Source of the DNA: Blastocladiella emersonii ATCC 22665
Lineage: Eukaryota; Fungi; Blastocladiomycota
NCBI GenBank assembly: GCA_025594325.1
Contig: JANHCV010000001.1
Location: 4,030,001 to 4,094,000 of the forward strand
Direction: 5' to 3'
Length of the DNA: 64,000 bases
Shown: piece after piece, positions 1-64,000 of the stretch
Layout: each line of letters begins with the position of its first letter
How positions within the stretch are numbered: position 1 is the first letter of the stretch
Notes under the pieces: generated by a model
What the model was told of the DNA's origin: nothing
The model's input: the letters and a program-made list of their open reading frames with translations, nothing else
Databases searched by the model: none
Translations under genes and position numbers: made by a program

Positions 1-1
1 C

Positions 2-3000
2 ACGGCGCTCATCATCGAGCGCGTCCACCGGTTCGGCTCCGAGTGCGCGCACTCGTGCCGGTGGGACGACTGCGTCGTGTTCAACGTGACGCCGACGTCG
101 GCTGTGCTGCTGATCGACGACAAGCGGATCCCCGTCGAGTGCCCCGGCCAGGCCTTCGCCGACTTCCTCAACGGCTGGCTCGCGGCGGTCCGCAGCCCGC
201 TCGGCGTGATGCTGCAGGACTTTGCGTCGCGCGAGGGCACGCGCGTCGGCAAGGGATCGCTGGTGCAGGTCCAGGAGGAGCGCGCGCCCTGGGTCCTCGT
301 CACGGCGCGTACCGGCCCGTTCGCCAACGTGCCCGTGTGGATCCCGCGCACACACGTCGAGTATCTCGTCGAGGGGACCCGCGCCCCGGGTATCGCCGAG
401 AACAAGCTCCCGCTGCGCATCCTCGTCGCGATGCGCCAGCTCGAGATGCCCGGCGTCGAGCTCGGCGCCGTGCTCGCCGATATGCTCAACAAGGGTAGCG
501 GCGTGCCCATCGCCGCGCCCGGCGGGACGTGGGGCCCGACGTTTGCGTTCCAGACGATCCAGCGCGGCGGCAACGGGTCGCCGCAGACCCAGTCCCCGCA
601 GACGGCCTCGCCCGTCCCGGGCGGCACCATGGCCACGCCGCCACGCCAGCTCCAGGGCACAATCTCCGGCGGCCAGTTCAGCGGCGCGCCGGGTGGGACC
701 GTCAAGCGCAAGGCGCCCGGCCCGCCGCCGGGCTCGTACGGCACCGTCAGCGGCGGGCACCCGGGCTACACGGCCGGCGGCGGTGGGACCGTCAGCGGGA
801 TGCCGCCGTCGCAGTACGGCACCGTGTCGGGCGGGGCCCCCGCGTACCCGACGGCGTCGGTGCAGCAGGGCTCGCCCGGCGCGTCGTACTCGACCAGCAC
901 GGTCATGTCGGTCGTCGGCGACCTGCGGCCGTACGGCAACAACAGCAACGACCCGTTCGCAAAGCCGGGCGGCGGCGATGGTAGTGGCGAGAAGGGCAAG
1001 CAGCAGCAGCCGGCGGCGCGGCTGGTCCCGACGATTGAGGTGCCGCCGCTCAACTCAGTGCACGTCGGCGACAACTCGATCGAGCAGTACGCGAGCCAGT
1101 ACTACGAGACCAAGTCGGGTAGTATATTTGGCAAGAAGAAGGGCGCGTTCGACCAGAAGATGCTCACCTACTCGGATGTACGTCGCGTCGGCGCGGTCAT
1201 GAAACGTGACTCTGACTGACTCCGCAAAACCATTCTAGACCCCGCTCAAGAAGCCGCTGACGCGTTCGGCGTACGCCGAGGTCCGCGACACCAAGACGGC
1301 GCTCGAGACGTCGACGTGGATCATGACGTACATGGGCGACTTCAAGGCCAAGGGCACGACGCAGCTCGAGGCGGCCAAGTTTGTCATCGAGAACGCGCTC
1401 TCGAGCTCGGCGCTCGTCGACGAGACGTACTGCCAGATCGTCAAGCAGATTACGCAGCACCCGCGGCCTGAGGGGTACGCTGCCATGGCCATTGCCGTCT
1501 CCCGCACACGAATGCTGACCATATCCCCTAAAACCGTGTAGCGCGCTGCTCGGCTTCCGGCTGATGAGCATGTGCGCGGCGTTCCTGGCACCGAGCGACG
1601 ACCTATTCTCGTCCATGTGCCGGTTCATGCAGCAGCAGCTGCGCGGGACGACGGACCCGGCGCTGGTCGCGCTCGTCAACTTCGTGTACTCGAACATGTA
1701 CAAGACGATCAAGGTCGGGTGCCGCAATCTCGGGCCGAGCCGCGAGGAGCTCGAGGCGCTGCACGCCAACGCCCTCATCAAGTTCCGCGTCGAGCTGCCC
1801 GACCGCACCGCGCGCACCTACCTCATCGACTCGTTCACGGTCGGGTCCGACATCCTCAACAAGCTCGAGGAGCGGTACCAGGTCGGCGATTTCGCGCACG
1901 ACTTCGGGCTCGTCATCGACGGCGGACCGCGGACCGGCAGCGGCGTGCTCCCGCTCGTCCCCGTCCTCGAGACGGACCGCCTCGCCGACATTCTGTCGCT
2001 CGCCGAGCACCTCGGCAAGGCCAACGCGGGCGGCGAAGACGGCGACGACAGCGACGGCGAGGGCGAGGGCAAGAAGGCCGCGGCCACTGGGTCGGGCGGC
2101 ACGGCGACGCCGGCGCCCGCGCGCGACCCGCCGCGCGTCGTGTACATGCACAAGTACTGGTCGAGCGCGGGAGCGGGGTCCTCGCGGCAGCTGCGCACGA
2201 GTGACGAAGACCAGGGCAAGGGCAGCACGTCCAAGCTCAAGCAGCTGGGCAACTCGTCGACGGGGCCCGACGCGCACCTGCCGCCGCTGATCGTGGCGGG
2301 GCTCCCGCTCCTATACTCTGCGCCGCTCTTGGAGTGGACGTTCCACCACCTCGCGGGCGCCTTCATCCGCGGCGACCTGATCTCGGCGCTCGAGCTCAAG
2401 CCCAACGCGCAGTCGGAGCTCGTCTACCTCATGGCGCTGCTCGGCGTCGCGCTGTCGCCCGACGACCTGCTCGAGGTGGTCCCGCCCGTGCTCCTCGCGC
2501 CCGGCCGCGAGTCGGGCGTGATCGTCCGCGCCAAGATCGAGAACCAGCTGCACGACTGGAAGGACGCGCAGACGGTGCGGCAGCTGACGGCGGCCAAGAA
2601 CGCGAGCGCGCACGCGCAAGGGCTTGGCGGCGCCAAGTGGGGCAGCACGGGCAACATGCTCAACGACGGGCCCGGCGGGGCGGGCACCTCATCGGCGTCG
2701 CTGCCCATGGGCGCGACGGGCCGGCGCGCCAGCGCCAAGGCGTCGGCCGTCAGCGCGGCAGCGGTCCCGGCCATCTCGCTGCCCGAGCTCGCCAAGCGCG
2801 AGTTCATTGACCGCACGCGCGCCACGTTCCAGTACTTTGGCGCGTTTCCGTTCCACGTGCGCGCGGCCGCCGACGCGCGGTTCGCTGACGGCGGGCTCCT
2901 GTTCGTCAACGAGCACGGCGTCATGATCCTCGACGAGAAGTCGCGCAAGCTCGTCATGTCGGTCGACTACGACGAGCTCGTCGAGACCGAGTGCCAGCAG

Positions 3001-3453
3001 GACGAGTTCACGATCCGCACCCAGAACATGCTCCAGAAGCGCATCATCCGGTTCCAGACGCTCCAGGGGTTCATGCTGCTCGACGTGATCGGCCACTACA
3101 AGGCCGCGTACGTCACGGCCAAGGCCAAGCAGCAGCAGTCGGCCGCCGCCGCTGGGACGACCATGGGCGTGGCCAAGTCTCCGTCGAACCCGCAGCTCTC
3201 GCAGATGCAGCAGGGCCAGCCACCGCAGCACCAGCAGCAGCAGTACGGCGGCCACGGGTACCAGCAGCAGCAACAGCAGGGCCAGATGCCGTACGGCCAG
3301 CAGTACCCGCAGCAGCCGCCGCAGCAGCAGTACCAGCAGGGCCCGCCGCCCAAGCTGCACTCGGCGTCCATGATCTCCGGCTCGATGCCCAACCTCGCGG
3401 CCATGGACCCGTACAACTCGGTGCGCGGGTACGGCTCGGGGCCTGGGCACTGA
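2..3453 (+). CDS. SH3-MyTH4-FERM protein (myosin VII/XXII-type tail); 5' end lies outside the window
   Basis: Frame is open from base 2. SH3-like segment (LQDFASREG...KGSLVQVQEERAPW...WIPRTHVEYL), MyTH4 (LVDETYCQIVKQITQHP; LMSMCAAFLAPSDDL), FERM-like F1/F3 segments and a Q/P-rich tail. GT-AG introns 1178-1238 and 1475-1541 join the ORFs in frame. Confidence 0.75.
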
Positions 3454-3518
3454 AGAAACGACTTGTTGTTTGATTCCGTCTTGTTACAGTTTACGTTTAT
3501 ATATTCATTCAATCCAGT

Positions 3519-6162
3519 TCAGTCATCGATGAGGTTGTACTTGCGCAGGTACTCGAGGCTCGAGAAGCTGAGACCCAAGAGCATCGAGTCGTCGGGCGGC
3601 GGCGCGGCGATGGGGACCGTCCTCCGCGGCTGCTTCTGCTTCCTGGGTTTCGGCGCGGGAGCGGGGACTGCAGGTACTGGAACGGCAGACGGCGCGAGTG
3701 GCGACTCGGACTCGATCGTGGCCATGAACGCGTCGAGGTCGAGGTCGTCCTCGATATCGTCGACCTTGGCCGGCGGAGCCGCCGCGCGGGCCGAGTCGCC
3801 GTGGTGCTGCTGGTCGTCGGTCAAGTCGAGCCACTCCTCGCGCGGTCCCGTCGAATCGTTGCCCGAGTAGTAGTACCGGCTGCCGCTGACACTGCCGCCG
3901 CCGAGCCGCTCGTAAATCTCGTTGCTGAGCTCCTCGTCGTCGAAATCCTCGAGTACGAACTGATCGTTGGGCGACGCGACCTGCGCGGCGATCCGCTGCG
4001 AGATATCGGCGATCGAGAGTTCCACGCGGTCGGACCGCGGCGAGTCGCGCGCTAGCGGCCGCCGATCCAGCACCGCGGCCGAAGCGGGGGCGGCGACAGC
4101 AGGACGGTGTGGCGTGACCATGGTAACGTCGCCGAACGGCGGCTCGGGCAGCGGGTCCGTCTGCTCGACGGGGACGAGGCGCGGGGTCCCGGTGCGCCCG
4201 CGACTGAGCGGCGGCGGCGTGGGCAGGTCGACGGGCGAGTCGTGGCCGTGGCCGTGCGACGAGAAGGTGCCGAGCAGGCGCGAGTCGGTGCTCAGGGCGG
4301 CGACGAGGTCTTCGGTAGAGGGAACGAGGAGGCCGGCGGACGTGTTGACGCCGATTGACTCGGTCAGCGCGCGCGGTGGCGTCGGGACCGCATCAATGAC
4401 GAACGAGGTGTTCACTCCCATGCTGCGGTAGGTGGGTCTGGACGGGGGGTCGGGCGCGGGTGCTGGCGCGGGTGCTGGCGCGGGCTGCGGCGGAAGCGGA
4501 AGCGGTTGCTGTTGCAAGGCAATCTGGGTGCGCATAAAGTCCAGTTGCTGCATCATGAAGAGGACCATCTGCTGCAGGCTCGCGTCCGCGGGCGCACTCG
4601 AGCTCGTAAGCGGTAGTTGTGGCGGAGAAGGAGCGCGCGGCAGCGCGGCAGTTGGTTGCGCTGGAACAAGTGGCGATGGCGGGTTGGTCGCTTGTGGTTG
4701 CGGCTGCGGCTGCGGCTGTACAGCGGGCGACGCCGAAGCGCGCGTCGACACAGAGGAAGCACTCGCGGCAGAAACGACAGGCTCGACAACGCTCGATGTA
4801 GCCGCCGCAGCCGGTTGCGCGACGGGCGAGTAGGGCCGCGTGATACCGAGCATCTCCTTGGGCTGCAGCGGCGACACGAGCCACTTGCCCGTCGACGGCC
4901 GGAAATCGGCGACGAGCAGCTGGTGCTGGCGGGTCTCGAGCTTCCACTTGTAGAAGCGGCACGGCGCGGAAGCGGTGACGGGGAAGACGGCGAGCAGGTA
5001 CGGCGGCTGGTTGACGCGCTGCAGGTTCGGCGCCGCGGCAAACTCAGTGCACACGCCGAGCGTGTGGCGGCCAAAGACGCCGTCCTTGGTGCCCGAGATC
5101 CACACGCCGGCGATCGGGAGCGAAGAGGGCTCCTTGCGCAGGAGGTAGGCGCGGCGGGCGCGGTTCACGCTCAAGTAGCCGGAGCTGAGCTGGCGGTCAC
5201 CGCAAACGAGGCGGGCCGAGACGCTGTTCTCGACGAGGCGCAGCGGGCGGATCGGGGTGACGGTGAGCTCGGCGCGCGGGGACAGGTCAATGTCTAGGGG
5301 GTTCGCGGAGGTGAGTCGCGGTGGGCCGAGCGCAGAAAATGGGGAGGCTCGTACACGAGAGCTTTACGAGCGCAGCGTTGAAAACAAAGGCGCGGACCCG
5401 GTGGCTGGTCTTAAGCGAGTTGAGCAGAGTTGCGTCCGAGTCGTGGACAAAGTAGATCTGGAGGGCGCGACGGTGAGTTCAATTACCGCCCGAGAATTGC
5501 GAGGTGGAACGTACCGGCACGGAGGTCCCGCGCGAGTGGGTCGGGAGCAAATCGCCGCTCATGGTGATACCCTTGTCGAAGCAATCAAACTCGAGCGGGG
5601 GTGGTGCGCCCACAGCCGGGCTTGCTGGAGCCGCCGAAGGAAGGTCCGAGGGCGGCACGGGATGGCGCGCCGAGGAGACGAGGAAGCCAATGTGGGCGCC
5701 GTCGGCTGGCAAGTAACACGAGAGATGAATCTGCAAGGTTGATAGGGCCGACACAGAGAGCTTGACGGCCGACTCGCGGGCGAGCGAGGCCGAGTCGACG
5801 ACGGTCTCGCTCCCCGTAGGCGTCGGGTCCCACAGCATGACGTTGGCGGCGGCCGGTGCGTCAAAGACGACGCTCAGGTCGGCGGCCTGGGCGGCAGCGT
5901 AGAGCGAGTGGATCGGGCGGGGCTGCTGCTGGATGGGCTGGAGATCCGACTCGTCCCACGCGGGTGTTGGCGCCGGTCGACTGGGCTGGATCCGCGGAGG
6001 AGCCGCAGCAGCGGTGCGCATGACGGGTGCCACGGGCGGCGAGTATCGTTTGATCACCGAGGGCGGCCGACTGGGCGGCACCGTCGTCGATGACGGGTTC
6101 CGCGCGCGGCGGTTCACGGGGCGCAGGCCTCGCAGGTCGTCTTCATGGTGCATGGGATTCAT
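3519..6162 (-). CDS. STIL: STIL/SAS-5/Ana2-family centriole duplication protein
   Basis: STIL N-domain motifs LWDPTPTG, FDCFDKG, TPIRPL, GYLSVNRARR..L and SLPIAGVWISG; central short coiled coil (LQQMVLFMMQQLDFMRTQIALQQQ); C-terminal STAN-like LSFSSLEYLRKYNLI. Introns 5458-5514 and 5294-5354 keep the frame. Recognised from memory of the family, no search run. Confidence 0.8.
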
Positions 6163-6536
6163 GTGCGGTGCCGCGCGTGCGTTGCATCGAGTGTTGGAGA
6201 GTCAAACGGGGGCATGGCGGCGGAAGGGAGGTCCGAGGGGTCGATGGGCGCGCCGGCCGAGTCGCGGTCTTGCACCCCCTGAGCCGGCGTCAGGTGGGCG
6301 GCCTGCCACTCCCACCGACGAGAGGCGCGACGCGTCGTTGGCAGGGAAAGTTGTGCGCCGCGATGGCCGCGATGGCCGCCGGAAACCCGGAACCCGCTGC
6401 AAGCCGCACTGCCCGCTCCCGCTCTCTCTGTTCCCCCAAAAACATCGCTCGAAGCAACGCTATCACCCACACGCATCAACGCCACCGACAACTCGCAGCA
6501 TCAGCATCGACCACGATCCTCGCCCATCACCCAACC

Positions 6537-9500
6537 ATGGCCTCGCCACCGCCGCCACCGCCGCCACCGCCGCGCTCCGCCTTTGCCGTGCGCAACCCGC
6601 TGGTCGTGTCGCCGCTGGTGCCGCGCGGGCTCGGCGCGTTCGGTGCCGAGGGCCCCGACGACCGGCTGCCGGGCCCCGACGGCAAGTGCCCGCCGTGCTT
6701 CAACTGCCTGCTGCCGGCGTTCCAGTGCCACAACTTCGGCACCTGCTCGAGCTACACGGGCCGGTGCGAGTGCCCCGCGGGCTTCGGCGGCGACGACTGC
6801 GCCGAGCCGCTGTGCGGGTCGCTCGTCGACGCCAACCCGCGCCGCCCGCCGCGCCGCGACGCCAAGCAGTGCGCCTGCACCGACGGCTGGACCGGCCTCA
6901 ACTGCAACGTGTGCGCCCGCGACGACGTGTGCAACGCCCTCGTCCCGCCCGGCCTCAACGGCACCTGCTACGCGAGCCCCATCGCCGTCAAGGCCAACCA
7001 CCAGATGTGCAAGGTCACCAACCCCAAGATCGTCGAGATGCTCAAGGACGACAAGCCCGAGGTCACTCTCTCGTGCAACGCCACCGCCGGCTCCGCGCCC
7101 GCCCCCGGCGCCGTGCCCGGTCCCGACGGCGCGCTCCCGCCCTCGGCCCGCTGCGGGTTCCAGTTCTGGATCGGCGGCGTGCAGTCCTTCTACTGCGACC
7201 TCGACCAGTGCACCGGGTCCGTGAGCAACGCCGACAACAGCACCGCCTACGACTGCGACAAGATCCGGTGCGGGTGCCTCGCCGACCGCATGCTGTGCGG
7301 CAAGGACGGCTCCGTCGACATCCGCGAGTTCCTCGCCGAGGAGGTCCGCGGCCCGGGCAAGCTCACCTGCACCCCGCCCGGCGCGCCCGGCGGCCGCAAG
7401 TGCGAGTTCACCGAGCCCGCCATGGACAACCTCATCTCCGACATTTTCGGCGACACGTCCATCCAGCTCCAGTGCTCCCAGGGCGAGTGCCTGCACGTCA
7501 GCCAGATCCCCGGCTACGGCCACCCGGGCATCGCGCGCCCGCCCGCGGGTTCGCCGCTCGTGTTCGCGCTCCTGACGGCCGGCGCACTCTTGGTCGTCGC
7601 CTGCGTCCTCTTCGCCTTCTGGCGCGTCCAGCGCCGCGCCCGCGCCGGTGGCAACGGCACCAGCTACCTGCCCATGACCCAGGAGGAGCTCGACAAGCTC
7701 ATGGCCGACCACGTCCCCGCCACCCTCGCCTTCCGCGACATTCGGTACCGCATCCCGATCCCCGGCAAGCGCGGGAACGGGTCTGGCGGTAACGCAGGCG
7801 GTGCCGCGACGGCCGAGATCCTGCACGGTATCCACGGCGTCGTCCGCCACGGCGAGATCATGGCCATCATGGGCGGCAGCGGGGCGGGCAAGTCGAGTTG
7901 CCTGGACATTCTGGCGAGGCGCAACAAGTCGGGCGTCGTCAGCGGACACATGCTCGTCAACGGCCGCGTCCTCGACCGGTCCGAGTTCAAGCAGATGTGC
8001 GGCTTCGTCGACCAGGAGGACATGCTCATGCCCACGCTCACCGTCGAGGAGACCATCCTCTACTCGGCCCTGCTGCGCCTGCCAAAGGACATGAGCTACG
8101 AGGCCAAGTGGAACCGCGTCCGCGAGACGGTACTTTCGTTCCTCTCGTATCTCTCCACTCCCTCAACTCACCCCCCGTCCTCTCCCCCAAAACTAGATGG
8201 TCGAGCTCGGCATCACGCACATTGCCAAGTCGCGCATCGGCGACGCGTCCATGCGCGGCATCAGCGGCGGCGAGAAGCGCCGCGTCAGCATCGCGTGCGA
8301 GCTCGTCACCTCGCCTTCAATTTTGTTCCTCGACGAGGCGACTTCGGGACTCGACGCCTTCAACGCCGCCAACGTCGTCGAGTGCCTGCGCAACCTCGCC
8401 CGAAACTACAACCGGACCATCGTGCTCACCATCCACCAGCCGCGGAGCGACATCTTCGCCATGTTCGACCGCCTGCTGCTCCTCAGCAAGGGCCACCTCG
8501 TCTACTCGGGCGCCGCGCAGGACGCCGTGCACCACTTCACGCAGATTGGCTACCAGTGCCCCGTCGGCTACAATATCGCCGACTACCTCATCGACATCAC
8601 CGTCGGGAACAAGTCCAACGGCGCCGGCGGCGCGGCCGTCGTCGTGGACCCCGAGGCCGCGAGCGCCGCGTCCAGCTCCAACCACAGCGGGTCGCCCATC
8701 AACGTCCGCGTCGACCGCGTCGGCCCAGCGCCCGCGGCCAACGGCGGCGCGACCGCGCCGCTCCGCGCCATGGCCGAGCCGTCGCTCCCGCCCGTCGAGG
8801 GCGACGACGGGGACGATCTCGACTACTGGGAGAACAACCTGCCGCTCAACGCGTCGGGCAAGCTGCGCAGCAGCAACCCGCGCATCGACCAGATCGAGTC
8901 GACGCCGCTGCGGCCCGCGACCCCGCTGTCCCCGCACACGCGCGCGCGGTCGGCCGAGGCGCGGCACCTGCAGCACCTCGCCGAGGGGTTCGGCCGGTCG
9001 TCGGCCGGCGCCACGCTGCAGAGCGAGCTGCGCGAGGCGTCGCGGCCGCCCGCGCACCACCACCGGTCTATTGGGCACAGCAACGGGCCCGCTCCCGAAA
9101 ATGACGTCGACGATGAGCGCGAGCAGCTCCTGTCGCCGACGACGCAGCACATCCGGTCGCTCGCGTCGCAGCGCGCGCCGCTGCTCACGCAGTTCCGGAT
9201 CCTGGCCGACCGCACGTTCAAGAACCTGTACCGCAACCCGTACCTGCTGCTGACGCACTACCTCATGGCCGTGGTCGTGGCGGTGCTGTGCGGGCTGCTG
9301 TTCTGGCGCGTCACGGCCGACATTGCCGGGTTCCAGAACCGCATGGGGTGCTTCTTCTTCGTGTGCTCGCTGTTCGGTTTCTCGTGTCTGTCGTCGCTGC
9401 AGACGTTTGCCGCGGAGCGCGTCCTGTTCACGCGCGAGCGCGCCAACGGGTACTACAGCCCGCTGACCTACTTCCTCGCCAAGATCCTGTGCGACATGAT

Positions 9501-10011
9501 CCCGCTGCGCGTCGTGCCGCCGCTCCTCCTCGGGTGCATCATCTACAACATGGTCGGCCTCGTCGCGTCGTACGTCGTGTTCCTCAAGTTCCTCCTGGTC
9601 CTGGTCCTGTTCAACGTGACGGCCGCCGCGCTGTGCTTCCTCGCCTCGCTCGCGGTCCCCGACACGTCGGTCGCCAACCTATTTGCGTCGCTCGCCATGC
9701 TCTTCTCGATGCTGTTCGGCAAGGTGCTCCTCAACACGGACACGATCCCCGGCGCGCTCCGCTGGCTCCAGCACCTCAGCTTCTTCAACTACGCGCTCGA
9801 GGCCCTCGTCGTCAACGAGCTCAAGGAGCTGCAGCTCACCGAGACCAAGTACGGCCTCCAGATCGAGGTGCCCGCGGCCGTCATCCTGTCCACGTTCGGC
9901 TTCAACGCCCAGGCGTTCTGGGCTGACGTCTACAAGCTCGTCGCCATGTCGAGCGGGTTCCTCGTCCTCGCGTACCTCACGCTGCACTTCTTCGTCAAGG
10001 AGCGCCGGTGA
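6537..10011 (+). CDS. ADP1: ADP1-like ABCG half-transporter with N-terminal Cys-rich/EGF-like region
   Basis: Cys-rich EGF-like N-terminus, TM helix, Walker A GGSGAGKS, signature ISGGEKRRV, Walker B LFLDE, ABC2 membrane domain. Intron 8130-8196. Start codon is approximate. Confidence 0.9.
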
Positions 10012-10212
10012 TGCTGCTCCTCGCTCAAGTTTTGTGGCTCGTCGTTCCTGCTGTTGTACAGTTTGGGGAAGTCGGTCGCTCGAACGACCGGTCCTCCCCA
10101 CGCATCCTCTCCCTCCCCCCCTCCCTCTCTCCCCTCCCACGCACTCGCTCGTTTACCATACATCGAGGGCACGCAGTCCGTTTGCTCGCAACAATCCGCC
10201 GCAGTCGTCGTG

Positions 10213-11666
10213 TTAGGCAATCGCGCACACGTCGTCGAACCCGCATACGACCACCTCGTCGTCCTCGACGCGCACCACCACCTCCTCGCGCTTCTTGTCC
10301 TTGTCGATGATCTGGCCGCGTACACCCAGCAGGTCGTCGCGGTCGCCGCGCAGCTTGCGCGGGACGCGGACCACGCGCACGAGCCCGTCGATACTGGGGA
10401 CCGTGGTCTCGAGCGCCTTCTGTGGGACGCCCTCGAGCAGCGAACGCCGCGAGTCCTCGACCTCGACCACCGACACGCCGCCCGGCAGCACGTCGACGAT
10501 GCGCGCCTTGCGCTCGTAGTACTTGCCGCCCGCCAGCGACTTGGACACGATGCGTACACGCAGGTTCGGGCGCACCCAGATATCGCCGGGCGACAGGATA
10601 GACGTTGAGGAGGACGAGCTCGCAGCCGGGTGCTGTTTCGCCTTGGCCTCGCGCTTGGCCGCCTCGGCGTCGTACTCGGCGGGCGAGAGGAGCTTGAGGT
10701 CACGCGCGTCGACCTTGACGAGGTCGCCGTTCGCCGCGAGCTCGACGCGCGCTAGCTCCTTGTGGTGCATCAGCTCGCGCACGACGCCCAGCATCCCGGC
10801 GTGCCGCCCGTGCGTGACCAGAATGTACCCGCCGACGGCCAGCACGCGGCGTGCCTCGAGCTTCTCGTCGACGGTCACGTAGTGCCGCACCTTGCCGTTG
10901 GCGTCGGTCGGCAGCTCGTACGCGGGCGCGTCGGCACGTCGCCGCTTGCCCGATGCGGTCGGCACGTAGTCGGGCGTCGGTTGCGCGCCGAGGCCGAGGA
11001 GCGATGGACGCGGGATGTACTGGATGGGTTTCACGAGACTGGTTGATGGATGGATGGGGTGGTTAGTTGAGCGTTTCGTGTTCGTGGTGGTGTGGGCGTG
11101 AAAGCGTACCCGTTCTTCTGATTACGACCGATAGCCTGGCCCTCGGACCAGCCCATGCTGCGGAGCATCGCGACGCCAAAGTCGGCGATCGGTTTGGCTT
11201 CGTAGTCCTCCATCGAGCACTACGTCGCGGACACCGAGTCAGCGGGCGGATTCGGAGAAGCTTGTAACGACGCGAAGCAGCGTACGTGTTCGGGCAGGTC
11301 CTGGATCGCCTCCTCGAGCTCGCCGCGCCCCTTCGTGAGCAGCGGTGCATCCCTTGGTGCCGTCGAGATCTCGTACGGCTCCTCGCTGTCACCGTCCTTG
11401 GTAGCGGCGGCGCCCGACTCGGTAGCCGCGGTAGCGTCCCCGCCTCGTCTCCGCTTGGTGCCCTTGACCAGGAGGCCGTACTTGCCGGCAATGTCGCCGC
11501 CGGTGAACTCGCTCTCGCCGTACACAACGGTTTCGGGTGGTGGCGGAGCCGCAGCGGCGTCGCGGGAAGGGGATGGCGGCGCTTTCGTCGGCGACGACGC
11601 CGCGGTCGGCTTCGCCTTAGATGGTGATGGACGGCGGTCAGATTGCATGGTGTCGCTGCGTTGCAT
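10213..11666 (-). CDS. SPP2: G-patch and KOW domain splicing factor (Spp2/GPKOW)
   Basis: G-patch (DFGVAMLRSMGWSEGQAIG), KPIQYIPRPSLLGLGA and two KOW segments (WVRPNLRVRIVSK; LETTVP...RGQIIDKDKKRE). Introns 11220-11285 and 11039-11109. Confidence 0.88.
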
Positions 11667-11831
11667 CGAGTCTAGTGTCAAGTGAAGGTGTTGCGTAGCG
11701 AGTCCTGGAGAGGAGCAGCGCTCATGCCGATGTCGGCGCGCTGGTCGGCACGAGCGGTGAACGCGACCGACGGCCAAGTCGAAGACGACAACGACTCCGC
11801 TCTCCTTCCCCTCAACTGATGAAGCTTCACC
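11667..11831. promoter_or_regulatory. Bidirectional promoter region between SPP2 and CHL1
   Basis: Only 165 bp separate the two divergent start codons. Both ends are conserved in the diverged copy at about 54319-54465. Confidence 0.6.
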
Positions 11832-14608
11832 ATGAACCATGCAGCGAATGGACTGGCAGCAACAGCGGCAACAAACTCTTCCGCGGCCTCGGCCGTGATC
11901 CCGGCAGGGCGGGACTACGGCTTCCCGTTCCCGCCGTACTCGATCCAGGTCGGCCTCATGGACACGCTGTACCGCGTCCTCGACCAGCGCGGCGTCGGCC
12001 TTCTCGAGAGCCCGACGGGCACGGGCAAGTCGCTCTCGCTCATCTGTGGCAGCTTCACCTGGCTTCGCGACAACTTGGACAATTCGGACGTCTTGGTCAA
12101 CGTCAACGAGACAATCTTGCTTGGCTCGGAACCTGCAGCAGTGGCACATGTAGCGACAGAGAGCACGTCTTTGTCAAACGAGCCGGCTTGGATCCGCGAG
12201 CGCGCCGCGAAACTGGTCCGCGACCGCAAGCTGGAGCAGGTCCGGCAGTACCGCGCCGCGGTCCAGGCTCGGATCAACAAGGTGAGGGCCTCGTCGCGTG
12301 CGTCACGTCACAATGACGGTAGCGAGGACGGCGCGGCACCGAAACGTCGAAGGGGTGCCGCCGCCAAGAAACCGAGCGCGAGCGACGTTGACGACGACGA
12401 ACTCGTCATCGACTACGACTCGGACACGGACACGTCCACTACAGCGACAGCCACCATCGACGGGCTCCAGCTCACGGGCAAGGCGGCCGAACTCACCGCC
12501 GCGCTCGCCAAAATGCGCGGCGCGGACGAGGCCGAGGACCCAGACGCCGATATGAAGCCGCCCGACCTCCGCATGCCGCAAATTCTCTACGTGTCGCGCA
12601 CCCACTCGCAGATCAGCCAGTTTGTGCGCGAGTTCCGCGGCACCAAACACGCGGCCGATTTCCCCGTCATCTCGCTCGCGTCGCGCAAGAACTTGTGTAT
12701 CAACGACACGGTGCTCAAGGCCTCGCGCGGGTCGGCGTCGCGCATCAACGACATGTGCCTTGACCTGCAGAAACAGGCGGCGGGGACGAAGGGTGACGCC
12801 AAGGCCAAGGCCAGCAAGGGCTGTCCGCACCTCGAAAAGGGCATGACGTCCGCGTTCCGCGACCACGCGCTGGCTGAGGTGCACGACATCGAGGACTTGG
12901 CTTCGCTCGGCCGCCGGCTCAACGCGTGTCCTTACTACGGCGCGCGAGCTGCAGTCGACGCCGCTTCACTCGTCGCGATGCCCTACACTGCTCTCATCTC
13001 GAGCGACACGCGGTCCTCTCTCGGCGTACGCGTCCGCGGCAACGTGGTCGTGGTGGACGAGGCGCACAACCTCGCCGACGCCATTAACCAGGCGCACTCG
13101 GCCGAGGTCGACGGTGCGCAGATTGAGCGCGGGTACAACCAGCTCGCGCGGTACCTTGCCAAGTACCGCAACCGGCTCAAGCCCGGCAACCGCGTGTATG
13201 TCCAGCAGCTCATGGCCGTGCTCGCGGCCGTGCACGGGTTCCTCAAGAAGCGCGCTGCGCCGCCGGCGGGCACGGCCAAGACCTCCGAGCTCATGCACGT
13301 CGACGCCTTCATTTTCGCGCTCGAGGTCGACCACATCAACCTGTTCAAGCTCGCCACCTTCTTACGCGACAGCCAGCTCCCGCGCAAGCTGCTCGGCTTC
13401 GTCGAAAAGTACGAGGCGCCGCCCGCCGGTACTGCGACGAGCGACACCATGGCGGCCGACACCATGTCGCGGCACATCTCGCCGCTGGCCGTGTTTGAGC
13501 GGCTGCTCACGAAGCTCATCGCGCCCGACGCGGACGGCCGCGTGCTCTACCTCGCTCCCGCGGGCTCTGGTCCGCCGACGCTCAAGTACCTCGCGCTCAA
13601 TCCGGCGGGCCACTTTGCCGACATTGTGCGCGACGCGCACGCGCTCGTCTTCGCTGGCGGTACCATGCAGCCCGTGTCCGACTTTACCGACTTTTTGATA
13701 CCGGACACGTTCGGGAAGCCGCTTGAAATGTACTCGTGCGGGCACGTCATCCCGCGCGAGAATCTCGCGGCGCTCGTCGTGCCGCGCAGTCCCGCCGGCC
13801 GTACGATCCGGTTCACGCTCGAGGGACGGAAGGATCCGCAGCTGGTACGCTCTACTTGGCCTCGCATTGCGACATGTGCGTGCTAACCGCGCCTTGCGTA
13901 GTTGCCGGACGTGTGCCAGACGATCTGCAACCTCGTCAACGTAGTGCCGCGCGGCATGGTCGTATTCCTGCCCTCGTTCCAGCTGCTCGACGACATGACC
14001 AAGGCGTTCCGCGAGGAGGGCTACGCGGCTCGAATCGAGCGCAAGAAACGCGTACGGTTCATTTCCGCGCTCACCGCGATCCGATCTCACCCTCGAGCAT
14101 CACGTAGATCTTCACCGAGCCGCGCGAGGCCGTCGACCTCGAACGCGTCCTGCGCGAGTACGCGCAGCACATCGACGAGTCGCCGACGAGCGGCGCGCTG
14201 CTCCTGTCCGTGGTCGGCGGCAAAATGTCCGAGGGCATCAACTTCAGCGGCCCACTCGCGCGGTGCGTGGTCATGGTCGGCATCCCGTACCCGAACCTCG
14301 GCTCGGCCGAGCTGGAGGAGAAGCTCAAGTACATTGACGGGCTGCGGGCTGGTGCGTCCAAGGAGTTCTACGAAAACCTCGCGATGCGCGCCGTCAACCA
14401 GTCGATTGGCCGCGCGATTCGCAACCGCATGGACTACGCGGCAGTGGTCCTTGTCGACGTCCGGTACGAGGGCGCGGCGGTGCGCCGCAAGCTGCCCGCG
14501 TGGATCGCCGAGACCATGGCGCCGCCTGACCCGGGGCGGCCGTTTAGCCACGCGGTGCAGACGATTGCGCGGTTCTTCAAGATCCCACGAGATGGTGAGC
14601 AAAACTGA
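11832..14608 (+). CDS. CHL1: Chl1/DDX11 Fe-S XPD-family DNA helicase
   Basis: Q motif FPFPPYSIQ, Walker A ESPTGTGKS, SRTHSQISQF, Fe-S cysteines (SRKNLCIN, DMC, CPH), CPYY, VDEAHNL, GGTMQP, VGGKMSEGINF, VNQSIGRAIR. Introns 13845-13901 and 14052-14107. Confidence 0.95.
14538..14607 (+). repeat. Left copy of ~70-bp direct repeat (the functional CHL1 3' end)
   Basis: 62/70 identical to 21815-21882 by manual alignment (6 substitutions, 2 gaps). Confidence 0.85.
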
Positions 14609-17049
14609 TGGATATTTGTCGAATGATTAAAGGTGGCAGTGTAACACGTCGTTTTGAGGCAAACGCCCTCGAGCGCAGCCGTCCGCCAGCGCGCGCGCCG
14701 CTTTAGGATCATGCGCGCGAGCTGAGCGTGTGAGGTATTCCTCGACGCGGGCTGAGCGTGCAAGGTGTTCCTCTACGACTAGAGTTCGAGCTCGAAAGGT
14801 TGCGGGCAGTGAACGGCGGCGGGAGCACCAGGGCGAGTGCGGAAAGTGGCTCGCTCGGCTTGGGGTCACGCCGACGTGAACGACGCGACCCTGCTGCAGG
14901 CGCACGTGACCCCGGCTTAGCCGCTTGAATTTGAGATGCACCCGAATATTTTTTTTCTGAGCATTGGATCGTCATCAGGGACCCTCAGGGACCCCGGAAA
15001 TGTAAAAATCGCCGAGTCGGCATGTCGGGGTGTCGAGAAGTCGTCCGACCGTGCAAAGTTGAAAAAAACTTTCGGGTTTGGTCGTTTGGACGAACTCGGC
15101 CCGAAACGGCACTTGGGACTTGGCTTCTTGAATTGGACTATCCCTTCGATCGGGCTGATTTTGCGCACATGTACTCAGTATGTGCTAGGAGCATTATTCG
15201 CGGTGGTCTGAGAATTTCTGAGATTTATATGCACTGGGTAGACCGGTGCTCAAAGTTAAATACGCGTAAGAATTCGGCATGGTGTGGGCCACGCCGCTTT
15301 TGGGCTTCACTTCCCGGAACGCCTCACCCCACCTACATCGCACCACCACCCACACCACCACCATGACTATGCCTTGAACAGCGCAACGCTGACTAGCTAC
15401 AGATACCATTCCCCGTAATATACAGCGTTCGGTCTTCTGCCGGCCATCAGCAGTCAGTTGCTCGCCATGAGCGAACGAGCGAGCGTTGCTGGACGCCTCG
15501 TGCAACCCGTCCCGTTGATCTCGGGCCTGATGTGCAACACGCAGGCGCTGGAGCTCCGGTAAAGGACGGAACACGCGCGAACAGTGATCAGGGTCGGGAT
15601 GAACGGGCCGTCTCGCACTTGGCACGTGCGCGAAAGAAACGCGTCGACCCGCAACACGTCGTGCTCCGAGTCCGCCCGCCCGCCCGTGCCCGCACACACT
15701 CGCGCCCGATCCGATATCGCAGGTCGGCCCCATCGCGCGACGCGCGCGTCGCCCGGGCGCGTTGCTGCGCCACCATGGCCATGATCGCACGTCGTGTTCG
15801 CGCGCGCGTTGCAGAACAGTGCTTGCGCGGGCAAAAATCTCCCACGCGTTTGGGCGATCCGCTCGCAGCACAGTCACAGCGTGCGCACGCAACCCCGGGA
15901 GTCCCCGACGGGGTCCAAAGAAAGCGACGCGGCAACTGACCGACCTGGGGCCGGGCCAACGCGTGAGTCGACCACCGTGGCGAGGCTATGGCCGTCGTCG
16001 CCCGCCACACCGCACCAAGGTCGGAATCGACGACAAGGCATGATTGAGAGAGATGGGTTGCGGTCCGTTCTGCGCAACCTTTCGCCCTCGGGACTCGGGA
16101 CAACGATATACATGGACCAATGTGATTTTGTGATCATGGACTTGGAGCAATGGATTCGCGTGATTGAGTGAGCGAGGAGCGATTCCCGACAAGATCTGCG
16201 CCGTTAGTGCATGTGGGTAGCCCTCGAGGACGACGCGTGGCCGCTCGCGCCGACCTGACCTACCGCGACGGCGCTGATCCTCGGCTCTCGGCCACGACCA
16301 CGACGCGTGCTCACTTGGTGCAACCTCGCGCCCTGGCGCGTCGGCGTGGCGGGCCGGCCTGATCAGCGGGCGTACGTCTTCCCTCGGGTTTCCGCGGCGA
16401 TCCGACGCACCGGCCCGAGAAGCGGCCGGATCGCCAACCAGCACGACCGTTTCCTCCTTCACACGGCGCGGTCCGGAGTTGGTCGCGGTGAGTGAAAACA
16501 CCGCGGCGACGATGCGATCCACGGCCGGCCGGTCCACCACGACCATGGCCATGGCCGCGGCCACGGTGATCGGCCTCGACGCGTTGCGGCGCTCACACGG
16601 CGGCGCCCGGCCCGTCCGTTGTTCGCCATCTCGCGCGCACTCTGTGATCCGCGTGCACGTGCAGGCTGTCCCCCGAGGTCATGTGCTTCGCTGCACGACG
16701 GATTAATCGCAGCAAAACATCACGATCACGGTCGCAGGGGGGAAGGGAGACACTGTTTCCCGCCGCTTGCGGCTTGAACTGTATCCCAAACCGCTCGCCC
16801 ACCATTTTTTTCACGACAACAAGGCAACTGACAGGAACATGTACCACGGGGCTGCTGGCCACTCGGCCGGCCGGGGTGCGCTGGGTGCAGGCCGGCCGGC
16901 TGTCCCCTCCCGCCCGCCCGCTCGCTCGCTGCCCCCGCGGACCCTCCGCGGCTCCTTCTCCTCGGCCGCCCCGACACCCCCAAACTGCTCCCTGTTCGAG
17001 CATAAGGATCGGATCATACTACGTATCAACAAACGCATCACCTGTCAAC

Positions 17050-20000
17050 ATGTGGAGCTCGATCTCCGCAGTGTGGACCGGTGTCAAGTCGCTCCTCGGC
17101 TTCTCGCTCCGCCCCGTCGCGGTCGAGGAGGCCGCCGCCGCCGAGACTTCGGTCGAGGCCGTGGCCGTGGCCGTCGCCGAGGAGCAGCAGCAGCAGACGT
17201 ACGTTTCTCGCTTCTCGACGCCGACCCGCCCGCCCGATCCGATCCGATCACGTATAGACACGCCTTGCCCTGCTCCACCCCCACCTCTACTCTGCTCGTC
17301 CGCCCGATCATGGTGCACGGCCGCGCCGCGCTACGGCGCCCCTCCGTGCCGTCGCGCCGCCGAAGCACGGGCGGAATGCGGCGGCCGGCGGCCGGCGGCC
17401 GGCACCGCCCGATCGATATTCGGGCGGGCGCGAGCCATTGTTCGCGGCGCGCCACCCGCGCGGTGCGGCGCGACGCGTCCGCTGTGATCGCGTCGGTTAT
17501 TATTCATTATCACCTCGCCGTGTCCGCCCTCCCCTCTCCGATCCCACCGCTCCTCCGCATGAATCGCATGGCGACTGACACTTGCCGCAACGCCGACGTC
17601 ATCCAGGGCTGCTGCCGAGTGCGCCGTTGAGGGCGCGTGCGGCGACCGCGAGGTCGCCGCGGTCGAGGGTGTCGCCGCCGGCGCCGAGGTTGCGCGCGGC
17701 GAGACCATCATCTCGGTCGAGGCCATCATGCACGGAAAGGGGCCCGTGCAGGCCGCGAGTACCGAGAGCGCCACCGAGGGCGCGTGTGGCGGTGAGTCGA
17801 TTGCCGCCGTCGCGGACGTGGTCAAGGAGACGATCCCCGCCAAGGTCGTCGTCCTCGCCAAGCCCGTCGGCTCCGAGCTCCTCGTCGAGAGCTCGGCCGA
17901 CGAGTCCGAGATCCAGGGCGCCACCGAGGGCGCGAGTGCTGCAGCGGCCGTCGTTGAGGCGGGCGAGGTCGCGTGCATCAACGTGGCCGTCGCCGAGGCG
18001 GACGAGGTCGCGTGCAGCAGCGTGGCCGCCGCCGAGTCCATTGCGGAGGGCTCGGCCGGCGTGCCCGTGGTCGAGCGCGCCGTTGAGGGCGCGCGTGTCG
18101 ACGCCGCGGTCGCCGCCAAGGTCGTCGGCAAGAAGTCGTGCGTCACGGCGGCCGTCACCACCGAGGGCATGAGCGACGACGACCGCAAGGTCGGCGCCAT
18201 CATCGTCAAGGCCCCGGCCGGCGAGACCGGCACCGAGGCCGCCATCGTGGGCTCGGGCGACACGGTCGTCGTTGCCGAGGCCGTGTGCAAGGAGGTCGAC
18301 GCCGCCAAGGTCTCCCTCGCCGAGCCTGTCGATCGCGAGGCCGCCGCCACGGGCTGCTCGATCGACGACGGGTCCGCGTACCAGCGCACCAAGGGCGCGT
18401 GCGACGCCGACGGCGACACGGTCATCTCCATGGTCGCCGCGGCCGAGGAGAAGGAGGAGCTGCAGACCACGACCCGCACCACCACGACCCGCGTCACCGC
18501 GTGCCCGGTCAGCAGCAGCAGCAGCAGCAAGGCCGACGGCGAGATCCTCGCCAAGACGTCGGTCAACAAGGCCGCCGCTGAGGCCGCCGCTGAGGCCGCC
18601 GCTGAGGCCGCCGCTGAGGCCGCCGCTGAGGCCGCCGCTGAGGCCGCCGCTGAGGCCGCCATCAAGGAGTCGTCGTGCGGCGCGAGCACGGCTGCGTTCA
18701 CCGAGTGCGACGCCAACAACTACACGTACGGTACGGCCTCGTACGCCGCGACCACCGGCGTCATCAAGGGCACGAGCGGCAACGACAAGATCGTCAAGGT
18801 GCTGCCCGACGAGACCGTTGCGGGCGGGTGCACGACCGCACGCTCGGGCACCGAGCTCGTCATCACCAAGGGCGCGAGCGCCGCTGCCGCGGCTGCCGGC
18901 GAGAGCGAGCCGGTCGTCCTCGTCAAGTCCATCATCGTGCCCGCCGCGCACATGGCGCCGCACGCCGTCATGGAGCCGACGGCTGCCGAGAACACGATCA
19001 AGGAGAACCAAGACCAGCAGGAGCAGGCCGAGAAGGCCACCACCACCACCTTCTGCACCGTCGCCGACGCCGCCGCTCGCGACTCGGGTATCCTCGCTCC
19101 GACACCCGCCAGCTCGATGACGGTCGAGCGCGCCACCTGCACGGCGCAGCAGCAGCAGCAGCCGGGCGGGTCCTCGAGGCCGTTTGCGGGACCGTCGCGA
19201 CGACCGCGGGTCCCGCGACCGATTCCGTCGCCGAGCAGCTCGAGCTGTTCCCGAACGACGCCATGGAGCGCATCATCGACGCTGGTGTCGCCGCCCGTAC
19301 CGGCCCATCCAGTGGCGGCATCGCCAATGCCGGCGTCGACATGGTCCAGCTCGTCGTGCCGACGCGCCAGGTGATCCACGAGCCCAAGGAACGCGGGTCC
19401 ACCACAGCCGCCACCGACGCCGCCGCGGCCGTGGAGCTCCTGCGACGGTCTACGGACCAGCGCGAGGCCGCGAGGTACGCTTTCGAGCTATCGTGTCCCG
19501 ATGCGCGATCTCCCAACACTAACGCTGGCGCGATTCGTAGAAGTCTCGAGGCCGCCAACAACATTGCCGTCGCGACCGCCTCGGCCATGGTCGCCGCGCC
19601 GTCGCCGGCCTCCAGCGACTCGGCGCCCAGCAGCGTGCACGGCAAGCTGATCGACACGAGCGCGGCTCCCGCCGCCGCCGCCGTCAAGTTCGAGCGCACC
19701 GAGATGAGCGGCCAACCCGTCGCTTCCGCCAAAAGGCACGTATCCCTCTCTCTCTCTCGGCGGTTTGCTCCAACGGCAGTCACGCTAACCAAACCTCGAA
19801 CCCTGTGTGTAGTAGCGTCAAGCGCGTCGAGGCGGCGCAGGCCGAGTCGGACATCGGCACGCACGGCGGCGGCCACGTCGTCGGCAAGGTCGGCAAGCTC
19901 GAGCACGTCGCCGCGTCTAGCGGTGCCGCGCAGCCGCACTGCGAGATCAAGGCGCAGGGCGCCAAGCCGGCGGGCATCACGCGCCACCAGCCCGACGACG

Positions 20001-21439
20001 GCGCCGTGGCCGCCGCCGCCCCTACGCCGGGCGCAGGCGCTGCGGGTGTAGGGCGGTCGCTGGCCGCCGACCCGTCGACGTCGTCGTCGTCGTCGCAGCC
20101 TGGTCTCGGCGGCAAGCACGGCCGCAAGGAGAAGAAGAAGAAGCGGTGGCCGAAAATGCCGTGGTCGAAGAGCCGCAGCGGCGCGTCTCGGGTCCACGAC
20201 GACTCGACCACCGCCCGTCGCGCCTCGGCGTCGCCCTCGCCGACCTCCTCTACCTCATCCTCCTCGGCCGCGACTGGTCTCGCGGCGCGTGCGCGTCGCG
20301 CTGCGGCCAAGGTCCTCGTCGGCATCACGCACCTTTCGCGCACCTCGCGCTCTTCTCGCAGCCACGGCAACGGACCGACCGGCACCGAGGAGGACCACGC
20401 TCGTTCGTCTGGCCCGTGCCTCGAGAGCGACGCGCCTGCGCCTGCGCCTGCGCCTGCGCCTGCGCCTGCGCCTGCGCCTGCGCCTGAGCTGCCGCAGCTC
20501 CTCGCGGACCTCGTCAACGGCAGCGACAAGGGTACCATCACCCTCACGTCGGTCCTCGACCTCATGGACGAGCTCGGCGATCATCTGGCTCACGCAGCCA
20601 CCACGCTTCCTGCTCGGGTCGGCTTCGCGCCGCTGGGCATCAAGGCGCAGCAGGAGATCCAGGGCGGCGGCATCGGGCCCGGCCGCGCCGTCCAGCACCG
20701 CGATCCGGGGTGGTACATTGAGCTTCTGCGGTTCCTCGCCAAGTACATCCCGAACACGCTCGTCGACCTGCTCGGCGTCTCCATTCGCGGCCTCTCGGCG
20801 CCCCTCATGACCGAGGCCCACGCGATCGCCCTCGGCAACGTCATGGAGAAGCACCGCGAGGCGATGGAACTTCACGCCCGTGCCCTCAGCGACGAGCTGT
20901 GCCGCCCCGACGTGCCCGAGGCGCAAGTCCCGGCCCACTTCCCGCTCGACAGCACCAACGCTCGGCTGCGCATGCCGGCGCACATCGAGGCGCTCGACGA
21001 CGAGCTCGACTGCGCGCTCCGGAAGTGCATGTCGCCGCAGACCATCGACGATCTCGGCGACTACATGTGGTACATGCACCAACTCGCGGTGTACCTGGCC
21101 ACGTACGTGCCGGGCCTCGACTCGCGCACTCCTGGGGGTATTTCGCGTGCTCTCAGGGTCGTGGCCGCGATCTCGGCCCTGCAGATGACTCGGGTCGATC
21201 CGTTCGCTGCAGTCAAGATGGACGGCGGCATCGTGGATTGCCATCTTCTCCCCGAGAGCGCCCAGTCCTGTCTTTTGTTCGCGCTGGTCCTCCTGGGCCA
21301 CTGCGAGCGCACCATGGCCGTGCCGAACCGCGATCCCGCGGCGGCCACGGATTTCTTCTCTTTTGCCAACATGATTCCCGCCATGGGCGGCGGTGCGGCC
21401 GTGCTTGGACCCTCTGCGACGTGCCCGTTCGATTGGTGA
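17050..21439 (+). CDS. Orphan multi-exon protein (~1260 aa): amphipathic N-terminus, Ala/Glu/Val-rich degenerate repeats, Lys-rich NLS-like patch, ~300-aa helical C-terminal domain; copy A
   Basis: Model: exons 17050-17198, 17607-19087, 19150-19474, 19541-19735, 19813-21439 (3777 nt, all phases compatible). Codon usage is host-like. Intron 19088-19149 is weakly supported and could instead be a frameshift; intron 19736-19812 needs a GC donor. Confidence 0.6.
18571..18654 (+). repeat. Coding 12-bp tandem repeat (GCCGCCGCTGAG)x7, encoding AAAE
   Basis: Counted directly: 7 units in A, 7 in B (50184-50267), 4 in C (58609-58656). Confidence 0.95.
20432..20485 (+). repeat. Coding hexamer repeat (GCGCCT)x9, encoding AP
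   Basis: 9 units in A, 11 in B (52045-52110), 13 in C (56754-56831); the last-exon ORFs are 544, 548 and 552 aa. Confidence 0.95.
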
Positions 21440-21814
21440 TGGATGGGCCTCGGCTGCTGCTCATGGCAGTCTCAGCTCGCGCGCGCGCGCTACTCTTTCT
21501 GCAGCATCGGCTCGTGGCGGCGAGCCGCCGCCGTTGTCAGCGGCTGCGCGCGCGCAGTTCTTTGTGTGTGTGTGTTTAGTTCTTGTCATTGTCAATAGCA
21601 TGTTCAGTACGATCAAAGCCTCTCGTCAATGATTCAGATCCGGCGTTTGCCTCGTGCATCGATGTGCATCAATGACGGAAGCTGAAGAGCAACTGAGAGA
21701 AGGACGGCCGCCGGCCATGGACGCGTCCGAGCCCCTCGGCCGCCGGCCGCGGACGTGCTGCGATAGCATGTGACGAATGTACGTACCATCGCGCGTTCCT
21801 TATGTAGGCCTGTT

Positions 21815-21882
21815 GGCCGTTCGGCCACGCGGGAGACGATTGCGCGGTTCGTCAGGATCCCGCGAGCTGGTGAGCAAAACTG
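21815..21882 (+). pseudogene. Decayed copy of the CHL1 3' end (right direct repeat)
   Basis: Translates TIARFVRIPRAGEQNW versus CHL1 TIARFFKIPRDGEQN*. The stop is lost (TGA to TGG) and there is a 2-nt deletion. Confidence 0.85.
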
Positions 21883-21928
21883 GTACATTTTGATGATGGA
21901 GCAAACCGTGCGGGGCGAGAAAGTGGGA

Positions 21929-23784
21929 TTAGAGTACAAACACAGCGTTCATGTCGATCTCGTGGCCCGAAGAGAGCTGCGGAATCTGCGAGTACTCCTT
22001 GGACAGGATGGCGCGAGTCGACGCGAGCAGCTGCGCGTACGACTGGCCCGGGTTGGCGCGCAGACTCTTGAGCAGCGCGTACGACATGGCGCCCGTGGCC
22101 TTGCCGTCGATGTGGGCGTCGGCGCTGGTCTGGTTGTCCTTGCACCCGCTCATCATGAGCACGCGGGCGGCGGTGCGCTTGGCATCGAGGGCGCGCTTGA
22201 CCTTGTCGTCGTTCGGAGCCGCGGCGAGGTTGCCAACCAGCTTGAAGGCGCCCATGAGGGCACCGGCCTTGTTCTTGGTGAGCAGCATCTTGCCGATGCC
22301 CATAGCGTCCGACTTGACGCGCGCGGCCTTGGTCTTGCCCTGCTTGACCGAGCCGTCGGGCATGTAGATGAGGGGCAGGTCGAACACTACAAACATGGTG
22401 AGCGCTGGTTAGCACTTGTCAGGGGAGCAAGTCGGGTAATAAAACGAACCGGTCGCGGAGTGGCAGCAGTCCATGATGATGGTCACTACAGATGCATTGC
22501 GAGATCGAGGTGAGTCGTGAACCCGATGGGTGTTATGGAGGGAGACCGTACTGTTGGCGCCGGCAGGCAGCTTAGCGACCAGAGCGTGGAGCTCGTCGTC
22601 GACAATCATGCCGGCCTTTTCGTGGTCAACGGGGTAGATCTAGAGCGCCCAAGTGCAGGCAGTCAGGTCAGTCTTGCGCCAATATTCGTGCGAGAATGTG
22701 GAGAAACGCACCGTCTCGTCGTAGCCGTCATCTTCGTCGCCGTCGAGATCCTTGGCCTGACCGCCGTGGCCGGAATAGTGCAAGAAGAGCGAGTCGCCGG
22801 GCTGAGCGCCCTGGATGAGCCAGTTGATGGCGGCGAGGATACTCTTGCGAGTGGGCCAGAGCCACTCGTTGCCGCGGTGCTTGGGCTCGTCGGTCAGGAC
22901 AACCATGGTCTCAGACGACTCGGTGAAGCCGTACTGCTCCATGATGAAGCGCTTGATGTTGTTTACGTCCTAGACGACGCAGATGGAGAGGTCAGTGGCG
23001 AGGAAGGGTGCGGCGATCGGACCACACGATGGCGAAGCGTACCGCGTGGCACCCGCGCAGCTCGCCGCGCTGGCCGACGTAGTTGATGCCAATGAGCAGC
23101 GCCTAATCGACGGGCGTCAGGGTCAAGCTTCTCGACAAGTGCGCAAACTCACGCACCTTCTTGCGACCCGTCAGACGCGGCACGCCGTTGACCCAGGCCA
23201 CGTTGGTCGCCGCCGATGGCACATTCTGCGAGTTGGGCACCTGCTGGTACTGGTGGTGCAGGGGCTCCGTGTACTGGACCTGGTTGGGCGTGTACTGCGC
23301 AGGAGCCGATCCGGGGCCGTAGGCGGGCGCGGCGCCCTGCTGGGGCATCTGGCCCGTCGGGTTGCGCGGCGGGAGCGAGGGCGGAGGCACGCCGTAGAAG
23401 CCCTGAGCAGGAGGGCCCTGCGGCGGCTGGTGCTGGTACTGCTGCTGCGGAGCGGGCGGCATGCCGGGGAAGCCGCCGGGCGGAGGACCCATGGGCATCC
23501 CACCGTTGAAGCCGGGCTGCGGCATCTGCGGCGGCTGCTGGTAGCCACCGTTGTAGGCGGGAGGGGCTACGTGGGGTCGTCGGCGAGTGAGCGCCCAGCT
23601 GCAAGGTGATGGCCTCGCATGGACTCGACGCACCATACTGCGGCGGCTGCTGGTACTGATGCTGGGGCGGCTGCTGGTACTGGTACTGCGGCTGCTGATA
23701 CTGCTCTTGCTGCTGCGGGCGCGGCGGCTGCTGCGGCGGCGGGTTGTTGTTGGCGGGCCGATGGAAGCCAGGGAAGCCGGACAT
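21929..23784 (-). CDS. MCA1: Type I metacaspase (peptidase C14) with Q/P/Y-rich N-terminal prodomain
   Basis: Catalytic His in FLHYSGHGGQ and Cys in IMDCCHSAT; DLDGDEDDGYDET; FDLPLIY; SGCKDNQTSAD; QIPQLSS. Multi-exon; internal boundaries not all mapped. Confidence 0.93.
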
Positions 23785-24129
23785 GGTGATGGTGGTTTGC
23801 GTGAAGTCTTGCTGATGCGTTTACAGAGAATGCATGCGATGAGTTGCGGTTTGAGGGAGCGACGACCGATGGAGGCCTTGGCGCCGTCGAAGTCGGAACT
23901 CCGCGATTTGCGGTGCGGCTTCTCGAAAAAAGGCGGCGCACGCCCTGGCCACGCCGCACGTGGCTCGCGTGGGGTGACCGACGCGGGCCCGCGGGAGACG
24001 CGTCGCGAGACACGAGGGCCGATCGCGTCACTTGGTTTTGCGCGCTACTTCCTCACTGGCCAGCACTCAAGTCCATGCAACTACTTTTCGCAACGCATAG
24101 CTGAGCTACCGCAACGCGACATTCCGACC

Positions 24130-27100
24130 ATGCAGGACCCAGACAGGGAGCTGCAGAACCGGCTGCGCGACCGGACCGCGTCTTTGCCGGGTACTGCTCT
24201 TTCACTTTGCATTCGATTCGGCTACCGCTGACACTCTTCACGGTCGTCGATAGAGCTGGTCCGGCTCTCGCGCGATGCGCGCAACTCGCCCTCGAACCCC
24301 CTCTCGACGCTGCGCCCAAGGCCACCACCACCGCCACGCCGCGCCACGCTTGCTGCCGAGAAGGTCGAGGAGATTCTCGTCTCCAAGTCGCCCTTCATCC
24401 GGCCGAGCGACCGGCCGTCGCTGTCCAAGTACGGCGAGCCGCTACCTCGTCCGCCCGCCGCCACCTCGCACATCGGCGGGAACTCGGTCCCGACCTCGGG
24501 CGCCGCCTTCAAGGGCCAGTCCGCCATCGACTATGCCATCAAGACGACGCAGGCCGCACAGGCCAAGGACGCGTCGCAGCGCGGACGCAGTCACCGCAAG
24601 CCGCTGCGGGTTCTGGTCATGGAGTTTGTTGCGTACGTTTCTCGGATCTGTGGCGCTCCATGCGCGCGACGACTGACTCGTTTGCTGGTGTAGGGATCAG
24701 GAGCGTCGGCGAATGTTTGACGGTACGTCGGCTCGGACCCCTCCCGCCACGCGCGAACCTTAACATTCCCTCGCACCGTTCAGAGACGACCCTGCAGGCG
24801 GTCCACACCATGATGCAGGACAACGCGACCAACGTGCATTTTGCGAGCGAGGACGAGCGCGTCGAGGTGCGCTCCCGCTGCTCACCCCCCCTCATGTACA
24901 ATTCGGAGCGCTGACGACACCCGCATCTAGTCGCTCATCACGGTCATGCGCAAGTCGATCCAGAATCAGGACCCCTTCGTCATGGAGCGCGCCATGCTCG
25001 CGCGCATCGAGGGCCGCATTCCGCGCCACATCCGCAACGCCTACGTCAAGCTCGTCCAGGACATGCTCAAGGCCGTCGAGGAGAACTGGAACGAGAGCAA
25101 CCACGACGCGACGCTCCACGCCATCCTCGCCGCCTCGTCCATCCCGAAGCCGCGCCGGCAACGCAGCATCCTCCCTCCCGGCGACGGCGGCGCGTCGACG
25201 GACGCATCAACGGCTTCCGGGCTCGACGAGTCGCTTGGGACCACGTCCTCCGTCAACCTCGCCGCCGCTATGCCCAAGCCCGGCGAGCCGATGCCGCTCG
25301 GCCTCTTGTTCGAGGTCGACCCGGACACGTACCGCGTTGCGCTGCCGACGACGTGGCGCGGCCGCTACCTTGACCACCGTCACCGGCTCGAGCGCATGCT
25401 GTGGATCACGCACCCGGCCGTGCGCCACATTGTCGAGACGTGGACCATGCTCGAGGGCACGCGACTCTTCTCGCCCAACGACTTCCGGCTGACGCCCGGC
25501 CCGTACCGGTACTCGGTGTTCAAGTCGATCCTCATCGTGCAGGCCGAGCGCACCCGCGAAAAGCTGCTCAACTCGTGGTACATTGGCGTGCTCAGCTACT
25601 TCTACCACTCGCTCGTCAAGTCAGCCCGCCGCCCGCTCAACGCGAGCAGCAACGGGGCCGGCAGCGCGCATCTGCCTGCGGGCATTACCGAGGGCCTGTT
25701 CGACTGCGCCAACACGCTCGTGGGCAACCAGATCCTCGCAGCCGCGCTGTCCTCGATCATCGACTACACGGCGCTCTTCGACAAGGCCTCGCCCAAGTAC
25801 TCGGCGCTGATCGCACCCGCCTTCTACGTCCGCGTCTCGCTCGTCACGCCACCCGGGTGCATGACGGGCGACATCCCGACGCTCAAGGTCACCGCGTCCA
25901 ACGACCTCGCCGATGCGGCGGCCGCCGACCGCGGGGATGGAACCGACGACGAGGATGACGACGACGACAGCCAGAACGGCGAGGACGACACGGCCGAGAG
26001 CCCGATCCGGCTGCAGCTCGGCCGCCCGCGGTCCGCTGCGCCACGCGTCATCTTCGAGCCGCCGCTCTCGGAGCTCGAGCAGGGTATCGTCGAGGGCCTC
26101 ACGCACATCACGCGGCCCATCGAGTCGATCCCCATGATCCAGTCGGTCATCTACTCGGGCTACGCCAACGAGCTGTTCGAGCGGCCTGCCGCCACCGATC
26201 CGAGCGCGTCCGGCAACGGCGCCAGAGTCAAGAAGCCTCGACTTGCCGCCGTCTTCGACCAGATGAAGGTCCAGGTGCAGGAGGAGGTCATGGGCAACGC
26301 CGCGTCGCACCTCCGCAAGATCTTTGCCGCCGCCAAGGCCAAGGTCGACGAGTTCATGGCCACGTACAACGACTACCTCAAGATCATGGACCACAGCCAC
26401 GAGGACGAGATTGCCACGTTTTTCGGCGAAGAGCACTCATTCGACGACTACTCTCGCGTACGTTACTGCTACTCTGCTTGTCCCCCCGAAATGACACTGA
26501 CGCTTGCTCAACACGCGCGTAGCAAGTCGAAAAGTATTACGCCGTGTCCAACAACATCACGGCGCTGCCGACCACGGTCGAGTTCCCGATCGTCGTGCTC
26601 AACCTCGACAACCTGCACCGCACCATCTCAGCGCGTGCCGTGTACCTCGCCAACCAGTACCTCGAGCAGATCTCGCGCATCTCCATCACGAGCCAGACCA
26701 AGCTCAACCAGGAGTTTCTCGCCATCGAGGAGCGCGCGCTGTGCATCCCCGAGAACTTCAACGAGATGGAGGAGATCCTGACGTACATGAAGCGCGCCAA
26801 GGAGCACGACCTACCGGCGCTCGCCCAGGGCGTCGACGACGCGCGCAAGCGGCTCATCTACCTCGTCGACTACTGCGCGCTCACGCCCGAGAACATCGAG
26901 CTCAACAACATCACGTTCCACTGGCCCGCGCGGCTCGCCGCCGCCATGGCGCGCCACGACGAGATCATGGCCGAGGCCCGCCGCCGCAACATGGAGAACC
27001 TGTTCGACCGCCGCCAGCGGTTCAACGCCGAGATGGACGACCTCGCCAAGCAGGTCGCCGAGCTCGCGGATGTCGGCGACGTCGACGAGATGCCCTTCTA

Positions 27101-30100
27101 CGTCAAGAAGGTGCAAGGCATCCAGAAGCAGCTCATGACGGCGCTCGAGACCATCGCCGTGTTCAACAAGGAGGAGGAGCTGTTTGGCCTCGACATCACC
27201 ACGTACCCGCGCCGCAAGCAGATCCTCGACGCGCTCGAGCCGTACCAGGCGCTCTACGCGTGCGGGACCAGCTTCCAAAAGTCGTACCGCCGGTTCATGG
27301 ACGGCCCGCTGCTGGACCTCGAGGCCGAGGCCGTCGAGGCCGAGATCGACAACCTGCGCCGCGAGACGTTCCGCGTCGGGGCCATGGTCGCGGCGGTCGC
27401 GGCGCCGCAGAAAATCGTCACGCACATCAAGGAGAAGATCGACGAGTTCCTCCAGTACATGCCCGTGATCCGCATCCTGTGCAACCCGGGCCTGCGCGAC
27501 CGCCACTGGCGCGACATGTCGACCGCGGCTGGCATCAACATCAAGCCCGACGCGACCACGTCGCTGCGCAAGATCCTCAAGATGAACCTCGACGAGCACT
27601 ACGACAAGTTCCAGGAGATCAGCGAGAGCGCGTCCAAGGAGTACTCGCTCGAGAAGGCGATCCAGAAGATGATCAAGGAGTGGGAGCCGCTCGTCTTCAA
27701 CGCGGTGCCGTACCGCGAGACGGGCACGTCGATCCTGTCGGCGCTCGACGAAGTGCAGCAGCTGCTCGACGACCACATTGTCAAGACACAGGGCATGCGC
27801 AGCTCGCCGTACATCAAGCCGTTCGAGGCCGAGATCAAGGACTGGGAGCACCGACTCGTTACCTGCCAGGAGATCATCGACGAGTGGCTCAAGGTCCAGG
27901 CGACGTGGCTGTACCTCGAGCCCATCTTCAGCTCCGAGGACATCATGAGCCAGATGCCCGAGGAGGGCAAGAAGTTCCGCGCCGTCGACGCGTCGTGGCG
28001 CAAGATCATGAAGCGCACGACCGAGGAGCAGGTCATCATGGTCGTGACGGCGCACGAGGGCATGCTCGACGAGCTGCGCGGCGACAACGAGCTGCTCGAG
28101 CAGATCCTCAAGGGCCTCAACAACTACCTCGAGCTCAAGCGCCTCTTCTTCCCGCGCTTCTTCTTCCTGTCCAACGACGAGATGCTCGAGATCCTGTCCG
28201 AGACCAAGGACCCGACGCGCGTCCAGCCGCACCTGAAAAAGTGCTTCGAGGGCGTCAACTCGCTCAAGTTCGAGGAGAACCTCGACATCTCGGCGCTCAT
28301 CTCGGGCGAGGGCGAGGTGCTCCCGCTCATCGCCAAGATCTCCACGTCCGAGGCCAAGGGATCGGTCGAGAAGTGGCTGCTGCAGGTCGAGGAGGGCATG
28401 ATCAAGGCCGTGCACGCGACGATCCGCAGCGCGCTCCAGGACTTTGCCGAGAAGCCGCTCGAGAAGTGGGTCCTCGACTGGCCCGGCCAGGCCGTCATCT
28501 GCGTCTCGTCCATTGACTGGACGCGGTCCATCGAGCACGCGCTGACGCAGGGCCAGCCCGGCGACCTCGGCAAGTTTGCCCAAAAGTGCACCGACGAGCT
28601 CAACCTGACCATCAAGCTGATCCGCGGCGAGTACGGCGCGCTGTCCAAGATGGCGCTCATGACGCTCGGCGCGCTCGTCGTCATCAACGTGCACGCGCGC
28701 GACGTGGTCACGCAGCTCGCCGCCGACAAGCTCGAGGACATCAACGACTTCTCGTGGCTCAGCCAGCTTCGCTACTACTGGGAGAACGACAGCGTCGCCG
28801 TCAAGATGATCAACGCGCGCCGCGAGTACGGCTACGAGTACCTCGGCAACACGGGCCGCCTCGTCATCACGCCGCTCACGGACCGGTGCTACCGCACGCT
28901 GATCGGCGCGCTGCACCTCAACCTCGGCGGCGCGCCCGAGGGCCCCGCCGGCACGGGCAAGACCGAGACGACCAAGGATCTGGCCAAAGCCCTCGCCAAG
29001 CAGTGTGTCGTGTTCAACTGCTCGGACGGCCTCGACTACATTGCCATGGGCAAGTTCTTCAAGGGTCTCGCGTCGTCGGGCGCGTGGGCGTGTTTCGACG
29101 AGTTCAACCGCATCGACCTCGAGGTACTCTCGGTCGTCGCGCAGCAGATCCTCACGATCCAGCGCGCCATTGCGCTCAAGGCCAAGACGCTGCTGTTCGA
29201 GGGTTCGACGCTGACGCTCAACGTCGGATGCGCCGTGTTCATCACCATGAACCCCGGCTACGCCGGCCGTTCCGAGCTGCCCGACAACCTCAAGGCGCTG
29301 TTCCGCAGCGTGGCCATGATGGTCCCCGACTACGCGCTCATCGCCGAGATCACGCTGTACTCGTACGGGTTCCTCGAGGCGCGCCTGCTCGCGCGCAAGA
29401 TCGCGGCCACGTACCGGCTCTGCTCGGAGCAGCTGTCGTCGCAGGACCACTACGACTACGGTATGCGTGCCGTCAAGTCGGTTCTCGTCGCCGCGGGCAA
29501 CCTCAAGATGAAGTTCCCCAAGCAGGACGAGAACGTGCTCGTGCTGCGGTCCATCATCGACGTCAACCTGCCCAAGTTCCTGTCGCAAGACGTCGGTCTG
29601 TTCCGCGGTATCGTGTCGGACCTGTTCCCCGGCGTGCAGCTGCCCAAGATGGACTACACGGCGCTCGAGGACGCGGTCGCGCGCGTGTGCAAGCAGCGCA
29701 ACCTGCAGCTCGTGCCGACGTTTATGGAGAAGATCATCCAGCTGTACGAGATGATGCTCGTCCGCCACGGGTACATGCTCGTCGGCGAGACGTCGTCGGG
29801 CAAGACGTGCTGCTACCGCGTGCTCGCCGACGCCATGTCGCTGCTGTGCTCGGAGGGCGACACCGAGTACCTCAAGGTCCAGTACAAGGTCATCAACCCC
29901 AAGTCGATCCCCATGGGCCAGCTGTACGGCCAGTTCGACCCGGTCAGCCACGAGTGGACCGACGGCGTCCTCGCGACCACGTTCCGCGGGTTCGCGTCGT
30001 CGACCTCGCCCGACCGCAAGTGGGTCGTGTTCGACGGCCCCGTCGACGCCGTGTGGATCGAGAACATGAACACGGTGCTCGACGACAACAAGAAGCTGTG

Positions 30101-33100
30101 TCTCATGAGCGGCGAGATCATCCAGCTCTCCAACACCATGTCGCTGCAGTTCGAGGTGCGCGACCTCGCCGTCGCCTCGCCCGCTACGGTCAGTCGATGC
30201 GGTATGGTCTTCCTCGAGCCCGAGCGCCTCGGGTGGCAGCCCACGGTCGACTCGTGGTTCAACACGCTCTCGTTCCTCGCGCCCAAGGAGGTCGACCGGC
30301 TCAAGGAGCTCTTCTCGCTGCACGTCGCGACGAGCCTGCGCTTCAACCGCAAGGAGTGCAAGGAGCTCGCGCCGTCGCAGGATATTGCGCTCGTCACCTC
30401 GCTCGCGCAGTTCATCGACGTGCAGCTCGACCCGCTCCGTGCGCCGGCCGGCTCCGCGCACGGGCTGTCCGAGGCCAAGCGCATGCTGGCCCTCACGCAC
30501 TACTTTGCGCTCGGCCTTGTCTGGTCAATCGGTGGCCTGCTCGACACGCCGAGCCAGATCAAGTTCGACCGGCACGTCCGCCTCGCGTTCCCGAAGCTGT
30601 TCCCCGAGGGCCAGACTGTGTACGACTTCATCTACACCGAGGACCTCGACGCCGAGTGGGTGCCGTGGATGTCGCGGTTCAAGGAGGTGGTCAAGATCCC
30701 CAAGACGGCCGAGTTCAGCGAGATCATCGTCCCGACCAAGGACACGGTCCGCTACAGCTTCCTGCTCGACACGCTCATGTGCCACCACAAGTCGGTGCTG
30801 CTGGTCGGCCCGACGGGCACGGGCAAGTCGAAGTACATTTCGCGCAAGCTGCTGTCGGGTATGCCCAAGGAGTTCACGCCCATCTTTGTCAACTTCTCGG
30901 CGCGGACCAGCGCCAACCAGACGCAGGACATCATCATGGCCAAGCTCGACAAGCGCCGCAAGGGTGTGTTCGGCCCGCCGCTCGGCAAGCGCCTGATCAT
31001 CTTCGTCGACGACGTGAACGTGCCCGAGGTCGAGGTGTACGGCGCGCAGCCGCCCATCGAGCTGCTGCGGCAGTGGTTCGATCACGGCAACTGGTACGAC
31101 CGCAAAGACACGAGCAAGCTCGAGCTCATCGACATCCAGTTCGTCGCAGCCATGGGCCCGCCCGGCGGCGGCCGCAACCAGATCACGTCGCGGTTCGCGC
31201 GGCACTTCCAGCAGATCGGGATCAACTCGTTCGACCACGCCACGCTCAAGCAGATCTTTTCGGCGATCCTGTCGTGGCACTTCAGCGCGGGCGAGTTTGG
31301 CCGCGACATTGCGCAGCTCACGCAGCCGCTCATCGACGCGACGCTCAACGTGTACGCGTGGGCCGTGACGCATCTGCTGCCGACGCCGACCAAGTCGCAC
31401 TACACGTTCAACCTGCGCGACTTCTCCAAGGTCATCCAGGGCCTCACGCTGTCCAAGTCGTCCAACTACACGGAGCCGCGCGAGATGGTCAAGCTGTGGG
31501 TGCACGAGGTGCTGCGCGTCTTCTACGACCGGCTCATCTCGACCCAGGACCAGGACGTGCTGCTGCTTCACCTCAAGTCGACGCTGTCGAGCGAGCTCCA
31601 GGTCGAAGACCCCGACTCGCTGTTCATCGCGGGCAAGCTGAGCTCGGCCATCTTCGGCGACTTTGGCCAGACGGACGCGTACGCCGAGATCGACTTCACG
31701 CCCGAGCTCAACGAGAAGATGATGCTCAAGCTGACCGACTACAACAACATGAACAAGAACAAGATGAGCCTCGTCCTGTTCCGGTTCGCCGTCGAGCACA
31801 TTGCGCGCATCTGCCGCATCCTAAAGCTGCCCGGCGGCAACGCGCTACTGGTCGGTGTCGGCGGCAGTGGCCGCCAGTCGCTCACGCGGCTCGCGGCCTT
31901 CATGTGCAACACGACCTGCTTCTCCATCGAGATCAGCAAGTCGTACTCCAAGGTCGAGTGGCGCGACGACCTCAAGAAGCTCCTGCGCGCGTCGGGCGTT
32001 GAGAACCGGCCGACCGTGTTCCTGTTCAGCGACACGCAGGTCAAGGACGAGTCGTTCATCGAGGACATCTCGAACCTGCTCAACTCGGGCGACATCCCCA
32101 ACATCTTCCCGAACGACGAGCGGCAGTCAATCATCGACCGCCTCATTGGCGACGCGAGCGAGGCCGGGATCGCCGACCCGACGCCCGCGGCCATCTACAG
32201 CTACTTCATCAGCCGCGTGCGCAAGAACCTGCACGTCGTGCTGTGCATGTCGCCCATCGGCGACGCGTTCCGCAACCGCCTGCGCCAGTTCTCGTCCATT
32301 GTCAACTGCTGCACCATCGACTGGTTCCACGCGTGGCCCGCCGAGGCGCTCGTCGCCGTCGCGCAGAACTCGTTCGCGTCCGTCGACCTTGAGCCCGCGG
32401 TCCGCCGCGGCGTGATCGAAATGTGCCAGCTGTTCCACCTGTCGACGGCCACGTACTCGGAAAAGTTCAAGGCCGCGCTCGGCCGGTACAACTACGTGAC
32501 GCCGACGTCATACCTCGAGCTGCTGCACGCGTACAAGACGCTGCTCGGACAGAAGCGCGAGGAGGTGATCACTGTGCGCAGCCGGTACGAGGCCGGCCTC
32601 GAGAAGCTGCGGCTTGCGGCCGGCGCCGTCGCGCACATGCAAAAGGAGCTCGCGGATCTGCAGCCGCAGCTCATCAAGACGTCCGAGGAGACCACGGCCA
32701 TGCTCGAAAAGATCGCCAAGGAGTCCAAGGAGGTGCAGGCCAAGAAGGAGGTGGTGGCTGAGGACGAGGCTGTCGCGTCCAAGAAGGCCGGCGAGGCAAC
32801 GGCCATGAAGAACGAGTGCGAGGCCGATCTCGCCGAGGCCCTGCCGCTGCTGAATGCCGCTCTCGCCGCGCTCGACACGCTCAAGAAGCAGGATATCGAC
32901 CTCGTCAAGGCCATGAAGAACCCGCCCGACGGCGTCAAGCTCGTCATGGAGGCCGTGTGTGTCATGAAAGACATCAAGCCCGACAAGATCCCCGACCCCG
33001 CGGGTACCGGTAAGATGCTCGTTGACTACTGGAAGACCTCGCTCAAGGTATGTTCTCACCGTGAATCTGCTCGACACGGACCGCTCACCTCCCTCCCAAA

Positions 33101-36100
33101 CGATTGTAGATGCTTGGCGACGCGCGCTTCCTCGAGTCGCTCAAGCTGTTCGACAAGGACAACATCGCGCCGCACATCATGAAGAAGATCCGCGCCACGT
33201 ACATCCCGAACCCCGAGTTCCGCCCCGAGAAGGTGCGCAACGCGTCGTCGGCCGCCGAGGGTCTATGTTCGTGGGTCATCGCCATGGAGGCGTACGACCG
33301 CGTGATCAAGGTGGTCGCGCCCAAGCAGGAGGCGCTCAAGCTGGCCGAGAGCGAGCTCGAGGTGCAGATGAAGAGTTTGAACGAGAAGCGCGCCATGCTG
33401 AACGAGGTCATGGAGCGTCTGGCCAGCCTGCAGAGCAACCTGGCCGCGCTGCAGGACAAGAAGCAGGCGCTTGAGAACCAGGTCGATAACTGCGAGAAGC
33501 AGCTGGACCGCGCCAAGAAGCTGCTCGACGGGCTCGGCGGCGAGCGGACGCGGTGGACCGAGGTCGTGGCCACGCTCAACGCGACATACACGACGCTCAC
33601 GGGCGACGTGCTCATCTCGTCGGGCGTCATTGCGTACCTCGGCGCCTTTACCAAGGGGTACCGCAACGACATCACGACCGACTGGATCACGCGCGCGAGC
33701 GAGCTGGCCATCCCGTGCTCGGCCGTGTTCTCGCTCGGCAAGACGCTCGGCGACCCGATCCTGATCCGCAGCTGGAACATTGCTGGGCTCCCGTCTGACG
33801 AGTTCTCGGTCGACAACGGCGTGATTGTGCAGAACGCGCGCCGGTGGCCGCTCATGATCGACCCGCAGGGCCAGGCCAACAAGTGGATCAAAAACATGGA
33901 GAAGGAGAACAACCTCCAGGTCATTAAGCTCACCGATTCCGACTATCTGCGCACGCTCGAGAACGCGATCCAGTTCGGCGCGCCGGTCCTGCTTGAGAAC
34001 GTCAAGGAGGAGCTCGACCCGATTCTCGAGCCGCTGCTGCAGAAGCAAACGTTCAAGTCGGGCGGGTCCATCTGCATCCGCCTCGGCGACTCGACCATCG
34101 AATACTCGCCCAACTTCAAGCTGTACATCACGACCAAGTTGCGCAACCCGCACTACCTCCCCGAGCTGCAGACCAAGGTGTCGCTGCTCAACTTCATGAT
34201 CACGCCCGAGGGTCTCGAGGACCAGCTGCTCGGGATCGTGGTTACCAAGGAGCGGCCCGAGCTCGAGGAGGAGAAGAACCAGCTGATTCTGCAGTCGGCC
34301 GAGAACAAGCGGCGGCTCAAGGAGATTGAGGACAAGATCCTCGAGATCCTGTCCGCGTCCGAGGGCAACATTCTCGAGAACTCGACGGCCATTGAGGTGC
34401 TCTCGTCGTCCAAGGTTCTCTCCAACGAGATCACCGAGAGTACGTTCTTTGATGACTCCGACTCGCGCGACGGCCACTAACTTTGGGAACTCGCGCACGC
34501 GTAGAGCAAAAGATTGCCGACGAGACCGAGAAGAAGATCGACGAGACCCGCGACAGCTACCGCCCGATCGCGTACCACTCGGCGACCATGTTCTTCTGCA
34601 TCGCCGAGCTCGTCAACATCGATCCCATGTACCAGTACTCGCTCACGTGGTACCTCGGCCTGTACGTGGCCTCGATTGCGCAGAGCGCCAAGTCGTCGGT
34701 CATCAAGAAGCGGCTCAAGAACCTCGAGGCGCACTTTACGTACGCGCTGTTCGCCAACGTGTGCCGCTCGCTGTTCGAGAAGGACAAGCTGCTCTTCTCG
34801 TTCCTGCTCTGCACGTCGATCATGCTCTCGCGCAAGGAGATCGACCCGAGCGAGCTGTCGTTTCTGTTCACGGGCGGCATCGCCATCGAGAACACGACGC
34901 CCAAGCCCGTCGACTGCACCGAGTGGCTCTCGGACAAGAGCTGGGGCGAGATCTGCCGCCTCGCGGACCTGCCGAACCTCAAGGGCCTCGCCAACGAGTT
35001 TACGTCCGACGAGTGGAAGCCGCTCAACGACCATCCGGCCCCGCAGGAGTTTGTCTTCTCGCCGCGCTGGCAGGGTGTGCCCGAGCTGTCCAAGCTGTGC
35101 ATCATCCGCTGCCTCCGGCCCGAGCGCATCGTGCCGTGCATCCAGGAGTTTGTCAAGAACAAGATGGGCCAGAAGTTCATCGAGCCGCCCACGTTCGACC
35201 TCGCGGGCAGTTTCGAGGACGCCAACAACCGCACGCCGCTCATCTTCATCCTGTCGCCCGGCGTCGACCCCATGGCCGCGTACGTTTTCCATGCGGTGTC
35301 GATCGAGCAACCTTGACTGACGCGTCGCCGTGTGTAGACTGCTCAAGTTTGGCGACAGCCGCGGCATCGCCGGCGACAAGCTCATGAGTATCTCGCTCGG
35401 CCAGGGCCAGGGTCCAATCGCGGCCAAGATGATCAAGGACGCGCAAAAGTCGGGCGGCTGGGTCGTGCTGCAGAACTGCCACTTGGCCGTGTCGTGGATG
35501 GCCGTGCTCGAGAAGATTGCCGACGACATGGGCTCAGCCACGCTGCACAACGACTTCCGCCTGTGGCTCACGTCGTACCCGTCCAACAAGTTCCCCGCGA
35601 CGATCCTGCAGAACGGCGTCAAGATGACCAACGAGGCGCCCAAGGGGCTCAAGGCCAACCTGTACAAGAGCTACGTCAGCGACCCGATCTCGGACGAGTC
35701 GTTCTACCAGTCGTGTCCGAACCCGGCGTGGGAGAAGCTGCTTTTCGCTCTCTGCTTCTTCCACGCGCTCGTCCAGGAACGGCGCAACTTTGGCCCTCTC
35801 GGGTACGCGTTTCGTCGCACCATCACGGCGGCCATCATCACAATCTAACTCGTCGTCGCGTGTAGTTGGAATATTCCGTACGAGTTCAACGAGAGCGACC
35901 TGCGGATCAGCGTGCGCCAGCTGCACATGTTCCTCAACGAGTACGAGCTGGTGCCGTACGACGCCATCAACTACCTGACGGGCGAGTGCAACTACGGTGG
36001 CCGAGTGACCGACGACTGGGACCGCCGGACCCTCAAGAACGTCCTCGCGCAGTTCTACACGCCGGCCACGGTCAACGAGAACGAGTACCGGTTCAGCAGC

Positions 36101-37317
36101 TGCTCCGAGTACTGGATTCCGTCGGGCCAGGGCTACGCGTCCATGATCAAGTACATCAAGGAGCTCCCGCTGCTGCAGAGCCCGCAGGCGTTCGGGATCC
36201 ACGAGAACGGCGACATCACACGCCAGCTCGCCGAGACGCGCACCTTCTTCGACTCGATCCTCAAGACGCAGGAGAAGGCGATTGGCGGGGGCGGGGGCGG
36301 CGCGGCCAAGACGGCCGACGAGATGGTGTCCGAGGTCGCGGCCGACATTCTCAAGAAGGTGCCCAAGCCGTTCGCCATCGACGAGATCCTCGAAAAGTCC
36401 CCCGTCAGCTACAAGGAGAGCATGAACATGGTCCTCGTGCAGGAGTGCATCCGGTACAACCGGCTGCTCACCATCGTGCACGCGTCCATGGCCAACGTGC
36501 AGAAGGCCATCAAGGGTCTCGTCGTCATGTCGTCCGAGCTCGAGGACGCGTTCAAGTGCATGATGATCTCCAAGGTACCGACATCGTGGGCCGGCAAGTC
36601 GTACCCGTCGCTCAAGCCGCTCGGCGGCTACGTCAACGACCTGGTCGCCCGCATCAAGTTCCTGCAGAACTGGTACGAGGAGGGCGCGCCGACCGTCTTT
36701 TGGCTGTCGGGCTTCTACTTTACGCAGTCGTTCATCACTGGTACGCTTTTTCGAGGCCCCGTTGCAGCGGCGGGCCGTGCTGACACTCGCTCAATCCGTA
36801 GCAACGCTGCAAAACTACGCGCGGCGGTACACGGTGCCCATCGACGAGCTGGGCGTCGACTTTGAGCTGATGCTCGACCCGGCCAAGTGCGAGACGCGGC
36901 CCGAGGACGGCGCCTATGTCAACGGCGTCTTCATGGAGGGCGCGCGGATCGATCCAGACGCTGGCGTACTGACCGAGTCGCAGTCCAAGGTGCTCTTCAG
37001 CTCGCTGCCCATCGTACGTTTCTCGCTGCCGCGTCCTGGATCGTTGGCCACGGTGCTGACCACTGTCGTCCTACTTCCAGATCTGGCTGAAGCCCATCAA
37101 GACGGCCGACATTCCAAAGCACATCAAGCGGGCCGGCGACGACCGACAGCTCGAGGTGTACCGGTGCCCGCTGTACAAGACGTCGGCGCGCCGTGGTATC
37201 TTGTCCACGACGGGCCACTCGACCAACTTCGTCATGGCCATGCGGCTGCCCAGCGCGTTGCCCGAGAAGCACTGGGTCCTGCGCGGAACAGCCGGTCTGC
37301 TGTCGCTGGACGATTAG
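24130..37317 (+). CDS. Axonemal inner-arm dynein heavy chain (DNAH3/7/12 group)
   Basis: DHC_N2, AAA1 ([22 protein letters not shown]), AAA2-4 P-loops ([25 protein letters not shown]), stalk/MTBD, AAA5 ([10 protein letters not shown]), AAA6 (WVVLQNCHL) and C-terminal [21 protein letters not shown]. About a dozen short introns; start is approximate. Confidence 0.95.
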
Positions 37318-37401
37318 ACAAGGATCTCATGTACCACTACTATTTGATTGTTGTTCGCTACAAATTTGATGTTTTTGATTCACGACCACGAATGAATGCG
37401 C

Positions 37402-38268
37402 TCACACGACAGCGCCCGACAGCCCGCTGCCAAAGAACTCGACGCCCTTGTCGACGACCTTGAACTGCAGCTGTAGCGCGTCGGGCAGCAGCGATGGTGC
37501 GGAGCCGCAGTGAAGCGCGGTCGCGACGCTCGCCTTGCCGCGTGCGACGACGAGCTGGCCATGGACATCGCGCGAGTAGCCGCTCGGCAGGCCCTTACAC
37601 ACGAGCACGAGATTGGCGAGGGCCACGGTGCCGTACGCGAGCTGCGCCGCTTCGTCAAGTCCCAGGTCGACCTGCGTCTGCGTAATCAGCGTGGCGCCAG
37701 TCTACACCGCATCAATCGTCAGCAAGCGAGTAACCGCACGGGAATCGGCGCGTCGTACCGATTCCGCGAGCTGAACGAGCTTGCGCACGAACAGCAACAC
37801 ATGCCGCACATCGATCGCGTCGTAAACGAACGGCATCAGATCGTCAAGAAGAATCACGGGCGCGCGGCCCGCAAACTCGCCCTGAACCCGCTCGGCGATG
37901 ATCTCGTACAGGTTCGCCAGGACCTGCGGGTGCGAGTGCAAGTACACGACGGTCGGCCGCGCCGCATCCGGCGAGCTTCTCGGCCGCTCGTCCGTGCCGA
38001 CTGCGTGGTACTGCGTCAGCGCGTCAACGAACAGCAGGCGGTCGCGCCCCAGCTGGCCGAGCTGGACGTTCCCGCCGAGCTTGCGGCACGTCTGCTGGTA
38101 GTGCAGGAACACGTCCTGCGTCGAGACTAGGATAACGGGACGGTGCAGCGTTGCGAGCGCGGCGTGGGTCAACAGCGGCAGGAAGAAGGCCGCGCTCGCC
38201 GTGCTCTCGTGCGAGATGGCGAGGTGCCGGTGGTCGTTGATGCGCAGATGCTGGATCAGATCGAACAT
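37402..38268 (-). CDS. ELP6: Elongator complex subunit 6
   Basis: RecA-like HYQQTCRKLG..., LFVDAL, VILLDDL. After an intron, exon 2 has KGLPSGYSRDVHGQL and LQFKVVDKGVEFF. A small upstream exon is possible. Confidence 0.8.
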
Positions 38269-38516
38269 GGTCTACGCGCGCGCGAGCACCGACACGAGTA
38301 AGCGATCAGCTCACTGGTCTCATTTCATTGCATCAAGTGTGTTTCATGGAGGAGTTGAGCATTCATACCGGGTTGCGGTGATGGGGGAGAAGCAGCAGCT
38401 GGCCGATGACCGTCGCGCTCAAGCGGATCGAGCGTCCAAGGGCCAAGGGCGAACCAAACCAAACTCCATGTATTTTCACGATATGCATCATGTACTAGCG
38501 CGCAGCCGGTGATGAA

Positions 38517-41500
38517 TCAGCGCCGCTGCTTCTTGCTGGGTGGTGCGGGCCGCTCGTCCTCGCGGCCGCGCTTCTTGTCGTCGGCGCGGCGCGCCTTCTC
38601 CTCGAGCTCGTCCCAGTCCTCGCCCGACGAGTAGTCCTCTTCGGATCCGGACTCGGAGTCCTCCTCGTCGAACGCCGACGCCTCGGAGCTGTAGTCGGTG
38701 CTCGACGCGCCGTCGAACCCGTCCGACTCGCCCTCGAACTCGGACGCCGACTCCTCGGACGCCGAGTGGTCCTGGTCCTGGCCGCCGCCGAGGAACGTCC
38801 AGCCGCCGTCGTTGAAGAAGGCCGCGGGGTCCTCGTTGATGGTCTTCATGATGGTCGTCCAGTTGAGGTTGACGGGACCCTCGGAGAAGAGAATGTCGTT
38901 GGTGCTACACGCGAGGGCCAGCAACGAGTCAGTGAACCTGCGAGGCAACCTAGAAGCAGCGAGGAAGCAACGTACTCGAGCCAGTCGCGAACCAGGTCGA
39001 GCTCCGAAATCGGGATCGAGTTGATGTGGACGGGCGTGCGCGTGTAGTCGGAGAAGACAAAGACCATGTCAAAGTTCTTGAGCCCGAACTGGACGCGCTC
39101 GAGGTGCACCACCTCGATCTCGGAGATGGTGATGATGGTGAAGGGCGGGTCCGTGAGGTGCACGAGGCAGTTCTCGGTCGGCTGCAGCAGCACGTTGGCG
39201 CGGTGCGGCACGCCCGAGAAGGCGAGGTCGCGGTACGGGATGTCGAGCTGGAACTTGCGGCCCGCCGCGTCCACCACCTTGCTGGCAAACTCCTTGAACT
39301 CCTTGTTGAGCTTGATGCGGCGCCGCTTCTCCTCCTGCTCCTGCTGCAGCTCGTCCTCGTCGCCGTACGTCTGGCGCCGGCGCCGGTTGCCCGTCTCGTC
39401 GAAGGACACGTCGGTGGCCTCGCGGTAGAACTGCACGTCACGCGTCTTCTTCTTGCCAATCATGATCGAGTTCTTGAGGTGCACGTGCAGGATCACGATG
39501 AGCTCGTTGTCGCACGGCTGGAAGAAGAAGTGCTGGACGTTGTTGAACAGGATGTCGATGCGGTTCTCGGCCTTGACGCGCGACCGGTACCGGAGACCGT
39601 TCGAGTGGATCTCGAGGTCGCCGGGCAGCCGCTTGGCGTCCTGCGTCGGGCGCGCGTACACGTCGAAGAGCGCCACGGGCTTGAACTTGGACACCTCGAT
39701 CAGGCGGTCCTGCTCGACAATGTCGGCCTTGTCCTTGCGCTCGGCCTCGGCCTTGGTCGCCTGCTTCTTCATCTCGTTGATCTGGCGGTACACCTCGGTG
39801 AGGCGCGCCGTGTCCGTGGACCGGTACGACAGCGTCTTGATGAAGGTGGCGTTGGGGTTCTCGAACGGGGTCTCCTCCTTGCGGCCAATCGCCTGCCCGG
39901 GCGAGATGAGGTTGAACCGCAGGTACACGTACTCGCCCTCGTCGTTCTTGGTCACGTTCTTGAGCGTGCTGATGTGGAAGGGCACCGTGAGCCCGTACAC
40001 GGGGAGGAGGAAGGTCTCGCTGCGCGGGTCGACCATGATGCGGAGCCCGGCCTCGCGCGGGATGTTGGTGTCCTTCTTGTACGACTCGAACTTGCGGAAC
40101 ACGGGCTTGTCCGACTCGCGCGCGGGCCCGTTGGCCGATGCGAACCGGCGCAGCCCGTCCTCCTGCTTGGCGCGCGCGAGCTCGGCCTGGTGCTCGCGGC
40201 GGCGCGACTCGCCCGCCTCGCTGGTCTCGCCGCCGCGCGTCTTGTTCTTGAGCACGGCCGACGCCTGGCGGCTGCGCGGGAGCTCGGGCTTGACCTCCTT
40301 CTTGACAGCGGCCTTGGCGGGCGCGGGCGCGGGCTCCTCGTCGAAGATGAGGCACACCTCGGACGCGTCGCGCGTGCAGTCCGACGTGAGGATGGTGGTC
40401 TTCTCGGCGCCGACGACCACCGTGTCGGCAAGGTGCAGCGCGTACAGCTTGCCGGCGGCGTCGGGCGCCGACGGGTTCTCGAGGTTCTGGAAGCTGACCG
40501 AGAGGTTGAAGACGGCGTTGAGCGGGATCTCCGTGTCGTTCTTGGCGTTGAGAATGTACTGCACCTCGCGGAACTCGAGGCCGATGCCGAACCCGAGGTT
40601 CTTGGTGAAGTTGGCCTCGAGGTCGGGGCGCTTGTTCTTGACGTAGCCGACGGCCTTGTTGTAGATCTCCTTGCACTTGGCGCCGGGGCGCAGGATCGAC
40701 AGCACGAAGCCGTACAGCTCGAGCAGGAACTCGTAGTTCTTGTCCTGGGCTTTGGTCGGGTTGATGAGCATGGTGCGGGCAATGTTGCTGCAGTAGCTGC
40801 GGTAGCGGACGCCAAGCGTGCACAGGATGGTGCCGGCGTGCAGCGTCTTGGTGTTGCTCTGGGCCGACGGGCGCAGATCGTACTCGCCGCCACTCTGCAC
40901 GACGGGCAGGTAGCACCAGTCGACCGAGGGCAGGTCGGCGTCGGCGGGGAACTTGAGGCGCTTGGCGTGCTGGTTGATCTTGTCGGTGAGCAGGTCGTCC
41001 ATGCGCAGCGAGAGGGCCTCGTGCGTGACCACCTTCTCCTCGTCGATGGTCTCCATGACGTCGAGGTAGAAGAAGTTCTTCATGATGGCGGCGGCGATCT
41101 TGGACGCGGTGCTCATCTGCCGGAGCTCGATCTGGTCCTTGGTGCCCATGGCGAAGGCGGCGCCAATCGAGGCGTCGACCGTCTGCATGCCCGAGGCCTC
41201 GACGGCGGCCTGCCACTCGGGCGCGAACTTGCCCGAGAGGCGGTCGCGCGGGAAGATGCCGAGCGATTTCTACACAAACGGCGGGGCGGGTGTTCAGAGT
41301 CAGTCGGGGCTGCTCAGTGGGACGCGCAGCTCGCGAGGGGAAACGTACGCCCTCGCCCGAAGCCTTGGCGACGTCAAAGAACTGCGGGAGCTGCGAGTCC
41401 TCCTTGGTGCGCCGGAGGATGTTGACGGGGACGGAGCCCGACAGGATCGGCTCGAGGTACGTGGCTATGCGAAGCGCGAGAGAGAAAGTGTCAGCGCGTG

Positions 41501-42047
41501 CTGCGGGCGTGTCTCGGACGGATGCGACGCACCCTTCTTGGCCGACGTGAGGATGGTGAAGGTGCCATCGCGCGTGATGAGGAAGACGGTGTCGGTGAAC
41601 TCGTAACCGAGGAGCCACATCTGGAGGGACGCACGATCGAGGGTGAGACATGGCCACTCGGCAGCGTCAATCGCGAGCAAAACGGACCTGAAGCGCGGGG
41701 CCCTTCTGGTAGGGGTTCTCGTCGTCGGTGCCGCCAACGACAACGGCGACCGCGTCGGCGTCACCAAAGAGCGACGGGTTCTCCTGTAGCGAGTGGGATC
41801 GCGACGCAATGAGTCAGAATCACATGCAGGCAGCGGGCGGCCGCTCGCACGCGGGCCTCTCGAGCGCCGCGCGTATACGCGGTGACGCGATTCCCACAGG
41901 GTCTCACGGGAACCACATCAACATCGAGGGCCGGGTGCTCGCACGATGCGCAGCGACAGCGTGGAGCGAGCTGCGACGGACCTGGAAGCTCGCGACCAGC
42001 GCGCCGGCGCGGCGGTGGAACAGCCGTGCGTCGATCTCGACGCTCAT
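38517..42047 (-). CDS. SPT16: FACT complex subunit Spt16
   Basis: [13 protein letters not shown] start, [13 protein letters not shown], peptidase-like N-domain ([28 protein letters not shown]), [42 protein letters not shown]-type motif and acidic tail. Confidence 0.96.
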
Positions 42048-42568
42048 GGTGTCGGAGCGGGTCTGCGAGTGGGTTTGCGCGGGCTGAGGGTCCGGGAGCG
42101 TGCACGGGGGTCGGGATCGGCCGTGCAGAGGCGCTATATTGCGCGGAGTGATATTCCGCGGGCGAGTAGAGCTTCGTTGCAGGGAGAGAGAGAGAGCGCA
42201 GCGCGGCGGATTGCACCGTCTTCTTCTGTCGTTCTCAGCTGGGGGAGAGAGGGGACGAGACGGCTGCATGCGGCCGCGGGACGATTCGTCGCGTTCGCGA
42301 ACTGGCTCGCGAGCATCACGTCCGGTCACGCTCGGTTTCGAGATGGGTATCCGCATGTGCATTCGGATGCGGCCGATCACTCATGCGACGCGCCCCACGG
42401 GGCCGCCCCACGCCGCCCACCCGCACGCGCGCACGCGTCGCGGAGTCGACGATCCCGCCTGATAAACTCGGGCGGCTGCCCTCGCGCACGCCGCCCGGCT
42501 CGCTCTCTCTCTTCCGCTGGCGACCAACTAGACGATCCGCCGCCCTATTGCCACGTAAACAAACGAAC

Positions 42569-43688
42569 ATGTCATCGACCACGAACCTCGGCGTCCTCGG
42601 CCTCGCCGGCCTCGTCGGCGCCGTCTTCCTCGCCAGCCCCGAGCACACGACGCTCGCCGCGGCCGGCGCCGTGGTCGGCTCTGTCCTGCTGTTCGTCCTC
42701 GCCGGCACTGGCTCCTCCAGTATGTAACACGGCGGCGCTCTTCGGGATCCGCGACGCGCCGACCAACGATGCTGACGAGGAACCTTCGCCGTGGCCCCTG
42801 CCTCCAGAGGTCAAGGTCGCCCTGTCGACCGAGGAGTGGCGCGACTTCCCGCTCATCTCCAAGGAGCAGCTGTCGCCCAACACGGCCATCTACCGCTTCA
42901 AGCTGCAGACCCCCGACACGATCCTCGGCCTCCCGATCGGCCAGCACGTCTCCATCAAGGCCCGCATCGGCGACAAGGACGTGCAGCGCTCGTACACGCC
43001 CGTCAGCTCCGACGACGACAAGGGCATCATCGACCTGCTCGTCAAGACCTACCCGACCGGCAACATCTCCAAGGTCTTTGCCGACCTCAAGCCCGGAGAC
43101 AAGATCACCATGAAGGGCCCCAAGGGCTCCTTCAAGTACACGCCCAACATGTGCCGCGCCATTGCCATGATCGCCGGCGGCACGGGCCTCACGCCCATGC
43201 TCCAGGGTACGCTGTCGCGACGTTCGGCCTTCCGCGAACCCTCGCTGACCTAAACCCGCGCGCAGTCATCAAGGCCATCCTCAAGAACCCCGAGGACAGC
43301 ACCAAGGTCAGCTTCATCTTCGCCAACGTCAGCTACGACGACATCCTCCTCAAGGACGAGCTCGACAAGCTCGCCGCGACCCACTCGGACCGCTTCACCG
43401 TCCACTACGTGCTCAACAGCGTGCGTCTTCTAATCCATGAGCGTGTGTCCTAGATCGAGCGACTGACCCGCGATGCACATGTAGCCGCCCCCCAACTGGA
43501 CCGGCAGCGCCGGCTTTGTCACCAAGGACGTTGTCTCGGCGCACCTGCCCGCCCCCGCCAAGGACGTCAAGCTCCTGCTCTGCGGCCCGCCGCCCATGGT
43601 CAAGGCCATGACCGCCATCGCCGAGGAGCTCGGCTTCGACAAGGCCCAGACCATCTCCAAGGCTGCCGACCAGGTCTTCAAGTTCTGA
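42569..43688 (+). CDS. CBR1: NADH-cytochrome b5 reductase
   Basis: N-terminal TM anchor, [47 protein letters not shown]. Three short introns. Confidence 0.93.
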
Positions 43689-43889
43689 GCTTGTCGTCGA
43701 CCCCGTTTTGGATATCCCCCTACCCTCATTGCACAATTACGGCCGACTTTTCATCGAATCTTGCTCGACCGCAGTCAGTTCGTGTCGGGCGCCGACGAGA
43801 AGCTCCATGGACGATCGCGAACACTCGACGAACGAGTTCGCGAACCTGTCATCCGACGGCGACAGTTAGAGGACGGCGCGCAAGGCATC

Positions 43890-44253
43890 AACGTGAAGCG
43901 AGCCGGAGAGGTCGGCACGTTCCAGGCCACCCGTGGAAAGGGCCGTGGCGGTGGCGGATGGCGCAACGCGAAAACGTTTTGCGGCGGCGCCGCACCGCCC
44001 GCGCCAGGGACACAAAAACGTGTGCAGTCGCCTCCGGCCGAACAACCGCCGAACGCTTGTGGCGCAAGCTGAAAACGTTCGGACACGCTTCTGGCCGTGC
44101 GCTGGCGGGCTTTCGGCAGCTCGAGAACACGCGGGAAGGGAGGTCTCGAGAGCAGCTGACGCGAGCGAGCGAGGGAACGTGCACGAACGAGGTGCGGAAG
44201 CCTTCTGAATCCGCCCGCCCGTCGCAGAGCCGTTCAAACACGTTGAGCACGTT
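43890..44253. promoter_or_regulatory. Cluster of CACGTT/AACGTT sites upstream of the MFS gene
   Basis: CACGTT or its complement AACGTG at 43890, 43916, 44017, 44176, 44239 and 44248; AACGTT at 43973 and 44074. Confidence 0.5.
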
Positions 44254-44480
44254 CGCTGTGCTCGCAGGCTGCCCGCACCCGCTTCCATCACCTAGCAAAC
44301 TCGAGCGCGGAGACTATAAGTACCTCGAGCGTCCCCGCGCTCCCATCTCGCTGTTTCCCCAGGATCACCAACCATCACCCTCTGCTACGCACCGACGACG
44401 GACGACGGCCCTCGCACATCACCCTAGACCACCCGACCACCCGACCACCGACCACCAACAACTCGTACAACCTCACCAAG

Positions 44481-46043
44481 ATGGGTCTCTACGACGGCTT
44501 CTCGGCGGCCGAGAAGAAGAACCTGACGATCTACATTGGCGGCATCATGTGCTATAAGTTTGCGCTCGAGACGCTGACGGGGTGCATGTCCAACATTGTG
44601 CTCAACCGGTACAAGGTGGCGCCGGCGGCGACGTGGGGCACGGTGGTGTCGGTCAACTACGCGGCGCAGTCGATTGGGTCGCTGCTCGTGTCGCCGCTCA
44701 TCAAGCGGTGGCCGACGTCGCGCGTGCTGGCCATGTCCATCTTCCTGTTCGGCCTGCTGGTGGCGATCGTGCCCGTGCTCGAGGCGACGACGGGCGGCGG
44801 GTCGACGGGGCTCGGCAACGAGAAGACGTACAAGGCGGGCGACTGGAACCCGTTCATCGTGGCGGTGCTGTTCCCGATCGTCGGCATCTTCCACGGCATC
44901 ATCGAGCTGATCCGCCGCGTCATCCCGCGCGACATTGTCGGCTCGGACCCGTCCAAGCTCAAGCGCATGGACTCGACGGTGCACATCTTCTACGAGGTGG
45001 CCGGCACGACGGGCGCGCTGCTCTCAAAGTACTGGATCGCCTACTTCAACTACGCCTACTCGCTGGCCCTGATCCCGATCGCCTTCACGGGCGCGGCGCT
45101 CGTGTGGTCGCGCATCAAGGACGCGACGAGCGAGGCGTACGAGGGGCCCTCCAAGACCAAGCGCGTGTCGGGCAACTTCTTCTCCGAGTTCTTTGCCATC
45201 GTCAAGGCCTTCTTCTACTCGGTGTGGGTCGGCCTCAAGCTCGTGTGCTCGCACCGGTCGCTCGTGTGGCTGATCCCGGCCTACACGCTGCCGCTCGTCC
45301 TGCACCGGTACCTCGAGAACGTGCTGTTCGCGCACTACGCCAACTTTGCGCTGTCGACGGGCTCGTACCAGCAGCTGCTCGTGTCCGGGTCCAACTTTGG
45401 CGAGCTGCTCGGCGCGCTGTTCGTGCTCCTGTTCGCCGACTCGGTCAAGACGCCCATCCCGTGGCTGCGCCTCGACGCCCTGACGCTGCTCTTCGTGTGG
45501 ATCCTGCCGCTCGCGACGCCGTTTGCCAACATCGAGGGCTGGGTGTGGTTCCTCGCGGCGATCGCCGTGCCCGTGTCGTTTGGGTGGGCCGCCGGTGACG
45601 TGTCGCTGGTCGCGTACGTGCAGTCGCGCCTGGCCAAGATCGAGGACTCGGAGGCGACCGTGTCGCCGCTCGGCTCGGTCATGTCGTTCCTGTACGTGCT
45701 GTACATTATCATCTTCGCGCTCGTCAACACGGCCATCGGCAAGGTGCAGGACTCGTTTGTCGCGGACCTGCTCAAGAAGTACGGCTCGGCCAAGAAGTTC
45801 CCCGCGCTGGCCGGCCTCAAGCCGACGCAGGACGCCATGTTCTACACGGCGGGTCTGGTCATGTCGTGCGCCGGCGTGGTCGTGTTCCTGTCGACGTTCA
45901 TCCCCAAGGGCGCGTTTGCGCTCAACCCGGACACGCTCGACGACGACGAGAGCGACCGCGCCCTCGCACAGCACCTCGAGCACGACAAGGCCTCGGAGAC
46001 GGCCAAGGACCGCAAGGAGATCATCGAGGCCATGGTCGCCTAA
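44481..46043 (+). CDS. MFS-type transporter (about 11-12 TM, intronless), substrate unknown
   Basis: 520-aa single ORF with alternating hydrophobic helices and an MFS motif-A-like loop (SPLIKRWPTSRVL). Confidence 0.75.
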   Translation: MGLYDGFSAAEKKNLTIYIGGIMCYKFALETLTGCMSNIVLNRYKVAPAATWGTVVSVNYAAQSIGSLLVSPLIKRWPTSRVLAMSIFLFGLLVAIVPVLEATTGGGSTGLGNEKTYKAGDWNPFIVAVLFPIVGIFHGIIELIRRVIPRDIVGSDPSKLKRMDSTVHIFYEVAGTTGALLSKYWIAYFNYAYSLALIPIAFTGAALVWSRIKDATSEAYEGPSKTKRVSGNFFSEFFAIVKAFFYSVWVGLKLVCSHRSLVWLIPAYTLPLVLHRYLENVLFAHYANFALSTGSYQQLLVSGSNFGELLGALFVLLFADSVKTPIPWLRLDALTLLFVWILPLATPFANIEGWVWFLAAIAVPVSFGWAAGDVSLVAYVQSRLAKIEDSEATVSPLGSVMSFLYVLYIIIFALVNTAIGKVQDSFVADLLKKYGSAKKFPALAGLKPTQDAMFYTAGLVMSCAGVVVFLSTFIPKGAFALNPDTLDDDESDRALAQHLEHDKASETAKDRKEIIEAMVA

Positions 46044-46373
46044 GGTCGGTCGCCTTTTGTTCTCTGTCTCTACTGGTGTGCTCCTTCCTCTTCCCCAAAG
46101 TTTTGTGTGTGTGTCTCTCGTTGAGCCTGCGCGTGTCCCTCCGTCACGTCGCTGCTCGCGATCGTTTCTTCCCTCCACCCCTCTACCTCGCGCCCTTGAG
46201 CGCAGCGTGATTTGATACATAGACCCCCTCGTGTTTTTGCAAACGTCTTCTTCGCCTCCGTGAATCTGATGGTGTGTTGCAAGTGGCGAGCTTGGTTCTG
46301 TCATGCTCGCGATCAGGTCGCGGATCAAACAAGCCGCCTGCGAGCGCGCGCGCTCAAGAGCTGAGCGTGCAAG

Positions 46374-49300
46374 CAAGGTGTTCCTCTACGACTAGAGTTC
46401 GAGCTCGAAAGGTTGCGGGCAGTGAACGGCGGCGGGAGCACCAGGGCGAGTGCGGAAAGTGGCTCGCTCGGCTTGGGGTCACGCCGACGTGAACGACGCG
46501 ACCCTGCTGCAGGCGCACGTGACCCCGGCTTAGCCGCTTGAATTTGAGATGCACCCGAATATTTTTTTTCTGAGCATTGGATCGTCATCAGGGACCCTCA
46601 GGGACCCCGGAAATGTAAAAATCGCCGAGTCGGCATGTCGGGGTGTCGAGAAGTCGTCCGACCGTGCAAAGTTGAAAAAAACTTTCGGGTTTGGTCGTTT
46701 GGACGAACTCGGCCCGAAACGGCACTTGGGACTTGGCTTCTTGAATTGGACTATCCCTTCGATCGGGCTGATTTTGCGCACATGTACTCAGTATGTGCTA
46801 GGAGCATTATTCGCGGTGGTCTGAGAATTTCTGAGATTTATATGCACTGGGTAGACCGGTGCTCAAAGTTAAATACGCGTAAGAATTCGGCATGGTGTGG
46901 GCCACGCCGCTTTTGGGCTTCACTTCCCGGAACGCCTCACCCCACCTACATCGCACCACCACCCACACCACCACCATGACTATGCCTTGAACAGCGCAAC
47001 GCTGACTAGCTACAGATACCATTCCCCGTAATATACAGCGTTCGGTCTTCTGCCGGCCATCAGCAGTCAGTTGCTCGCCATGAGCGAACGAGCGAGCGTT
47101 GCTGGACGCCTCGTGCAACCCGTCCCGTTGATCTCGGGCCTGATGTGCAACACGCAGGCGCTGGAGCTCCGGTAAAGGACGGAACACGCGCGAACAGTGA
47201 TCAGGGTCGGGATGAACGGGCCGTCTCGCACTTGGCACGTGCGCGAAAGAAACGCGTCGACCCGCAACACGTCGTGCTCCGAGTCCGCCCGCCCGCCCGT
47301 GCCCGCACACACTCGCGCCCGATCCGATATCGCAGGTCGGCCCCATCGCGCGACGCGCGCGTCGCCCGGGCGCGTTGCTGCGCCACCATGGCCATGATCG
47401 CACGTCGTGTTCGCGCGCGCGTTGCAGAACAGTGCTTGCGCGGGCAAAAATCTCCCACGCGTTTGGGCGATCCGCTCGCAGCACAGTCACAGCGTGCGCA
47501 CGCAACCCCGGGAGTCCCCGACGGGGTCCAAAGAAAGCGACGCGGCAACTGACCGACCTGGGGCCGGGCCAACGCGTGAGTCGACCACCGTGGCGAGGCT
47601 ATGGCCGTCGTCGCCCGCCACACCGCACCAAGGTCGGAATCGACGACAAGGCATGATTGAGAGAGATGGGTTGCGGTCCGTTCTGCGCAACCTTTCGCCC
47701 TCGGGACTCGGGACAACGATATACATGGACCAATGTGATTTTGTGATCATGGACTTGGAGCAATGGATTCGCGTGATTGAGTGAGCGAGGAGCGATTCCC
47801 GACAAGATCTGCGCCGTTAGTGCATGTGGGTAGCCCTCGAGGACGACGCGTGGCCGCTCGCGCCGACCTGACCTACCGCGACGGCGCTGATCCTCGGCTC
47901 TCGGCCACGACCACGACGCGTGCTCACTTGGTGCAACCTCGCGCCCTGGCGCGTCGGCGTGGCGGGCCGGCCTGATCAGCGGGCGTACGTCTTCCCTCGG
48001 GTTTCCGCGGCGATCCGACGCACCGGCCCGAGAAGCGGCCGGATCGCCAACCAGCACGACCGTTTCCTCCTTCACACGGCGCGGTCCGGAGTTGGTCGCG
48101 GTGAGTGAAAACACCGCGGCGACGATGCGATCCACGGCCGGCCGGTCCACCACGACCATGGCCATGGCCGCGGCCACGGTGATCGGCCTCGACGCGTTGC
48201 GGCGCTCACACGGCGGCGCCCGGCCCGTCCGTTGTTCGCCATCTCGCGCGCACTCTGTGATCCGCGTGCACGTGCAGGCTGTCCCCCGAGGTCATGTGCT
48301 TCGCTGCACGACGGATTAATCGCAGCAAAACATCACGATCACGGTCGCAGGGGGGAAGGGAGACACTGTTTCCCGCCGCTTGCGGCTTGAACTGTATCCC
48401 AAACCGCTCGCCCACCATTTTTTTCACGACAACAAGGCAACTGACAGGAACATGTACCACGGGGCTGCTGGCCACTCGGCCGGCCGGGGTGCGCTGGGTG
48501 CAGGCCGGCCGGCTGTCCCCTCCCGCCCGCCCGCTCGCTCGCTGCCCCCGCGGACCCTCCGCGGCTCCTTCTCCTCGGCCGCCCCGACACCCCCAAACTG
48601 CTCCCTGTTCGAGCATAAGGATCGGATCATACTACGTATCAACAAACGCATCACCTGTCAACATGTGGAGCTCGATCTCCGCAGTGTGGACCGGTGTCAA
48701 GTCGCTCCTCGGCTTCTCGCTCCGCCCCGTCGCGGTCGAGGAGGCCGCCGCCGCCGAGACTTCGGTCGAGGCCGTGGCCGTGGCCGTCGCCGAGGAGCAG
48801 CAGCAGCAGACGTACGTTTCTCGCTTCTCGACGCCGACCCGCCCGCCCGATCCGATCCGATCACGTATAGACACGCCTTGCCCTGCTCCACCCCCACCTC
48901 TACTCTGCTCGTCCGCCCGATCATGGTGCACGGCCGCGCCGCGCTACGGCGCCCCTCCGTGCCGTCGCGCCGCCGAAGCACGGGCGGAATGCGGCGGCCG
49001 GCGGCCGGCGGCCGGCACCGCCCGATCGATATTCGGGCGGGCGCGAGCCATTGTTCGCGGCGCGCCACCCGCGCGGTGCGGCGCGACGCGTCCGCTGTGA
49101 TCGCGTCGGTTATTATTCATTATCACCTCGCCGTGTCCGCCCTCCCCTCTCCGATCCCACCGCTCCTCCGCATGAATCGCATGGCGACTGACACTTGCCG
49201 CAACGCCGACGTCATCCAGGGCTGCTGCCGAGTGCGCCGTTGAGGGCGCGTGCGGCGACCGCGAGGTCGCCGCGGTCGAGGGTGTCGCCGCCGGCGCCGA

Positions 49301-52300
49301 GGTTGCGCGCGGCGAGACCATCATCTCGGTCGAGGCCATCATGCACGGAAAGGGGCCCGTGCAGGCCGCGAGTACCGAGAGCGCCACCGAGGGCGCGTGT
49401 GGCGGTGAGTCGATTGCCGCCGTCGCGGACGTGGTCAAGGAGACGATCCCCGCCAAGGTCGTCGTCCTCGCCAAGCCCGTCGGCTCCGAGCTCCTCGTCG
49501 AGAGCTCGGCCGACGAGTCCGAGATCCAGGGCGCCACCGAGGGCGCGAGTGCTGCAGCGGCCGTCGTTGAGGCGGGCGAGGTCGCGTGCATCAACGTGGC
49601 CGTCGCCGAGGCGGACGAGGTCGCGTGCAGCAGCGTGGCCGCCGCCGAGTCCATTGCGGAGGGCTCGGCCGGCGTGCCCGTGGTCGAGCGCGCCGTTGAG
49701 GGCGCGCGTGTCGACGCCGCGGTCGCCGCCAAGGTCGTCGGCAAGAAGTCGTGCGTCACGGCGGCCGTCACCACCGAGGGCATGAGCGACGACGACCGCA
49801 AGGTCGGCGCCATCATCGTCAAGGCCCCGGCCGGCGAGACCGGCACCGAGGCCGCCATCGTGGGCTCGGGCGACACGGTCGTCGTTGCCGAGGCCGTGTG
49901 CAAGGAGGTCGACGCCGCCAAGGTCTCCCTCGCCGAGCCTGTCGATCGCGAGGCCGCCGCCACGGGCTGCTCGATCGACGACGGGTCCGCGTACCAGCGC
50001 ACCAAGGGCGCGTGCGACGCCGACGGCGACACGGTCATCTCCATGGTCGCCGCGGCCGAGGAGAAGGAGGAGCTGCAGACCACGACCCGCACCACCACGA
50101 CCCGCGTCACCGCGTGCCCGGTCAGCAGCAGCAGCAGCAGCAAGGCCGACGGCGAGATCCTCGCCAAGACGTCGGTCAACAAGGCCGCCGCTGAGGCCGC
50201 CGCTGAGGCCGCCGCTGAGGCCGCCGCTGAGGCCGCCGCTGAGGCCGCCGCTGAGGCCGCCGCTGAGGCCGCCATCAAGGAGTCGTCGTGCGGCGCGAGC
50301 ACGGCTGCGTTCACCGAGTGCGACGCCAACAACTACACGTACGGTACGGCCTCGTACGCCGCGACCACCGGCGTCATCAAGGGCACGAGCGGCAACGACA
50401 AGATCGTCAAGGTGCTGCCCGACGAGACCGTTGCGGGCGGGTGCACGACCGCACGCTCGGGCACCGAGCTCGTCATCACCAAGGGCGCGAGCGCCGCTGC
50501 CGCGGCTGCCGGCGAGAGCGAGCCGGTCGTCCTCGTCAAGTCCATCATCGTGCCCGCCGCGCACATGGCGCCGCACGCCGTCATGGAGCCGACGGCTGCC
50601 GAGAACACGATCAAGGAGAACCAAGACCAGCAGGAGCAGGCCGAGAAGGCCACCACCACCACCTTCTGCACCGTCGCCGACGCCGCCGCTCGCGACTCGG
50701 GCATCCTCGCTCCGACACCCGCCAGCTCGATGACGGTCGAGCGCGCCACCTGCACGGCGCAGCAGCAGCAGCAGCCGGGCGGGTCCTCGAGGCCGTTTGC
50801 GGGACCGTCGCGACGACCGCGGGTCCCGCGACCGATTCCGTCGCCGAGCAGCTCGAGCTGTTCCCGAACGACGCCATGGAGCGCATCGTCGACGCTGGTG
50901 TCGCCGCCCGTACCGGCCCATCCAGTGGCGGCATCGCCAATGCCGGCGTCGACATGGTCCAGCTCGTCGTGCCGACGCGCCAGGTGATCCACGAGCCCAA
51001 GGAACGCGGGTCCACCACAGCCGCCACCGACGCCGCCGCGGCCGTGGAGCTCCTGCGACGGTCTACGGACCAGCGCGAGGCCGCGAGGTACGCTTTCGAG
51101 CTATCGTGTCCCGATGCGCGATCTCCCAACACTAACGCTGGCGCGATTCGTAGAAGTCTCGAGGCCGCCAACAACATTGCCGTCGCGACCGCCTCGGCCA
51201 TGGTCGCCGCGCCGTCGCCGGCCTCCAGCGACTCGGCGCCCAGCAGCGTGCACGGCAAGCTGATCGACACGAGCGCGGCTCCCGCCGCCGCCGCCGTCAA
51301 GTTCGAGCGCACCGAGATGAGCGGCCAACCCGTCGCTTCCGCCAAAAGGCACGTATCCCTCTCTCTCTCTCGGCGGTTTGCTCCAACGGCAGTCACGCTA
51401 ACCAAACCTCGAACCCTGTGTGTAGTAGCGTCAAGCGCGTCGAGGCGGCGCAGGCCGAGTCGGACATCGGCACGCACGGCGGCGGCCACGTCGTCGGCAA
51501 GGTCGGCAAGCTCGAGCACGTCGCCGCGTCTAGCGGTGCCGCGCAGCCGCACTGCGAGATCAAGGCGCAGGGCGCCAAGCCGGCGGGCATCACGCGCCAC
51601 CAGCCCGACGACGGCGCCGTGGCCGCCGCCGCCCCTACGCCGGGCGCAGGCGCTGCGGGTGTAGGGCGGTCGCTGGCCGCCGACCCGTCGACGTCGTCGT
51701 CGTCGTCGCAGCCTGGTCTCGGCGGCAAGCACGGCCGCAAGGAGAAGAAGAAGAAGCGGTGGCCGAAAATGCCGTGGTCGAAGAGCCGCAGCGGCGCGTC
51801 TCGGGTCCACGACGACTCGACCACCGCCCGTCGCGCCTCGGCGTCGCCCTCGCCGACCTCCTCTACCTCATCCTCCTCGGCCGCGACTGGTCTCGCGGCG
51901 CGTGCGCGTCGCGCTGCGGCCAAGGTCCTCGTCGGCATCACGCACCTTTCGCGCACCTCGCGCTCTTCTCGCAGCCACGGCAACGGACCGACCGGCACCG
52001 AGGAGGACCACGCTCGTTCGTCTGGCCCGTGCCTCGAGAGCGACGCGCCTGCGCCTGCGCCTGCGCCTGCGCCTGCGCCTGCGCCTGCGCCTGCGCCTGC
52101 GCCTGCGCCTGAGCTGCCGCAGCTCCTCGCGGACCTCGTCAACGGCAGCGACAAGGGTACCATCACCCTCACGTCGGTCCTCGACCTCATGGACGAGCTC
52201 GGCGATCATCTGGCTCACGCAGCCACCACGCTTCCTGCTCGGGTCGGCTTCGCGCCGCTGGGCATCAAGGCGCAGCAGGAGATCCAGGGCGGCGGCATCG

Positions 52301-53328
52301 GGCCCGGCCGCGCCGTCCAGCACCGCGATCCGGGGTGGTACATTGAGCTTCTGCGGTTCCTCGCCAAGTACATCCCGAACACGCTCGTCGACCTGCTCGG
52401 CGTCTCCATTCGCGGCCTCTCGGCGCCCCTCATGACCGAGGCCCACGCGATCGCCCTCGGCAACGTCATGGAGAAGCACCGCGAGGCGATGGAACTTCAC
52501 GCCCGTGCCCTCAGCGACGAGCTGTGCCGCCCCGACGTGCCCGAAGCGCAAGTCCCGGCCCACTTCCCGCTCGACAGCACCAACGCTCGGCTGCGCATGC
52601 CGGCGCACATCGAGGCGCTCGACGACGAGCTCGACTGCGCGCTCCGGAAGTGCATGTCGCCGCAGACCATCGACGATCTCGGCGACTACATGTGGTACAT
52701 GCACCAACTCGCGGTGTACCTGGCCACGTACGTGCCGGGCCTCGACTCGCGCACTCCTGGGGGTATTTCGCGTGCTCTCAGGGTCGTGGCCGCGATCTCG
52801 GCCCTGCAGATGACTCGGGTCGATCCGTTCGCTGCAGTCAAGATGGACGGCGGCATCGTGGATTGCCATCTTCTCCCCGAGAGCGCCCAGTCCTGTCTTT
52901 TGTTCGCGCTGGTCCTCCTGGGCCACTGCGAGCGCACCATGGCCGTGCCGAACCGCGATCCCGCGGCGGCCACGGATTTCTTCTCTTTTGCCAACATGAT
53001 TCCCGCCATGGGCGGCGGTGCGGCCGTGCTTGGACCCTCTGCGACGTGCCCGTTCGATTGGTGATGGATGGGCCTCGGCTGCTGCTCATGGCAGTCTCAG
53101 CTCGCGCGCGCGCGCTACTCTTTCTGCAGCATCGGCTCGTGGCGGCGAGCCGCCGCCGTTGTCAGCGGCTGCGCGCGCGCAGTTCTTTGTGTGTGTGTGT
53201 TTAGTTCTTGTCATTGTCAATAGCATGTTCAGTACGATCAAAGCCTCTCGTCAATGATTCAGATCCGGCGTTTGCCTCGTGCATCGATGTGCATCAATGA
53301 CGGAAGCTGAAGAGCAACTGAGAGAAGG
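46374..53328 (+). repeat. ~6.9-kb multicopy unit, copy B
   Basis: Identity with A begins at CAAGGTGTTCCTCTACGAC (46374 vs 14761) and ends at GAGAGAAGG (53328 vs 21703). Confidence 0.95.
48663..53064 (+). CDS. Orphan multi-exon protein, copy B
   Basis: Same exon model as copy A. Differs by T>C at 50702, A>G at 50888 (I>V), silent G>A at 52545 and AP x11. Confidence 0.6.
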
Positions 53329-53506
53329 TTGGCCGCCGGCCGCGACGTGATATCATCCTTCGTACGAGTCCCTGCGAGGCCCACGATCCCGCTTTGCTCA
53401 TTGATCTTTGAGTACACGAGGATCAGTTTGGGACAAATCTAATAGTGTGTGTGCGTCGGAAAAGCCCAGATTCGCGGTAGCTCTTTCCCAATAGCGCTCG
53501 CCAATC

Positions 53507-53835
53507 GGCAACGACATGGAGATGATGCGCACGCACAGGTCTGGGCGCACCCAGACGTCGCCCGGCGAAAGAATCTACGACGACGAAGATGTGGCTTCCA
53601 CCGGGTACTCTTTCGCCTTGTCCTCGCGCTTGGTCGTTTCGGCGTCGTACTCGGCGGGTGACAGAAGCTTGAGGTCGCGCGCGTCGACCTTGACGAGGTC
53701 GCCGTTCGCCACGAGATCGACGCGCACCAGCTCCTTGTGCTGCATGAGTTCGCGCACCAAACCCAGCATCCAGGCGTGTCGCACGTGCGTGACCAGAATG
53801 AACCCGCCGCGGCCAGCATGCGCCGCGCATCGAGC
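53507..53835 (-). pseudogene. SPP2/GPKOW KOW-region fragment (diverged, with nonsense codon)
   Basis: Homologous to about 10530-10860 ([32 protein letters not shown]...). An in-frame TAG at 53575-53577 precedes ILSPGDVWVRPDL. Confidence 0.88.
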
Positions 53836-53868
53836 AAGCCAAGAGCTACGTGAAAACGCTCTTCCCAT

Positions 53869-54318
53869 GTCGATGGAAGACTGGATCGCAGCGCGGTACT
53901 GCCAGACCTGCTCCAGCTTGCGATCGCAGGCGAGCTTCGCGACGCGCTCGCGGATCCAAGCGGGTTCCGACAACAGTGACGCGTTCTCAGTGGACGCAGC
54001 AGCGGCGGTCGGAGCTGGTTCGGATCCAAGCAAGACAGCTTCGTTCACGTTGAGCGAGACGACTGGGTTGTCCAAGTTGTCGCGCAACCGAGTGAAGCTG
54101 CCACAGATGAGCGAGAGCGACTTGCCGGTGCCCGTCGGGTTCTCAATCAAGCCGACGCCGCGCTGGTCGAGGACGCGGTACAGCGTGTCCATGAGGCTGA
54201 CCTGAATCGAGTACGGCGGGAAGGAGAAGCCGTAGTCCCTTCCCGCTGGGATCACAGCCGAGGCCGCGGACGGGTCTGTTGCCGCTGCTGCTGCCAGTCC
54301 ATTCGCTTCATGGCTCAT
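53869..54318 (-). pseudogene. CHL1 5' fragment (diverged), fused in frame to the KOW fragment
   Basis: Homologous to about 11832-12278. FSFPPYSIQ and ENPTGTGKS are retained; W>R and other substitutions. Continues in frame into the KOW fragment (ORF 53575-54318). Confidence 0.9.
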
Positions 54319-54465
54319 TGTGATGCTTCATTAGTTGAGGGTGAGGGAGAGCGAGCGCAGGAACGTCGTCGCAGTCGTCGAGCTGGTCGTCGAGGTGCTT
54401 CTCGTCCGCCCTGCTCCTCCTCCCTCAGGCCGGATACGCAACACTTCCACTTGACACTAGACTCC

Positions 54466-55115
54466 ATGCAACACAGCGACACCATGCAATCTGACCGCCG
54501 CGCATCACCATCAACGGATAAGCCAACCGCGGAAGCGTCGCCGACCAAAGCGCCGCCATCCCCTTCCCGCGACGCCGCTGCGGCTCCGCCACCACCCGAA
54601 ACCGTTGTGTACGGCGAAAGCGAGTTCACCGGCGGTGACATTGCAGGCAAGTACGGCCTCCTGGTCAAGGGCAGCAAGCGGAGACGAGGCGGGGATGCTG
54701 CTGCTCTCACCGCCGAGTCGGACGCCGCGCCGAAAGAGGGTGATGGCGAGGAGCCGTACGACATCTCGACGGCACCAAGGGACGCGCCTCTGCTCACCAA
54801 GGGGCGCGGCGAGCTCGACGAGGCGATCCAGGACCTGCCCGAACACATACGATACCTGCGTCTAAACCCCGAAGCCGCTCACCGACCTCATGCTCGTCGT
54901 GTAGTGCTCGATAGAAGACTACGAGGCCAAGCCGATCGCCGACTTTAACGTCGCGGTGCTCCGCGAACGGGCTGGTCCGAGGGACGGGCGATTGGTCATA
55001 ACCAGAAGAACGTGTACGCTTTCAATCTCGTACCACCGCGGACACGCAATGCGAGACTAACCGACCTATCAATTGGCTGGTCTCGTGAGACCACACAGTA
55101 TATCCCGCGCTCAAT
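54466..55115 (+). pseudogene. SPP2/GPKOW 5' portion (exons 1-2 and start of exon 3), degenerate
   Basis: Homologous to about 11010-11666. The intron-1 donor GTACGC became ATACGA, there is a 1-nt deletion in the G-patch (CTCCGCAGCATGGGC to CTCCGCGAACGGGC), and the intron-2 acceptor AG became GG. Confidence 0.9.
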
Positions 55116-55310
55116 GCCGACGCCCACATCGACGGCAAGGCCACGGGCGCCATGTCGTACGCGCTGCTCAAGAGTCTGCGCGCCAACCCGGGCCAGTCGT
55201 ACGCGCAGCTGCTCGCGTCGACTCGCGCCATCCTGTCCAAGGAGTACTCGCAGATTCCGCAGCTCTCTTCGGGCCACGAGATCGACATGAACGCTGTGTT
55301 TGTACTCTAA
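55116..55310 (+). pseudogene. Recent copy of the last ~64 codons of MCA1
   Basis: Reverse complement of 21929-22123 (ADAHIDGKATGAM...DMNAVFVL*); no differences seen. Lacks the catalytic residues. Confidence 0.92.
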
Positions 55311-55535
55311 TCCCACTTTCTCGCCCCGCACGGTTTGCTCCATCATCAAAATGTACCAGTTTTGCTCACCAGCTCGCGGGATCCTGACGAACCGCGCAAT
55401 CGTCTCCCGCGTGGCCGAACGGCCAACAGGCCTACATAAGGAACGCGCGATGGTACGTACATTCGTCACATGCTATCGCAGCACGTCCGCGGCCGGCGGC
55501 CGAGGGGCTCGGACGCGTCCATGGCCGGCGGCCGT

Positions 55536-58500
55536 CCTTCTCTCAGTTGCTCTTCAGCTTCCGTCATTGATGCACATCGATGCACGAGGCAAACGCCGGA
55601 TCTGAATCATTGACGAGAGGCTTTGATCGTACTGAACATGCTATTGACAATGACAAGAACTAAACACACACACACAAAGAACTGCGCGCGCGCAGCCGCT
55701 GACAACGGCGGCGGCTCGCCGCCACGAGCCGATGCTGCAGAAAGAGTAGCGCGCGCGCGCGAGCTGAGACTGCCATGAGCAGCAGCCGAGGCCCATCCAT
55801 CACCAATCGAACGGGCACGTCGCAGAGGGTCCAAGCACGGCCGCACCGCCGCCCATGGCGGGAATCATGTTGGCAAAAGAGAAGAAATCCGTGGCCGCCG
55901 CGGGATCGCGGTTCGGCACGGCCATGGTGCGCTCGCAGTGGCCCAGGAGGACCAGCGCGAACAAAAGACAGGACTGGGCGCTCTCGGGGAGAAGATGGCA
56001 ATCCACGATGCCGCCGTCCATCTTGACTGCAGCGAACGGATCGACCCGAGTCATCTGCAGGGCCGAGATCGCGGCCACGACCCTGAGAGCACGCGAAATA
56101 CCCCCAGGAGTGCGCGAGTCGAGGCCCGGCACGTACGTGGCCAGGTACACCGCGAGTTGGTGCATGTACCACATGTAGTCGCCGAGATCGTCGATGGTCT
56201 GCGGCGACATGCACTTCCGGAGCGCGCAGTCGAGCTCGTCGTCGAGCGCCTCGATGTGCGCCGGCATGCGCAGCCGAGCGTTGGTGCTGTCGAGCGGGAA
56301 GTGGGCCGGGACTTGCGCCTCGGGCACGTCGGGGCGGCACAGCTCGTCGCTGAGGGCACGGGCGTGAAGTTCCATCGCCTCGCGGTGCTTCTCCATGACG
56401 TTGCCGAGGGCGATCGCGTGGGCCTCGGTCATGAGGGGCGCCGAGAGGCCGCGAATGGAGACGCCGAGCAGGTCGACGAGCGTGTTCGGGATGTACTTGG
56501 CGAGGAACCGCAGAAGCTCAATGTACCACCCCGGATCGCGGTGCTGGACGGCGCGGCCGGGCCCGATGCCGCCGCCCTGGATCTCCTGCTGCGCCTTGAT
56601 GCCCAGCGGCGCGAAGCCGACCCGAGCAGGAAGCGTGGTGGCTGCGTGAGCCAGATGATCGCCGAGCTCGTCCATGAGGTCGAGGACCGACGTGAGGGTG
56701 ATGGTACCCTTGTCGCTGCCGTTGACGAGGTCCGCGAGGAGCTGCGGCAGCTCAGGCGCAGGCGCAGGCGCAGGCGCAGGCGCAGGCGCAGGCGCAGGCG
56801 CAGGCGCAGGCGCAGGCGCAGGCGCAGGCGCGTCGCTCTCGAGGCACGGGCCAGACGAACGAGCGTGGTCCTCCTCGGTGCCGGTCGGTCCGTTGCCGTG
56901 GCTGCGAGAAGAGCGCGAGGTGCGCGAAAGGTGCGTGATGCCGACGAGGACCTTGGCCGCAGCGCGACGCGCACGCGCCGCGAGACCAGTCGCGGCCGAG
57001 GAGGATGAGGTAGAGGAGGTCGGCGAGGGCGACGCCGAGGCGCGACGGGCGGTGGTCGAGTCGTCGTGGACCCGAGACGCGCCGCTGCGGCTCTTCGACC
57101 ACGGCATTTTCGGCCACCGCTTCTTCTTCTTCTCCTTGCGGCCGTGCTTGCCGCCGAGACCAGGCTGCGACGACGACGACGACGTCGACGGGTCGGCGGC
57201 CAGCGACCGCCCTACACCCGCAGCGCCTGCGCCCGGCGTAGGGGCGGCGGCGGCCACGGCGCCGTCGTCGGGCTGGTGGCGCGTGATGCCCGCCGGCTTG
57301 GCGCCCTGCGCCTTGATCTCGCAGTGCGGCTGCGCGGCACCGCTAGACGCGGCGACGTGCTCGAGCTTGCCGACCTTGCCGACGACGTGGCCGCCGCCGT
57401 GCGTGCCGATGTCCGACTCGGCCTGCGCCGCCTCGACGCGCTTGACGCTACTACACACAGGGTTCGAGGTTTGGTTAGCGTGACTGCCGTTGGAGCAAAC
57501 CGCCGAGAGAGAGAGAGGGATACGTGCCTTTTGGCGGAAGCGACGGGTTGGCCGCTCATCTCGGTGCGCTCGAACTTGACGGCGGCGGCGGCGGGAGCCG
57601 CGCTCGTGTCGATCAGCTTGCCGTGCACGCTGCTGGGCGCCGAGTCGCTGGAGGCCGGCGACGGCGCGGCGACCATGGCCGAGGCGGTCGCGACGGCAAT
57701 GTTGTTGGCGGCCTCGAGACTTCTACGAATCGCGCCAGCGTTAGTGTTGGGAGATCGCGCATCGGGACACGATAGCTCGAAAGCGTACCTCGCGGCCTCG
57801 CGCTGGTCCGTAGACCGTCGCAGGAGCTCCACGGCCGCGGCGGCGTCGGTGGCGGCTGTGGTGGACCCGCGTTCCTTGGGCTCGTGGATCACCTGGCGCG
57901 TCGGCACGACGAGCTGGACCATGTCGACGCCGGCATTGGCGATGCCGCCACTGGATGGGCCGGTACGGGCGGCGACACCAGCGTCGACGATGCGCTCCAT
58001 GGCGTCGTTCGGGAACAGCTCGAGCTGCTCGGCGACGGAATCGGTCGCGGGACCCGCGGTCGTCGCGACGGTCCCGCAAACGGCCTCGAGGACCCGCCCG
58101 GCTGCTGCTGCTGCTGCGCCGTGCAGGTGGCGCGCTCGACCGTCATCGAGCTGGCGGGTGTCGGAGCGAGGATGCCCGAGTCGCGAGCGGCGGCGTCGGC
58201 GACGGTGCAGAAGGTGGTGGTGGTGGCCTTCTCGGCCTGCTCCTGCTGGTCTTGGTTCTCCTTGATCGTGTTCTCGGCAGCCGTCGGCTCCATGACGGCG
58301 TGCGGCGCCATGTGCGCGGCGGGCACGATGATGGACTTGACGAGGACGACCGGCTCGCTCTCGCCGGCAGCCGCGGCAGCGGCGCTCGCGCCCTTGGTGA
58401 TGACGAGCTCGGTGCCCGAGCGTGCGGTCGTGCACCCGCCCGCAACGGTCTCGTCGGGCAGCACCTTGACGATCTTGTCGTTGCCGCTCGTGCCCTTGAT

Positions 58501-61500
58501 GACGCCGGTGGTCGCGGCGTACGAGGCCGTACCGTACGTGTAGTTGTTGGCGTCGCACTCGGTGAACGCAGCCGTGCTCGCGCCGCACGACGACTCCTTG
58601 ATGGCGGCCTCAGCGGCGGCCTCAGCGGCGGCCTCAGCGGCGGCCTCAGCGGCGGCCTTGTTGACCGACGTCTTGGCGAGGATCTCGCCGTCGGCCTTGC
58701 TGCTGCTGCTGCTGCTGACCGGGCACGCGGTGACGCGGGTCGTGGTGGTGCGGGTCGTGGTCTGCAGCTCCTCCTTCTCCTCGGCCGCGGCGACCATGGA
58801 GATGACCGTGTCGCCGTCGGCGTCGCACGCGCCCTTGGTGCGCTGGTACGCGGACCCGTCGTCGATCGAGCAGCCCGTGGCGGCGGCCTCGCGATCGACA
58901 GGCTCGGCGAGGGAGACCTTGGCGGCGTCGACCTCCTTGCACACGGCCTCGGCAACGACGACCGTGTCGCCCGAGCCCACGATGGCGGCCTCGGTGCCGG
59001 TCTCGCCGGCCGGGGCCTTGACGATGATGGCGCCGACCTTGCGGTCGTCGTCGCTCATGCCCTCGGTGGTGACGGCCGCCGTGACGCACGACTTCTTGCC
59101 GACGACCTTGGCGGCGACCGCGGCGTCGACACGCGCGCCCTCAACGGCGCGCTCGACCACGGGCACGCCGGCCGAGCCCTCCGCAATGGACTCGGCGGCG
59201 GCCACGCTGCTGCACGCGACCTCGTCCGCCTCGGCGACGGCCACGTTGATGCACGCGACCTCGCCCGCCTCAACGACGGCCGCTGCAGCACTCGCGCCCT
59301 CGGTGGCGCCCTGGATCTCGGACTCGTCGGCCGAGCTCTCGACGAGGAGCTCGGAGCCGACGGGCTTGGCGAGGACGACGACCTTGGCGGGGATCGTCTC
59401 CTTGACCACGTCCGCGACGGCGGCAATCGACTCACCGCCACACGCGCCCTCGGTGGCGCTCTCGGTACTCGCGGCCTGCACGGGCCCCTTTCCGTGCATG
59501 ATGGCCTCGACCGAGATGATGGTCTCGCCGCGCGCAACCTCGGCGCCGGCGGCGACACCCTCGACCGCGGCGACCTCGCGGTCGCCGCACGCGCCCTCAA
59601 CGGCGCACTCGGCAGCAGCCCTGGATGACGTCGGCGTTGCGGCAAGTGTCAGTCGCCATGCGATTCATGCGGAGGAGCGGTGGGATCGGAGAGGGGAGGG
59701 CGGACACGGCGAGGTGATAATGAATAATAACCGACGCGATCACAGCGGACGCGTCGCGCCGCACCGCGCGGGTGGCGCGCCGCGAACAATGGCTCGCGCC
59801 CGCCCGAATATCGATCGGGCGGTGCCGGCCGCCGGCCGCCGGCCGCCGCATTCCGCCCGTGCTTCGGCGGCGCGACGGCACGGAGGGGCGCCGTAGCGCG
59901 GCGCGGCCGTGCACCATGATCGGGCGGACGAGCAGAGTAGAGGTGGGGGTGGAGCAGGGCAAGGCGTGTCTATACGTGATCGGATCGGATCGGGCGGGCG
60001 GGTCGGCGTCGAGAAGCGAGAAACGTACGTCTGCTGCTGCTGCTCCTCGGCGACGGCCACGGCCACGGCCTCGACCGAAGTCTCGGCGGCGGCGGCCTCC
60101 TCGACCGCGACGGGGCGGAGCGAGAAGCCGAGGAGCGACTTGACACCGGTCCACACTGCGGAGATCGAGCTCCACATGTTGACAGGTGATGCGTTTGTTG
60201 ATACGTAGTATGATCCGATCCTTATGCTCGAACAGGGAGCAGTTTGGGGGTGTCGGGGCGGCCGAGGAGAAGGAGCCGCGGAGGGTCCGCGGGGGCAGCG
60301 AGCGAGCGGGCGGGCGGGAGGGGACAGCCGGCCGGCCTGCACCCAGCGCACCCCGGCCGGCCGAGTGGCCAGCAGCCCCGTGGTACATGTTCCTGTCAGT
60401 TGCCTTGTTGTCGTGAAAAAAATGGTGGGCGAGCGGTTTGGGATACAGTTCAAGCCGCAAGCGGCGGGAAACAGTGTCTCCCTTCCCCCCTGCGACCGTG
60501 ATCGTGATGTTTTGCTGCGATTAATCCGTCGTGCAGCGAAGCACATGACCTCGGGGGACAGCCTGCACGTGCACGCGGATCACAGAGTGCGCGCGAGATG
60601 GCGAACAACGGACGGGCCGGGCGCCGCCGTGTGAGCGCCGCAACGCGTCGAGGCCGATCACCGTGGCCGCGGCCATGGCCATGGTCGTGGTGGACCGGCC
60701 GGCCGTGGATCGCATCGTCGCCGCGGTGTTTTCACTCACCGCGACCAACTCCGGACCGCGCCGTGTGAAGGAGGAAACGGTCGTGCTGGTTGGCGATCCG
60801 GCCGCTTCTCGGGCCGGTGCGTCGGATCGCCGCGGAAACCCGAGGGAAGACGTACGCCCGCTGATCAGGCCGGCCCGCCACGCCGACGCGCCAGGGCGCG
60901 AGGTTGCACCAAGTGAGCACGCGTCGTGGTCGTGGCCGAGAGCCGAGGATCAGCGCCGTCGCGGTAGGTCAGGTCGGCGCGAGCGGCCACGCGTCGTCCT
61001 CGAGGGCTACCCACATGCACTAACGGCGCAGATCTTGTCGGGAATCGCTCCTCGCTCACTCAATCACGCGAATCCATTGCTCCAAGTCCATGATCACAAA
61101 ATCACATTGGTCCATGTATATCGTTGTCCCGAGTCCCGAGGGCGAAAGGTTGCGCAGAACGGACCGCAACCCATCTCTCTCAATCATGCCTTGTCGTCGA
61201 TTCCGACCTTGGTGCGGTGTGGCGGGCGACGACGGCCATAGCCTCGCCACGGTGGTCGACTCACGCGTTGGCCCGGCCCCAGGTCGGTCAGTTGCCGCGT
61301 CGCTTTCTTTGGACCCCGTCGGGGACTCCCGGGGTTGCGTGCGCACGCTGTGACTGTGCTGCGAGCGGATCGCCCAAACGCGTGGGAGATTTTTGCCCGC
61401 GCAAGCACTGTTCTGCAACGCGCGCGCGAACACGACGTGCGATCATGGCCATGGTGGCGCAGCAACGCGCCCGGGCGACGCGCGCGTCGCGCGATGGGGC

Positions 61501-62466
61501 CGACCTGCGATATCGGATCGGGCGCGAGTGTGTGCGGGCACGGGCGGGCGGGCGGACTCGGAGCACGACGTGTTGCGGGTCGACGCGTTTCTTTCGCGCA
61601 CGTGCCAAGTGCGAGACGGCCCGTTCATCCCGACCCTGATCACTGTTCGCGCGTGTTCCGTCCTTTACCGGAGCTCCAGCGCCTGCGTGTTGCACATCAG
61701 GCCCGAGATCAACGGGACGGGTTGCACGAGGCGTCCAGCAACGCTCGCTCGTTCGCTCATGGCGAGCAACTGACTGCTGATGGCCGGCAGAAGACCGAAC
61801 GCTGTATATTACGGGGAATGGTATCTGTAGCTAGTCAGCGTTGCGCTGTTCAAGGCATAGTCATGGTGGTGGTGTGGGTGGTGGTGCGATGTAGGTGGGG
61901 TGAGGCGTTCCGGGAAGTGAAGCCCAAAAGCGGCGTGGCCCACACCATGCCGAATTCTTACGCGTATTTAACTTTGAGCACCGGTCTACCCAGTGCATAT
62001 AAATCTCAGAAATTCTCAGACCACCGCGAATAATGCTCCTAGCACATACTGAGTACATGTGCGCAAAATCAGCCCGATCGAAGGGATAGTCCAATTCAAG
62101 AAGCCAAGTCCCAAGTGCCGTTTCGGGCCGAGTTCGTCCAAACGACCAAACCCGAAAGTTTTTTTCAACTTTGCACGGTCGGACGACTTCTCGACACCCC
62201 GACATGCCGACTCGGCGATTTTTACATTTCCGGGGTCCCTGAGGGTCCCTGATGACGATCCAATGCTCAGAAAAAAAATATTCGGGTGCATCTCAAATTC
62301 AAGCGGCTAAGCCGGGGTCACGTGCGCCTGCAGCAGGGTCGCGTCGTTCACGTCGGCGTGACCCCAAGCCGAGCGAGCCACTTTCCGCACTCGCCCTGGT
62401 GCTCCCGCCGCCGTTCACTGCCCGCAACCTTTCGAGCTCGAACTCTAGTCGTAGAGGAACACCTTG
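55536..62466 (-). repeat. ~6.9-kb multicopy unit, copy C (inverted), extended by 420 bp of A right flank (55116-55535 = 21704-22123)
   Basis: Reverse-complement identity with A (inner coordinate sum 77239) and with B. Confidence 0.95.
55800..60177 (-). CDS. Orphan multi-exon protein, copy C
   Basis: Same model, with AAAE x4 and AP x13. Shares the GGC and I>V variants with B; lacks the B-specific silent SNP. Confidence 0.6.
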
Positions 62467-62796
62467 CTTGCACGCTCAGCTCTTGAGCGCGCGCGCTCGC
62501 AGGCGGCTTGTTTGATCCGCGACCTGATCGCGAGCATGACAGAACCAAGCTCGCCACTTGCAACACACCATCAGATTCACGGAGGCGAAGAAGACGTTTG
62601 CAAAAACACGAGGGGGTCTATGTATCAAATCACGCTGCGCTCAAGGGCGCGAGGTAGAGGGGTGGAGGGAAGAAACGATCGCGAGCAGCGACGTGACGGA
62701 GGGACACGCGCAGGCTCAACGAGAGACACACACACAAAACTTTGGGGAAGAGGAAGGAGCACACCAGTAGAGACAGAGAACAAAAGGCGACCGACC

Positions 62797-64000
62797 TTAG
62801 GCGACCATGGCCTCGATGATCTCCTTGCGGTCCTTGGCCGTCTCCGAGGCCTTGTCGTGCTCGAGGTGCTGTGCGAGGGCGCGGTCGCTCTCGTCGTCGT
62901 CGAGCGTGTCCGGGTTGAGCGCAAACGCGCCCTTGGGGATGAACGTCGACAGGAACACGACCACGCCGGCGCACGACATGACCAGACCCGCCGTGTAGAA
63001 CATGGCGTCCTGCGTCGGCTTGAGGCCGGCCAGCGCGGGGAACTTCTTGGCCGAGCCGTACTTCTTGAGCAGGTCCGCGACAAACGAGTCCTGCACCTTG
63101 CCGATGGCCGTGTTGACGAGCGCGAAGATGATAATGTACAGCACGTACAGGAACGACATGACCGAGCCGAGCGGCGACACGGTCGCCTCCGAGTCCTCGA
63201 TCTTGGCCAGGCGCGACTGCACGTACGCGACCAGCGACACGTCACCGGCGGCCCACCCAAACGACACGGGCACGGCGATCGCCGCGAGGAACCACACCCA
63301 GCCCTCGATGTTGGCAAACGGCGTCGCGAGCGGCAGGATCCACACGAAGAGCAGCGTCAGGGCGTCGAGGCGCAGCCACGGGATGGGCGTCTTGACCGAG
63401 TCGGCGAACAGGAGCACGAACAGCGCGCCGAGCAGCTCGCCAAAGTTGGACCCGGACACGAGCAGCTGCTGGTACGAGCCCGTCGACAGCGCAAAGTTGG
63501 CGTAGTGCGCGAACAGCACGTTCTCGAGGTACCGGTGCAGGACGAGCGGCAGCGTGTAGGCCGGGATCAGCCACACGAGCGACCGGTGCGAGCACACGAG
63601 CTTGAGGCCGACCCACACCGAGTAGAAGAAGGCCTTGACGATGGCAAAGAACTCGGAGAAGAAGTTGCCCGACACGCGCTTGGTCTTGGAGGGCCCCTCG
63701 TACGCCTCGCTCGTCGCGTCCTTGATGCGCGACCACACGAGCGCCGCGCCCGTGAAGGCGATCGGGATCAGGGCCAGCGAGTAGGCGTAGTTGAAGTAGG
63801 CGATCCAGTACTTTGAGAGCAGCGCGCCCGTCGTGCCGGCCACCTCGTAGAAGATGTGCACCGTCGAGTCCATGCGCTTGAGCTTGGACGGGTCCGAGCC
63901 GACAATGTCGCGCGGGATGACGCGGCGGATCAGCTCGATGATGCCGTGGAAGATGCCGACGATCGGGAACAGCACCGCCACGATGAACGGGTTCCAGTCG
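62797..64000 (-). CDS. Second copy of the MFS transporter; 5' end beyond the window edge
   Basis: Translation matches the C-terminal ~400 aa of 44481-46043 with no differences seen. Confidence 0.85.
   Translation of the reverse strand, partial: DWNPFIVAVLFPIVGIFHGIIELIRRVIPRDIVGSDPSKLKRMDSTVHIFYEVAGTTGALLSKYWIAYFNYAYSLALIPIAFTGAALVWSRIKDATSEAYEGPSKTKRVSGNFFSEFFAIVKAFFYSVWVGLKLVCSHRSLVWLIPAYTLPLVLHRYLENVLFAHYANFALSTGSYQQLLVSGSNFGELLGALFVLLFADSVKTPIPWLRLDALTLLFVWILPLATPFANIEGWVWFLAAIAVPVSFGWAAGDVSLVAYVQSRLAKIEDSEATVSPLGSVMSFLYVLYIIIFALVNTAIGKVQDSFVADLLKKYGSAKKFPALAGLKPTQDAMFYTAGLVMSCAGVVVFLSTFIPKGAFALNPDTLDDDESDRALAQHLEHDKASETAKDRKEIIEAMVA

Follow-up and report, generated by a model that had tools for sequence, protein, structure and literature searches.

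The window analysed here is a 64,000-nucleotide stretch of the Blastocladiella emersonii ATCC 22665 genome (contig JANHCV010000001.1, positions 4,030,001–4,094,000), located in the interior of a 5.1-Mb contig of a PacBio HiFi assembly, the only assembly of this species in the collections searched. The 34-Mb genome of this water-mould-like, early-diverging model fungus is compact and has been called duplication-poor, with 1.2% duplicated BUSCOs (PMC9730499). The window contains three copies, A, B and C, of a unit that consists of a 2.3-kb leader and one five-exon gene. Copy A is flanked upstream by an intact CHL1/DDX11 helicase gene (11832–14608, forward strand) and on its right by an intact MCA1 metacaspase gene on the reverse strand (stop codon at 21929–21931), which confirms both neighbours named in the initial annotation. 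Scans of the entire window for Rfam families and tRNAs gave no matches.

The presence of three near-identical copies, claimed in the same annotation, is borne out by self-BLASTN and a three-way MAFFT alignment, which place unit A at 14760–21716 and unit B at 46373–53341 on the forward strand, and unit C at 62467–55523 on the reverse strand. Over approximately 6.96 kb the copies differ by five substituted bases (identity >99.9% by substitutions) and three repeat-length changes. The latter include a 36-bp loss within a 12-bp repeat in copy C and a (GCGCCT)n tract with 9 units in A, 11 in B and 13 in C. The core common to all three spans 14760–21716 in copy A coordinates, in agreement with the limits of 14761–21703 proposed earlier. 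The pairwise homology blocks are longer than this core and different for each pair: A and B have only 14760–21716 in common, A and C have 14746–22123 (forward strand in A; ~99.97% identity by substitutions in BLASTN and MAFFT), and B and C have 9.04 kb (44304–53341 with 64535–55523) that includes a complete MFS transporter gene. The left block ends are thus at 14746 versus 44304/64535, and the right ones at 22123/55116 versus 53341. The A/C block extends into MCA1 and takes in its stop codon and last 64 codons (21929–22123, reverse strand).

The leader of copy A (14746–17049, forward strand) lacks coding periodicity and any Pfam, Rfam or tRNA match, in line with the non-coding character proposed for it earlier. 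The gene model starts at the ATG at 17050, extends to 21439 on the forward strand and comprises exons 17050–17198, 17607–19087, ~19162–19474, 19541–19735 and 19816–21439. It encodes about 1253 amino acids and reproduces the spliced orphan gene of ~1260 residues described initially; the public annotation gives 1242 (A), 1248 (B) and 1255 (C). The corresponding genes occupy 48663–53064 on the forward strand in B and 60177–55800 on the reverse strand in C.

A fourth, older copy, D (L004), is located on the same contig at a distance of 530 kb, is 83–97% identical and is annotated as "chl1". It is composed of the 1.4-kb 3' end of CHL1 (amino acids 485–884, 93% DNA identity) fused to a mosaic paralogue that contains the beginning of the leader and exons 2 to 5a (83–97%), and the orphan gene is followed by the CHL1 promoter and amino acids 6–47. 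The C-terminal domain of D is only ~30% identical to that of the other copies, against 83–97% elsewhere, and D is therefore regarded as a mosaic that arose from ectopic exchange. Positions 15153–17236 are missing from D, with a junction that shows 4–5 bp of microhomology. The missing 2.1 kb was considered as a transposon inserted into the leader of the other copies; it comprises exon 1 together with the promoter and the beginning of intron 1, and it ends in microhomology, which points to a deletion in D. By comparison with D, the two substitutions found in A alone are derived.

Introns 3 and 4 are conserved between A and D, including the GC donor of intron 4. In the alignment of A with D, all 19 indels within model exons are multiples of three, and the four that are not fall exclusively in introns 1, 3 and 4 and in putative intron 2. 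This distribution speaks for a genuine gene and disfavours a reading of A, B and C as frameshifted pseudogenes. Putative intron 2 (19088–19161, forward strand, 74 nt) is predicted by ab initio models only and contains, in addition, one 12-bp indel relative to D. Its GT donor is found in copy A only, the T at 19089 being derived, and D reads the homologous 72 nt through without a break in frame. In A, B and C, an offset of two bases makes the intron obligatory, and these copies would encode truncated proteins if it were left unspliced.

The protein is organized into an acidic, repetitive region rich in Ala, Val and Glu, a basic Ser-rich linker and a conserved, all-alpha C-terminal domain of ~280 residues that lies inside a 317-residue stretch (20486–21436, forward strand). 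This domain is the only part in common with two deep paralogues, P0121 and P0122 (27–35% identity). When the domain was searched exhaustively with phmmer against 1.84 billion cluster representatives, only two matches were significant, both from B. emersonii. Pfam gave no match for the exons or the paralogues, and a PDB profile search returned nothing. The AlphaFold2 model of the domain, built from a three-sequence alignment, is all-alpha with a mean pLDDT of 47, and its best Foldseek hit in the PDB, with an E-value of 0.45 and TM-scores of at most 0.30, is meaningless. Two word-indexed searches were uninformative, as both were swamped by low-complexity candidates: that with P0122 residues 412–1610 recovered the self-match alone, and that with the domain alignment was blank. 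With no homologue detected outside B. emersonii by phmmer, Pfam, PDB sequence or fold searches, the genes appear, as judged from sequence, to constitute a taxonomically restricted family. The dN/dS ratio between A and D is ~0.75–1.5, that is, near or above 1. The best explanation is a fast-evolving, lineage-restricted family of at least five members, and our best guess for the product is a putatively soluble and mostly disordered protein, with constraint limited to the C-terminal domain and the reading frame.

Units B and C form the arms of a 9-kb palindrome, inverted around a unique, asymmetric spacer of 2.2 kb (53342–55522, 2181 bp). Arm B (44304–53341, forward strand) consists of a whole MFS gene (44481–46043, forward strand) followed by unit B. 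Arm C runs on the reverse strand from 55523 to the window end at 64000 and on to 64535, and comprises unit C and the second MFS copy. The arms are ~99.97% identical by substitutions and have a sharp outer edge, past which ~110 bp of diverged but clearly homologous sequence is visible (two blocks with 35 of 38 positions matching, and a shared TATA-like block). This stretch is short and could reflect a templated junction or a conserved promoter motif. At its inner end, arm B breaks off, at the equivalent of position 21716 of A, within the quasi-palindromic GC-rich motif GGCCGCCGGCC, which recurs 32 bp downstream and overlaps a hairpin-forming pair. A small deletion at this edge was also considered and rejected, since local alignment of the sequence past 53341 with the A flank gave no real homology.

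Beside the copies are old relics, ~76–82% identical to their sources, of GPKOW and of both ends (5' and 3') of CHL1. Between unit A and MCA1, 23 bp from the MCA1 stop codon, lies a 94-bp decayed remnant of the CHL1 3' end (21815–21905, forward strand; 80% identical to 14538–14631), which directly supports the earlier suggestion that CHL1 and MCA1 used to be neighbours. At both C (82%) and D (76%), the orphan gene is immediately followed by CHL1 5'-region sequence that points the same way. At C, the equivalent of position 22123 is followed by 49 bp and then by sequence resembling 11058–12269 in the same orientation. The spacer contains a GPKOW-like relic (53482–53835), remnants of the CHL1 5' region with the N-terminus (53842–55066; ~82% DNA and 74% protein identity) and a segment identical to the right flank of A (55116–55522), with the CHL1 3' relic and an MCA1 3' fragment. 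In Blastocladiella britannica and Catenaria anguillulae, the CHL1 orthologues (49% and 55% identity, respectively) have wholly different neighbours, a result that is neutral on insertion, and tBLASTN of the orphan protein against both CHL1 loci gave no match.

The block lacks the features of mobile elements, and the initial reading of a self-amplifying unit is not supported. The initial annotation saw no DDE, tyrosine-recombinase, reverse transcriptase or Rep/helicase motif in any frame, and Pfam searches of 30 ORFs on both strands of the block gave no match, whether to a transposase, reverse transcriptase, recombinase or Rep domain. No terminal inverted repeats were detected in comparisons of 14746/14760 with 21716/22123, and no target-site duplication; the block ends carry no terminal direct repeats or LTRs, and the unit contains no long direct repeats besides coding microsatellites. 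The block thus has neither the consistent inverted termini, target-site duplication and transposase of a cut-and-paste DNA transposon or MITE, nor, within the unit, the long terminal direct repeats, reverse transcriptase and integrase of LTR and non-LTR retroelements. The left end reads GCTGAGCGTGCAAG, beginning GCTGAGCG, and the right ends read GGCCGCCGGCC in B and GTGGGCGTCGGC in A and C, with GTCGGC also given as a right end. These ends are not Helitron-like (a Helitron would have 5' TC and 3' CTRR termini, a subterminal hairpin and an AT insertion site), no Rep/helicase domain was found, and the only helicase sequence in the copied material is a fragment of the host CHL1. The copies instead carry pieces of unrelated neighbouring genes, namely the MCA1 3' end, the whole MFS gene and, in D, the CHL1 3' end. 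Because the ends differ and portions of neighbouring genes are included, the arrangement is best read as ordinary segmental duplication with copy-correction between paralogues and not as a mobile element. Segmental duplications are taken here as blocks no shorter than 1 kb and no less than 90% identical that include non-repetitive flank and have event-specific breakpoints. The 7.4-kb and 9.0-kb blocks, >99.9% identical by substitutions, and the older copy at 83–97% belong to this class, with MCA1, MFS and CHL1 sequence included.

We consider it probable that a low-copy repeat family has here been shaped, independently of transposons, by segmental and inverted duplication and by ectopic gene conversion. 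The heterogeneous boundaries, the mosaic structure of D, the palindrome arms and the locus-1 relics found elsewhere support ectopic recombination as the mechanism of spread, one of the two possibilities raised initially. Segmental duplication and ectopic (non-allelic) recombination would have multiplied a gene adjacent to CHL1 on several occasions, with separate endpoints each time and with neighbouring sequence dragged along. In a recent step, block 14746–22123 of the CHL1–MCA1 locus (locus 1) would have been written into a second locus, 33 kb downstream and beside the MFS gene, most likely through break-induced copying or gene conversion, with an older, decayed duplicate already present there as the recipient. 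Locus 2 would have been, or have become, a palindrome with 9-kb arms, and arm-to-arm conversion may keep B and C nearly identical. We infer the direction from locus 1 to locus 2, as well as conversion rather than fresh duplication, and any selective value of the copies, be it selfish or through dosage, would be hypothetical. The direction is suggested by the CHL1 3' relic and the MCA1 fragment in C, both of which are native to locus 1, and the derived state of the two substitutions specific to A also bears on it. Conversion of an older duplicate is suggested by the diverged homology outside the B/C arms.

A fresh copy-and-paste event, with no older paralogue at locus 2, is possible and on balance unlikely. 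It would have moved 14746–22123 beside the MFS gene, followed by a fold-back or template-switch inverted duplication that generated B, the spacer relics being unrelated older debris. The ~99.97% identity and sharp block ends fit such a course, as do the arm B breakpoint in GGCCGCCGGCC, the type of site at which template switching occurs, and the fact that no diverged homology is visible past the A/C block ends. Against it speak the ~110 bp of diverged homology outside the outer B/C arm edge, and the 76–82% identical locus-1 relics that lie exactly at the C block end and likewise downstream of D. Relics at that position are expected if the new block overwrote a colinear part of an old duplicate, as in the conversion scenario.

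It is less probable that an 11-kb segment with the GPKOW 5' part, CHL1, the orphan gene and the MCA1 3' end formed a tandem or circular (extrachromosomal) intermediate, pieces of which were re-integrated at other loci. The permuted junctions at C and D suggest such an intermediate, but they are unlike each other, and ordinary tandem duplication with a partial copy explains them equally well. Moreover, the circles would be hypothetical, and the relics are so old (18–24% diverged) that the intermediate is beyond reconstruction. A further version is somewhat more doubtful still: the block would be a recombination-driven, "self-copying" cassette that, without the machinery of a transposon, spreads by way of a tandem or circular DNA intermediate before conversion homogenises it, with intron 2 as a nascent intron.

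An assembly artefact, in which allelic haplotypes or chimeric reads were built into extra copies or a false palindrome, is very unlikely. Palindromic artefacts are familiar in long-read libraries, identity is very high, and, according to the assembly authors, duplicated contigs were taken out by hand and 65-bp reads were used for Pilon polishing. Nevertheless, each copy has unique flanks on either side inside a 5.1-Mb HiFi contig, the 2.2-kb spacer is asymmetric and unique, the copies have private variants that include repeat-length differences, and reads of 10.5 kb mean length at ~185x could span the spacer and the arm variants. Least probable, and largely refuted, is the other initial proposal, in which an enzyme from another part of the genome acts in trans on a non-autonomous cargo element of MITE, Helitron or Pack type. 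In its favour, none of the four copies, three near-identical and one older, carries an enzyme of its own, and capture of host gene pieces is known for Helitrons and Pack-type elements. Against it, the termini differ without TIRs, LTRs, target-site duplications, element domains or Helitron-like ends, neighbouring genes are included, one supposed copy holds a complete unrelated gene and forms a palindrome, and all copies found lie within 600 kb of one contig.

The attractive reading of a new mobile element is thereby corrected. The block resembles Helitrons and Pack-MULEs in that host gene fragments are carried and, as in their non-autonomous forms, an own enzyme is absent; it differs in lacking their defining termini, hairpin, TIRs and TSDs and in its inconsistent copy ends. 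The mechanism itself is not new. Eukaryotic segmental duplications with NAHR and interlocus conversion likewise produce near-identical kilobase blocks with event-specific breakpoints, included neighbouring genes and mosaic older copies, without mobile-element hallmarks; the B. emersonii case is set apart by its compact, duplication-poor, early-diverging fungal host and its species-restricted cargo gene. Ampliconic palindromes, such as those of primate sex chromosomes, whose arms gene conversion keeps alike, share with B/C the inverted near-identical arms around a unique spacer, the sharp edge and the apparently older diverged homology just outside, whereas the B/C arms are far smaller and conversion between them is presumed. 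The orphan family is comparable to fast-evolving multicopy families of fungi moulded by ectopic conversion, such as the wtf meiotic drivers of fission yeast and subtelomeric families, in its lineage restriction, dN/dS near or above 1, repeat-length variation in coding sequence and paralogue mosaicism, but has no sequence or structural similarity to them, no LTR association and no subtelomeric position. The region would represent a small hotspot in which recombination alone copies a species-specific gene family and keeps its members alike, in a fungus deemed duplication-poor, and a tractable example of orphan gene family expansion and possibly of an intron becoming obligatory. A 9-kb palindrome has formed there, and chimeric, misannotated genes would be by-products, as exemplified by the 1610-residue protein annotated as "chl1".

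Self-BLASTN and a three-way alignment show that the window contains three near-identical copies of a unit of ~7 kb, composed of a leader and a single orphan gene, in the arrangement described by the initial annotation. Copies A (14760–21716) and B (46373–53341) lie on the forward strand, and copy C (62467–55523) is inverted. In the three-way alignment, the core common to A, B and C shows a total of five substituted bases, those private to A being T at 19089 and A at 19275, and those private to B being A at 52545 and TT at 53329–53330. The copies further differ by three repeat-length changes. Copy C is 36 bp shorter in a 12-bp repeat coding for (AEAA)n, and the number of GCGCCT units is 9 in A, 11 in B and 13 in C. 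No other sites of the unit change as fast as these two coding microsatellites, (AEAA)n at 18569–18660 and (PA)n at 20432–20486, whose length varies among copies that are otherwise identical.

The window lies on a contig of 5.14 Mb (JANHCV010000001.1). Its CHL1-like ORF (11823–13883) matches a protein of B. emersonii ATCC 22665 at 98%, a value below 100% because the query ran from stop to stop, and the locus of that protein shows 100% identity to 1832–24782. The window has a G+C content of ~65% and fungal-looking introns (GTACGY ... CTRAC ... YAG). The assembly of B. emersonii ATCC 22665 was obtained from PacBio HiFi reads and polished with Illumina data, and its annotation was generated ab initio by funannotate (PMC9730499). 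No coding periodicity was found in the 2.3-kb leader, in agreement with its description as non-coding. Likewise, none of the 30 ORFs over both strands of the block contains a Pfam domain, as anticipated from the reported absence of transposase-type motifs, and a scan for Rfam families and tRNAs found none.

The model of the orphan gene was rebuilt with third-position G+C, computed for each frame, and splice signals as guides. In copy A, the gene is formed by five exons (17050–17198, 17607–19087, about 19162–19474, 19541–19735 and 19816–21439) that encode 1253 aa, which substantiates the spliced gene of ~1260 aa originally proposed. The public model of 1242 aa has the same start and stop. In an alignment of A with copy D, an older fourth copy of the unit, all 19 exon indels are multiples of three. 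The only indels that are not multiples of three, four in number and each of 2 nt, fall within intron 1, intron 3, intron 4 and the putative intron 2; the last also contains a 12-bp indel. Both A and D have introns 3 and 4, with conservation extending to the GC-AG splice pair of intron 4 (AAG|GCACGT; 19736–19815). The confinement of the frame-disrupting indels to introns, together with the conservation of introns 3 and 4, points to selection on the reading frame. The dN/dS value between A and D is 0.75–1.5, indicating an amino-acid sequence that changes at about the neutral rate or above it.

The orphan protein has a short motif at its N-terminus, acidic and imperfect Ala/Val/Glu/Thr-rich repeats over about 500 aa (pI 4.3) that include cysteines, a linker that is basic and rich in Ser/Pro (pI 11.5; it contains a KKKKR patch and a (PA)n run), and a helical, leucine-rich C-terminal domain. 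No convincing transmembrane segment was found in the protein, its predicted structure is of low confidence (pLDDT 47), and sequence and fold searches of the PDB with it returned no match.

The putative intron 2 (19088–19161) corresponds in copy D to 72 nt that keep the frame and are read through in the annotation. The same segment comprises 74 nt in A, B and C, so that splicing is needed in these copies to reach the conserved downstream exons. A alone has a GT donor, as a result of a C-to-T change at 19089 in which T is the derived base; that of B, C and D is GC. The segment may be an old GC-AG intron, or coding sequence that turned into an obligatory intron; its splicing is taken from the ab initio annotation.

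The copies do not share common ends. A and C are colinear from ~14746 to 22123, a stretch that includes a 94-bp relic of the 3'-end of the upstream helicase gene CHL1 (21815–21905, 80% identical to 14538–14631) and the 3'-terminal 64 codons of MCA1, the downstream metacaspase gene, which is itself intact. The match of B to the unit ends at 53341 (equivalent to 21716 in A), and the mutual match of B and C runs far to the left of the boundary of A. A 30-bp tandem duplication (14716–14775, 83% identity) lies across this left boundary of A; at the equivalent position, B and C have the second 30-bp unit only, plus a 4-bp CAAG insertion.

With 10 kb taken beyond the window end, the inverted match between B and C defines two arms of ~9.04 kb each (44304–53341 and 64535–55523), which together with a spacer of 2181 bp constitute a palindrome. 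Each arm contains a whole single-exon MFS transporter gene of 520 aa (44481–46043, forward strand; 64358–62796, reverse strand and partly past the window end), with identical proteins, and 177 bp upstream of the gene. The palindrome is bordered by unrelated genes, a cytochrome-b5-reductase-like gene at one end and a RhoGAP gene at the opposite end. The arms have a sharp outer edge (about 44334), and the ~110 bp beyond it are diverged yet clearly homologous, with matches at 35/38 positions in two blocks and a GACTATAAGTACC block present on both sides. This diverged homology suggests that the inverted duplication of B and C predates its 0.03% divergence and is undergoing homogenisation. The inner breakpoint of B falls in a quasi-palindromic GGCCGCCGGCC motif that recurs 32 bp further on, and is a plausible template-switch site.

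An exhaustive phmmer search of 1.84 billion cluster representatives with the C-terminal region of the orphan protein (20486–21433, 316 residues) revealed only two significant matches, both from B. emersonii. One, P0121, is a hypothetical protein of 501 aa encoded on contig 5, and the other is P0122 (KAI9189892.1), a protein of 1610 aa annotated as "ATP-dependent DNA helicase chl1" and encoded 530 kb upstream on the same contig (L004:10001–15946, i.e., JANHCV010000001.1:3,497,907–3,503,852). The P0122 locus is the fourth copy, D. It comprises CHL1 residues 485–884 (13247–14642; 93% identical at the DNA level), the initial 400 bp of the leader (94.6%) and a stretch that matches 17237–~20330 at 83–97%. 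Compared with A, D lacks 2.1 kb (15153–17236), which in A hold the promoter, exon 1 and the beginning of intron 1, and 4–5 bp of microhomology mark the junction in D. Past ~20330, D encodes a C-terminal domain that shares only about 30% identity with its counterpart in A. Among A/B/C, D and P0121, this domain is roughly equidistant in every pairing (about 26–30% by tBLASTN), implying that the orphan family is old within the lineage. Copy D is a mosaic, in which a 5' segment of A type that carries CHL1 sequence was fused with an older paralogue. The "chl1" entry P0122 is a chimeric gene model, in which a C-terminal CHL1 fragment (Helicase_C_2 domain only) is fused to a paralogue of the orphan family whose own promoter and exon 1 have been lost. 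In B. britannica (MU624891.1; L002:10787–17185), CHL1 is followed downstream by a gene-free gap of 3.6 kb and then by the gene for a protein of 860 aa that lacks Pfam domains; a tBLASTN search of this downstream region with the orphan protein gave no match. Both B. britannica and Catenaria stand too far from B. emersonii for their CHL1 loci to inform on synteny.

Additional relics flank the copies. Just downstream of the orphan gene in D, and in the same orientation, lies sequence resembling the CHL1 promoter and residues 6–47 (11476–11973) at 76% identity. C shows the same permuted order, with the equivalent of 22123 followed by 49 bp and then by sequence resembling 11058–12269 at 82% DNA identity; the relic of CHL1 residues 1–158 at C has 74% protein identity. 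A piece similar to the host gene GPKOW in the spacer (53482–53835) is inverted relative to the CHL1 5' relic at C. The CHL1-orphan region would thus have undergone an ancient duplication by way of a tandem or permuted intermediate, with fragments reaching the D locus and locus 2, the site of B and C, and the relics would since have decayed to about 76–82% identity.

In its colinear part, locus 2 now shares 99.97% identity with A. Because both the CHL1 3' relic and the piece of the MCA1 3'-end present in C are native to the CHL1-MCA1 region (locus 1), we infer that the recent transfer proceeded from locus 1 to locus 2. When D serves as the outgroup, A carries the derived base at its two private substitutions, which supports the grouping (A,(B,C)). 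The main rival to conversion at this step is a fresh duplication from locus 1 into locus 2. The near-identity at C stops exactly where colinearity with the old relics stops, an observation that fits the conversion of an old duplicate.

Neither terminal inverted repeats, long terminal repeats nor target-site duplications were found at any copy boundary, and the inconsistent termini and co-duplicated neighbour genes indicate a product of segmental duplication rather than of transposition, so that the mobile cargo element considered initially is rejected. The same features support the other route then envisaged, the spread of the unit by ectopic recombination. The block lacks the defining properties of DNA transposons and MITEs, of retroelements and of Helitrons, and has those of a segmental duplication. 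B and C match a palindromic amplicon in structure, and the orphan family behaves like fast-evolving multicopy families with interlocus conversion.

Two small genes annotated in the spacer, at 53575–54318 (reverse strand, 144 aa) and 54484–55310 (forward strand, 215 aa), have no Pfam match, lie over the degraded remains of GPKOW, of the CHL1 N-terminus and of the MCA1 3' fragment, and are probably spurious. A weak inverted similarity between 23633–23759, just upstream of MCA1, and 3181–3349, within the ORF 1519–3450 (67–71% over about 110–136 bp), probably reflects low-complexity sequence.

Follow-up and report, generated by a model that had tools for sequence, protein, structure and literature searches.

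A layered 20.2-kb palindrome in Blastocladiella emersonii, probably built on an older inverted MFS gene pair

The closest described counterparts of the locus reported here are the palindromes of primate sex chromosomes (P1-P8 on the Y and 26 on the human X), whose gene-carrying arms, at least 8 kb long and more than 99% identical, face each other across a unique spacer. Jackson et al. (2021) recognised such palindromes by arms of at least 8 kb, arm identity of at least 99% and a unique spacer, the arms having been kept or made identical by arm-to-arm copying (PMC8327919). In these structures, arm identity is younger than the palindrome itself and rearrangement clusters at the centre of symmetry (PMC8327919, PMC8600007). 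Two further classes are relevant. Fold-back (hairpin-primed) inverted duplications follow a double-strand break, show a short inverted match at the spacer edge (PMC10622511) and are terminal, losing distal DNA or giving dicentrics. The ODIRA triplications of yeast comprise three copies, one of them inverted, with junctions at short repeats (PMC4689423, PMC10766183); they are contiguous, in forward-inverted-forward order, and arise in one event.

We analysed a window of 64,000 nt from B. emersonii ATCC 22665, to which all positions refer unless prefixed C1 (the contig). Repeat finding and BLAST over the window and 20 kb downstream delimited two reverse-complementary arms, bounded at both ends (44304-53341 and 55523-64535; outermost limits 44304 on the left and 64535, i.e. 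C1:4094535, on the right), in a structure of 20.2 kb in total:

44304 to 53341, forward strand: left arm, 9,038 bp, with a core at 44334-53328 that is perfect apart from the differences given below
53342 to 55522, no strand: spacer, 2,181 bp, asymmetric
55523 to 64000 within the window, reverse strand: right arm, whose last 535 bp, up to 64535 (C1:4094535), lie outside the window
44481 to 46043, forward strand: left MFS transporter gene, an intronless open reading frame of 520 aa
62797 to 64359, reverse strand: right MFS transporter gene, identical to the left one, its start codon lying past the window end

A first-pass annotation of the window had claimed a giant palindrome with arms of at least 8.5 kb around a non-symmetric spacer of about 2.2 kb, each arm holding the MFS gene and an orphan unit. 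All of this was borne out: the arms measure 9.0 kb, the two MFS genes are identical and intact, and the repeated unit is present in three copies. The limits of 44840 and 64000 given at the time reflected the window end only, and the outer arm ends were found once the sequence was extended downstream. Arm against arm, BLAST gave 99.35% identity over 9,050 columns (10 mismatches, 3 gaps), an inverted match of 9 kb that far exceeds chance.

With arms of 9,038 and 9,013 bp, 99.35% identity including indels, a unique, non-palindromic centre of 2,181 bp devoid of internal symmetry, and diverged homology beyond the outer arm ends (see below) that marks the arms as made identical by arm-to-arm copying, the Blastocladiella palindrome belongs to an already known kind of structure, and the analogy with Y-chromosome palindromes drawn at first reading holds. 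As in primates, the structure predates the identity of its arms. Unlike the primate palindromes, this one belongs to a zoosporic fungus, is surrounded by ordinary housekeeping genes and has arms of only 9 kb, along which a 7-kb insertion has visibly spread from arm to arm with a microhomology end.

The published genome of the strain was assembled from PacBio HiFi reads (mean length 10.5 kb) with LJA into 21 contigs with an N50 of 2.02 Mb (PMC9730499), and the statistics of the assembly used here agree with it. The palindrome is interior to a contig of 5.14 Mb, whose end is 1 Mb away, and lies between SPT16 and FAD-oxidoreductase genes on one side and a B-family DNA polymerase gene on the other; this position between housekeeping genes in a HiFi assembly makes a fold-back artefact unlikely. 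It should be considered that a span of 50 kb with three near-identical copies of 7 kb is difficult to assemble, that the MFS protein was found on a single NCBI contig only, namely this one (protein cluster listing), and hence in one assembly, and that such palindromes are unusually many in this genome, all of which could point to a fold-back or chimeric join or to a mis-resolved three-copy repeat. Nevertheless, an assembly artefact of this sort is very improbable, since unique genes flank both sides in the contig interior, a missing-adapter read cannot yield a 2.2-kb asymmetric spacer, the SNP and the repeat counts are arm-specific, and the longest variant-free stretch (about 5.9 kb) is shorter than the mean HiFi read. 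Given the contig-interior position, the asymmetric spacer, the arm-specific variants and the HiFi assembly, the palindrome, known from one assembly, is very probably a true chromosomal structure.

Within the core, the arms differ by one SNP and two indels, of 36 bp at 50182 (three 12-mers) and of 12 bp at 52044 (two 6-mers), and by nothing else, exactly the two repeat counts and single substitution reported at first reading:

50182 to 50273, forward strand: 12-mer microsatellite, with 7.7 copies in both the left arm and copy A and 4.7 in the right arm (58603-58658)
52045 to 52111, forward strand: 6-mer microsatellite, 11.2 copies in the left arm, 13.2 in the right arm (56753-56831), 9.2 in copy A
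52545, forward strand: sole arm-to-arm SNP, adenine here against 56319 in the right arm; private to the left arm, copy A agreeing with the right arm

The third copy of the repeated unit, a 7-kb block that BLAST located upstream of the palindrome as well as in each arm, made these differences polarisable. Private SNPs numbered 2 in copy A, 1 in the left arm and 0 in the right arm, and the right arm had lost three 12-mers, a private change owing to which it cannot be regarded as a frozen parent. The copies and the longest coding-like frame of the block are as follows:

14760 to 22123, forward strand: copy A, the source, in its ancestral setting, with CHL1 on one side and a complete metacaspase gene on the other
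46373 to 53341, forward strand: copy B, in the left arm, its inner end shortened relative to A and C
55116 to 62467, reverse strand: copy C, in the right arm, including a 407-bp piece of A flank (55116-55522) that lies in the spacer
51154 to 53061, forward strand: "orphan" open frame, with no family match; mirror at 55803-57722, reverse strand

Copy A is the source of the block. The right arm continues colinearly with copy A for 407 bp more than the left arm does, and this piece brings the 3' end (the last 190 nt) of the metacaspase gene, which is complete only beside copy A. The left context of copy A, running from the 3' end of CHL1 into the block, is common to an older paralogous locus (C1:3497942-3502770, 84-95% identity). 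Copies A and C are 100% identical to the final base at both junctions, indicating a new insertion rather than a conversion tract. As read from the sequences, the order of copying is thus from A to the right arm and from there to the left arm. Comparison of the block with its older paralogue revealed no codon periodicity, Atlas yielded no usable match for the orphan frame, Pfam found no domain in any long open reading frame of the block or the spacer, and Rfam and tRNA scans of the arm were empty. We rejected the idea that the 7-kb block is a transposable element, as its ends vary between copies, it carries pieces of neighbouring genes and its long frames have no Pfam match.

The spacer consists of three fragments, two of them old and one young, and of 150 bp for which no source was found; the same 2-kb centre holds both old and young copies of DNA from the neighbourhood of copy A:

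53329 to 53341, forward strand: inner junction, the end of the left arm, with imperfect microhomology (13/15 nt) that includes GGCCGCCGGCC
53492 to 53835, forward strand: old GPKOW/SPP2-like fragment, about 82% identical to its source at 10517-10861
53848 to 55109, reverse strand: old fragment, about 82% identical to the reverse complement of 11009-12299, containing the GPKOW 5' end, the shared promoter and the CHL1 5' end
53575 to 54318, reverse strand: intact chimeric open reading frame of 247 aa, the CHL1 N-terminus with its Walker A motif joined in frame to the KOW segment of GPKOW

No source was found for bases 53342-53491, and the old fragments showed no RIP-like mutation bias. At the inner boundary, the short inverted match (53329-53341 against 55523-55535, 13/15 nt) was not followed inward by significant homology, the alignment score being reached in 118 of 500 shuffles. 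A site-specific invertible segment of the FLP or invertase type was rejected, no recombinase domain having been found in the open reading frames of the arm, spacer or flanks.

The outer boundary behaved differently from the inner one. There, near-identity grades into in-register homology of about 65% over about 190 bp:

44150 to 44333, forward strand: left outer flank, about 65% identical, in register, to the right flank at 64506-64690, with a TATA-like MFS-promoter motif common to both flanks

The local alignment of the two flanks scored 25, against 10.1 ± 1.5 for shuffled sequences, none of 500 of which reached 25 (z about 10). The homology is no dispersed repeat, and the upstream sequence of the flanks is absent from the paralogous MFS genes, both at 2.78 Mb and on C18. 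A sequence search of the PDB for the closest solved structure of the MFS protein gave no match. Because this diverged homology lies in register past the outer boundary, the structure predates the arm divergence, and at least one event of arm-to-arm copying has taken place in it; conversion may well have recurred. The diverged edge suggests, on sequence comparison, that an older inverted MFS pair preceded the near-identical arms and was later re-homogenised. Its age can be read only roughly, the old homology being short (about 190 bp) and promoter constraint being able to slow its decay.

These edges bear on two other histories. In the first, a single recent de novo inverted duplication, the whole 9-kb right arm would have been copied, by two replication template switches, into a site previously without an MFS gene. 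An arm divergence of about 1 in 9,000, an inner junction with microhomology only, and the fact that template switching is documented in yeast as giving rise to inverted copy-number variants (PMC10766183, PMC11790251) are consistent with it, but it leaves the 65%-identical outer homology without explanation, and we therefore regard it as improbable. In the second, copy A and both arms would all be old and kept identical by continuous three-way gene conversion, which would fit the older paralogous block at 3.50 Mb and the old pieces of copy A's neighbourhood in the spacer. Conversion tracts, however, depend on homologous anchors and would be expected to have diverged margins, which were seen only at the outer MFS edge: no diverged homology was found past the A/B, A/C or inner B edges, which were accordingly rejected as tract ends, the inner edge of copy B has no significant diverged homology beyond it, and A and C are 100% identical to the last base at both junctions. 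Such continuous conversion is decidedly unlikely.

We consider it probable, instead, that the palindrome is layered, an old inverted MFS pair having received the block from copy A in its right arm before its left arm was overwritten. In the oldest stage, two MFS transporter genes would have stood opposite each other around a centre in which the decayed GPKOW and CHL1 fragments from 33 kb upstream were already present. Recently, a 7.4-kb stretch of copy A would have been copied just downstream of the right MFS gene, joined at both junctions non-homologously or by microhomology and dragging along the last 190 nt of the adjoining metacaspase gene. Later still, in one long copying event, the right arm would have overwritten the left, anchored outside in the old MFS homology, proceeding inward across the MFS gene and the new block and finally joining the spacer through microhomology. 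This could have happened by break-induced replication, by conversion over a long tract, or by fold-back priming that began at the short inverted match and was completed by capture in the MFS gene; the end product is compatible alike with break-induced replication, fold-back priming or two template switches. The outcome would be two identical MFS genes with upstream regions that are alike up to about -150 and different in the more distal promoter, three block copies and a 2.2-kb centre. Mutual correction of the arms would be expected to continue, and recombination between them could invert the centre.

The first-pass annotation had further called the locus a real amplicon. That the structure is real is very probable, as argued above; a fresh fold-back amplicon is not supported, given the unique housekeeping genes kept on both sides, the older diverged outer homology and the arrival of the block from copy A. 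The imperfect 13/15-nt inverted match at the spacer edge might correspond to the short inverted match of fold-back duplications, but the outer end of the structure lies within older homology and both unique flanks are kept; a fold-back terminal inverted duplication was rejected on account of these unique genes, the 1 Mb of contig beyond and the retained distal sequence. The locus resembles ODIRA triplications in having three copies, one inverted, with junctions at short repeats; however, the order here is forward, forward, inverted (A, B, C), A and B are 24 kb apart, and the copies differ in ends and ages, so that an ODIRA inverted triplication was rejected as well.

The palindrome constitutes a dated, directional example, in which a third copy and dragged gene fragments reveal which copy came first and a 7-kb novelty moved from arm to arm by copying with one homologous and one microhomology end. 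Taken with the genome's other palindromes, it suggests that mirror duplication and arm-to-arm copying are a major recent route of gene duplication in this early-diverging fungus, with consequences for gene counts (MFS transporters, metacaspases, kinases), read mapping and knockout work in an optogenetic model. Neither these palindromes nor such a route is discussed in the genome paper (PMC9730499).

Near the start of the block lies a dispersed element that also occurs elsewhere in the genome:

46473 to 46890, forward strand: 420-bp dispersed, AT-richer element containing a hairpin; mirrored at 61950-62367 and present in copy A at about 14860-15277

Identical inverted pairs include 12 of its 32 copies (6 of about 26 loci), whereas the roughly 110 kinase genes include a single inverted pair (about 1-2%), an enrichment that we treat as a lead. 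In every pair, a duplication boundary falls within 1.2 kb of the element (within 3 bp on C18), although the other loci were viewed over ± 1.5 kb only, which biases this distance count, and the element lies 100 bp away from the A-to-right-arm junction. The duplications could have been driven by an element that is mobile or prone to breakage, either this one or the 7-kb block, but this is decidedly unlikely: the ends differ among the three block copies, which carry neighbour-gene pieces, the block has no transposase or other Pfam domain, the 420-bp element lacks visible terminal inverted repeats or target duplications, and in the 20-kb palindrome its distances to the outer and inner boundaries are 2.2 kb and 6.5 kb. 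A lineage-specific tendency to form and retain near-identical gene-bearing palindromes, with the element marking or promoting break points, is a speculative extension that we hold to be doubtful.

A second MFS palindrome (C1:2774686-2778303 / 2782828-2786445) likewise carries a paralogous MFS gene (90% aa identity) followed by the same 420-bp element. The MFS 3' flanks of the two palindromes have no homology to each other, and the second differs in lacking the 7-kb block, in its unrelated 4.5-kb spacer and in arms that reach 0.9 kb upstream of the MFS gene; these arms, 3.6 kb long, are likewise near-identical (99.9-100%).

A repeat search of positions 40000-64000 returned three collinear inverted blocks of 5,398, 1,940 and 1,297 nt with 99-100% complementarity, the right one ending merely at the window end. 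After 20 kb of downstream sequence had been added, comparison of the region with itself by BLAST set the limits of the palindrome at 44304-53341 versus 64535-55523 (99.35% over 9,050 columns), with arms of 9.0 kb around a spacer of 2,181 bp and a total of 20.2 kb. The first-pass annotation had described the palindrome correctly but gave its arms as at least 8.5 kb; extension of the contig, the check it proposed for the outer arm ends, now bounds them at 44304 (left) and 64535 (right). Inside 44334-53328, base-by-base alignment revealed only three differences between the arms, the same two repeat counts and one SNP seen at first reading:

Arm difference 1: 36-bp indel, three units of a 12-mer
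Arm difference 2: 12-bp indel, two units of a 6-mer
Arm difference 3: one SNP, 52545/56319

The palindrome is real and of a known kind. Working criteria for large palindromes in primate sex chromosomes are arms of at least 8 kb with at least 99% identity (PMC8327919), and the Blastocladiella palindrome falls within both. The assembly used here comprises 32.65 Mb in 21 contigs with about 65% G+C (contig C1, 5,142,960 bp; contig C18, 2,021,495 bp), and the window corresponds to C1:4030001-4094000. The published assembly of ATCC 22665 (21 contigs, N50 2.02 Mb, 34.27 Mb) was made by the La Jolla Assembler from PacBio HiFi reads averaging 10.5 kb (PMC9730499), and the string 'palindrom' is absent from the text of that paper. 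It is very improbable that the structure arose during assembly, as it lies interior to the contig between unique flanks, a 2.2-kb asymmetric spacer is impossible from a missing-adapter read, each arm has its own specific variants, and the longest variant-free stretch is about 5.9 kb, against the 10.5 kb of the mean read. The flanking genes are single-copy housekeeping genes: SPT16 and a FAD-binding oxidoreductase on the left, and a B-family DNA polymerase with a polymerase-delta-type zinc finger on the right. Terminal fold-back duplication was discarded, both flanks being retained.

Each arm encodes an identical, intronless 520-aa ORF (44481-46043; mirror 62797-64359) with about ten strongly hydrophobic segments, which matched Pfam MFS_1 weakly (31.5 bits, below the cut-off of 33.4) and resembled eukaryotic MFS clusters in Atlas with a very high score (0.99); the protein is recorded on no NCBI contig but this one. 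In each arm the MFS gene is followed downstream by a 7-kb block, whose long ORFs gave no match in family searches. Comparison of the block with an older paralogue (window 48850-51863 versus locus L011) revealed no codon or three-base periodicity of substitutions (17/19/14, 28/35/40 and 25/21/22 by codon position), so that protein-coding constraint on the 'orphan gene', its longest coding-like open frame, is not demonstrated; indel lengths were mostly multiples of three. Part of the block (window 47631-48560) has a 90%-identical counterpart of 0.9 kb on contig C11 (955446-956378).

A history legible in unusual detail gives the palindrome a moderate interest. Its two edges differ in nature. At the outer edge, near-identity fades within 30 bp and is followed by about 190 bp of in-register similarity, in a region with a TATA-like motif common to both sides:

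44150-44333 versus 64506-64690: old outer-edge homology, about 65% identity

The local score of this alignment was 25, a value reached by 0 of 500 shuffles (10.1 ± 1.5), and its JC distance about 0.48. Sequence upstream of the paralogous MFS genes at 2.78 Mb and on contig C18 did not align to this stretch, and no further genomic copy was found at the sensitivity of the genome search used. Taken together, these observations argue that the inverted pairing of the two MFS genes long predates the near-identity seen today; arm identity younger than the structure is likewise a feature of primate sex-chromosome palindromes. Past the inner edge (53341) no homology was detected (118 of 500 shuffles reached the score), and the inner join is a 13/15-nt match containing the 11-mer GGCCGCCGGCC. 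One homologous end and one microhomology end would be the trace expected from a one-ended copying event. This could have been break-induced replication starting in the MFS homology, running inward and closed by a microhomology join, or else fold-back priming at this short inverted match with subsequent capture in MFS.

BLAST located three copies of the 7-kb block:

14760-22123, plus strand: copy A, outside the palindrome
46373-53341, plus strand: copy B, left arm
55116-62467, minus strand: copy C, right arm

At its outer end, C has 2,069 bp (the MFS gene) in common with B, and at its inner end 407 bp in common with A (55116-55522 is the reverse complement of 21717-22123, 100%), while B breaks off at 53341, midway through sequence unbroken in A and C. 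These 407 bp include the final ~190 nt of a metacaspase gene; its Peptidase_C14 domain is entire next to A alone (21968-22975), so that C carries a dragged-along metacaspase fragment. The identity of A and C is exact as far as the terminal base on either side, with a 4-bp duplication at one junction, a few bases of microhomology at the other and no diverged homology found past either end. At an older paralogous locus (C1:3497942-3502770), sequence collinear with A runs from the CHL1 3' half directly into the block with 93-84% identity; the left context of A is ancestral. Private SNPs numbered two in A, one in B and none in C. The only simple order of copying is A to C to B. In order, spacing and end points the copies do not conform to an ODIRA triplication, which was therefore excluded (PMC4689423, PMC10766183).

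In A's orientation, the right arm runs 14760..22123 and then 11009..12299, and the 3.50-Mb locus has a similar circularly permuted order; both would fit a tandem or circular intermediate and hint at one. That locus (C1:3497942-3504485; L011, L014) consists of the CHL1 3' half, a shorter block lacking an equivalent of window 46766-48849, and a fragment spanning CHL1 promoter and 5'-end sequence. A ~79-bp direct repeat of the CHL1 3' end (~84% identity) brackets A (14538-14616 and 21806-21882), with a further copy in the spacer (55348-55424).

The spacer is a composite, with no source detectable by sequence search for 53342-53491:

53492-53835: copy of part of a GPKOW/SPP2-like gene, source 10517-10861, 82% identity
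53848-55109: reverse-complement copy of the GPKOW 5' end, shared promoter and CHL1 5' end, source 11009-12299, 82% identity
55116-55522: young metacaspase piece

The old fragments have a symmetric substitution spectrum and no RIP-like bias. Both contribute to an intact predicted ORF of 247 aa (53575-54318, minus strand), in which the CHL1 N-terminus with Walker A (77% aa identity) is joined in frame to the GPKOW KOW segment (81%); pairwise against the parents, dN/dS was 0.28-0.34 and dS 0.36-0.49. Ahead of the ORF lies the old duplicate of the promoter shared by GPKOW and CHL1. As in primate sex-chromosome palindromes, change clusters around the centre of symmetry. In the latter, recombination between arms commonly inverts the spacer (PMC8327919), and for Blastocladiella such inversion is no more than an expectation. 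A recombinase-driven invertible segment and a transposon were both rejected, a defining feature failing in each case.

A dispersed element, AT-richer than the genome and with a conserved internal hairpin, lies 100 bp inside the block:

46473-46890, mirror 61950-62367, in A ~14860-15277: 420-bp element (genomic loci L021-L047)

It gave no Rfam or tRNA match and has no visible terminal repeats. Twelve of its ~32 copies form six inverted pairs, 100% identical (one 99.8%), and, as viewed within ±1.5 kb of each locus, a duplication boundary lies at most 1.2 kb from the element in every pair (on C18, 3 bp from its 5' end). Because of this limited view, the tie between element and palindrome boundaries is a lead, not a result. 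A second MFS palindrome (C1:2774686-2778303/2782828-2786445; L012, L015) has 3.6-kb arms of 99.9-100% identity, in which the MFS gene is followed by the same element, and a 4.5-kb spacer; its MFS shares 90% aa identity with that of the 20.2-kb palindrome, and four of the five intact copies of this subfamily are in palindromes. Gene-family searches also returned three equal-score inverted pairs spaced 28-118 kb, two of metacaspase genes (C1:1779892/1854871 and C11:2279110/2397213) and one among ~110 kinase genes (C16:548357/577148), and an equal-score direct pair, 72 kb apart, at C17:1970791/2042549. Such pairs suggest that the genome contains many further large duplications of recent date.
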